From Sphingomicrobium sp. (lineage in GTDB: Bacteria > Pseudomonadota > Alphaproteobacteria > Sphingomonadales > Sphingomonadaceae), in assembly GCA_035250985.1 (NCBI GenBank), contig DATFEO010000061.1, forward strand, positions 1 through 41,907: a DNA stretch of 41,907 bases. The letters are read 5' to 3'. The position numbers and the translations under genes are program-made. This document shows, one piece after another, positions 1 to 41,907 of the stretch. The first letter of the stretch is position 1, and each line of letters starts with the position of its first letter. Below the pieces are notes generated by a model that saw only the letters and a program-made list of their open reading frames with translations, made no database searches and was not told the origin of the DNA.

Positions 1-942
1 TACATCAACCTGCCGCTCGCCGCGGGCGCGATCGCGCTGGCGCTCATCTTCGTCACCGAAAGCTCCGACCCCGGCGCCGGCCGCACCGATTATGCCGGCG
101 CCGTCCTGGCCACCGCCGGGCTTGGGGGAGCGACCTACGGACTGACGCTCTGGTCCTCGTCGGGCCAGGTCGGAGCCATGGCCCTCGGCTCGCTCGTCGC
201 CGGCCTCCTGCTCCTCCTCGCCTTCCTTCGAGTCGAGAGGAAACGAGGACAAAGCGCCATGATGCCGCTCGGCCTGTTCAAGGACAGCTGCTTCACCGGC
301 CTCAACCTCATGACTTTGCTGCTCTACGGCGCGTTCGGCGCGGTCATGCTGCTGGTTCCTTACGTTCTGATCGAGGCCGCCGGCTACGCGCCGATCGAGG
401 CCGGCCTTGCCTTGCTGCCGCTGCCGATCCTGCTCACCATCGGCTCGCCGATCATGGGACAGCTCGCCGAGCGAACCGGCCCGCACCTGCCGCTGACGAT
501 CGGCCCGCTGGTGGCCGGGGCCGGCATGGTCCTGGGGCTCAGGATCGAGGCCGAGGCGTCCTATTGGACGACGGTGCTGCCGGCGATGACGGTGATGGCG
601 CTCGGCATGGCGATCGCGGTTGCGCCCCTGACCGCCTCTGTCCTGGGCTCGGTCGAGGAGAAACATGTTGCCATGGCCTCAGGCTTCAACAGCGCCGTCG
701 CCAGGCTCGGGGCCCTCGTTGCCACCGCGTTGCTGGGAGTCGTCCTCTCGAAAGAGGGCGCCCGGCTGATTCCCGGCTTCCACGGTGCGATGGTCGCTTC
801 GGCAATCGTCGCCGCGGCCGCCAGCCTGGTCGCCTGGTTCAGCCTTCGATCTTTGAAAAGTCCGCGACTTCGTGAACGGCGTCGCGAAACCGAGCCAGGA
901 GGTTCAATCGCCGCGCCCTCGTTTCCTTGTGTGGGTCGTTGA
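1..942 (+). CDS. MFS drug:H+ antiporter-like (DHA2) transporter, 5'-truncated by window edge
   Basis: Frame open from base 1 (YINLPLA...), many hydrophobic helices, MFS-like segments MMPLGLF, ASGFNSAVARLG; 3' tail overlaps glyS end. Confidence 0.85.
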   Translation, partial: YINLPLAAGAIALALIFVTESSDPGAGRTDYAGAVLATAGLGGATYGLTLWSSSGQVGAMALGSLVAGLLLLLAFLRVERKRGQSAMMPLGLFKDSCFTGLNLMTLLLYGAFGAVMLLVPYVLIEAAGYAPIEAGLALLPLPILLTIGSPIMGQLAERTGPHLPLTIGPLVAGAGMVLGLRIEAEASYWTTVLPAMTVMALGMAIAVAPLTASVLGSVEEKHVAMASGFNSAVARLGALVATALLGVVLSKEGARLIPGFHGAMVASAIVAAAASLVAWFSLRSLKSPRLRERRRETEPGGSIAAPSFPCVGR

Positions 943-2947
943 CCGTCACATGATCGAAGAAGGCGTCTATTGGCGCCCGCAGTGAGGCGAGCGCTGCCAT
1001 TGCCGCGGTGAAGTCTTCCTTTTCGACGGCGTTTCGGGCCTTCGGCTCGGCCTTGTCGAGCGCCGCCCCGAGCGCCTTCTCCTCCGCCGGCGCATCGGCG
1101 GGCAGCGCCTTCGCCTGGGCCATTTCGGCGACCGCCTCGGCGATGGCCGGCTCCTCAACCTCGACCAAGGGATCTTCCTCGCCGGTCTGTGGGATGCCCT
1201 GCTCGCCCTTGGTCGCCATGACCCTCGGCAGGTCCCAGTTTTCCTTCTTCAGGATGTTTGCCGCCCGCTTGTAGGCGACGAGCAGGTTGGCTCCGTCGCC
1301 GGTCTCGACAAAGGCCTGAAGGGCATTCACTCGCGCCAGCAGCCGGACGAGGTCATCCTCTCCGCCCAGCGCGAACACCGCATCGATCAGATCGTGCCGC
1401 ACGCCCGCCTCACGCTGCTGGACCTTCAGGCGGTCAGCGAAGAAGTCCATCAGTTCGTCGACGTCCCCCTTGGGTTCGGCGAGCCCAAATGCCTTGCGCA
1501 GGCTCATGCGCGTGTCGTTCGCCAGGATCGTCTGGATGATCCCCAAAGCTGCCCGGCGCAGCGCGAAGGGATCCTTCGAGCCGGTCGGCTTGATCCCTCT
1601 CGCGAAGAACGACGCCAAAGTGTCGATTCGGTCGGCCAAGGCCACGCAAGCCGGAATGCAGCCCTCGACCGTCTGTTGGTATTGCTGACGAAGCGTTGAG
1701 ACGACGCCCGGCTTCTCGCCCCCGCGCTCGGCATAATAGCCGCCCATGATCCCCTGCAGCTCGGGGAACTCGCCGACCATGGAGCTCGCGAGGTCGGCCT
1801 TGGCAAGCAAGCCGGCGCGATAGGCCGTTTCGGGCTCGCGTTCGGGGAACCAGCATTCGCAGATCGCCCGCGACAATTTGGCGATCCGATCCGCCTTGGC
1901 GCGAAGGCTGCCCATGCCCTCGTAAAAGAGCATCTGGTCGATTTTCGGCAGCAGCTCCTCCAGCGGGACCTTCAGATCCTGCTCCCAGAAGAAGCGGGCG
2001 TCGGCGAGCCGAGCGGCGAGTACGCGGCGGTTGCCCTCGACGATCGCCTCGCCCCCATCCTTCGCGTCGATGTTGGCGACGCAAACGAAGGCCGCGGCCA
2101 GCGCGCCGCCGCCGTCGGTGCAGGCGAAATATTTCTGGTTGGTGCGCATGGTGAGGACGATCACCTCGCGCGGAACATCGAGAAAATCGGGGTCGAAGCG
2201 GCCGAGCAGCGGCACCGGCCACTCTGTCAGGCCGGCATTCTCGACTACCAGCCCTTCGTCTTCGACCAGGCTCAGGCCGGCGGCCTTTGCAGCCTCGGCC
2301 GCACCTTCGCGGATAATCGCCTCGCGCTCCTCATGGTCAACGATGACATGGCAGGCGCGCAGCTTCTCGAAATAGTCGTCCACCCCGCCGATTGTGATGA
2401 CGCCCGGATGGTGGAAGCGGTGGCCGACCGTCGCCGCGCCGGCTGCAATGCCGTCGACCTCGACCGGCACGATTGCTTCGTCGATCAGCGCGACAATGCC
2501 GTGCAGCGGCCGCACCCAGCGCAGGCTCCCCGACCCCCAGCGCATCGACTTTGGCCAGGGGAAGCTGCGGATGATCGTCTCGATCGCCTCGGCCAGCACT
2601 TCGCTCGCCGCACGGCCCGGCCGGTCGATACGAGCAAAGAGCACCCCGTCGCGTTCTTCCAACTGCTCGCGCCTGAGGCCTGTCTTCTTGAGGAAGCCCG
2701 CAAGCGCCTGCTCCGGCGCATTGGCACGCGGGCCTTTCAGTTCTTCGCTGACCGCCTCGGTCGCGTCCGGCAATCCGCGCGCGATCAGCACCAGCCGCCG
2801 CGCCGTCGAGAAGGTTTCAATGCCCTGCGTCGCGAGGCCCGCACCCTGCAGCGCCTCGGCGAACAGGCGCGCCAGGTCGGCGCGCGCCTTGGCCTGCATC
2901 CGCGCCGGGATCTCCTCCGAAAGAAGCTCGAGCAGGAAGTCGCTCAC
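839..2947 (-). CDS. glyS: Glycine--tRNA ligase beta subunit
   Basis: [12 protein letters not shown]-terminus, [34 protein letters not shown]-terminus; GTG start overlaps glyQ stop (GTGA). Confidence 0.97.
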
Positions 2948-3804
2948 GCCGCGTGGCCTTTCGCCTCGATCCACTCCTCGCAAGCGCCCTTCGCCAGGTC
3001 GCGTACGCGGCCGATATAGGCCTGGCGCTCAGCCACCGAGATGACGCCGCGCGCCTGCAACGTGTTGAAGATGTGGCTGGCCTTGATTGCCTGCTCATAG
3101 GCCGGGATCGGCAGCTTGGCGGCCAGACAATTCTCGGCTTCCGCAGCGGCCTTCTTGAACAGGTCGAACAAAGCCTCGGTGTCCGCGACCTCGAAGCTCC
3201 AGGCCGACATCTGCCGCTCATTGTCGAGGAAGACGTCGCCGTAGGTCACGCCTTCGCTGTTGAAGGCGAGGTCGAAGACATTGTCCTTGCCCTGAATGTA
3301 CATCGCCAGCCGTTCAAGCCCGTAGGTCAGCTCGCCCGCGACCGGCCGGCAGTCGAAGCCGCCGACCTGCTGGAAATAGGTGAACTGCGTCACTTCCATG
3401 CCGTCGCACCATACTTCCCAGCCGAGGCCCCAGGCGCCAAGCGTCGGGCTTTCCCAATCGTCCTCGACGAAGCGTATGTCGTGCTTCAAGGGGTCGATGC
3501 CGATGGCGTCGAGGCTGCCGAGGTAGAGCGCCTGCAGATCCTCCGGGCTCGGTTTCAGTATCACCTGGTACTGGTAATAATGGCCGAGGCGGTTGGGGTT
3601 TTCGCCATAGCGGCCGTCGGTTGGCCGCCGGCACGGCTGGACATAAGCCGCCTTCCACGGGTCCGGGCCGAGAGCGCGCAGGACCGTCGCCGGATGAAAG
3701 GTCCCCGCCCCCATCTCCATGTCATAAGGCTGCAGGATCAGGCAGCCGCGCTCCGACCAATAATGGTGCAAGGTCAGGATCAGGTCCTGGAAGCTCAGCG
3801 ACAA
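2944..3804 (-). CDS. glyQ: Glycine--tRNA ligase alpha subunit
   Basis: [42 protein letters not shown] motifs; start uncertain (TTG 3804 chosen). Confidence 0.97.
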
Positions 3805-3909
3805 CTTGAATTCCCCGTCTTCAGGCGATGCGGCGGCTTTGGCCGATGCGGCAAAGCCTGACAAGCGCGTTCACCCTTCCTACATGGTTGCGGCGCTTTA
3901 GGAGGGTTC

Positions 3910-4809
3910 ATGCGTATCTGGGACAAGATCAAAAGCGGCCTTGCAGCACTCGGCCTCGCCGTTGCCGCAGCCGGCGCCTCCACGGCTGCCGACGCCAAGG
4001 CGGCCAAGCCGGCGATGTGGCAGGTCTATGACAGCGACACGAGCATCTATCTCTTCGGCACGGTCCACCTGCTGCCGCCGGGCACGCAGTGGCGGACGGC
4101 GAAGTTCGACCAGGCGGCCAAAGAGGCGGGAACGCTGGTCGTCGAAACCATCATCGATGAGACGAATCCGCGTGTCTTCGCCGCCGAGCTCGCGCGCATC
4201 AGCATTCGCCCGGGCCTGCCGCCCATCGTCAGCCGCGTGCCCCCCGAGAAGCAGGCTGCGCTTCGCGCCGTCATTGCCAAGTCCGGCATCCCGGAAGCGG
4301 CGCTCAACAATATGGAGACCTGGGCGGCTGCCTTCGCCTTGCTGCAGCTCCAGTTCAAGGAGCTGGGGGTTTCCGGCAGCGACGGCGTGGAGCTAGCGCT
4401 GCGCAAGACCTTTAACCAGGCCGGCAAGCCGGTCGAGCAGCTGGAGACCAACGCCCAGCAGCTCGGCTTCTTCGACACCCTGCCCGAAGCCGCCCAGCGC
4501 GATTTGCTGGAAGGCGCGATCGAGACGCCGGCCGCCGCCAAGCAGCAGTTCAATTCCATGCTCGCCGCCTGGATGAGCGGCGATGTCAATGCCATCGCCC
4601 GGACGTTCAATGCCGAGCTCGCGAAGTCGCCCGATCTGCGCGAGGCCCTGCTTCGCCGCCGCAACGCCAATTGGAGCTACTGGCTCGCGTCGCGGATGCA
4701 GCGGCCTGGCACCGTGCTGGTCGCGGTCGGCGCCGGCCACCTCGCCGGCGATGATTCGGTCGTCGAGATGCTGAAGAAGCGCGGCTATCGGGTAAAGCGG
4801 GTCCAATAG
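3910..4809 (+). CDS. TraB/GumN (Tiki-like) family exported protein
   Basis: SD GGAGGG, signal peptide, PAMW..YLFGTVH, LET..QL, RRNANW, VAVGAGHL motifs. Confidence 0.88.
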   Translation: MRIWDKIKSGLAALGLAVAAAGASTAADAKAAKPAMWQVYDSDTSIYLFGTVHLLPPGTQWRTAKFDQAAKEAGTLVVETIIDETNPRVFAAELARISIRPGLPPIVSRVPPEKQAALRAVIAKSGIPEAALNNMETWAAAFALLQLQFKELGVSGSDGVELALRKTFNQAGKPVEQLETNAQQLGFFDTLPEAAQRDLLEGAIETPAAAKQQFNSMLAAWMSGDVNAIARTFNAELAKSPDLREALLRRRNANWSYWLASRMQRPGTVLVAVGAGHLAGDDSVVEMLKKRGYRVKRVQ

Positions 4810-4847
4810 TCAGTATAATCCACAATTTTGCGACGAATTGCAGACAG

Positions 4848-4893
4848 TTAAAGGATTAGTAACCTTGACGGGCGGAAACTCGTCCAACACACT
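4848..4893 (+). promoter_or_regulatory. CtrA-box-like site and sigma70-like promoter of second TraB/GumN gene
   Basis: TTAA-AGGATTA-GTAAC (one mismatch to TTAA-N7-TTAAC) at 4848-4863, then TTGACG-N17-CACACT at 4865-4893 in an AT-rich spacer. Confidence 0.45.
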
Positions 4894-4922
4894 GCCCGCG
4901 CACACTTACCGGGGGGGTCAAG

Positions 4923-5810
4923 GTGCTGGAACGACTTGGATTCTGGCGGGGTAGCACCCGCATTAAGACGATCACTCGATTTAGCGGCGGCGTCGCCGCT
5001 GCAATCCTTGCGCTCGCGATCGCCGTTCCCGCCTCGGCTCCGGCCTCGCCGGTCAGTACCGCCGCGGTTCACGCCCAGCCAGGCCCCGCTCTCTGGGTCG
5101 TCCAGGACCTCGATACAACTGTCTATCTGTTCGGCACCTTCCACGCGCTCGATCAGAATTCGGCCTGGTTCAACCGCAGCGTCCGCGCCGCCTTCGACGC
5201 TTCCGACCAGCTGGTCCTGGAGACGCTCGTCCCGGAAGACCCGGCCGAGCTTCATGCCGTCATCGGGCGCCACTCGGCGGCGAAAGAGCCCCAGGTCGGC
5301 GCACCGGTCTATACCGATCGCGGTGGGTCGTCGTTCGTCGCCTCCGCCGGCCAGGCCATGTCCGCCGGACGGTCGATGGGCATGTCGGTCGACCACGGGG
5401 CCGACGCCGTGCTCCGCCGCGCCGCCAACGCCAGTGGCAAGCCGGTCGCGGGCCTTGAGACGTTCGAATTCCAGCTGCGCATGTTCCGCAGCCTGCCCCC
5501 GCCGCCGGCAGCAGCTGACCGTCATGCCGGCACTGAGCTGGGCGGGTTCCTCGGCGACATGCAGTCTGCTTGGAAGCGCGGCGACAATGACGGTTTCGCC
5601 ACAATTCTCGGCAAGGTTCGCGCGCAGAGCCCCCAGACCTACAAGACTCTGTTCGTCGACCGGAATGCGAACTGGGCCGGCTGGATCGCCAACCGTATGA
5701 CCCGGCCGGGTACCGTCTTCATTGCAGTCGGCACCGGCCATTTGATCGGCCCGGACAGCGTCCAGCAGTATCTCGCCGCCCGCGGCATCGACTCGGCGCG
5801 CATCAGCTAG
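4923..5810 (+). CDS. TraB/GumN family exported protein, second paralog
   Basis: Signal-like helix, PALW..YLFGTFH, GLETFEFQL, DRNANW, AVGTGHL; start uncertain. Confidence 0.85.
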   Translation: MLERLGFWRGSTRIKTITRFSGGVAAAILALAIAVPASAPASPVSTAAVHAQPGPALWVVQDLDTTVYLFGTFHALDQNSAWFNRSVRAAFDASDQLVLETLVPEDPAELHAVIGRHSAAKEPQVGAPVYTDRGGSSFVASAGQAMSAGRSMGMSVDHGADAVLRRAANASGKPVAGLETFEFQLRMFRSLPPPPAAADRHAGTELGGFLGDMQSAWKRGDNDGFATILGKVRAQSPQTYKTLFVDRNANWAGWIANRMTRPGTVFIAVGTGHLIGPDSVQQYLAARGIDSARIS

Positions 5811-5825
5811 GCCCCTTCCCTCGCC

Positions 5826-5854
5826 TTGCCATTCGGTGCGCCTCCCCCTATAGG
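5826..5854 (+). promoter_or_regulatory. sigma70-like promoter of rplY
   Basis: TTGCCA-N17-TATAGG upstream of a roughly 65-nt leader. Confidence 0.6.
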
Positions 5855-5924
5855 CGCGCCCTTGCCCGGCCATGGTCATCCCTGGAGGCGTGGCGGGCTT
5901 GATTAACTGAAGGAAACGCAAGCA

Positions 5925-6608
5925 ATGAGCGAACAGCTGATGCTGCCCGCCGAAGCGCGCGAACGGGCTGGCAAGGGAGCCTCCCGATCACTGCGCCGCG
6001 ATGGCCGGGTCCCCGCCGTGGTTTACGGCGAAAAGAAGGAACCCCTCTCGATCCATGTCGAGGAGAAGCTCCTGACCAAGATGCTCCACACGGGGCACTT
6101 CATGAATAGCGTCGTCATGATCGATGTCGGCGGCAAGGCGACCCGCACGCTTCCCAAGGCGGTCGACTTCCATCCGGTTTCGAGCCGCCCAATCCATGTC
6201 GACTTCCTGCGCATCGGCGAGCATGCTCAGGTCAACGTCAATGTCCCGGTTCGCTTCGACAATGAGGAAGAGTCGCCGGGCCTGAAGCGCGGCGGCGTGC
6301 TGAACATTGTCGTTCACGACCTGGCCCTGGTCTGCGACGCGGCCGAAATCCCGAACGAGATCCATATCGATCTTACGGGTCTCGAGATTGGCGACACGAT
6401 CCACATTTCGGAGGTCAAGCTGCCGAAGGGGTCCAGGCCCGCCAACGAGGACGAGGATTTCACCGTCGCCACCATCGTCGCGCCGTCGGCGATGAAGGCC
6501 GAGGAAGAAGAGGCCGCGCCTGAGGGCGAGGTCCCGACCGTCGGCGAGGAAGAAGTCGAGGGCGAGGGCGAGGCCGAAGGCGGCGCCGAGGGCGGCGAAG
6601 AAGCCTGA
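5925..6608 (+). CDS. rplY: 50S ribosomal protein bL25 / general stress protein Ctc
   Basis: [30 protein letters not shown], acidic C-terminal tail; SD AAGGA. Confidence 0.97.
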
Positions 6609-6631
6609 CGCGCTTGAAATAACGGTTATAG

Positions 6632-6668
6632 AAGACCGCTCGCCCCCCGCGGGGCGGGCGGTTTTCTT
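6632..6668 (+). terminator. Intrinsic terminator-like hairpin after rplY
   Basis: AAGACCGCTCGCCCC-CCGC-GGGGCGGGCGGTTTT followed by CTT. Confidence 0.75.
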
Positions 6669-6682
6669 GTCTGGGAGCGAGA

Positions 6683-7261
6683 GTGCAGATCTGGGCCGGT
6701 CTCGGTAATCCGGGCGCGCAATATGCGCTGCACCGCCACAACGTCGGCTTCATGGCTGCCGACGCCATTGCCGAAGTGCATGGCTTCGGCCCCTGGCAAA
6801 AGAAGTTCCGCAGCCTTGTCAGCGAGGGCCGCATCGGCCGCTATCGCGTGCTGCTCGTCAAGCCGCAGACCTTCATGAACGACAGCGGCGACGCGGTTCA
6901 ACAGGCATTAAAATTCTACAAGCTCGAACTGGATTCCCTGACGGTTTTCCATGATGAGCTCGACCTTGCGCCGTTCAAGGTCAAGGTGAAGGTCGGCGGC
7001 GGCACCGCCGGCCACAACGGCCTGAGGTCGATCAACGCCGTCTTCGGCCCCGACTTCCGCCGCGTCCGCATTGGCATCGGCCACCCCGGCCCGGGGCAGA
7101 AGCACAAGGTCAATCCGCACGTGCTCGGTAATTACGCCAAGGCCGAGCTGGAGCCCTTGTCGGACCTCCTCGGCGCGATCGCCGCTGAAGCCGAATGGCT
7201 CGCTGGCGGCGACGAGGTGCGCTTCATGAGCGAGGTGGCTCGGCGGATGCATCAGGAGTAG
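6683..7261 (+). CDS. pth: Peptidyl-tRNA hydrolase
   Basis: GLGNPG..Y..HRHNVGF, KPQTFMNDSG, HDELD, GHNGLRS, RVRIGIGHP. Confidence 0.97.
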   Translation: MQIWAGLGNPGAQYALHRHNVGFMAADAIAEVHGFGPWQKKFRSLVSEGRIGRYRVLLVKPQTFMNDSGDAVQQALKFYKLELDSLTVFHDELDLAPFKVKVKVGGGTAGHNGLRSINAVFGPDFRRVRIGIGHPGPGQKHKVNPHVLGNYAKAELEPLSDLLGAIAAEAEWLAGGDEVRFMSEVARRMHQE

Positions 7262-7306
7262 TCGAGGCGCGCTGCGATCCCCCCGGTTCGATTGGCTTTC
7301 CATCCC

Positions 7307-9085
7307 TCACGTTGCAACGGGCGTAATCGCCTCGGACGTATCGATCCCAAGCCGGGTCACGGCGCCCGCGAGCATCTGCTGAAAGCGGGATTCGTCGCGC
7401 AGGCCGTCCAGGTTAGGGTCATTCGCGGCCAGCCTGAGGGTGCTCGGCCCGCCCCGGGCAAAAACTGGGGCGAGCACATCGAGAGCAGCTTCCTTGTCGC
7501 CGACGATTGCGGCCAAGCCGAAGCCGAGATTGTACCGCATGAACAGGTTGTCCGGGTCGAGCAGGAGCGCGCGCTCACGCCACTGACCGGCCTCGTCGGA
7601 CTTGCCAAGTACCGCAAGACTGTTTGCGCCCATGGCGAGCGCGACCCCATTGTCCGGGCTTTGGGCAAGGACTTGCTCGACATGCTCGATGATCTTGTTC
7701 GCGGCCTTGGCGGCGCCGGTAGAGTCCCCTTGCGCAATGCAGCACGCGAGCAGCATGCCCCAGCCGTGAAAGTCGGCGTCCATGAGTTCCGTCGCCCGCT
7801 GCAAATGGCGCGCAGCCGCATCGATGCGCCTTTGCCGATAGAATATGCGCGCCGCCTCCTTGTTCACTTCCCATGAGTCCGGGTTGAGCCGAAGTGCGGC
7901 TTCGATCTCTGCATACGCCTTTTCATGCTGGCCCTGTTCGGCGAAGCGCCACGCTCTCGGCAAATGAGCTTCCGCAATATCCGGATCGAGGGTCAGTGCC
8001 CGCTCGGCGGCCGCTGATCCATCATCGACGCTTGGATCCGTCCCGAAGCCGTAGCAGACATGCGCCTGCGCAATCGCGATCAGCGCCCACGCCTGTGCAT
8101 AGTCGGGATCGACAGCGGTCGCCCGTTCGCAAATGCGGATGACCATCGCGGCCCGTCGGCGATTGCCGAAATCCGTGATCCAGTATTGCCGCGCCATGAG
8201 ATAGAGGTTGTAAGCCTCCGCACTCGTCGTTCCACGCTGCTCGATCGCCTTTTTCTCTTCGGGAAGCAGCTTGAGCTTGAGCGCAGCAACGATCTCCTTC
8301 GTGATCTCGTCCTGGATCGCGAAAATGTCGATGAGGTCGCGGTCGTAGCGCTCGGCCCAAACATGGTCTCCGCTCGTTCCGTCGATGAGCTGGGCCGTAA
8401 TGCGAACGCGCTCCCCGACCTTTCGGACGCTGCCTTCGAGGACATGGCTCACGCCCAGCTTCCGGGCGATCTCGCTGACATCAACCGACTGGCCCTTGAA
8501 CTGGAACGCCGTATTGCGCGCGATCACCGACAAGGCCGAAATCTTCGACAAGTCGGTGGTGATGTCCTCGCTGATCCCGTCGCTGAAATACTCTTGTTCC
8601 GCATCACCGCTCATGTTGGCGAAGGGCAATACACAAATCGCGCTCCTTCGCACCGGCATCCCGGGTGCAGGCCTGCCGCGCGGTGCCGGCTCGGCGCCGC
8701 GCACCAGGGCCGCAATGCTTCCCTCGATTTTCCGCCAGCCCGGTGAATTATGATCGCCATCCCAGCCGCGCAAATCGGCGCACTGGATCTGATTGAACGG
8801 CATTGGCGGCAACGTGCCATCGACGCTGACCTGCACCAACGTTCCAGCTTCGCGCGCGGCGTCGGCTTCGGCGCGAACCCATTGCGATTTTGCGGCCTCC
8901 GCCGACCACACAGCGAGCACGGCCTTGGCCAGCCGCAGGCGCTCTTCGATGACATCGCCGTAGGCGCGATGCGCGGGAAGCTCATCATCCCGCCAGACCT
9001 CGTATCCCTGTGAACGCAGGGTGTCCGCAATCAGCCGTGCCTGCGGCTCGGTTGAACGCGCGTAGGAGACGAACACATCCGTCAT
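7307..9085 (-). CDS. TIR-domain protein with TolB-like domain and TPR repeats
   Basis: DVFVSYAR...VWRD...WVRAEA (TIR_2); VLPFANMSGD..EYFSDGISEDI, LEGSVRK (TolB-like); TPR-like helical C-terminus. Confidence 0.85.
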   Translation of the reverse strand: MTDVFVSYARSTEPQARLIADTLRSQGYEVWRDDELPAHRAYGDVIEERLRLAKAVLAVWSAEAAKSQWVRAEADAAREAGTLVQVSVDGTLPPMPFNQIQCADLRGWDGDHNSPGWRKIEGSIAALVRGAEPAPRGRPAPGMPVRRSAICVLPFANMSGDAEQEYFSDGISEDITTDLSKISALSVIARNTAFQFKGQSVDVSEIARKLGVSHVLEGSVRKVGERVRITAQLIDGTSGDHVWAERYDRDLIDIFAIQDEITKEIVAALKLKLLPEEKKAIEQRGTTSAEAYNLYLMARQYWITDFGNRRRAAMVIRICERATAVDPDYAQAWALIAIAQAHVCYGFGTDPSVDDGSAAAERALTLDPDIAEAHLPRAWRFAEQGQHEKAYAEIEAALRLNPDSWEVNKEAARIFYRQRRIDAAARHLQRATELMDADFHGWGMLLACCIAQGDSTGAAKAANKIIEHVEQVLAQSPDNGVALAMGANSLAVLGKSDEAGQWRERALLLDPDNLFMRYNLGFGLAAIVGDKEAALDVLAPVFARGGPSTLRLAANDPNLDGLRDESRFQQMLAGAVTRLGIDTSEAITPVAT

Positions 9086-9128
9086 AGTGCCCCTTTCGCG
9101 TCGGATATCAGGACTCTATCGGGGTGTC

Positions 9129-9704
9129 ATGATACGGTCTGTCTTCCCGACGCTGCTTTACGAGGCCGAGATCGGCAACGGGCCCCTGATCGAAAGGCTG
9201 GCGCATTCGATCCGCACGCTGGCGCGCGACGACAAGGCCGGCATCCGCTGGAGCAGGGACAAGGGCTATGCGGGCTACACCAGCTACGCCTCGCTCGATG
9301 ACCTGACCCGGCGCGATCCGGCCTTCGCCGAGCTGGCAAAAATGCTGGCGCGGCATGGAGCTAAGTTCATCGAGGAATGCGGCTTCGAGCTGGGCCGCAG
9401 GCCGCGGCTCGACAGCCTGTGGGTCAATCTGTTGAAAGCAAGTGGACACCACAGTGGACATATTCACCCGCACTCGGTCGTTTCCGGTACCCTTTACGTC
9501 GAGGTGCCGGCCGGCGCTGGCGGCATTCGCTTCGAGGACCCACGGCTGCCTTTGATGATGGCGGCGCCGCAACGCGAGTCGGCCTTCGTCACAATCGATC
9601 CCCGACCCGGCCTGCTGTTGCTCTGGGAAAGTTGGCTGAGGCACGAGGTGCTGCCCGGCCACGGCCGCGGCGACCGTCTCAGTGTCAGCTTCAATCTTTC
9701 CTAG
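9129..9704 (+). CDS. TIGR02466-like putative 2OG-Fe(II) oxygenase
   Basis: FPT N-terminus, GYTSYASL, H.GHIHPHS.VSGTLY, WESWLRHEV, RLSVSFN. Confidence 0.85.
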   Translation: MIRSVFPTLLYEAEIGNGPLIERLAHSIRTLARDDKAGIRWSRDKGYAGYTSYASLDDLTRRDPAFAELAKMLARHGAKFIEECGFELGRRPRLDSLWVNLLKASGHHSGHIHPHSVVSGTLYVEVPAGAGGIRFEDPRLPLMMAAPQRESAFVTIDPRPGLLLLWESWLRHEVLPGHGRGDRLSVSFNLS

Positions 9705-12175
9705 CGGATCATCGCCTGCCAGCTGCCGTAGCGCGACCGCACCTGGCCGCGGCGGATGCTGAGCACGATCAGGCCAAGGCCGCAGGCGATGCTGGCGATG
9801 GTCTGGGTTGTGTCGACGCCAAAGGCGAAGGGAGTCGCCAGCAAGGCAAGTCCGAGCGGAACAAGCAGGAAGCGCAAGGGCCGGGCAACCTCCGCCGCCG
9901 CCAGCGAGATCACGGTCAGCGCCAGCGCTCCTACAAGATGGTCGGCATCGGCCATTGATCCTTCAGCGCCAAGGCTCAACCGGGTAAACATCAGCCACAA
10001 GCCGACCAGTGCCGCCAGCGCCAGATTCCACGGCAGGTTGACGCCGCCGGCCCACATGTCGGCCAGGAAGGCGCGCGGACCGCGCGCAAATTCGTCTTCC
10101 TCGGGTTCGGAACCATCGCCATCGATGTCACCGAACAGGAAGACGCGCAGCCAGTTCTTCCCCTCTCGCACGCGCCGGCGCATGAATTGCAGGCTCGCCA
10201 GCAATTCGTCGAGCGAATAGGGTATCTGCACCAGCATGGCCGCGGCGGCGATCAGTGCCAGCGTGCTCCAGGTACCGATTACGATCGGCTGGATGATGAT
10301 GAAGAAGATGGAGACAACGCCCAAAGGGGCGATCATCAGTCCGAACAGGACCACCAGCCAGGGCATGGTCCGCCAGCGCGCCGTCGAGCCAACGATCCCT
10401 GTCAGGATCTCGAGCGCATAGGTGTAGCCGCCGACGGCCGCATCGGAGACAGGCCAGGCCTCGGAGACATGGCTGGTGATGATCTCCTCGGTGCCGTTTT
10501 GCGGATCTGCGGGGGAGCCGGCGAAAAACGGCTCCCACACCCCTTCGACATGACCGAGCTGGTAAGCGGCGAGGTAGCGCGAGACCTCCAGCCCGACGAC
10601 CGCCAGCAGGATGATCGGCAGGCGCTGCGCCCAGCTCGACGGATTGTAGCTCCAGCTCGGCGGCGTGAGGGGGCCTTCGGTTGCGGCTAGCGGCGATGGA
10701 CCGACGTCCGGCTTGGTCGCCACCGCAAGGCCGAAGATGAGCCCGCCGACCAAAGTGTCCGACAGGTAGGCGGCGGGGTTTTCCGTCCAAAACAGGAAAG
10801 GCGCGGCCATGACCAGCGCGCCCGCGACTGCCGTCGCCCAGCGCGCCCAGCGCAGCCGCCACCATAAGGACAAGCTCGCAAGCACTATGGTCGCTGCGCC
10901 GAGCGTGACCTCGCTGGCCGCCAGCAATTCCTCCTCGACGCCGACCAGCGGCGGCTGGGCAGCAAGCCAGATGCCGAGGAAGATATTGACCAGGTGCGCC
11001 CAGCGGAACTGGCGGTGCTCGGCCAGCAGCAGCGCTTCATGCTTGGCCCGCAGGCGTTCGGGGTCATGGCCCGCTTCCGCGGCCTCCTGCATGGCGGGCG
11101 GCGGCGTCAGGCCGTTCTGCTCGTACCAGGCCTTGGGGTCGCGCTTCAGCGCAGCGACCATCTTCGGAAGCGTGTGTTTGATCCGATGCCTCGGCTCCCA
11201 ACCGAGCAGGCGGCGGGCGCGGCTGATGTCGAGCTCATAATGGTCGTCGGCCATGCGGGCCATGAACGGCCGTACGAATGGCGGTTCGCCCTGGTCAATG
11301 GCATCGGGGACGATCGGCTCCAGTTTCTGCTGCGCCCAGGCCCCGGCCACGGCGACCGGCTTGGGGACCCTCAGGGTTGGCCACTCGTCAGCGCCGTGAA
11401 TCAGGTATCCGAGCTCATCCTGCAGGAAATCATAGCCGGGCGCCTCCTCCTCACCGACTAGGATTGTCGTCCCGGTCGGTATGTCTTTCCTGCGATCGAT
11501 TACCCGCTGGAAGGCGCTGAGCATGTCGTCGCGATGGACCATCGACTGGCCGACGCGGGTCGAACCCGAATAAAGGTGGCTCTGCAGGTCGCGCTCGTAG
11601 ATGCGCGCGATCTGGTTGGCGAGCGTCGGGACGGCCGTCTCGTCGTCATAGAGTCCGGCCAGGTGCAGCAGGACGTAGGGGATGCCGCCATGCTCGGCGC
11701 GGATAACCTCCTCGGCCGCCGCCTTCGACTTGGGATAGGCCCATTTGGGCGCGATCGGCTGGTCCTCGTCGATCCGCTGCCCCGGCTTGCCCGGCGCATG
11801 AACCAGCATCGTTCCCGAATAGACGAACTGCTCGACCTTCAGGGCCTGCAGCGCCCTCAGGAGCCGGCGAGTGCCGTCGACATTGATGGATTGGTAGAGG
11901 GGGTTCTCCTCTCCGGTGAAATCGAAATAAGCGGCGAGATGGACGACGCTGGCAAGCCGCTCGCCGAACTGCTCCTGAATTTCTCCAATCGCCCTGGTCA
12001 CCGACTGGTCGTCGCCGAGGTCGGCATGAACGAGCGGGAAATCGGCCCTGGTATCGGGTCGGTCGAGGCCCACGACCCGGTACGAGTCCCGAAGCGTCTC
12101 GGCCAGCGACTTGCCGATATTGCCAGCCGCACCGGTGATCAGCACGATCGGACGGTTTTGGTCGCGCTTGGCCAT
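9701..12175 (-). CDS. NAD-dependent epimerase/SDR + SPW repeats + VKOR-like membrane fusion protein
   Basis: TGAAGNIG Rossmann motif, HLAAY, YPKSK catalytic motif; multi-TM C-half with YNPSSW, WEPFF, RWRTMPW, QPIVIGTW. Confidence 0.8.
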   Translation of the reverse strand: MAKRDQNRPIVLITGAAGNIGKSLAETLRDSYRVVGLDRPDTRADFPLVHADLGDDQSVTRAIGEIQEQFGERLASVVHLAAYFDFTGEENPLYQSINVDGTRRLLRALQALKVEQFVYSGTMLVHAPGKPGQRIDEDQPIAPKWAYPKSKAAAEEVIRAEHGGIPYVLLHLAGLYDDETAVPTLANQIARIYERDLQSHLYSGSTRVGQSMVHRDDMLSAFQRVIDRRKDIPTGTTILVGEEEAPGYDFLQDELGYLIHGADEWPTLRVPKPVAVAGAWAQQKLEPIVPDAIDQGEPPFVRPFMARMADDHYELDISRARRLLGWEPRHRIKHTLPKMVAALKRDPKAWYEQNGLTPPPAMQEAAEAGHDPERLRAKHEALLLAEHRQFRWAHLVNIFLGIWLAAQPPLVGVEEELLAASEVTLGAATIVLASLSLWWRLRWARWATAVAGALVMAAPFLFWTENPAAYLSDTLVGGLIFGLAVATKPDVGPSPLAATEGPLTPPSWSYNPSSWAQRLPIILLAVVGLEVSRYLAAYQLGHVEGVWEPFFAGSPADPQNGTEEIITSHVSEAWPVSDAAVGGYTYALEILTGIVGSTARWRTMPWLVVLFGLMIAPLGVVSIFFIIIQPIVIGTWSTLALIAAAAMLVQIPYSLDELLASLQFMRRRVREGKNWLRVFLFGDIDGDGSEPEEDEFARGPRAFLADMWAGGVNLPWNLALAALVGLWLMFTRLSLGAEGSMADADHLVGALALTVISLAAAEVARPLRFLLVPLGLALLATPFAFGVDTTQTIASIACGLGLIVLSIRRGQVRSRYGSWQAMIR

Positions 12176-12273
12176 TGGCAACCAACGGACTTCGCCGCGC
12201 ACGGTTGCGCTTTCCCTCGGCGCGGCGGGCCGCTAAAGGCGCGCTCACTTCCGGACACGAGGACGTAATTTTC

Positions 12274-13374
12274 ATGGGATTCCGCTGCGGGATCGTCGGC
12301 CTGCCGAACGTTGGCAAATCGACGCTTTTCAATGCCCTGACCGAGACTCAGGCCGCCCAGGCGGCCAATTATCCGTTTTGCACGATTGAGCCGAACGTCG
12401 GGCAGGTTGCCGTGCCGGACGACCGCCTCGACAAGCTTGCGGCCATTGCCGGATCGGCCAAGATCATCCCCACCCAGCTCGCCTTCGTGGACATCGCCGG
12501 CCTCGTGAAGGGCGCTTCCAAGGGCGAAGGCCTGGGCAACCAGTTCCTTGCCAACATCCGCGAGGTCGACGCCATCGTCCATGTCCTGCGCTGCTTCGAG
12601 AACGACGACATCCAGCATGTCGAGAACCGCGTCGATCCCATTGCCGATGCCGAGACGGTCGAGACCGAGTTGCTGCTCGCCGACCTCGAAAGCCTTGAGA
12701 AACGCGTGCCCAACCTCATCAAGCGAGGCCAGACCGGCGACAAGGAATCGAAAATCGCCGCTTCTGTCCTCAGCCAGGCGCTCGACTTGCTCCGCGAGGG
12801 CAAGCCGGCGCGCCTCGTGAAGCCCAGGGACGAGGAAGAAGCGCGCGTCTTCTCCCAGGCGCAACTGCTCACCGCCAAGCCCGTGCTCTACGTCTGCAAC
12901 GTCAATGAGGAGGACGCCGGCGAGGGCAACGCCCATTCGCAGCGCGTCTTCGACAAGGCCCACGCCGAGGGCGCGGAGGCAGTCGTCGTCTCCGCGGCGA
13001 TCGAAGCCGACCTCGTCACCATGGACATGGAGGAACGTCTCGCTTTTCTCGAGGAGATGGGCCTGCACGAAACCGGTCTCGCGCGTGTCATCCGCGCCGG
13101 CTACGACCTCCTGCACCTCATCACCTTCTTCACCGTCGGCCCGAAGGAGGCGCGGGCCTGGACGGTTGAGAAAGGCTCAAGGGCGCCGCGGGCTGCCGGC
13201 GAGATCCACACCGATTTCGAACGCGGCTTCATCCGCGCCGAAACCATCGCTTTCGAAGATTATGTCGCCCTGAACGGCGAGGCCGGCGCCCGCGAGGCCG
13301 GTAAGCTGCGCCAGGAAGGCAAGGACTATGTCGTCAAGGACGGCGACGTCCTCCACTTCAAGTTCAACGTCTAG
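12274..13374 (+). CDS. ychF: Redox-regulated ribosome-binding ATPase YchF
   Basis: GIVGLPNVGKST, ANYPFCTIEPN, DIAGLVKGASKGEGLGNQFL, TGS-like C-terminus ending FKFNV. Confidence 0.98.
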   Translation: MGFRCGIVGLPNVGKSTLFNALTETQAAQAANYPFCTIEPNVGQVAVPDDRLDKLAAIAGSAKIIPTQLAFVDIAGLVKGASKGEGLGNQFLANIREVDAIVHVLRCFENDDIQHVENRVDPIADAETVETELLLADLESLEKRVPNLIKRGQTGDKESKIAASVLSQALDLLREGKPARLVKPRDEEEARVFSQAQLLTAKPVLYVCNVNEEDAGEGNAHSQRVFDKAHAEGAEAVVVSAAIEADLVTMDMEERLAFLEEMGLHETGLARVIRAGYDLLHLITFFTVGPKEARAWTVEKGSRAPRAAGEIHTDFERGFIRAETIAFEDYVALNGEAGAREAGKLRQEGKDYVVKDGDVLHFKFNV

Positions 13375-13565
13375 CTCCGGCTCTCCCTTAAGAGCATCAC
13401 TCCGAGTAGCGCGGTAACGACCAGCGCGACCCAGCTGACGGATTGCGGCACGGCGGTTCCGCCAACCGTGATGTCGAAGCCAACCGCAAGTCGGTAAAGG
13501 TGACCGATCGCCATCAGGAGGAAGATGATGGCGGCGACGAGCGTGAATGGACGAGTCCTGGTCAT
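13371..13565 (-). CDS. Small two-TM hypothetical membrane protein (64 aa)
   Basis: Strong SD GGGGAGG, two hydrophobic helices, stop shared with ychF at CTAG. Confidence 0.7.
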   Translation of the reverse strand: MTRTRPFTLVAAIIFLLMAIGHLYRLAVGFDITVGGTAVPQSVSWVALVVTALLGVMLLRESRS

Positions 13566-13609
13566 AAGCGCCTCCCCTTGAGCGCAATCTTAGCAGATTC
13601 GCCGCTCGC

Positions 13610-13638
13610 TTGCCGCTGCTCCCCGCCTCGCCTAGCCT
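13610..13638 (+). promoter_or_regulatory. sigma70-like promoter, probably leaderless, for sulfotransferase 1
   Basis: TTGCCG-N17-TAGCCT followed 7 nt later by GTG at 13646; no SD. Confidence 0.55.
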
Positions 13639-13645
13639 TCCGCCG

Positions 13646-15268
13646 GTGAGCGGAATCTCGACGCAGGAGTTGGCGCAGCGAACCGCCCGGCAGGATCCGG
13701 CTCTGTTGCGCGCGGGCGTGGCGCTCGTCGAGAACGACCTGCCGACGGCCGAGGGAATCCTTCGCCCCTATCTCATGAAGCGCCCGACGGACGTGAAGGC
13801 GATCCGCATGATGGCCGAGCTTGCGGCGCGCATCGGCCGCTTGGTCGATTCCGAGAATCTGCTCCGCCGCGCGCTGGAGCTGGCCCCGAGCTTCACAGCT
13901 GCGCGCGCCAACCTGGCGACCGTCCTCTACAAGCAAAACCGCGCCGCCGACGCGATTGCGCAGTTGGAGCAGATCGAAAGCGAGGGCGAAGCCAATCTCG
14001 GCCATGCCAGCCTCAAGGCCGCCGCACTCGGCCGCATCGGCGGGCACGAGGAAGCGCTCGCGCTCTACCGTCAGTTGCTGGAAGCGCGGCCCGACGAGCC
14101 GAAGCTGTGGCTGAGCTACGGCCATATCCTCAAGACTGTCGGCGAGCAGGCCGAAGGCATTGCCGCCTATCGCCGCGCCCTGGCGATCGAACCGACGCTG
14201 GGTGAGGCTTGGTGGAGCCTCGCGAATTTGAAGACCGTAAGGTTCGACGAGGCCGATATTGCGGCGATGGAGAGCGCGCTCCGAGAGGGCAGCATCGGCA
14301 AGGAGGACCGCTTCCATCTCCATTTCGCCCTCGGCAAGGCGCTTGAAGACAAAGGCGATGCGGAGGCAAGCTTCCATCATTATGCCGAGGGAAATCGGCT
14401 TCGGCGATCGCTGCTGGACTATTCCGCGCGGGACAATCACCGGCATGTCGAGCGCTCGACCGCCCTGTTTACCTCCGAATTCTTCGCTGCGCGGGATGGA
14501 GGGGGTTGCAGGGCCCCGGATCCGATCTTCATCCTCGGCATGCCGCGGGCCGGCTCGACTCTCGTCGAGCAGATCCTGGCCAGCCACCCGGCGATCGAGG
14601 GCGTCGCCGAGCTCCCCGACATGCCTGCCATTGCGCGCCGCCTCGACGCACACAAGGCGCGAGGCAATGCCAGCCTGTACCCGGAATGCCTGGCGGACCT
14701 CGATGGGGAGGGGCTGAAGGCGCTGGGCGAGGAATATCTAGAGCGCGCCGGCGTCCAGCGTTTCACCGACCGCCCGTTCTTCATCGATAAGCTGCCCAAC
14801 AACTGGATGCATGTAGGATTGATCCGGCTGATCCTTCCCAATGCCAGGATCATCGATGCTCGCCGGCACCCGCTTGCCTGCTGTTTCTCCAACTTTAAGC
14901 AGCATTACGCGCGAGGCCAGAAATTCTCGTACGACCTCGCCGACCTCGGCCATTACTATCGTAGCTATGTGACGCTCATGCGCCACTTCGATGCCGTGCT
15001 TCCCCGCTATGTTCACCGCGTCATCCATGAGGATCTGGTGGACGATCCGGAGAAAGAGGTCCGGCGCCTGCTCGACTTTCTGCAATTGCCGTTCGACTCG
15101 GCCTGCCTCGCTTTCTACGAGAATCCGCGCGCTGTCCGTACGGCCAGTTCAGAGCAAGTGCGGCGCCCGATCAGCCGTGAGGGGCTTGAGCAATGGAAGA
15201 TGTTCGAGCCCTGGCTCGACCCACTCAAAGAAGCGCTCGGCCCAGTGTTGCAGGATTGGCACCGTTAG
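13646..15268 (+). CDS. TPR-containing PAPS-dependent sulfotransferase (paralog 1)
   Basis: N-terminal TPR helices; PIFILGMPRAGSTLVEQIL (5'-PSB), FIDKLPNN, RHPLACCFS (3'-PB), RTASSEQVRRPI. Confidence 0.9.
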   Translation: MSGISTQELAQRTARQDPALLRAGVALVENDLPTAEGILRPYLMKRPTDVKAIRMMAELAARIGRLVDSENLLRRALELAPSFTAARANLATVLYKQNRAADAIAQLEQIESEGEANLGHASLKAAALGRIGGHEEALALYRQLLEARPDEPKLWLSYGHILKTVGEQAEGIAAYRRALAIEPTLGEAWWSLANLKTVRFDEADIAAMESALREGSIGKEDRFHLHFALGKALEDKGDAEASFHHYAEGNRLRRSLLDYSARDNHRHVERSTALFTSEFFAARDGGGCRAPDPIFILGMPRAGSTLVEQILASHPAIEGVAELPDMPAIARRLDAHKARGNASLYPECLADLDGEGLKALGEEYLERAGVQRFTDRPFFIDKLPNNWMHVGLIRLILPNARIIDARRHPLACCFSNFKQHYARGQKFSYDLADLGHYYRSYVTLMRHFDAVLPRYVHRVIHEDLVDDPEKEVRRLLDFLQLPFDSACLAFYENPRAVRTASSEQVRRPISREGLEQWKMFEPWLDPLKEALGPVLQDWHR

Positions 15269-15300
15269 CGGCGAATCCGCTCGTTGCGCCCGCAATACGA

Positions 15301-15330
15301 TTGACGCCTCTGTAACAAAAGTCACACCTT
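15301..15330 (+). promoter_or_regulatory. TonB-receptor promoter region with CRP-family-like palindrome
   Basis: TTGACG at 15301-15306 followed by TGTAA-N6-TCACA at 15311-15326 (9/10 match to TGTGA-N6-TCACA). Confidence 0.6.
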
Positions 15331-15356
15331 CCTGCCGGGTCACAGGGGAAACGGCC

Positions 15357-17855
15357 ATGCGCCTGCATCGGAACAATTTGCCGCAGTGGAAACGCGCCGC
15401 GACGGGGCTGCTCGCGTCGACGATCATCGCAACGCCGGCGCTGGCTCAGGATGTGCCTCCGGCGGATCCCGCTGACACTCCCGCAGCCGCGGAAGCGCGG
15501 CAGGAGAGCGGCGAAGAGATTGTCGTCACCGCGACCAAACGCGCCGAAAACCTGCAGGACGTGCCGATCGCCATCACCGCGATCACGACCAAGACCCTGG
15601 ACGATCTGCAGGTCAATCAGTTTGACGATTACGCGCGCCTCGTTCCGTCCTTGTCGTCCAAGTCCGGCGGCGGCGGCGGCAGCGCCGACGGCCCGGGCAC
15701 GAACAACGTCTATTTCCGCGGCGTCGCAAGCGGCGAGAACGCCAACCATTCCGCCTCCCTGCCGAGCGTCGGCACCTATCTTGACGAGCAGCCGATCACG
15801 ACCATCGGCGGCGCCCTCGACATCCACATCTTCGACATAGCCCGGGTGGAAGCGCTCGCTGGTCCGCAGGGCACGCTCTACGGCGCCTCGAGCCAGGCTG
15901 GCACGATCCGCATCATCACCAACAAGCCCGATTTTTCCGGCACCTATGGCGCCGCCAACCTGGAGGTGAACACCGTCGCCCACGGCGATTGGGGTTACAA
16001 TGGCGAAGCCTTCGTGAATTTTCCGATCAGCACCAACATCGCCGCCCGTGTCGTCGGCTGGTACCGGCACGACGCCGGCTACATCGACAATATCCGCGGC
16101 GTCCTTGAGATGACCGAGTTCGTCTACGACGACGAGGAGGAGGGCCCGGTTCCCACCGGCAATACCCTCACCCTAGACAATGATGAGTTCGCGGAGGACG
16201 ATTACAATGACGTCGACACCTATGGCGCCCGCGCGGCGCTAAGGATCGACCTTAACGAGAATTGGACGATCACGCCCCAAATCGTCGGGCAGGTGATGAA
16301 GGTGAACGGATCCTTCGCCGAAGAGCGCGGCCTCGGCGATTACGAGACCATGCAGTTCAACGATGAAAAGGTGAAAGACAAATGGTTCCAGGCGGCCCTT
16401 ACGGTTGAGGGCAAGCTCGGCAATTTCGACGTCACCTATGCCGGTTCCTTCATGAAACGGCAGCTCGACTCCGAATTCGACTATTCCGATTACGCCTATT
16501 TCTACAACGAATTGGCGAGCTATGGCGTCTACTGGTACGACGATGCCGGCGACCCCATCGTGCCGAACCAGCTGGTCGTTGCCGACGACAGCTACAAGAA
16601 GCAGTCACACGAATTGCGCTTCGCTTCGCCCGCGGAAAATCGCCTCCGCCTGATCGCCGGCCTGTTCTACCAGCGTCAGGAACATAATATTGAGCAGAAC
16701 TATATCATTCCCGGTTTGTCCGAGGACCTGCAGGTCCCCGGCACCGACAATATCTGGCTCACCAAGCAAGTTCGTGTCGACCGCGACTACGCGGCGTTCG
16801 GTGAGCTGAGCTACGACATCACTCCGCAGTTCACGGCGACCGCCGGCGGCCGATGGTACAAGTTCGACAATTCCCTGGAGGGCTTCTTCGGTTTCGGCGA
16901 CGGGTATAGCAGCATGACCGGCGTCGCCGCCTGCTTCGGGCCGCCGCAGGTCTCAGGCTCACCCTGCACCAACCTCGACAAGAGCATTGAGGACAGCGGC
17001 TTCGTCCACCGGCTGAACCTGACCTACAAGCCGAACGAGGACCTGCTTCTTTACGCCACTTGGTCGCGAGGCTTCCGCCCCGGCGGCGTCAACCGGCGCG
17101 GCGACTTCCCGCCGTACGACCCCGATTATCTCACCAATTATGAGGCCGGCGCGAAGTACAGCTTCGGCCGCGGCGCCCACTTCAACATCGCCGGCTACGT
17201 TGAGAACTGGAAGGACATGCAGGTCTCGGTGCTCGGCCAGAACGGCCTGACCGTCGTCCGCAATGTCGGCAAGTCCCGGATCGTGGGCGTCGAGGCCGAC
17301 CTGCTGCTGCGGCCGATAGACGGGCTCACCTGGAGCACCGGCGTCGCCTATAACGATGCAACGCTCCGGGAAGACTTCTGCTTCGACGAATTGGCACCCG
17401 ACTGCAGCGACGCTGGCTTCTTCGGTGGCGACGGTGATGGCGTGGACATCCTGGCCGAAAAGGGCGACCGTTTGCCGCTGACCGCGCGCTGGAAAGGCAG
17501 CAGCCAGGTGCGCTACGAATGGGGCCTCAGTTCAGACCTTGAGGCGCACGTCCAGGGACTCGTCACCTATGAAGGCGAGCGCAAGCGCGATCTCCGGCCC
17601 GGCATCAACGACATCTATGGCAACCTGAAGTCCTATGCCCAGGTCGACATCGGCGCCGGTCTGGAAAAGGGGCCATGGAACGTCGACCTCTACGTCAAGA
17701 ACCTGTTCGACGTTCGCGGCCAATTGTCGAAGAACATCCAGTGCCGCGAAGAGGTTTGCGGCGATTCGATCGACGCTACCGACATCGGCGGCAAGATCTA
17801 TACGGTCGTCACCCGGCCGCGCACGATCGGCCTTCGCGTCGGCCGCAAATTTTAG
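15357..17855 (+). CDS. TonB-dependent outer-membrane receptor
   Basis: SD AGGGGA; signal peptide ending ALAQ; EEIVVTATKR, RVEALAGPQGTLYG plug motif, SRGFRPGG, VKNLFD, C-terminal Phe (RVGRKF). Confidence 0.95.
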   Translation: MRLHRNNLPQWKRAATGLLASTIIATPALAQDVPPADPADTPAAAEARQESGEEIVVTATKRAENLQDVPIAITAITTKTLDDLQVNQFDDYARLVPSLSSKSGGGGGSADGPGTNNVYFRGVASGENANHSASLPSVGTYLDEQPITTIGGALDIHIFDIARVEALAGPQGTLYGASSQAGTIRIITNKPDFSGTYGAANLEVNTVAHGDWGYNGEAFVNFPISTNIAARVVGWYRHDAGYIDNIRGVLEMTEFVYDDEEEGPVPTGNTLTLDNDEFAEDDYNDVDTYGARAALRIDLNENWTITPQIVGQVMKVNGSFAEERGLGDYETMQFNDEKVKDKWFQAALTVEGKLGNFDVTYAGSFMKRQLDSEFDYSDYAYFYNELASYGVYWYDDAGDPIVPNQLVVADDSYKKQSHELRFASPAENRLRLIAGLFYQRQEHNIEQNYIIPGLSEDLQVPGTDNIWLTKQVRVDRDYAAFGELSYDITPQFTATAGGRWYKFDNSLEGFFGFGDGYSSMTGVAACFGPPQVSGSPCTNLDKSIEDSGFVHRLNLTYKPNEDLLLYATWSRGFRPGGVNRRGDFPPYDPDYLTNYEAGAKYSFGRGAHFNIAGYVENWKDMQVSVLGQNGLTVVRNVGKSRIVGVEADLLLRPIDGLTWSTGVAYNDATLREDFCFDELAPDCSDAGFFGGDGDGVDILAEKGDRLPLTARWKGSSQVRYEWGLSSDLEAHVQGLVTYEGERKRDLRPGINDIYGNLKSYAQVDIGAGLEKGPWNVDLYVKNLFDVRGQLSKNIQCREEVCGDSIDATDIGGKIYTVVTRPRTIGLRVGRKF

Positions 17856-17868
17856 AGGACGCCGTTTA

Positions 17869-17907
17869 TCCGGCCATGCTACCGCCCGCCGCGTGAGCAT
17901 GGCCGGA
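17869..17907 (+). promoter_or_regulatory. Stable intercistronic stem-loop after TonB receptor (stabiliser or weak terminator)
   Basis: 12-bp perfect stem TCCGGCCATGCT/AGCATGGCCGGA with no strong U tract, 9 nt before the next GTG. Confidence 0.65.
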
Positions 17908-17916
17908 CAGATTTAA

Positions 17917-19707
17917 GTGACCGCGAAACCGTCGATTATCGCCGACCCGCAGGCGGCGCTGAAACAGGCGCGGCAGCTGCTTGCCTCCGATCCCAAGGCG
18001 GCGATCCGGCAGGCCCGGCAACTGCTCGAAACGAGCCCCGAAGACCCTGCCCTGCTGCGGCTGCTCGGTACGGCCCTGCGCAGGAACGGCGAGGAAGCCG
18101 AGGCGCAGGCGATCGAGAAGCGGGCGATCGACGCCTCCACCCGCAGCCCGGCCCACCGCGAGGCGGCGCGCGCGGTCGCCGCCGGCGACAAGCAGCGCGC
18201 GGCGGCCATCCTCGAAGGCCTCATCGCGCGCGACGAGAACGACGTTGTCGCCCTCGTCATGCTCGGCCTCCAGTTCTCGCTCGAGGCCGAATATGCGATT
18301 GCCGAGGCCTTGCTCCGTAAGGCGGTCGCCGCCGCGCCCGGCGACCCCGCCGCGCGCATGGCACTGGTTGAGCACCTCCACCGGGCCAGGCGCGCCGCGG
18401 ACGCGCTTGAAGAGCTCGACAAGCTCGCGACGGAAACCCCGGCATCCCAGTCGCTTCGCGCCAGCATCTTGCGCGACCTGGGCCGGCAGGAAGAAGAGGT
18501 TGCGGTTCTGAAAGGTCTCGCCGAAGCCGATCCGCGCATGCCGGCATATCGCATTCGCCTCGGCCATGCGTATCGCACGCTCGGCCGGGCCGACGACGCC
18601 ATTGCCGCCTATCGGTCGGTCATTGCCCAGGCTCCTCATGAAGGCACGTCCTGGTGGAGCCTCGCCAATCTCAAGACGATGAAGTTCAGCGACGCCGAGA
18701 TCGCCCAGATGCAAGGCGGCCTGGCCAATCCGCAATCGCCGCTGACCAATCGCATCCGCCTCAGCTTCGCCCTGGGCAAGGCGTTCGAGGACCGCGGCGA
18801 GCACGAGCAGGCCTTCCGCCATTATGAGGAAGGCAATCGCATGCGAATGACGATTGCCACCTACAGGCCGGAGAAGCTCGACCATTGGGTCGACGATGCC
18901 GAGCTTGCCTACAGCAAGGAATTTTTTGCCGATCGGGCTGGATGGGGCTTCCCCGCGCGCGATCCCATCTTCGTCGTCGGCCTGCAGCGGTCGGGTTCGA
19001 CCCTGGTCGAGCAAATCCTTGACAGCCACCCCGAGATCGAGGGCACGGCGGAGCTGACGGAGTTGCCGACCATCATCCGCGAGCAGAGCGAGATCGCCCA
19101 TCGACGGGGCATCGGCTTCGAGGAACATCTGAAGCGAATGAGCAGCGACGATCTGCGTGGGCTCGGCGAAGATTATATGCAGCGCAGCCGGCTTTACAGG
19201 TTCACCGACAAGCGGTTGTTCACTGACAAGATGCCGGTCAACTGGCTCTACGTCGGAATCATCCGGCTGATCCTGCCAAATGCCAGGATCGTCGACGTCC
19301 GGCGCCATCCGCTCGCCTGCTGCTTCGCCAATTGGAAGCAGCTCTACGGCAAGGGCCTCGAGCACACCTATTCGATGGAGAATATGGGCCGCTACTACGC
19401 CAACTATGTGCGGCTCATGCGGCTGGTGGACGACCTCCAGCCGGGCAATATCCACCGTGTCATATACGAGCAAATGGTCGACGACGTCGAAGGCGAAGTC
19501 CGCCGCCTGCTGGACTATCTCGGCCTGCCGTTCGACGAAGCCTGCCTGAACTTCCATTCGAACGAGCGCTCGGTGCGCACAATCAGCGCAGAGCAGGTCC
19601 GTCGCCCGATCAACCGCGAGGGGCTCGATCGGTGGAAGCCGTACGAGCAATGGCTCGGGCCGCTGAAGACGGCGCTGGGCGGCGCGTTGGAGACCTGGGA
19701 CCAGTGA
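17917..19707 (+). CDS. TPR-containing sulfotransferase (paralog 2)
   Basis: TPRs; PIFVVGLQRSGSTLVEQIL, FTDKMPVN, RHPLACCFA, RTISAEQVRRPI. Confidence 0.9.
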   Translation: MTAKPSIIADPQAALKQARQLLASDPKAAIRQARQLLETSPEDPALLRLLGTALRRNGEEAEAQAIEKRAIDASTRSPAHREAARAVAAGDKQRAAAILEGLIARDENDVVALVMLGLQFSLEAEYAIAEALLRKAVAAAPGDPAARMALVEHLHRARRAADALEELDKLATETPASQSLRASILRDLGRQEEEVAVLKGLAEADPRMPAYRIRLGHAYRTLGRADDAIAAYRSVIAQAPHEGTSWWSLANLKTMKFSDAEIAQMQGGLANPQSPLTNRIRLSFALGKAFEDRGEHEQAFRHYEEGNRMRMTIATYRPEKLDHWVDDAELAYSKEFFADRAGWGFPARDPIFVVGLQRSGSTLVEQILDSHPEIEGTAELTELPTIIREQSEIAHRRGIGFEEHLKRMSSDDLRGLGEDYMQRSRLYRFTDKRLFTDKMPVNWLYVGIIRLILPNARIVDVRRHPLACCFANWKQLYGKGLEHTYSMENMGRYYANYVRLMRLVDDLQPGNIHRVIYEQMVDDVEGEVRRLLDYLGLPFDEACLNFHSNERSVRTISAEQVRRPINREGLDRWKPYEQWLGPLKTALGGALETWDQ

Positions 19708-21062
19708 ATCCCGAGATCAGGGCCGCCCTCCAGCACGGCAATGCCGGCACAGCGCTGGCGCTCATACGTGCGCTGCCGGACGCGCAGCGCGGCGAATTCC
19801 TGATCGCGGCGCATGAGGCCAACCTGCTTGGGCGGCTTGGCCGGCATGAGGAGGAGCTCGCCATCCTTCGGCGCCTGATTGCTGAACAGCCGCAGAACCC
19901 CAGCCTCCATCTCAGCGTCGCCAATGCCCTGAAGACGCTCGGCCGCCGCGACCAGGCAATCGCCGCCGCGCGCGATGCGCTCGCCCTTCGGCCAGGCTAC
20001 GGCAAGGCCTGGTGGGTGATCGCCGACTTGAAGAACCACGTTTTCACCGACGAGGATGTCGAAGCGATGGAGGCGGCGCTGGTCACGGCCGAAACACCCG
20101 CCGATCGCCTGCACTTGCACTTCGCGCTCGGCCGCGCCGCCGAGCAACGCGACGAGGCTGAAAAGGCTTTTGCCCATTATGCCGATGGCAATGCCATCGC
20201 CGCTGCCGCGATCCCGCCGCACGCGCCGCGCACCGCCGAGCGCGTCGATCGCGCCATTGCCATCTTCACCCGCCCCTTCTTCGCCGCCCGCGAGGGCCTC
20301 GGCGACCCCGGCGACGCACCGATCTTCATAGTCGGGTTGCACCGTTCTGGATCGACGCTGGTCGAGCAGATCCTCGCCAGCCATCCGGAGATCGAGGCGA
20401 CCAGCGAATTGCCGATCCTCGGCCAGCTCATGCGCTCAGTCGCCGCCGACCCGTCGCTCCCAGGCGAAGCACCGGTTGATAAGCTCGCCGGGCTCGACAA
20501 GGCGCGCGCTGCTGCCCTCGGTGCCGAATACCTCGACCGCGCCGCCGCCTATCGCCTGGAAGGCAAGCCGCGCTTCGTCGACAAGATGCCCGCCAACTGG
20601 CTTTACACCGGGCTCATCCGGCTCATCCTGCCCAATGCGACCATCATCGATGCGAGGCGCCACCCGATGGCAGCCGGCTTCTCCAATTTCCGCCAGCATT
20701 ATGATGCCGGTGCATCCTGGTCACATTCGCTGGAGGCGATCGGCCGTTATTATCGAGATTACCTGCGGCTGATGCGGCATTTCGACATGGTGCTGCCTGG
20801 CAAGATCCACCGCGTGATCAATGAGCGACTGATCGAGGATTTTGAGTCAGAGGTGCGGCGGCTCCTCGACCATGTCGGCGTCCCGTTCGATCCCGCCTGC
20901 CTCGAATTCCATCGTTCGAACCGTCCGGTCCGCTCGGCCAGCGCCGAGCAGGTCCGTCGCCCGGTCAACCGTGAAGGGGTCGACCAGTGGCGAAAGTTCG
21001 AACCCTGGCTGGGCCCGTTGAAGGAAGGGCTCGGAGATGCGCTGGAGGATTGGCAGCAATGA
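19704..21062 (+). CDS. TPR-containing sulfotransferase (paralog 3, shorter TPR region)
   Basis: GTGA overlap with paralog 2 stop; PIFIVGLHRSGSTLVEQIL, FVDKMPAN, RHPMAAGFS, RSASAEQVRRPV. Confidence 0.9.
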   Translation: MNPEIRAALQHGNAGTALALIRALPDAQRGEFLIAAHEANLLGRLGRHEEELAILRRLIAEQPQNPSLHLSVANALKTLGRRDQAIAAARDALALRPGYGKAWWVIADLKNHVFTDEDVEAMEAALVTAETPADRLHLHFALGRAAEQRDEAEKAFAHYADGNAIAAAAIPPHAPRTAERVDRAIAIFTRPFFAAREGLGDPGDAPIFIVGLHRSGSTLVEQILASHPEIEATSELPILGQLMRSVAADPSLPGEAPVDKLAGLDKARAAALGAEYLDRAAAYRLEGKPRFVDKMPANWLYTGLIRLILPNATIIDARRHPMAAGFSNFRQHYDAGASWSHSLEAIGRYYRDYLRLMRHFDMVLPGKIHRVINERLIEDFESEVRRLLDHVGVPFDPACLEFHRSNRPVRSASAEQVRRPVNREGVDQWRKFEPWLGPLKEGLGDALEDWQQ

Positions 21063-21514
21063 TCTACTTCGAGGACATGGAGGTCGGTGCGGAGCGCGTG
21101 TTCGGCTCCTATGACGTGACTCGCGAGGAGGTGCTGGAATTCGCTCATAAATACGATCCACAGCCGTTCCACATTTCCGACGAGGAAGCGGCCAAGACCC
21201 ATTTCGGGCGCATCGCCGCGAGCGGCTGGCATACTTGCGCAATGGTCATGGCGGTGATTGCCCGCGCCGTCGTCGACGATGGCCAGGCCGGCCTCGGCTC
21301 CCCGGGCGTCGACGATCTGCGCTGGTTGAAACCGGTCTATCCCGGCGACCGGATCACCGTTACCGGCAAGGTCGTCGAGAAGACGCCGTCGCGCTCAAAA
21401 CCCGAAATCGGCAGCATCCGGACCGAGACCACCGTCACCAACCAGGACGACGTGCCGGTGATGCGCTTCACCTCGATCGTCCTGATGCGCCGCCGGCCCG
21501 AGCAGGTTTCCTAG
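21059..21514 (+). CDS. MaoC-family hot-dog dehydratase
   Basis: ATGA overlap, SD GGAGG; YFED..VG, YDPQPFH.DEEAA, ASGWHT, LRWLKPVYPGD. Confidence 0.9.
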   Translation: MIYFEDMEVGAERVFGSYDVTREEVLEFAHKYDPQPFHISDEEAAKTHFGRIAASGWHTCAMVMAVIARAVVDDGQAGLGSPGVDDLRWLKPVYPGDRITVTGKVVEKTPSRSKPEIGSIRTETTVTNQDDVPVMRFTSIVLMRRRPEQVS

Positions 21515-22050
21515 TCGCCCTCGAATTCCATCAGGCTGGCGACCTCGACCCCTTCCGCGCGCAGCGCCGCGGCGCCGCCGAGCTCCGGCAAGTCGATGAG
21601 GAAGCGTGCGCCCATGACGTCGCCGCCTGCCCGCCGTACCAGCCGCGCTGCCGCGAGGGCCGTGCCGCCGGTGGCGATCAAATCGTCGGCCAGCAGCACC
21701 TTCGCGCCTGGCGCGCAGGCATCGACATGCATCGCCAGCCTGTCGCTGCCATACTCCAGCGCATAATCCTCGACCATGGTGGCTCCGGGCAGCTTGCCGT
21801 CCTTGCGGATCAACAACAGCCCGCAGCCGAGCTCGCGGGCCAATGCCGCGCCAAGGATGAACCCCCGCGCTTCGATCGCGCCGACAAGGTCGGGCCGTTC
21901 GCCGACCGTGCCGGCCAGGCGCTCCACCGCCATGCCGAAGCCGCGCGGATCGAGGAGCAGCGTGGTGACGTCGCGGAACTGAATCCCGGGCTTGGGAAAG
22001 TCGGCAATGGTGCGGACCAGCGCCTTCAGGTCGTCGTTGGCGCTGGCCAT
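21511..22050 (-). CDS. apt: Adenine phosphoribosyltransferase
   Basis: DFPKPGIQFRD, EARGF, RK.GKLPG, YALEYG, DDLIATGGT. Confidence 0.96.
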   Translation of the reverse strand: MASANDDLKALVRTIADFPKPGIQFRDVTTLLLDPRGFGMAVERLAGTVGERPDLVGAIEARGFILGAALARELGCGLLLIRKDGKLPGATMVEDYALEYGSDRLAMHVDACAPGAKVLLADDLIATGGTALAAARLVRRAGGDVMGARFLIDLPELGGAAALRAEGVEVASLMEFEGD

Positions 22051-22061
22051 GCAGGTCTCGC

Positions 22062-23003
22062 CTAGCCCCTGACCCCAGCCTTCTTGCTGGCGCGCGTCCT
22101 CTTGGCCTTGTTGACCGGCTCCAGCGGGCCGGTGACGCGCACCTTGCGCTTGGCCTCGGCCCAGATGTTCTGGTAGCTCAAATAGCCGAGCACCGTCGCG
22201 ACCAGCAGGAAGATGATCGTCGCCAGGCCGTAGCGGTGGCGGTTCTCCAGCTTCGGCTCGGCCGCCCAGACCAGGAATGCGGACACATCCTTCGCCATCT
22301 GGTCGACCGTCGGCCGCGGATTGCCCTCCGCATAGGTGACTTGGCCTTCGCTCGTCAGCGGCGGCGGCATGGCGATGTTGAGATTGGCGAAATAAGGGTT
22401 GAAGTGCAGGCCCGTCCCCGGCCGGTTGGCGGCCGGAAGCGCCTCGCCCTCCTCGTTACGGTAGCTGTTCGGGTCGGCATAGCCCGTCAGCAGCGAATAG
22501 GTATAGGCCGCGCCGCCTTCGCGTGCCTTGGCGATCAGCGACAGGTCGGGCGGCAGTGCATTGTTGTTGGCCGCGCGCGCCGCTACCTCATTGGCGTAAG
22601 GGCTCGGGAAGCGGTCCGACGGGATCGCCTTTCGCGTTGCCACCTCGCCGGTGTCGGGGTTCACCGTCGGCACCTCGATCGCCCACTGGTTGGCGATCGC
22701 CTTCACCTCGGCCTCGGAATAACCGAGCGCGTGCAGGTCGCGGAACGCGACCAGGTTCATTGAGTGGCAGGCGGCGCAGACCTCCTTGTAGACCTGGAAG
22801 CCGCGCTGCAGCTGCTGGCGGTCAAACTTGCCGAGCGCCCCGTCGGAGGCGAGCCTCAGCGCCTTGGGCTCCTTGTGGAACTTAAGTTCGACCGATTCCT
22901 CGCTCGGCGAGGAGAAATAGGTCGCCAGGTCGATGCCGAGGGAGGCAAGCAGGGCCGCGGCGAAGCCAGCGCCCATCAGTCCGAGAATGATTCGAAGCAG
23001 CAT
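22062..23003 (-). CDS. petC: Cytochrome c1
   Basis: LQRGFQVYKEVCAACH heme motif, PPDLSL, AMPPP, WAAEP, C-terminal TM. Confidence 0.96.
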   Translation of the reverse strand: MLLRIILGLMGAGFAAALLASLGIDLATYFSSPSEESVELKFHKEPKALRLASDGALGKFDRQQLQRGFQVYKEVCAACHSMNLVAFRDLHALGYSEAEVKAIANQWAIEVPTVNPDTGEVATRKAIPSDRFPSPYANEVAARAANNNALPPDLSLIAKAREGGAAYTYSLLTGYADPNSYRNEEGEALPAANRPGTGLHFNPYFANLNIAMPPPLTSEGQVTYAEGNPRPTVDQMAKDVSAFLVWAAEPKLENRHRYGLATIIFLLVATVLGYLSYQNIWAEAKRKVRVTGPLEPVNKAKRTRASKKAGVRG

Positions 23004-23016
23004 GTGCCGGCGTCCC

Positions 23017-24327
23017 CTATTCCGCAGCAGTGGCGCCGGCCCGCGCGGGGGCGCCAATCGGAGCCGCTTCCCGCTTCTCACCGTGCAGCACGCTCTCCGA
23101 AATCGAGTTCGGCAGCGGCAGTGGCCGCTCGAATGCCGAAACCAGCGGCAGGATGATCAGGAAGTGGATGAAATAATAGGCTGAGGCGAACTGCCCAAGC
23201 GCGATGTTGAAGGCGTTGATCTCGCCGCCGCCGACATAGCCGAGGATGGCGATGTCCAGCATCAGGAGCCAGAAGAAACGCTTGAACACTGGACGGTAAT
23301 GGCCCGAGCGCACCGGCGACTTGTCGAGCCACGGCAGGAAGAACAGCAGCAGGATCGAGGCGAACATCGCCAGCACGCCCCACAGCTTCGCCGGGATCCA
23401 CAGGAAGTCGACGGTGAAGGCGCGCAGGATGGCGTAGAACGGCCAGAAATACCATTCGGGGACGATGTGCGCCGGCGTCGCCAGCGGGTTGGCCGGGATG
23501 TAGTTGTCAGGGTGGCCGAGCGCGTTCGGCGCGAAGAACAGCACCGCAGCATAAACGACCAGGATGGCGCCCGAGAACCAGCCGTCCTTGGCCGTGTAGA
23601 ACGGGTGGAACGGCAGCGTGTCCTTCTCATTCTTGACGTCGACGCCGGTCGGATTGCCCGACCCGGGGATGTGCAGCGCCCAGATGTGCAGGATGACGAC
23701 CGCTGCGATGACGAACGGCAGCAGGTAGTGCAGCGAGAAGAAGCGGGTCAGGGCCGCCTGGTCCGGTGCGAAGCCGCCGAGCAGCCAGACGCGGATCGGC
23801 TCGCCGACCACCGGGAATGCCGAGAAGAAGCCGGTGATGACCTGTGCGCCCCAATAGCTCATCTGCCCCCAGGGCAGGACGTAGCCCATGAAAGCCGTGG
23901 CCATCATCAGGAGGTAGATGACGAGGCCCAGCATCCACACCAGCTCCCGCGGCGCCTTGTAGCTGCCGAAGAACAGGCCGCGGAAGATGTGGATGTAGAC
24001 GACGATGAAGAAGAAGCTCGCGCCGTTGGCGTGGGCGTAGCGAAGTAGCCAGCCCGCGTTGACATTGCGCATGATGTGCTCGACCGAATTGAACGCGCCG
24101 TCGGCCGATGCGTAATAATGCATGGCCAGGACGATGCCCGTGACGATCTGGATGACCAGGAACAGTCCGGCGGCCACCCCGAAGTTCCACAAATAGTTGA
24201 GGTTGCGCGGCACCGGATAACCGCCGCCGACGGCACCGTAAGCCAGTCGCGGCAGCGGCAGCCGCGCATCGATCCACTTGCCGAATTCGGTCTTGGGTTC
24301 GTAGGGCTTTGCCCAGGCGAAACTCAT
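23017..24327 (-). CDS. petB: Cytochrome b
   Basis: [37 protein letters not shown]. Confidence 0.98.
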
Positions 24328-24340
24328 GCCTATTCCCCCT

Positions 24341-24907
24341 TTAGCCGATCGTCACGACAGTGTCGGACGTGAATGCATATTCCGGCACGGCGAGGTTGAG
24401 CGGCGCCGGGCCTTTGCGAATGCGCGCGGCCGTGTCGTAGTGCGATCCGTGGCAGGGACAGAAATAACCGCCATACTCGCCGCGATTTTCACCTGCCGCC
24501 ACGCCGAGCGGCACGCAGCCGAGATGGGTGCAGACCCCGAGCGTGATCAGCCAGTTCTGCTTGCCCGGCTTGGTCCGCTCGGCCAGCGTCTGCGGGTCGC
24601 GCAGGTCGCCGAGCGGCACCGCATTGGCTTCCTGGATTTCCGCGGGCGTCAGGTTGCGCACGAAAACGGGCTGCTTGCGCCAGATCGTCTTGATCGCCTG
24701 GCCCGGCGCGATCTTGCTGATGTCGATTTCGGTCGAGGCTAGCGCCAGCACGTCAGCCGACGGGCTCATCTGGTTGATCAGCGGCAACACGGTCGCCGCC
24801 GCGCCAACGCCGGCGAAGCTGACCGCGGCAATGTTGATGAAATCACGACGGCGGAGGCTTTGATCGCCTCCCACCTGCGCAACCATGCTTCCTTCCTGCG
24901 TGGCCAT
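24341..24907 (-). CDS. petA: Rieske iron-sulfur subunit of the bc1 complex
   Basis: Tat motif RRRDF, CTHLGC and CPCHGS Rieske boxes, GPAP.NL. Confidence 0.97.
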
Positions 24908-24995
24908 GACACCCTTTGCGACCGACAGTTTGCGAATGCCCGACCGGGCATGAATGCGAACACCGTCCCGAAAGGCTCCGGGCCGGTTGGCGGGC

Positions 24996-25024
24996 CTGAT
25001 AGCGGCCACTTCAGGGACTGCCAA
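24996..25024 (-). promoter_or_regulatory. sigma70-like promoter of petABC
   Basis: TTGGCA-N17-TATCAG on the minus strand. Confidence 0.5.
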
Positions 25025-25037
25025 GGGGCGTTTAAGC

Positions 25038-25931
25038 CTAGCTGGCCACCGCCTCCGGCGTCAGCGGCACGCGCTCGCCCTTCCAGCCCAGCCACGCCGC
25101 CCGCAACATGACCGCGCCGGCATAAAGCACAACGACGAAGACCAGCCAGCGCAGCATCTCGATCGGCATCTCCTTGACGATGAAAGCAGCGACGAACACC
25201 AGCGGAATGCCCCCGATCGTCAGGCCGGTCGCCACCCTGAGGTCGATCTCACCCATGTTGATGTGGCGCACGCTTGCGGCCGCGCCCGCCAGCCCTGCGC
25301 CGGCGGCCATGATCGGGAAGCAAAGCCGCGGATCCATGCCCATCAGGCTGAACATTGCCAGCGTGGGGGCATAATTGCCGATGCCGTAGTTGAGGAGGAT
25401 GCCGAAGATGAAATTGCCGATGATGGCGATGATCATCAGCATGGCCGGAAGGCTCGTTGCGGTGCCGCCGCCCGGCATCAGGTCGAGGTTCGACATTGCG
25501 TAGAAGGCTGCTGCGACGAACAGGCCGATTGCAACCACCAATTGGACGATCCACACCCGTGATCTCGCTACCAGCGGTGCGCCGAGCAGTCCGCCCATCA
25601 ACAGGGCGATGACGCAACCGACCAGCAGCACGGGGTCGACGAAGACGCCGAGGAGAATGAGGAAGATGAAGCCCTGCGCCATTGCCGGCGGCGTATGGCC
25701 GACCAGCATCGTGCATGGGATCAGGCGGTCCGGCACCAGCTTGCGGAATTTGAGCCAGGCCATAGTCGGCGCGAACGAGCCGATGCCCAGCGTGTCGAAA
25801 AAGTTGGTGATTGCGCCGAGCAGGATCGCCTCGCCCTTGGGAGTGACGTGGCGGGCGACTACCGCCTTCAGCAGGACGATCCCATAAACGAGGATCGCCA
25901 GTGTCAGCGGAACCAGCAGCGCAACGAGCAT
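25038..25931 (-). CDS. TSUP (TauE/SafE) family membrane permease
   Basis: NFFDTLGIGSFA repeated as LLNYGIGNYA; about 9 hydrophobic segments; SD GGAGGG. Confidence 0.75.
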   Translation of the reverse strand: MLVALLVPLTLAILVYGIVLLKAVVARHVTPKGEAILLGAITNFFDTLGIGSFAPTMAWLKFRKLVPDRLIPCTMLVGHTPPAMAQGFIFLILLGVFVDPVLLVGCVIALLMGGLLGAPLVARSRVWIVQLVVAIGLFVAAAFYAMSNLDLMPGGGTATSLPAMLMIIAIIGNFIFGILLNYGIGNYAPTLAMFSLMGMDPRLCFPIMAAGAGLAGAAASVRHINMGEIDLRVATGLTIGGIPLVFVAAFIVKEMPIEMLRWLVFVVVLYAGAVMLRAAWLGWKGERVPLTPEAVAS

Positions 25932-26001
25932 GGCCGCCCCTCCAAGCCATGAGCAATGGCTCCTTCTAGATGATCGCGCTCAGCGCCGCTATGGGCACGA
26001 C

Positions 26002-26844
26002 ATGCTGCCCCTCGACGACCAGCAACAGGCCGCCCGCGACTGGTTCGAAGCGCTTCGCGACCGCATCTGCGCGGAATTTGAAGCGATCGAACGGGAGGCT
26101 GGAAGCGACGCCTCATTCGAGTTCATTTCCTGGGATCGCGACGATCCGGACGGCGAGCCGGGCGGCGGCGGCGTCCGCGGGCAAATGGCCGGCCAGGTGT
26201 TCGAGAAAGTCGGGGTCAACGTCTCGACCGTCGGCGGCCGCTTCAGCGAGGAATTCGCCTCCTCCATCCCCGGCGCCGGGGAAGACCCCAGCTTCTTCGC
26301 CACCGGCATCAGCCTCGTCGCACACATGGCCAACCCGCACGTGCCCGCCGTGCACATGAACACGCGCTTCCTGACCACGACGCGGCGATGGTTCGGCGGC
26401 GGCGCCGACCTCAATCCCGCGATTCCCTGCCAGGAGGATACCGACGCCTTCCACGCGCGGCTGCGCGCCGCCTGCGCCGCCCATGATCCCACCTTCTATC
26501 CGCGCTTTTCAAAATGGGCCGAAGAGTATTTCTGGCTTCCCCACCGCAACCAGGCCCGCGGCGTCGGCGGCATCTTCTACGACCGGCTGGAGGGCCATTT
26601 CGAAGAGCATTTCGCCTTTACCCGCGATGTCGGCGAGGCCTTCCTCGATATCTTCCCACAAATCGTCCGCAAGCGCATGGACACGCCCTATAGCGAGGTC
26701 GACATGGACCAGCTGCTGACCTTCCGCGGCCGCTATGTCGAGTTCAACCTGCTCTACGACCGCGGCACCCTGTTCGGCCTCAAGACCGGCGGCAATATCG
26801 ACGCGATCCTGATGAGCCTGCCGCCGCTGGCGAAGTGGAAATGA
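26002..26844 (+). CDS. hemF: Oxygen-dependent coproporphyrinogen III oxidase
   Basis: FEKVGVNVS, HM.NPHVPAVHMNTR, WFGGGADL, RGRYVEFNLLYDRGT. Confidence 0.97.
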   Translation: MLPLDDQQQAARDWFEALRDRICAEFEAIEREAGSDASFEFISWDRDDPDGEPGGGGVRGQMAGQVFEKVGVNVSTVGGRFSEEFASSIPGAGEDPSFFATGISLVAHMANPHVPAVHMNTRFLTTTRRWFGGGADLNPAIPCQEDTDAFHARLRAACAAHDPTFYPRFSKWAEEYFWLPHRNQARGVGGIFYDRLEGHFEEHFAFTRDVGEAFLDIFPQIVRKRMDTPYSEVDMDQLLTFRGRYVEFNLLYDRGTLFGLKTGGNIDAILMSLPPLAKWK

Positions 26845-27431
26845 GCCTGGAGAAGCTCCCCGACGGCCAGCTTGCCGCGCTGGTGACCTACCTCGAAATG
26901 CATGAGCCGCCGGCCGAGCCCGTGCCGCGCGGCTCGCTGCAGCTTCGCCGCGCCAGGCTGGACGCGGACTCCTATCGCGCCTTGTTCCGCAAGGTCGGCG
27001 CGCCCTGGCTGTGGTTCTCACGTCTCGTGATGACCGATGACCAGCTGGAAGCGATCATCGCCCATCCCGGCGTCGAGCTGTTCGAGGTCGTCGCCGTCGA
27101 GGCGGTCGTCGGCATGCTCGAGCTCGACTTCCGTGTGGCAGGTGAATGCGAAATCGCCTTCGTCGGCCTGGTCCCGGAGCTATCCGGCCAAGGCCATGGC
27201 CGCTGGCTCCTCGCCGAGGCGGTGCACCGTGCCTGGCGCGACGGCGTCCGGCGGGTTCATGTCCACACCTGCTCGCTCGACCATCCGGCCGCGCTCGCCG
27301 CCTACCGCCGCGCTGGCTTCGCCCCCGTGCGGCGCGCGCTGGAACGCTTCACCGACCCGCGTCTCACCGGAGCCCTGCCGGCGGACGCCGCGCCTCAGGT
27401 GCCGCTGCTTGGAACCGACACGGCGGCATGA
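26841..27431 (+). CDS. GNAT-family N-acetyltransferase
   Basis: ATGA coupling to hemF; GLVPELSGQGHG acetyl-CoA motif, HTCSLDHPAALAAYRRAGF. Confidence 0.88.
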   Translation: MSLEKLPDGQLAALVTYLEMHEPPAEPVPRGSLQLRRARLDADSYRALFRKVGAPWLWFSRLVMTDDQLEAIIAHPGVELFEVVAVEAVVGMLELDFRVAGECEIAFVGLVPELSGQGHGRWLLAEAVHRAWRDGVRRVHVHTCSLDHPAALAAYRRAGFAPVRRALERFTDPRLTGALPADAAPQVPLLGTDTAA

Positions 27432-28192
27432 TCCCGCCCGGATAGCTGGACGTAGATCCGCGCCAGCATGACGACGAAACCGATCGTGAAGATCGCCGTC
27501 ACCAGCTGCGTCGCGAGCGCGATCAAAAGCGCCGCCAGGCTCATCGGCTCCACCTGGCCGACGAACAGGCCGACGATCGATCCGATCACTGCTCCGACCG
27601 CGATATAGAGCACCAGCACGGCGACGATGCTGACCAGAAGGAAAGCGAACAACCGCCACCAATGACCGCGCGAAAGCGCCCAACTGCGCTTGAGAAGCGT
27701 CGGCGGCCCTGCCGCTTCCTGGCTCGCGACAGCGACCAGCAGGCAAAGTCGCACGAAGATGAACAGCCCGATTGCGAACAGCAGCAGGAATCCAAGCGCC
27801 GCCGCCACGCTCGGCTGCGCGCGGGTTATATGCGGCGCCAGCAGTGCGAAGCCGAAGGCAAAGGGCAATATCCAGACCATTACTGCGGCCACATAAGAAG
27901 GAGCTCGCGCCGCTCCGTGACGGATCGAGTCTGAAACCCTCAGCCCGTGCGTGGTGGCAAGGCGCACGATGGCCAGCTGGCCGATTACACCGATCAGGAG
28001 CGCGACGAACGCCACGATCATCCATGCGCCTGGCTCGGGAAGCTCTCCCGGCGGCGCCGGCGGAGTCACCAGGTCGGAAATGGTGCCGGGCAGGACAAGC
28101 AACGCCAGGGCCACGGTTCCGATCAGCTTGCCGTCGCGCGACAGGACGCTTTTGGTTTCGTCCCAGGCCCTCGATAAGGACAATTTCGCCAC
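27395..28192 (-). CDS. Multi-pass hypothetical membrane protein (GDPD-membrane-domain-like)
   Basis: Six hydrophobic helices, [15 protein letters not shown] motif, YVQL near C-terminus; SD GAGGGAG before GTG. Confidence 0.75.
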
Positions 28193-28301
28193 GCACCGTC
28201 TCCCTCGCTGGTCGCGCGCCCTTATGCGAACGGACCGCGCCCCATGCAATCACCATGCAATCGCGCTTGCGAGTCCGCATTCGGCGCGCCATCTGGCGAT
28301 C

Positions 28302-28964
28302 ATGAAGGAGATTGCGGGTGTCGAATGGCGGGTCACTCCCGGCCTGACGCCTTATGAGGCTGCCCTCGCCGAGATGGAGCAGCGCGCCGCCGCGGTCCGC
28401 GCCGGTGAAGCGCGCGAGCTAGTCTGGCTGCTGGAGCACCCGCCACTGTTCACCGCCGGGACCAGCGCGGCCAGGGACGAGCTTTTGAACCCGATGCATT
28501 TCCCGGTACATGAAGCCGGCCGCGGCGGGCGATACACCTATCATGGGCCCGGCCAGCGGGTCGGCTACCTCATGCTCGACCTTGACCGGCGCGGCCGCGA
28601 CATCCGCTGCTTCGTCCATGCGCTCGAAGGCTGGCTGATCGCTGCCCTGGCTCAATTGGGCGTAAACGCGCGCCGTGAGCCGGGCCGCATCGGCCTGTGG
28701 GTCGGCAGTGGCGGGAGCGAGGCCAAGATCGCCGCGATCGGCGTCCGCGTGAAGCGCTGGGTGACGCTTCACGGCTTCTCGGTGAACGTCGCGCCGGAGC
28801 TAGCGCACTTCTCGGGCATCGTCCCCTGCGGCATCCGTGAATATGGGGTTACCAGCCTGGAAGCGCTCGGCGCGGGCACGGATTTGGCCGCTTTGGACAC
28901 GGCTCTGGCGGCCAATTTTCGCGGTTTTCTGGCGGAATTGCGCTGCCGTGACAAAGTGCCTTGA
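28302..28964 (+). CDS. lipB: Octanoyltransferase LipB
   Basis: [42 protein letters not shown]. Confidence 0.96.
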
Positions 28965-28989
28965 GGCATCCAAACCTTGCGACTATTGT
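28961..28989 (+). promoter_or_regulatory. sigma70-like promoter for the small lipoprotein
   Basis: TTGAGG-N17-TATTGT. Confidence 0.55.
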
Positions 28990-29051
28990 GCCCCGCGATT
29001 TGAGGGCGGGGGACCCCTTGCTCCAGATCAAAGATAATTAGGGAGTTTTGA

Positions 29052-29291
29052 ATGCGTGCTCTTATCCTGGTCGCTGGTGCGGCCTTGGTTCTTTCGGCTT
29101 GCAGCAAGCAGGAAGCAGCTGACAACACCATGAACGTCGATGAGACCATGACCACCAATGAGGTCCTGGCCAACGACACCGCCATGGACATGAACGCGGT
29201 TGACGCCAACATGTCGATGGACGCGAATGCGATGGACGCCAACGCGATGGACGCGAACGCGACCGACGCCAACACCACCAACGCCCAGTAA
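29052..29291 (+). CDS. Small Asn/Asp/Met-rich repeat lipoprotein (79 aa)
   Basis: SD GGGGAG; lipobox LSAC; MDANA repeats. Confidence 0.85.
   Translation: MRALILVAGAALVLSACSKQEAADNTMNVDETMTTNEVLANDTAMDMNAVDANMSMDANAMDANAMDANATDANTTNAQ
29184..29276 (+). repeat. Imperfect 15-bp coding tandem repeat (MDANA units)
   Basis: ATGGACGCGAATGCG / ATGGACGCCAACGCG / ATGGACGCGAACGCG / ACCGACGCCAACACC plus degenerate upstream units. Confidence 0.85.
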
Positions 29292-29330
29292 GCGCTTGGA
29301 CGCCTCCTGTTTCGGAGGCGTTGGCATTTT

Positions 29331-29364
29331 AAGAGGCTGCCGGTACATGCCGGCAGCCTCTTTT
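29331..29364 (+). terminator. Intrinsic terminator after small lipoprotein (a second hairpin lies at 29300-29321)
   Basis: AAGAGGCTGCCGG-TACATG-CCGGCAGCCTCTT followed by TT. Confidence 0.75.
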
Positions 29365-29387
29365 CAGTGACCCGCCGGAGTTTTTGC

Positions 29388-29750
29388 ATGCGCCTGGTTG
29401 CCCTTGCTCTCGCCGCCTCGTCCCTGGCGCTCGCTGGCTGCGGCGAGAAGGAAGCGGCCGGCAACACCGCCGCTGTTGACCAGGCAGTGACCGCCGAGGA
29501 TTTCGCGACCAACGATGCGACCGCGATCGACGCAGCCACCGGCGCCGACGCCAACATGGCGGCGGACGTCGACATCAATTTCATCGCCAATGACAGTGAT
29601 ACGAACGGCACAGCGCCGAGCGTCGGCCGCAGCGCTTCCAGCAGCCGCTCGCGTCCGAGCGGAACCAACGCCGCCGCCCCGGCCGATGAACCTCAGCCTC
29701 CAGCGGCCGAGCCGACGGCCAGCCCGCCTGCCGAAACCAACGCCAACTAG
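29388..29750 (+). CDS. Low-complexity lipoprotein, related to the upstream one
   Basis: SD GGAG; lipobox LAGC; NDATAIDA..DANM segment; Pro/Ala/Ser-rich tail. Confidence 0.8.
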   Translation: MRLVALALAASSLALAGCGEKEAAGNTAAVDQAVTAEDFATNDATAIDAATGADANMAADVDINFIANDSDTNGTAPSVGRSASSSRSRPSGTNAAAPADEPQPPAAEPTASPPAETNAN

Positions 29751-30379
29751 GGCAATCCGAGGACCTTGTGCGCCTGCAGCGACAGGCGCCATTTCGGTCG
29801 CTCCATGGCGAGCGCGATCGCCGCGTCCATCGCCGCCTCGCGGTCGGCGCAGTCCATCGGCTGCACCAGGAAATGCTCGAAGTCCCAAAGCTCGAGCTCG
29901 GCCGGATCGATCCCGGCCTGCGGCCAGACCAGCTTCAGTTCGTCGCCCCGGCGCTGGACGACGTCCGTGCCCGCCTTGGGGCTGACGCACAGCCAGTCGA
30001 TCCCCGCCGTCGCATTGAGCGTACCGTTGCTCTCCACCGCCACGCGGAATCCCCGCTCGTGCAGCGCACCGACCAGCGCCTCGTCCAGCTGCAGCATGGG
30101 TTCGCCGCCTGTAATTACCACCAGCCTGCCGTCGCCCAGTTCGCCCCACAGCCGCTCGACATGGTCGGCGAGCGCGTCAGCGTCGGCGAACTTGCCGCCA
30201 CCCGGCCCGTCGGTGCCGACGAAGTCGGTGTCGCAAAAATTGCACTGGGCGGCGGCGCGGTCGGCTTCCCGCCCGCTCCACAAATTGCATCCGGCGAAGC
30301 GCAGGAAGACGGCTCGGCTGCCGCTCTGCATGCCCTCGCCCTGCAGCGTCAGGAAGGTTTCCTTGACCGCGTAGCTCAT
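29747..30379 (-). CDS. queE: 7-carboxy-7-deazaguanine synthase (radical SAM)
   Basis: [15 protein letters not shown]-x14-type C..CNFCDT cluster motif, TGGEP, VSPK, LSLQAHK; ATGA overlap with queC. Confidence 0.95.
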
Positions 30380-31065
30380 GCGTAGATCGTCGGGTCCGGA
30401 AGCCCGGCCTCCTCGAATCCCTTGGCCCGCAGCCGGCAGGCATCGCACTCGCCGCAGGCGCTGCCGTCAGCCGCCGGGTCGTAGCAGCTGTGGCTCAGCG
30501 ATGCGTCGAGCTCGAGCCGCGCCGCCTCGCGGACGATATCGGCCTTGGTCATGTGCTGAAGCGGCGCGTGGACGGTGAAGGGATCGCCCTCGACCCCGGC
30601 CTTGGTCGCAAGGTTGGCCAGCTCCTGGAACGCGGCGATGAATTCCGGACGGCAGTCGGGATAGCCGGAATAGTCGAGTGCATTGACGCCGACGAACAAG
30701 TCGCGCGCGCCGGCCGCTTCGGCCCAGGCGAGCGCCAGGCTCAGGAACACCGTGTTGCGGGCCGGCACGTAAGTGACCGGAATGCCCTCCTGTCCATTGG
30801 CGCCGATACCTTGCTTGGGCACGGCGATGTCGCCGGTCAGCGCGGAACCGCCGAAAGCGCTCAAGTCGATCGGCAGGATCAGGTGGCGGTCGGCGAGGCC
30901 GGCGGCGATGCGCTTCGCCGCCTCCAGCTCGACCCGGTGTCGCTGGCGATAATCGACCGTCAACGCCAGCACTTCGAACCCGGCCTCGCGGGCGAGCCCC
31001 GCGCAGACCATGGAATCGAGGCCGCCCGACAGCAGCACCACCGCGGATTTTCGGTTCGGCAACAC
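30376..31065 (-). CDS. queC: 7-cyano-7-deazaguanine synthase
   Basis: [37 protein letters not shown]; start uncertain (GTG 31065 or TTG 31062). Confidence 0.96.
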
Positions 31066-31092
31066 GGGGCGGGCATCTAGGCCCTTGCGCGC

Positions 31093-31190
31093 ACAAAAAG
31101 AAGGGCCCGCCGGAGCGGGCCCAGTTTCGGGCGGAACAAGCGCCCGATAGGGAGGAAAGCGTGCCAAAAAAACCGGCACGAGTCTGTCCT
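31093..31190 (-). ncRNA. Candidate structured small RNA or leader with three hairpins and a terminator
   Basis: Minus strand: CGUGCC/GGCACG hairpin, single-stranded CUUUCCUCCCU, UCGGGCG/CGCCCGA hairpin, GGGCCCGC-UCCG-GCGGGCCC followed by UUCUUUUU. Confidence 0.6.
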
Positions 31191-31214
31191 AACCGATTGT
31201 GGTTAAACGAGAGC

Positions 31215-31616
31215 TTAATGAACCGGGCAATCTCCGACCCGTCGCGCATGCAGCGTGTAGTTGAACGGCAGTCCGTCCGAGATGCCCTGGGTCTCGATGC
31301 GAAGCGTCCTCGGCGTGATGACCTTCATCTTCGACTGGCCGAAACCGGCGCCTGGGCAGGTGTAATGAACCACCGACTCGGTCGCGGTCGATGAGACGAC
31401 GGTACGCGTGCACCTGGCGTTGCGATGCTCCCATTGCGCCAGCACGGCCGCTGCGGGCACGCATTTTCTTTCGGCATTGGCGCCGGTCGCGGAGCGGCTG
31501 ACCTCCCATAGTCCGCCGGAGCCGGCGATGATCGGCGGCAGGGTCGCCGCGCCCAGCATCAGCGCCGCCAGGCCCAATCCGACCGGCCTTAAGATTCGCG
31601 TAACTGGCATTCGCAT
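31215..31616 (-). CDS. Exported DUF3617-like protein
   Basis: Signal peptide, GLWEV, four Cys, C-terminal ARRVGDC. Confidence 0.75.
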   Translation of the reverse strand: MRMPVTRILRPVGLGLAALMLGAATLPPIIAGSGGLWEVSRSATGANAERKCVPAAAVLAQWEHRNARCTRTVVSSTATESVVHYTCPGAGFGQSKMKVITPRTLRIETQGISDGLPFNYTLHARRVGDCPVH

Positions 31617-31626
31617 GCTCGCATAT

Positions 31627-31640
31627 TAAACGAACGTTTA
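31627..31640. promoter_or_regulatory. Operator-like inverted repeat
   Basis: TAAACG-AA-CGTTTA in an AT-rich spacer 11 bp upstream of the DUF3617-like start. Confidence 0.5.
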
Positions 31641-31667
31641 TGAATAAAATCTAGACGGTCGTTGGCC

Positions 31668-32567
31668 CTACGCAACGTCTTCGAGCGCAATCGGAAAATC
31701 CGTTGCACAGAAAGCGCAATCGACGCGGATGAAGCCGTCATCGCCGACCATCGCCGCCCTTTCCTCGGGCGGGAAGCGGGCGATCACCGACTTCACATAG
31801 TCGGGATCGCAGCGGCAGCCACGGGCCAGCCTCACTGGCTCCAGCGTCCGAACTTCCTCCTCCTCGTGAAACAGCCGCCAGGCGAGATCCTCGAGCGGCA
31901 GCGCCGGATCGGTAAGCTCTTCATCCTTCACCGATCCGGCGAGAATGGCGACGTGCGGCCATTCCGGATGATCGAGCCGGGTGTGCAGCCGATCACGCCC
32001 CTCCTCGCCTTCGGGAAGGTGCTGGAACAGCAGGCCGCCGGCGACCCAGCCGTCTTGGCCCTTGGTCGCCGCCAGCCGGACGATGCTCGGGATCTGCTCG
32101 GACTGGGTGAAATAGGATTCGGCGGCATGTGCCAGGCTCTCGCCTTCCAGCGGCACGATGCCCTGGTAGCGCTCGTCGCTCTCCGGCTGGTCAAAGGTGA
32201 TGGCCAAATAGCCGCGGCCGAACAAGGCGAAGAGATTTGGGTTGGGGCCCGCTTCCGCCAGCCGGTCCGGGTCATGACGCACGTAGCCGCGCAGCTCTCC
32301 ACCGAGATAATCGCAGACAAGCAGGTCGACGATCCCGTTCTCGGTCTGCGCCTGCAGCGTCATCTGGCCGCCGGGATCCTTGAGCAGCGAGCCGAGCAGA
32401 GCCGTCAGCGCCAGCGCCTCGGCGAGCAACTGCTCGATGACCGGCGGATAGCCGTGATTGGCGAGGATGGCGTCGAGCGACGGGCCGAGGCGGGCCAGCC
32501 GGCCCCGTGCATGGCGCGAGGGAATGGTGACGCCAAGCGCCGTGTCGAGGTCGGTCTGATCAGTCAT
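31668..32567 (-). CDS. hslO: Hsp33 redox-regulated chaperone
   Basis: H.YP, RYQGIVPL, YF.QSEQIP, CRC...CAFC zinc motif. Confidence 0.95.
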   Translation of the reverse strand: MTDQTDLDTALGVTIPSRHARGRLARLGPSLDAILANHGYPPVIEQLLAEALALTALLGSLLKDPGGQMTLQAQTENGIVDLLVCDYLGGELRGYVRHDPDRLAEAGPNPNLFALFGRGYLAITFDQPESDERYQGIVPLEGESLAHAAESYFTQSEQIPSIVRLAATKGQDGWVAGGLLFQHLPEGEEGRDRLHTRLDHPEWPHVAILAGSVKDEELTDPALPLEDLAWRLFHEEEEVRTLEPVRLARGCRCDPDYVKSVIARFPPEERAAMVGDDGFIRVDCAFCATDFPIALEDVA

Positions 32568-32600
32568 GGGAGACCGTCAGGTAGGAAGCCTTTTCCCTCC

Positions 32601-33524
32601 TCACAACTTCCCCAGGCACCATAGCAACAGGCTCTTCTGCGCATGCAGGCGATTCTCCGCCTCGTCCCAGACCGCGGATGCCGGGCCATCCATAACCGCG
32701 TCCACGACCTCCTCCCCGCGGTGGGCCGGCAGGCAATGGAGGAAGATGGCGTTGGTCGCGGCAGACGCCATCAGCGCCTCGTCGACGCGATATGGCTCCA
32801 TCTGGGCGACTTTCTGCGCGCTTTCCGCTTGGCCCATTGACGTCCAGGTGTCTGTGACGACGACTTCCGCGCCTGCCACCGCCTCGCGCGGATCGCGGAC
32901 GATCGGCACCGTGCAACCGCGCGCCGCCGCGGCCTGCAGCACGTCCATGTCGGGCTCATGGCCGGCGGGACAGGCAAGCTTCAGCTCGAAATGCAGCAGC
33001 GAGGCGGCCTCGACCAGCGAGTTGCAGACATTGTTGCCGTCGCCCAGCCATGCCCAGCGGCTGCCGGCTAGCTTCGCCGTCTTCTCGATAACCGTCAGCA
33101 TGTCGGCCAGCAGCTGGCAGGGGTGCGACAAATCGGTGAGCCCATTGATCACCGGCACGCTTGCATGGCGCGCCAGCTCCTCCGCCTTGGCATGGTCGTC
33201 GGTGCGGATCATGATGGCATCGGCATAGCGCGAGAGAACGCGGGCGGTGTCGGCGCGACTCTCGCCGCGTCCCAGCTGGCTCGATCCGCCCTCGAGGATG
33301 ATGGCGCTGCCGCCAAGCTGTCGCATCGCCAGGTCGAAGCTGACTCGCGTGCGGGTGGAGGATTTCTCGAAAATCATCGCCAGCACATGGCCGGCGAGCG
33401 GCGCGTCGGCGTCGGCCTCGCCCTTGGGCAGTCCGGAACGCGCCGTCTTGCGTTCCTGCGCATCGTTGAGAATGGCGGCGATCGCCTCGCCGCCCGCGTC
33501 GGCGAGGTTGAGGAAATGCCTCAC
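32601..33524 (-). CDS. argF: Ornithine carbamoyltransferase
   Basis: [37 protein letters not shown]; GTGA overlap with argD. Confidence 0.97.
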
Positions 33525-34708
33525 GCCGCTTCCGGCACCTCATAGTCCGCCGCCGCCGCCGACAGGCCGTCGATGAACTCGCGGATATGATGCTCCTCGA
33601 TGTCGAGCGGCGGCAGGACTCGGACGACATTGTCGCCTGCGGCCACGGTCAGGATGCCGCGTGTGCGCAGATAGGAAACAAAGGCGCGGCTGTCGGACTT
33701 GAGGCGGATGCCAAGCATCAGGCCGAGGCCGCGGACGCTGTCGAACAGGTGGTCGTGATTGGGAATCATCTGCTCCAGCGCCGAGCGCAGCCGGTCGCCG
33801 GTGGCCCGGACATTGGCCAGGAACTCGTCATTGGCGACGATGTCGAACACCGCCTGCCCTGCCGCCATTGCCAGCGGGTTGCCGCCATAAGTCGATCCGT
33901 GCGTGCCGATCACCATTCCGGCCGCCGCCTTCTCGGTCGCCAGGCAGGCGCCCATCGGGAAGCCACCGCCGATGCCCTTGGCGGAGGCCATGATGTCCGG
34001 AGTGATGCCGTATTGCTCATGGGCATAGAGCGTGCCCGAGCGGGCGACGCCGCACTGCACCTCGTCCAGCACCAGCAGCAAATCATGCTCGTCGCACAGC
34101 GCCCTCAGGCCCTGCAGGAAAGGCTTGCTCGCCGGTCGGATGCCGCCTTCGCCCTGCACCGGCTCGACCAGGAAGCCGGCGGTATTCTCGTCCATCGCCG
34201 CCTTGGCCGCGTCGAGATTGTCGAACTCGACTACCTTGAAGCCAGGCAGCAGCGGCGAGAAGCCGTCGATCATCTTCGGCTGGTCGGTGGCGCTGATGGT
34301 TGCCATCGTACGGCCGTGAAACGCCTGCTTGAACGTGATCAGAGTATGCTTGTGGCGCTGGTCGTGGACATGGTGATAGCGCCGCGCCGTCTTGATTGCG
34401 CACTCGACCGCCTCGACGCCTGAATTGGTGAAGAACACCGTGTCCGCAAAGGTCAGCTCGCAGAGCCTCTTGGCAAACGCCTCACCCTGCGGCGATCCGT
34501 AGAGGTTGGACACGTGCATCAGCTTCGCTGCCTGGTCCTGGATGGCCTTGGTCAGGTGGGGGTGGCCGTGACCGAGGATGTTGACCGCGATGCCGGCCGC
34601 GAAGTCGAGATATTTCTCGCCATTCTCGCCGAACAGATAGGCCCCTTCGCCTCGCACAGGCCGGACGTCCGAACGCGGATAGACAGGCATGAGCGGCGTG
34701 ATGGCCAT
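33521..34708 (-). CDS. argD: Acetylornithine aminotransferase (class III PLP)
   Basis: [43 protein letters not shown]; upstream of argF. Confidence 0.93.
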
Positions 34709-34789
34709 TTGGCGGATTTCCTTCCGGCTGAATGCAAAAGGCGATCCGCTTGGACCGCCCTGGCGGCCTATAGCCATGACGCCGCTCGA

Positions 34790-34821
34790 ACGAAAGGGGC
34801 GCTGCCCGAAGGCAACGCCCC
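34790..34821 (-). terminator. Intrinsic terminator after the secreted hypothetical gene
   Basis: Minus strand GGGGCGTTGCC-TTCG-GGCAGCGCCCC followed by TTTCGT. Confidence 0.75.
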
Positions 34822-34867
34822 TCCCTTACGCCTCACCCGAGGCAACAGCCTCAAAGCTCAGTCGTGG

Positions 34868-35263
34868 TTACCAGCGGTAGCCCCAGCGATTGCCGTCACG
34901 AGCATCGCGGAATAGCCGCTGCTCGAGGCGGACCAGCCGGACCTCGACCGCGCGGGCCTCGTTATAGTTGAGGCCATAGCCGTCGCGGGCGTTGCGGCGC
35001 AGGCGACGCTCGAGGTCACGGCTGTCATCCATCAGCCGAGCCGCTTCGCGGTTGGTGATGATGTTGCGCCGGTCCAGGTTGCGGATCTGGTTCTGCAACC
35101 GGTCGATGCGGACCTGCAGGCTGCGGACATGGCCGTAGTGGTTGTTGTTGTATCCATAGCCATGGCCATACTGCGGGGCGGGCGCCCACTGGGCGGCGGC
35201 GGGAGCCGCCATCGTCAGCGAGGCTGCGGCGACGGCGGCGGGAATCAGGAACTTACGCATCAT
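34868..35263 (-). CDS. Exported Tyr/Gly/Arg-rich hypothetical protein
   Basis: SD AAGGAG; signal peptide ending APAAAQ; two helical pseudo-repeats; YGHGYGY and WGYRW ends. Confidence 0.8.
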   Translation of the reverse strand: MMRKFLIPAAVAAASLTMAAPAAAQWAPAPQYGHGYGYNNNHYGHVRSLQVRIDRLQNQIRNLDRRNIITNREAARLMDDSRDLERRLRRNARDGYGLNYNEARAVEVRLVRLEQRLFRDARDGNRWGYRW

Positions 35264-35745
35264 GCACTCCTTTCGTGCGGTTGATGGCGATGTTCTGCGC
35301 CCTTTGACTTGTTCGGATGCTGAATGCGGCTGTTATCCGGCGTTCACCGAAGTAAAAGTCGAAGTTGTTGGATTTGCTCGTTATTTATTGTTCAGTTAGC
35401 TGGCGTTCAGCAATATTGAACTCGGCTGCTGTGCGGCCTGAACACGGTTGGCCGAATCACTCGTCCGATTCGACTTTCGGCTGAGCCACGCTCCGAGCCG
35501 AATGTTGGATATAAGTAGGATTTCCTCTGCCAGCCTGCGCCGTATGAAACCGGCTCGCGCATTCAAGCTCAACTTGACGTTCTTCCGGCCTCCCCGGATT
35601 TTTCCCGGGAGAAGGTGCGATGCCTGAACTTCCTAAACTTCCGCGGGCGCGCTGCGCGCCCGAGCTGAGGAGCGAACTTCGCGACCTTCCGCCGGAACCT
35701 GATGAGTCCGTGAACCTGTCGAACCCAAGGCCTGTCCGCGTCGGC

Positions 35746-36588
35746 TCAGGCCTTGATCTTCCAGCCGCTTCGCAGCAGCGCGTAGCACAGGGCCCAGAGT
35801 GCGATATTCAGCACCAGCAGTCCGATCGCGCCGACCATCAAAGGCGAGTCCGTCACCTCAAGGAAGCCGTAACGGAAGCCGGAGATCACATAGAAGAAGG
35901 GATTGGCGTGGCTGACCGCCTGGAAGGCAGGCGCCAGCTGCTCGACGGAATAGAAGGTGCCGGAAAGCAGCGACAAAGGCGCGACGACGAAATTGGTGAT
36001 CATCGCCGCATGGTCGAACTTCTCCGCCCATACCGAGGTGACGAGGCCAAGGAAGGCGAGGAGCAAGCTCCCCATCAGCCCGAACCAGAGCGCGGCTCCC
36101 GGATGGCGGACCTCGACCGACACGCCAGGCCACAGCGCCATTGCCAGCCAGACGGCGCCGCCGACCAGGAAGGCGCGGGTCACCGCTGCGCCGACCAGCC
36201 CCGCAATCAGCTCGCCGGTCGACAAGGGCGGCATCAGGTAGTCGACGATCGTCCCCTGGATCTTGCCGACCAGCAGCGAGAAGGAGCTGTTGGCGAAGCT
36301 GTTCTGCAGCATCGCCATCACGATCAGTCCCGGCGCCAGGAAATCGGCGAACGGAGCCCCAAGCACCAGCCTTCCCTCGCGGCCCATGGCGACGGTGAAG
36401 ATCACCAAATACAGCATGGTGGTGACCGCCGGCGCCCAGACGGTTTGCATCTGCACCTTGAAGAAGCGGCGCACCTCCTTGATATAAAGGGTCTTGAGCC
36501 CTCCCCAGTTGACCCCCTGCAGGACTGCTTCGCCCGGCTTGGTCCGGACCCAGGCACTTTGCGGCGAGTTGGAGGACTGGTCGTTCAC
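35746..36588 (-). CDS. ABC-2 type transporter permease (YadH-like)
   Basis: KEVRRFFK, FLAPGL, LSGTFYS, NPFFY.ISGFRYG, SGWKIK. Confidence 0.92.
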   Translation of the reverse strand: MNDQSSNSPQSAWVRTKPGEAVLQGVNWGGLKTLYIKEVRRFFKVQMQTVWAPAVTTMLYLVIFTVAMGREGRLVLGAPFADFLAPGLIVMAMLQNSFANSSFSLLVGKIQGTIVDYLMPPLSTGELIAGLVGAAVTRAFLVGGAVWLAMALWPGVSVEVRHPGAALWFGLMGSLLLAFLGLVTSVWAEKFDHAAMITNFVVAPLSLLSGTFYSVEQLAPAFQAVSHANPFFYVISGFRYGFLEVTDSPLMVGAIGLLVLNIALWALCYALLRSGWKIKA

Positions 36589-36596
36589 GCGTGCTT

Positions 36597-36625
36597 CGCC
36601 TATCGGCTGCCGCGGCGGCCTGCAA
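36597..36625 (-). promoter_or_regulatory. sigma70-like promoter, probably leaderless, for the ABC permease
   Basis: TTGCAG-N17-TAGGCG followed 8 nt later by GTG at 36588. Confidence 0.45.
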
Positions 36626-36652
36626 CATAGACGGTTTGGAGTTTGTTGACTG

Positions 36653-37345
36653 ATGTCCTGGACTGAAGAACGGATCGAGCGCCTGAAAAAGATGTGGCAC
36701 GATGGCGCCACCGCCAGCCAGATCGCCGACGAACTTGGCGGAGTCAGCCGCAATGCGGTGATTGGCAAGGCGCATCGGCTTGGCCTCGAGGCCCGCCCCT
36801 CCCCGGTGAAGCCGGGCGAGGAGAAGGAAGCCGCGAAGAAGCCGGCAAGGGGCGCCGCTGCCAAGGCTCCGCGCGCCGGCCGCTCCGAAGCTTCGGCCGC
36901 AGGCGCTCATGCCGCCGACGTCGCGCCCGGCGATGCCCCGTCCGGCGCCGGTCCGGATCTGCCGCCGGCAGTGCAGCGAGCGCAATCGCCCGCGACGCCC
37001 GATTCCGGCCTCCAGTATCGGTCAGTCGGCCCAGGCGGCTTCATCCGCCAGGGCCCGGGCGACACGCAGGCGCCGATCCCGCCGGCCCCGCCGCGCCGCC
37101 TGGTGCCTGCCAAGCCGAGCGCCGAGGTCGCCGACAAGACCAGCCTCCTCGACCTCAACGACCGCATCTGCCGCTGGCCGATCGGCCATCCAGGCGAGCC
37201 GGATTTCCACTTCTGCGGTGAGCCGGCCAACCCGGGCTTTCCCTATTGCGTCAACCATTGTGGCGTCGCCTACCAGGCGCAGCTTCCGCGCCGCGACCGC
37301 CGCCCGCCGCCGCCGCTGCCGTTTGGGGGTCCAAGGGTCCGCTAG
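36653..37345 (+). CDS. gcrA: Cell-cycle regulator GcrA
   Basis: MSWTEERIERLKKMW..G.TASQIA.ELGGVSRNAVIGKAHRLGL; CRWPIG.P....FHFCG...YC..H. Confidence 0.95.
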   Translation: MSWTEERIERLKKMWHDGATASQIADELGGVSRNAVIGKAHRLGLEARPSPVKPGEEKEAAKKPARGAAAKAPRAGRSEASAAGAHAADVAPGDAPSGAGPDLPPAVQRAQSPATPDSGLQYRSVGPGGFIRQGPGDTQAPIPPAPPRRLVPAKPSAEVADKTSLLDLNDRICRWPIGHPGEPDFHFCGEPANPGFPYCVNHCGVAYQAQLPRRDRRPPPPLPFGGPRVR

Positions 37346-40023
37346 GACCTCAGAAACGCCCCGATCTCGCGCTTCAGGATCGGCCAGGCCGGCTCGTCGC
37401 CTAGCGGGACATGGTTGGCGCCGTCGAATTCAAAGAACCGCGCTCCGGCAATGGCGTCCGCCACCTCCCTGCCGGCGACCAGGGGTGCGTTGCCGTCCTT
37501 GTCGCCATGGCAGACCAAGGTCTCGGCGCGGATATTCCTGAGCTCGTCGCGCACGTCGATGCGCGAGGCGAGCTCGATCATCGGCTCCATGTTCTTGACC
37601 GGGCCGAGCGTCGCGAAATGCTCGTTGTGCCAGTCGATCAGCTTCTGGCTCGCCGATGGGAAATAGAGCGTGATGAACATTTCACCGAGCAGGCTGCGGC
37701 GGAAGGCCGGCCTCTGCCGGTTCATCTCCAGCAGCGATTCGCGATAGGCGACCTCTTCCGGATCGGCGCGCACCCGCCATCCGGCGGCGAAGCTGTTGAC
37801 CAGCACCAGCTTGCGCACGCGCGCCGGATTGCGCGCCGCAAAGGCCATGGCGATCGCCGCGCCGTGCGAAATGCCCATGAGGTCGCATTGCTCGATCCCA
37901 GCCTCGTCGGCCACCGTCTCCAGGTCCGCTACCAGATGCTCGAAGGAAAACCCGGGCAGGTCCCAATCCGACTTGCCGAAGCCGCGCAGGTCCATCCGCA
38001 CCAGCCGATTGGCCTGGGAGCCGTAATCGATCCAGTGGCCATAGACCGGACTCGTCCAGTCATGCTCCAGATGCGTCATCCAATTGGGTGCCTTGAGCAG
38101 CGGAAAGCCGCTGCCGCATTCGGCAAAGGCGAGCCTGACGCCATCCCTTGCCTTGCAGCTGCGGACCACATCCTTGGGCGGCTTGCGGATGATCGCCGGT
38201 GCAGCCGCTTCGCCTTCCGCCAGGAAGGCACTGACGGCGGCGGTGAAGACGGGCCAAGCCGGCTCGGTCTCGATCAAAATATGATTCTGGCCTTCCAGCG
38301 GGACGAACTGCGCGCCCTTTATCCGGTTCGCCAGGAACTCTCCCGCCGCAAAGGGAACGACCTGGTCATCACGCGCATGCGCGACAAGAGTCGGCACGCG
38401 CACGCGGGGCAGCAGCCTGGTGACATCGATTTGCGACAACGCGCGCTGGATCTTGATGCTGTTCTCTGTCGATGCGCTGATCCGCTGCACTTCGGTGAAC
38501 CAATCGGCCTGCTCGGCCGAGGCGCCAGGGATGTAGAGGTTGGTGAACAGCTGCCTGTAGGCCGGATTGTCGGCGCCCCAACCAACTTCGGTCAGGGTCA
38601 GCATCGCCTCCCGCCGTGCTATTTCCTCCGGATCACCTCGCGCTCCCCAACCCTGCGAATAACCGCCATAGAGCACCATGCGCCGCACGCGCTCCGGGTG
38701 GCGAACCGCATAGGCGATTGCCACCGCCGCGCCCTGGCTGATGCCCAGCAGGTCAAAGCGGTCGAGTCCGGCGCAATCGACGACGCTCTCCAGGTCATCG
38801 ACGAACGCCTCGAAGCTGATCTCCGGAGTATCCCAGTCCGAAAGGCCGTTGGCTCGCTCGTCATAGCGCACCAGGCAGTGGTCCTTCAGGAACTCGCCCA
38901 TCCAATGCCGCCACAACGGGCTTTCCCAGTCATGCTCAAGATGGTTCAGCCAATTGGCGGTCTTCACCAACGGGGGTCCCTCGCCGACCACCGACCAGGC
39001 CAGCCGCGTGCCGTCGTGCGCGGTGCAATAGCGGACGGTCTGCGCGGGCAGGTGTGACGCCGCCGCCGCCGCGGCGGCTTCCTCTTCCGCCTCAATGCGC
39101 CGCCGCCAGGTCGCCGGCGGCTCGCCATATTCGCGCTTGAAGGCACGGTTGAACGCAGCCTCGCTGTTGAAGCCAACGGCATAGGCGACATTGGCGGTGT
39201 TGTGCTTGCCGTCGCGCAGCATGTTCGCCGCCATGCGCATCCGCCAGCGCGCGCAATAGCGCATCGGCGGCTCGCCCAGCAGCTCGGCGAACTTTTCGCC
39301 GAGAACGGTTCGTGAGACACCGGCCTCGCGCGCGAGAACCTCGACGGTCAGATCCTCGGCATAACGGGCATGGATGATCGCCAGCGCCCGCGACACCGCC
39401 GGATCGGCGAGGCCCTTCAGCCAGCCCTTGGCGCCGGTCGGCAGCTTGTCGACATACTCGCGCACCGCCTGCGTCAGGAACAGCTCGGCCAGCCGCGCGA
39501 CGACCTCCTGAGACGGCTTTTCCTCAGCCAGGAAGCGCATCGAGCTGTCGAGCCAGCCTTCCTGCCCCGTGTCGATGTCGAGCGTCAGGAGAGGCGGCAG
39601 GGCGTCAAGCAAGGGATGGACGCTGTTCTTGGCCGTCCCCAGGAACCCGCACCAGATCTCGGTCGGCGGGCCCCCGCTGCCGCTAGTCACGCGGTGGATG
39701 CCCTCCTCGGTGATCCAGCCGATGTCGTCTACCTCAACGGGCTTCAGGCCCGCCCGGCTCTCCAGTACATGCGGGTCGTTGCGCGGCAGGATGGCGATTT
39801 CGCCGGCTCGCACCGTCATCGGCGGCATGCCTTCGACCTCGACCACCATCTGGCCTGATCGGACGTAGTGGTAGCTGATCAGCGTCTCGGGCGCCGGGAA
39901 GAAGGGCGCAAAATGCTGCGGCGTGAATTCCGACCTGAGGCAGAATTCTCCACTCAGCTGGCCATCGATCACCACTCCGCCCGTCAGGCGCAGCGAGCCG
40001 AGGATGTCGGTTAGAGCGTCCAT
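37342..40023 (-). CDS. Cupin-AraC transcriptional regulator fused to two alpha/beta-hydrolase domains
   Basis: MDALTDIL cupin start; AraC HTH (LAREAGVSR, VGFNSEAAFNRAFKR); two hydrolase repeats with GISQG and GISHG nucleophile elbows. Confidence 0.9.
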   Translation of the reverse strand: MDALTDILGSLRLTGGVVIDGQLSGEFCLRSEFTPQHFAPFFPAPETLISYHYVRSGQMVVEVEGMPPMTVRAGEIAILPRNDPHVLESRAGLKPVEVDDIGWITEEGIHRVTSGSGGPPTEIWCGFLGTAKNSVHPLLDALPPLLTLDIDTGQEGWLDSSMRFLAEEKPSQEVVARLAELFLTQAVREYVDKLPTGAKGWLKGLADPAVSRALAIIHARYAEDLTVEVLAREAGVSRTVLGEKFAELLGEPPMRYCARWRMRMAANMLRDGKHNTANVAYAVGFNSEAAFNRAFKREYGEPPATWRRRIEAEEEAAAAAAASHLPAQTVRYCTAHDGTRLAWSVVGEGPPLVKTANWLNHLEHDWESPLWRHWMGEFLKDHCLVRYDERANGLSDWDTPEISFEAFVDDLESVVDCAGLDRFDLLGISQGAAVAIAYAVRHPERVRRMVLYGGYSQGWGARGDPEEIARREAMLTLTEVGWGADNPAYRQLFTNLYIPGASAEQADWFTEVQRISASTENSIKIQRALSQIDVTRLLPRVRVPTLVAHARDDQVVPFAAGEFLANRIKGAQFVPLEGQNHILIETEPAWPVFTAAVSAFLAEGEAAAPAIIRKPPKDVVRSCKARDGVRLAFAECGSGFPLLKAPNWMTHLEHDWTSPVYGHWIDYGSQANRLVRMDLRGFGKSDWDLPGFSFEHLVADLETVADEAGIEQCDLMGISHGAAIAMAFAARNPARVRKLVLVNSFAAGWRVRADPEEVAYRESLLEMNRQRPAFRRSLLGEMFITLYFPSASQKLIDWHNEHFATLGPVKNMEPMIELASRIDVRDELRNIRAETLVCHGDKDGNAPLVAGREVADAIAGARFFEFDGANHVPLGDEPAWPILKREIGAFLRS

Positions 40024-40197
40024 TCGAGAACCGAGTCCGGCGTTTCGGTCAATTTATCCGGCAGCCCAATCATTTTGGCAAACGGCGGCTTCACCTAAAG
40101 ACCCGCCGTCACCTTCGCGGGATGATTCTGAGGTTCGGCAAGCATTGCTTCCGAAATCGGCATCGTACGCCCGTGGAGAATCGAAAAGGGAAAAGTC

Positions 40198-40314
40198 ATG
40201 TACGATTCTTCGGCCAAGAAAATGCGCCAGGTCTGGATGATGATCTTGTTCTCGTTTCTGTCCGGCCTTTCGGCGGCAGCGACTGCCGTCGTGCCGTTGT
40301 TCGTCAACGCATAA
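40198..40314 (+). CDS. Unannotated 38-aa hydrophobic peptide MYDSSAKKMRQVWMMILFSFLSGLSAAATAVVPLFVNA
   Basis: SD AAGGGA before ATG 40198, tandem TAA TAA stop followed directly by the next gene's SD; below the ORF-track size cutoff. Confidence 0.6.
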   Translation: MYDSSAKKMRQVWMMILFSFLSGLSAAATAVVPLFVNA

Positions 40315-40331
40315 TAAAAGGACAAATTTCG

Positions 40332-41237
40332 ATGTACCATGACTTCAATTACGAAGCGACGCTCGCCTCGTCGCTGCGTGCGGCGTGGAAGCTCGACGAC
40401 GTTCTCGCCGAGGACCAGGAACTCGATTTCACCCGCAGCTTCATGCCGAACGGCCTGGCGCGCACCGCCGAGCTCGACACACTGAACCCGTCAGAGCAGC
40501 TGTTGCTGAACCAGATCGCCGGCAACACCTATTTGCACATCTTTGTGGTCGTCGAGGAATTCATCCTCCCGTTCCTGATGGACCATGCGCGCGACATGCT
40601 GCACGAGGACGACTACCAGGTCCGCGCGCTGCTCAACTTTGCCAACGAAGAAGCCAAGCACATTCACCTATTCAAGCGCTTCGCGGGTGCCTTCCAGCGC
40701 GGCTTCCCAGTCGATTGCCAGCTCATCGGCCCGACGGAGGCAATCGTCGCCGAGGTGCTCAAGCACAATCCTTTGTCGGTGGCGCTTGTAATCCTGATGA
40801 TCGAGTGGATGACCCAGGCTCATTATCTGGAGATGATCCGCGACAATGGCGACCTCGATCCCCTCTTCAAGAGCCTCTTGAAGAATCATTGGATGGAGGA
40901 AGCCCAGCACGCCAAGCTCGACACGCTGATTGTCGAGGCGCTGGCCAAGGGCAAGAGCGAGGCCGAGATTGATGCGGCCATGGACGGCTTCTTCTCGATC
41001 GGCGCCTTTCTCGACAGCGGATTGGAGGCGCAGACAACCTTCAACCTCGACGCCCTGGAGAAGCTGATCGGCCGCAAGCTCGAGGACCGCAAGCTGATCG
41101 AGCAGCAGCAGCATCAGGCGGCCCGCTGGACCTTCATTGGTTCCGGGATGGTCCATGCGCGGTTCCGCCAGATTCTCGGCTCGATCTCGCCGGCGGCCCT
41201 GGCCCGGATCGACGAGGCGGCCCCGATTTTCGCCTAG
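40332..41237 (+). CDS. Ferritin-like diiron-carboxylate protein (putative oxygenase)
   Basis: SD AAGGA; E...EEAKH...E...EEAQH ligand pattern typical of four-helix diiron proteins. Confidence 0.75.
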   Translation: MYHDFNYEATLASSLRAAWKLDDVLAEDQELDFTRSFMPNGLARTAELDTLNPSEQLLLNQIAGNTYLHIFVVVEEFILPFLMDHARDMLHEDDYQVRALLNFANEEAKHIHLFKRFAGAFQRGFPVDCQLIGPTEAIVAEVLKHNPLSVALVILMIEWMTQAHYLEMIRDNGDLDPLFKSLLKNHWMEEAQHAKLDTLIVEALAKGKSEAEIDAAMDGFFSIGAFLDSGLEAQTTFNLDALEKLIGRKLEDRKLIEQQQHQAARWTFIGSGMVHARFRQILGSISPAALARIDEAAPIFA

Positions 41238-41270
41238 CCCAGGCCCTGAAAACCAAAAAAGGAAATCCCA

Positions 41271-41834
41271 ATGTTGAATTTTGTCTCCGCGCCGCACGTC
41301 AACGGCATCGACCTCGCTGCCGTCAGCGAGGCGGTCGACGCCATCGAGAAGGACAAGAGCCAGGCGCAGGCTACCTTCGAGGTGACCACCCGCTGGGCTG
41401 GCCAGACCCGCAGCGAGTCGGTCGTCGAGGCCTTCACGCTGGGCGGCGAGCGCCTCGAGCGGCAGCATCGGATCCTCGCCGACGAGCCCTGCGAGTTGTT
41501 TGGCACCGACAGTGCCCCCAACCCGCAGGAGCTTCTGATGGCGGCGTTCAACGCCTGCATCATGGTCGGCTATGTCGCCAATGCCGCGCTCAAGGGCATC
41601 CGGCTGGATTCGGTCGAGATCCGTACCCGCGGCACGCTCGATCTGCGCGGCTTCCTTGGCCTGAGCGACCAGGTGCCGCCTGGCTATGAAAGCGTCGAAT
41701 ATGACGTCTTCATCAAGGGCGATGCGTCGTCGGCGGATTTCCTCGAAATCCACCAGAATGTCATGAAGACCTCGCCCAACTACTTCAACTTGAGCCGCCC
41801 GGTCCGCCTGAACGGCACGATTCACGTTGGCTGA
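41271..41834 (+). CDS. OsmC/Ohr-like family protein
   Basis: VNGID, ADEP..LFGTDSAPNPQELLMAAFNAC, LDLRGFLG, TSPN. Confidence 0.85.
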   Translation: MLNFVSAPHVNGIDLAAVSEAVDAIEKDKSQAQATFEVTTRWAGQTRSESVVEAFTLGGERLERQHRILADEPCELFGTDSAPNPQELLMAAFNACIMVGYVANAALKGIRLDSVEIRTRGTLDLRGFLGLSDQVPPGYESVEYDVFIKGDASSADFLEIHQNVMKTSPNYFNLSRPVRLNGTIHVG

Positions 41835-41843
41835 ACCACTCAC

Positions 41844-41882
41844 CTCGGGCGCGCGACCACCCCTCTCCTCCGCGCGCCCGGG
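41844..41882 (+). other. GC-rich stem-loop with CU-rich loop after the OsmC-like gene
   Basis: CTCGGGCGCGCG/CGCGCGCCCGGG stem, loop ACCACCCCTCTCCTC. Confidence 0.6.
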
Positions 41883-41907
41883 CTCCCTCATGACCGCGCT
41901 GCGTGCG

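What the first reader, a model, noticed from the sequence alone, without database searches (positions are those of the whole stretch)
13646..21514. Three TPR-sulfotransferases bracketing a TonB-dependent receptor: candidate undescribed sulfation and transport system
Seen: three co-oriented paralogous TPR plus sulfotransferase genes (540, 596 and 452 aa), none with an obvious signal peptide, surround one TonB receptor. Paralogs 2, 3 and maoC are coupled by 4-nt overlaps. Known: the fold and motifs (GxxRSGSTL, DKxP, RHP) resemble tyrosylprotein sulfotransferases and Xanthomonas RaxST, and TPRs usually bind polypeptides. Inference: this is a dedicated module that either sulfates a peptide or protein, or sulfates a cargo imported or exported through the receptor, with the three enzymes dividing sites or substrates. 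No PAPS-synthesis (cysDNC), sulfatase or precursor-peptide gene is in the window, so the substrate is unknown.
Basis: partly seen in the sequence, partly recalled or inferred. Interest (0 to 1): 0.85.

Follow-up and report, generated by a model that had tools for sequence, protein, structure and literature searches.

The report
Sulfotransferases for tyrosine-rich outer-membrane loops
A soil bacterium places three enzymes built like animal protein-tyrosine sulfotransferases around an outer-membrane transporter with an unusually tyrosine-rich loop; the enzyme–transporter pair recurs across many bacteria and likely adds sulfate to the transporter itself before export, which would extend bacterial tyrosine sulfation well beyond its one well-studied peptide.

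Summary
The genes are real, but the conserved unit is one TPR-sulfotransferase plus the TonB receptor (22 of 22 assessable receptor loci). Three copies occur in 2 of 12 loci at this site. maoC is only a neighbour, and cysD-cysNC lies elsewhere in the genome. The fold is closest to tick and human tyrosylprotein sulfotransferases; five catalytic positions are invariant in 109 homologs. The best substrate candidate is the receptor itself. One predicted surface loop holds 8 Tyr here, 5–11 across its enzyme-paired clade and 0–2 in 46 other relatives, with no rise in Phe/Trp. An unrelated OmpA-like family shows the same pattern beside relatives of paralogs 2/3. Distant family members flank autotransporters, flagellins and porins. 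Best reading (0.55): the enzymes sulfate tyrosines of outer-membrane proteins in the cytoplasm before export; the receptor probably imports betaines or amines. No activity is shown, independent contrasts are only two to three, and some partners are Tyr-poor. This scan noted the pair in 31 other genomes, and the loop twice. Ten paper searches found no function.

The parts
13646..15268 (+). ST1: TPR arm (about residues 6-254) plus TPST-like sulfotransferase domain; ortholog of the single enzyme that precedes the receptor in relatives. Catalytic positions R301, E322, K382, R407, S415, S501.
   Evidence: Pfam; AlphaFold model pLDDT 94; best PDB fold match tick TPST 8w5z; tree; residues
15357..17855 (+). 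TonB-dependent receptor, 832 aa, closest solved relative the pesticin receptor FyuA (4epa); likely substrate of ST1; cargo likely a betaine, amine or amino acid (inferred from neighbours of relatives)
   Evidence: Pfam; PDB sequence search; neighbourhoods
15357..15446 (+). Likely Sec signal peptide of the receptor (30 aa, ends in A-L-A)
   Evidence: Read from the sequence; no predictor run
16455..16601 (+). Tyrosine-rich segment of the receptor (8 Tyr in 49 aa, with a D-Y-x-x-Y motif); predicted extracellular loop from strand alternation; candidate sulfation sites
   Evidence: Second Tyr of the motif invariant in 41 of 41 aligned receptors, first Tyr in 90% or more
17917..19707 (+). ST2: longer TPR arm plus sulfotransferase domain; R358, E379, K438, R463, S557 kept, 3'-PB Ser replaced by Ala471; orthologs at the same place in L031, L033, L037 keep Ser
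19704..21062 (+). ST3: short TPR arm plus sulfotransferase domain with all six catalytic positions; sister to enzymes that flank OmpA-like barrels and YadA-like adhesins in other genomes of the genus
21059..21514 (+). maoC-like dehydratase: a resident gene of this chromosomal site, not part of the system

Best explanation
Three cytoplasmic TPR-sulfotransferases flank a TonB-dependent receptor, and ST1 likely transfers sulfate from PAPS to tyrosines in a tyrosine-rich, predicted surface loop of that receptor before it is exported. Shown: gene layout, TPST-like fold, conserved catalytic residues, cysD-cysNC in the genome, near-obligate pairing, and the Tyr-specific loop. Inferred steps: (1) the TPR arm holds the unfolded receptor precursor in the cytoplasm, as the TPR arm of O-GlcNAc transferase holds its protein substrates; (2) the catalytic domain sulfates loop tyrosines, with the D-Y-x-x-Y motif as prime candidate; (3) the protein then passes through Sec and Bam with sulfotyrosines facing outward; (4) these anionic aromatic residues help capture a cationic or zwitterionic cargo (betaine, amine or amino acid), or mask the loop from phages. 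ST2 and ST3 are older paralogs recruited to the site. They likely widen the set of sites, either on the same loop or on other outer-membrane proteins such as the OmpA-like protein on contig C209; this last step is the weakest.
For: Fold: best PDB match is tick TPST (8w5z, E 3e-8), human TPST1/2 at ranks 6-17, the acyl-carrier sulfotransferases of OLS and CurM at ranks 30 and 39; OGT/SPY match the TPR arm. R, E, K, R and the last S are invariant in 109 of 109 homologs, the 3'-PB Ser in 101 of 109; they align to the TPST1 motifs. PMC6637879 (passages read) names the 5'-PSB Arg, the catalytic Glu/His and the 3'-PB Ser as the essential residues. PAPS supply: APS kinase in G000 and 34 of 38 genomes tested; homologs sit next to cysD-cysNC in L117, L120 and L088 and near them in L118, L119. 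Pairing: 22 of 22 and 16 of 16 assessable loci in two overlapping receptor-first sets; 16 of the 18 closest enzyme-first loci have a receptor adjacent. Loop: 5-11 Tyr in 42 clade-A receptors, 2-5 in 5 enzyme-adjacent clade-B receptors, 0-2 in 46 others; Tyr per residue 0.146, 0.080, 0.026; Phe+Trp per residue not raised (0.050, 0.070, 0.070); Tyr outside the loop 4.3% in clade A against 4.2%. In Novosphingobium pentaromativorans US6-1 the enzyme lies between two receptors and only the downstream one has the cluster (8 against 3 Tyr per 20 residues). Second family: 3 of 30 OmpA-like proteins have an enzyme adjacent and carry 4-5 Tyr in loop 1, against 0-3 in 26 others; the 30th has 4 Tyr and a cut-off flank. 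Of 42 more distant enzyme loci, 10 flank a receptor and 9 another exported surface protein (flagellin, autotransporter, type I giant protein, porin). [quoted passage not shown]
Against: No activity or modified peptide is shown. The receptor contrast rests on 2 independent pairs (sign test p 0.5), and an AU test does not reject a single origin for clades A and B (p 0.18). The loop's outward position is inferred, not modelled. By sequence alone CurM/OLS sulfotransferases score higher (E 1e-10) than TPST1 (1e-7). The basic residues after the catalytic Glu of TPST1 (ETR..PR), which I recall as binding acidic substrate residues, are not kept. Several partners are not Tyr-rich: the YadA-like pair in L118 (0.9% and 0.4%), autotransporters L117, L089, L066 (1.9-3.4%) and flagellins (1.5-2.1%). 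The 8 enzyme-adjacent Oar-type receptors have only 3-6 Tyr per best 20 residues. 17 of 42 distant loci show no obvious partner and 3 lie in glycan clusters. Betaine/amine neighbours would also explain an aromatic loop. For action in trans, OmpA-like loop-1 Tyr averages 2.3 (n=10) in three multi-enzyme genomes plus G000 against 0.65 (n=17) in six single-enzyme ones, but kin are not independent, G328 has three enzymes and 0-1 Tyr, and five of the six single-enzyme genomes hold other paralogs elsewhere.
Confidence: 0.55

Rival explanations
1. The enzyme sulfates the imported cargo, or a product of it, in the cytoplasm, for example a hydroxylated betaine or choline. This traps or stores it, and the tyrosine loop is simply the cargo's aromatic binding site.
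For: BCCT transporters in 10 of the 18 closest enzyme loci. APC amino acid/polyamine permease directly after the receptor in 7 of 10 loci outside this site. GbcA-like Rieske oxygenases, BetI-type regulators and GMC oxidoreductases nearby. G000 keeps a permease and Rieske gene together on C197. CurM/OLS are the best sequence hits. CciT-CciO is a receptor-enzyme pair for which cargo catabolism is proposed (PMC12004947, passages read).
Against: A 100-300 residue TPR arm is not needed for a small molecule. The same family flanks proteins that carry no cargo through TonB: OmpA-like barrels, autotransporters, flagellins. The loop gains Tyr but not Phe/Trp. No BCCT hit in G000 (genome 86% complete).
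Confidence: 0.16
2. The enzymes modify the exported protein, but the acceptor is a sugar or another hydroxyl (Ser/Thr, or a hydroxylated residue) rather than tyrosine.
For: Relatives lie with flagellin plus a GT41 glycosyltransferase (L083, L085), with a GT8 and an autotransporter (Enterobacter sp. 638), in polysaccharide clusters (L074, L080, L081) and next to a TPR-2OG oxygenase (L093). Tyr-poor partners exist. CurM acts on a protein-tethered hydroxyl (recalled).
Against: No glycosyltransferase or hydroxylase is next to the pair in this window or in the closest clade, and those cases fall in distant branches of the tree. It does not explain the Tyr-specific loops in two protein families.
Confidence: 0.13
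3. The link is real but mainly non-catalytic or regulatory: the TPR protein chaperones the receptor precursor or senses PAPS/PAP, and the extra copies are drifting duplicates.
For: ST2 lacks the 3'-PB Ser. Copy number varies from 1 to 3 among close relatives, and two long-read assemblies show frameshifted copies that may be sequencing errors (L034, L053).
Against: Five catalytic positions are invariant in 109 of 109 homologs. Ala or Gly at the Ser position also occurs in sole-partner enzymes (L133, L072, L093, L104), so it need not inactivate. ST2 orthologs keep Ser.
Confidence: 0.08
4. The two genes travel together as a cassette without a direct functional tie; the enzyme's substrate is unrelated to the receptor.
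For: Few independent origins; 17 of 42 distant enzyme loci have no evident partner.
Against: Adjacency survives changes of order (enzyme upstream or downstream), inversion and transfer between Alpha- and Gammaproteobacteria. No clade-A receptor lacked an enzyme within two genes.
Confidence: 0.08

Closest known systems
Metazoan tyrosylprotein sulfotransferases TPST1/TPST2 (PDB 5wri, 5wrj, 3ap1, 3ap3; tick 8w5z)
   Same: Best fold matches. Same Arg / Glu-base / Lys / Arg-x7-Ser motifs, 21 residues from Arg to Glu, and the C-terminal S-x-x-Q-V-x-x-P...W motif.
   Different: Only 22-27% identical. No Golgi anchor; cytoplasmic, with an N-terminal TPR arm. The basic residues after the catalytic Glu are missing. 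Substrate untested.
RaxST with RaxX and RaxAB of Xanthomonas (PMC6637879, PMC9372746)
   Same: Bacterial, cytoplasmic, acts before export and draws PAPS from housekeeping genes.
   Different: RaxST modifies a 60-residue precursor peptide exported by a type I system. Here there is no peptide or ABC exporter, and the partner is an 832-aa outer-membrane barrel. 'Tetratricopeptide' does not occur in the RaxST paper. I did not align RaxST itself.
O-GlcNAc transferase and SPINDLY; bacterial adhesin glycosyltransferases HMW1C, TibC, Aah (the last three recalled)
   Same: TPR arm plus transferase domain (OGT/SPY fold matches). An enzyme encoded beside a surface protein and modifying it in the cytoplasm before export is the same logic.
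   Different: Those add sugars; this fold adds sulfate. No sequence relation in the catalytic domain.
CciT-CciO of Caulobacter, Fiu-YbiX, PiuA-PiuC (PMC12004947)
   Same: A co-conserved TonB receptor and cytoplasmic enzyme with a strict functional link and an unknown mechanism.
   Different: The enzyme is a 2OG/Fe(II) dioxygenase and the system is Fur-regulated iron uptake. The paper has no mention of sulfotransferases.
CurM and olefin synthase sulfotransferase domains (PDB 4gbm, 4gox)
   Same: Best hits by sequence (E 1e-10); same Arg/Glu/Lys layout.
   Different: Those are domains of polyketide synthases. No PKS or carrier protein lies at this locus, and the fold rank is lower than TPST.
'Tetratricopeptide repeat-containing sulfotransferase family protein' (database label)
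   Same: Same architecture; label seen on relatives. The architecture is listed in a 2005 domain survey without function (PMC554113, passage read).
   Different: The label carries no substrate or partner.

Membership tests
PAPS-dependent sulfotransferase (Sulfotransfer_3) | Pfam PF13469 above cut-off and sulfotransferase fold | tested here: met
   155, 154 and 137 bits against a cut-off of 27; model and fold search for ST1
PAPS-dependent sulfotransferase (Sulfotransfer_3) | 5'-PSB Arg, catalytic Glu/His and 3'-PB Ser, in ST1 and ST3 | tested here: met
   R301/E322/S415 and R214/E235/S327
PAPS-dependent sulfotransferase (Sulfotransfer_3) | 3'-PB Ser in ST2 | tested here: not met
   Ala471, unchanged in 4 of 4 runs; 8 of 109 homologs also have Ala or Gly
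PAPS-dependent sulfotransferase (Sulfotransfer_3) | PAPS source in the organism | tested here: met
   cysD and fused cysNC on G000:C8
Tyrosylprotein sulfotransferase (TPST) | Closest structural relative is TPST, with TPST-type motif spacing and C-terminal motif | tested here: met
   CurM/OLS share part of the layout and score higher by sequence
Tyrosylprotein sulfotransferase (TPST) | Basic residues after the catalytic Glu for acidic substrate flanks (role recalled) | tested here: not met
   TPST1 has Arg at two positions where ST1-3 have non-basic residues
Tyrosylprotein sulfotransferase (TPST) | Transfers sulfate to peptidyl tyrosine | not testable with these tools
   Needs an enzyme assay or mass spectrometry
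RaxX-RaxSTAB sulfopeptide (RiPP) system | Short precursor peptide and type I exporter beside the enzyme | tested here: not met
   Gaps of 88 and 61 bp hold no ORF; no ABC exporter in the window's flanking genes scanned; the upstream 64-aa ORF is hydrophobic, has one Tyr and lies on the other strand
RaxX-RaxSTAB sulfopeptide (RiPP) system | Orthology to RaxST | not tested
   No RaxST sequence was fetched
TonB-dependent transporter | Signal peptide, plug, beta-barrel, C-terminal Phe | tested here: met
   signal peptide read by eye
CciT-CciO type pair | Partner is a 2OG/Fe(II) dioxygenase; Fur-controlled iron uptake | tested here: not met
   Partner is a sulfotransferase; no siderophore-receptor model reaches its cut-off; regulation not tested
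Betaine/amine uptake locus | BCCT/APC transporter and betaine catabolism genes beside the receptor | tested here: inconclusive
   Common beside relatives, absent from this window; permease and Rieske gene lie on C197

The most novel reading that the evidence does not exclude
Many Proteobacteria run a general system for tyrosine sulfation of their cell-surface proteins. TPR-armed sulfotransferases pick unfolded outer-membrane precursors in the cytoplasm, and receptors, OmpA-like barrels and some autotransporters have each evolved tyrosine-dense surface segments to receive the sulfate. This locus is one genome's whole kit: ST1 serves the receptor, and ST2/ST3 serve other outer-membrane proteins in trans.
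Probability: 0.3. Interest if true: 0.88.

Novelty: new variant of a known kind. Interest (0 to 1): 0.7.

Why it matters
PMC9372746 states that most bacteria do not encode a tyrosylprotein sulfotransferase and names RaxX as the bacterial substrate. This family has a match in 88 of 251 genomes sampled from the phylum. If it sulfates outer-membrane loops, tyrosine sulfation is a common bacterial surface modification that standard proteomics would miss, because the sulfate is labile. It would bear on how dilute cationic nutrients are captured, on phage and host recognition of surface proteins, and on the wider puzzle of why TonB receptors need cytoplasmic partner enzymes. It would also supply soluble, TPR-programmed sulfotransferases for making sulfoproteins. 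The claim is now directly testable: a named loop, named tyrosines, catalytic mutants, and cultured hosts.

Tried and rejected
Folding the receptor without an alignment failed (pLDDT 29), so the loop's position is not modelled. A complex prediction of ST1 with the loop segment and ADP gave no answer (score 0.00, controls not run); it counts neither way. No RNA holder was listed for the stretch. The promoter/terminator scan found nothing above chance. My first idea of a putrescine (puu/pot) locus was not borne out in the loci fetched; the neighbours are betaine/amine/amino-acid genes. The acidic Tyr insertion in the receptor's earlier loop (V-Y-D-D-E-E-E) looked like a site but is not conserved (gap in 11 of 24 close relatives). 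A general excess of D/E-Y over the whole receptor is weak (fraction of Tyr preceded by D/E 0.14 against 0.13). ST2 as a dead enzyme: not accepted, because sole-partner enzymes carry the same change. A YchF tree does not group the multi-enzyme genomes and is too weakly resolved to tell gain from loss. The TPST2 structure paper was not held; residue roles beyond those in PMC6637879 are recalled. Paper searches: 1 listing, unrelated by title and abstract; 2 listings; one read in passages, unrelated; 0; 0; 0; 0; 1, a table entry. Most subscription journals are not in the library and no supplements were opened, so a published function may have been missed. A search of earlier scan notes by receptor sequence found nothing. 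Rows left out of counts: receptors under 600 aa or not ending in an aromatic residue, 21 non-FyuA-like receptors in the loop tree, and enzyme hits covering under 230 profile positions.
Full report
Observation. The receptor starts at the ATG at 15357 and is 832 aa; residue numbers run one higher. Pfam confirms TPR plus Sulfotransfer_3 in all three enzymes and plug plus barrel in the receptor. The block lies between ychF and apt-petCBA. The closest named receptor records are Sphingomicrobium and Sphingomonas. The stretch is held by soil and rhizosphere metagenomes, and one contig bridges 16720-21600 without gaps.

What is conserved. Searching with the receptor first, 22 of 24 loci have a TPR-sulfotransferase directly upstream; the other two begin inside the receptor. 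In the relatives set, 16 of 18 orthologs do and two are cut by contig ends (one of the 16 is the unpublished G020). The two sets overlap and should not be summed. Searching with the enzyme first, 88 of 251 genomes of the phylum have a match. Of the 18 closest loci, 16 have a receptor adjacent, one has it a gene away and one flanks a 2,825-aa autotransporter-type protein. The triple is local. Of 11 other loci with both flanks at this site, 8 have one enzyme, 2 have two and 1 has three. ST1 is the ortholog of the single enzyme. ST2 and ST3 form a separate clade (FastTree support 0.98) with enzymes that have no receptor beside them. maoC follows the receptor directly in single-enzyme relatives, is missing from the 10 loci outside this site, and keeps its place when the pair is inverted. 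It is not part of the system.

The enzymes. The ST1 model (pLDDT 94) matches tick and human tyrosylprotein sulfotransferases best, ahead of the CurM and olefin-synthase domains, while its TPR arm matches OGT and SPINDLY. By sequence the order is reversed, with CurM/OLS at 1e-10 and TPST1 at 1e-7. Across 109 homologs the 5'-PSB Arg, the catalytic Glu, the Lys, the 3'-PB Arg and the Ser of the C-terminal motif are invariant, and the 3'-PB Ser is kept in 101. PMC6637879 names the Arg, the base and that Ser as essential. ST2 here has Ala at that Ser in 4 of 4 runs laid. Its orthologs keep Ser, and several sole-partner enzymes also have Ala, so ST2 may be weakened but is not shown dead. The genome encodes cysD and fused cysNC on contig C8, so PAPS is available. 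Relatives in L117, L120 and L088 sit directly beside those genes.

The substrate. Two lines point at exported proteins. First, the neighbours. Of 42 more distant enzyme loci, 10 flank a TonB receptor, 9 a flagellin, autotransporter, type I giant protein or porin, 3 an unnamed protein with a signal peptide, 3 lie in glycan clusters and 17 show no clear partner (my tally). The sisters of ST3 flank OmpA-like barrels and YadA-like adhesins. What these partners share is export, not cargo chemistry. Second, tyrosine. One segment of the receptor (16455-16601) has 8 Tyr in 49 residues and a D-Y-x-x-Y motif whose second Tyr is invariant in 41 aligned receptors. Strand alternation places it in an extracellular loop; this is inferred. 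In a tree of 93 FyuA-like receptors the segment has 5-11 Tyr in all 42 of the window's clade (39 enzyme-adjacent, 2 near, 1 a tandem copy next to an adjacent one), 2-5 in 5 enzyme-adjacent receptors of a second clade, and 0-2 in 46 others. For controls the flanks are under 1 kb on one side, so their 'no enzyme' label is less sure. Phe plus Trp does not rise in the loop, and Tyr does not rise outside it in the main clade. That fits a need for the hydroxyl better than a plain aromatic cage. In an unrelated family, the 3 of 30 OmpA-like proteins with an enzyme adjacent have 4-5 Tyr in loop 1 against 0-3 in 26 others. One enzyme-adjacent autotransporter is built of Tyr-rich repeats (L120, 6.5% Tyr).

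Limits. These are few events. The receptor tree gives 2 independent pairs, which cannot reach significance, and one origin is not rejected (p-AU 0.18). The OmpA-like case adds one. YadA-like, flagellin and three autotransporter partners are Tyr-poor, so other acceptors, such as glycans, are likely in other branches; Enterobacter sp. 638 has enzyme, glycosyltransferase and autotransporter in a row. The basic residues that follow the catalytic Glu in TPST1 are absent, so recognition must differ, plausibly through the TPR arm.

The cargo. Relatives keep BCCT transporters (10 of the 18 closest loci), APC permeases (7 of 10 loci outside this site), GbcA-like Rieske oxygenases, BetI-type regulators and GMC oxidoreductases nearby. 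This genome has a permease and Rieske gene together on C197. A betaine, amine or amino acid is the likely cargo. This supports the rival that the enzyme acts on cargo, but it also gives a use for sulfotyrosine: an aromatic, anionic site for a cationic group.

Why three. The genome's own OmpA-like protein (C209) has 4 Tyr in loop 1 and no enzyme beside it in the 9.4 kb downstream; its upstream side is cut. OmpA-like loops average 2.3 Tyr in four genomes with extra enzymes at this site and 0.65 in six with one. The test is not clean: one three-enzyme genome has Tyr-poor loops, and five of the six single-enzyme genomes have paralogs elsewhere. Action in trans is a lead. Division of sites on the receptor loop is the alternative.

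Known and new. It works like a TPST with an OGT-type arm, and like the adhesin-modifying glycosyltransferases (recalled). It is not a RaxX-type peptide system, and TPST membership rests on an activity I could not test. PMC9372746 notes as an unpublished observation that bacterial TPST genes often lie beside genes for extracytoplasmic proteins; PMC554113 lists the architecture without function. Ten searches found no study of this family or pair. The scan has noted the pair in at least 31 genomes. One note gave me the idea that the receptor is the substrate, and others the CciT-CciO comparison. Two notes describe a tyrosine-rich loop; I saw them after my own loop analysis, and they are not independent support.

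Verdict. A real, widespread and uncharacterised enzyme-receptor pair, locally expanded to three enzymes. It most likely sulfates tyrosines of outer-membrane proteins before export (0.55). New variant of a known kind; interest 0.70.

Noticed in passing
L117:102-12806 and L120:7963-19901: A giant autotransporter, a TPR-sulfotransferase, cysD and cysNC lie in one block in two genomes of the genus. The L120 passenger is made of Tyr-rich repeats; the L117 passenger has Asp/Gln at many equivalent places and only 2.8% Tyr.
   Followed up: partly
L208, L209, L210 (OmpA-like PF13505 plus TPR-sulfotransferase): OmpA-like barrels with a Tyr-rich first loop sit tail to tail with enzymes of the ST3 sister clade; a compact two-gene test case.
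   Followed up: yes
G000:C209:9387-10190 (-): The genome's own OmpA-like protein has 4 Tyr in an acidic loop 1 and no adjacent enzyme downstream; candidate substrate in trans.
   Followed up: partly
L083 and L085: Flagellin, three TPR-sulfotransferases and a GT41/FkbM protein in one block, suggesting sulfated flagellin glycans.
   Followed up: no
L118:1295-10039: TPR-sulfotransferase divergent from two Tyr-poor YadA-like adhesins, an EF-hand protein and cysD-cysNC; a counter-example for tyrosine as acceptor.
   Followed up: partly
L095, L097, L100: An unnamed 405-aa protein with a signal peptide and no Pfam match at 1e-8 lies beside one to three TPR-sulfotransferases; possible further surface substrate.
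   Followed up: no
L131, L133, L134, L135: At the same ychF-apt site a different receptor-enzyme pair (about 45% identical receptor) is inserted in the opposite orientation with a PAP2 phosphatase gene, suggesting replacement or inversion at a fixed site.
   Followed up: partly
window 13371-13565 (-): A 64-aa hydrophobic ORF between ychF and ST1, no Pfam match; small minus-strand ORFs occur at this place in L031, L033, L037.
   Followed up: partly
window 9129-9701 (+): A putative 2OG-Fe(II) oxygenase (PF13759) conserved between pth and ychF in the genus; the same domain is fused to TPRs beside an enzyme-receptor pair in L093.
   Followed up: no
window 7307-9085 (-): TIR_2 plus TPR protein, present at this site in only some relatives.
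   Followed up: no
window 9701-12202 (-): Fusion of NAD-dependent epimerase, SPW repeats and VKOR domain, inserted before ychF; a similar-sized ORF is at this place in L038 only.
   Followed up: no
window 37342-40023 (-) and 40122-41237 (+): One ORF joins Cupin_6/AraC and two alpha/beta-hydrolase domains; next to it an AurF-like N-oxygenase match below the Pfam 1e-10 level.
   Followed up: no
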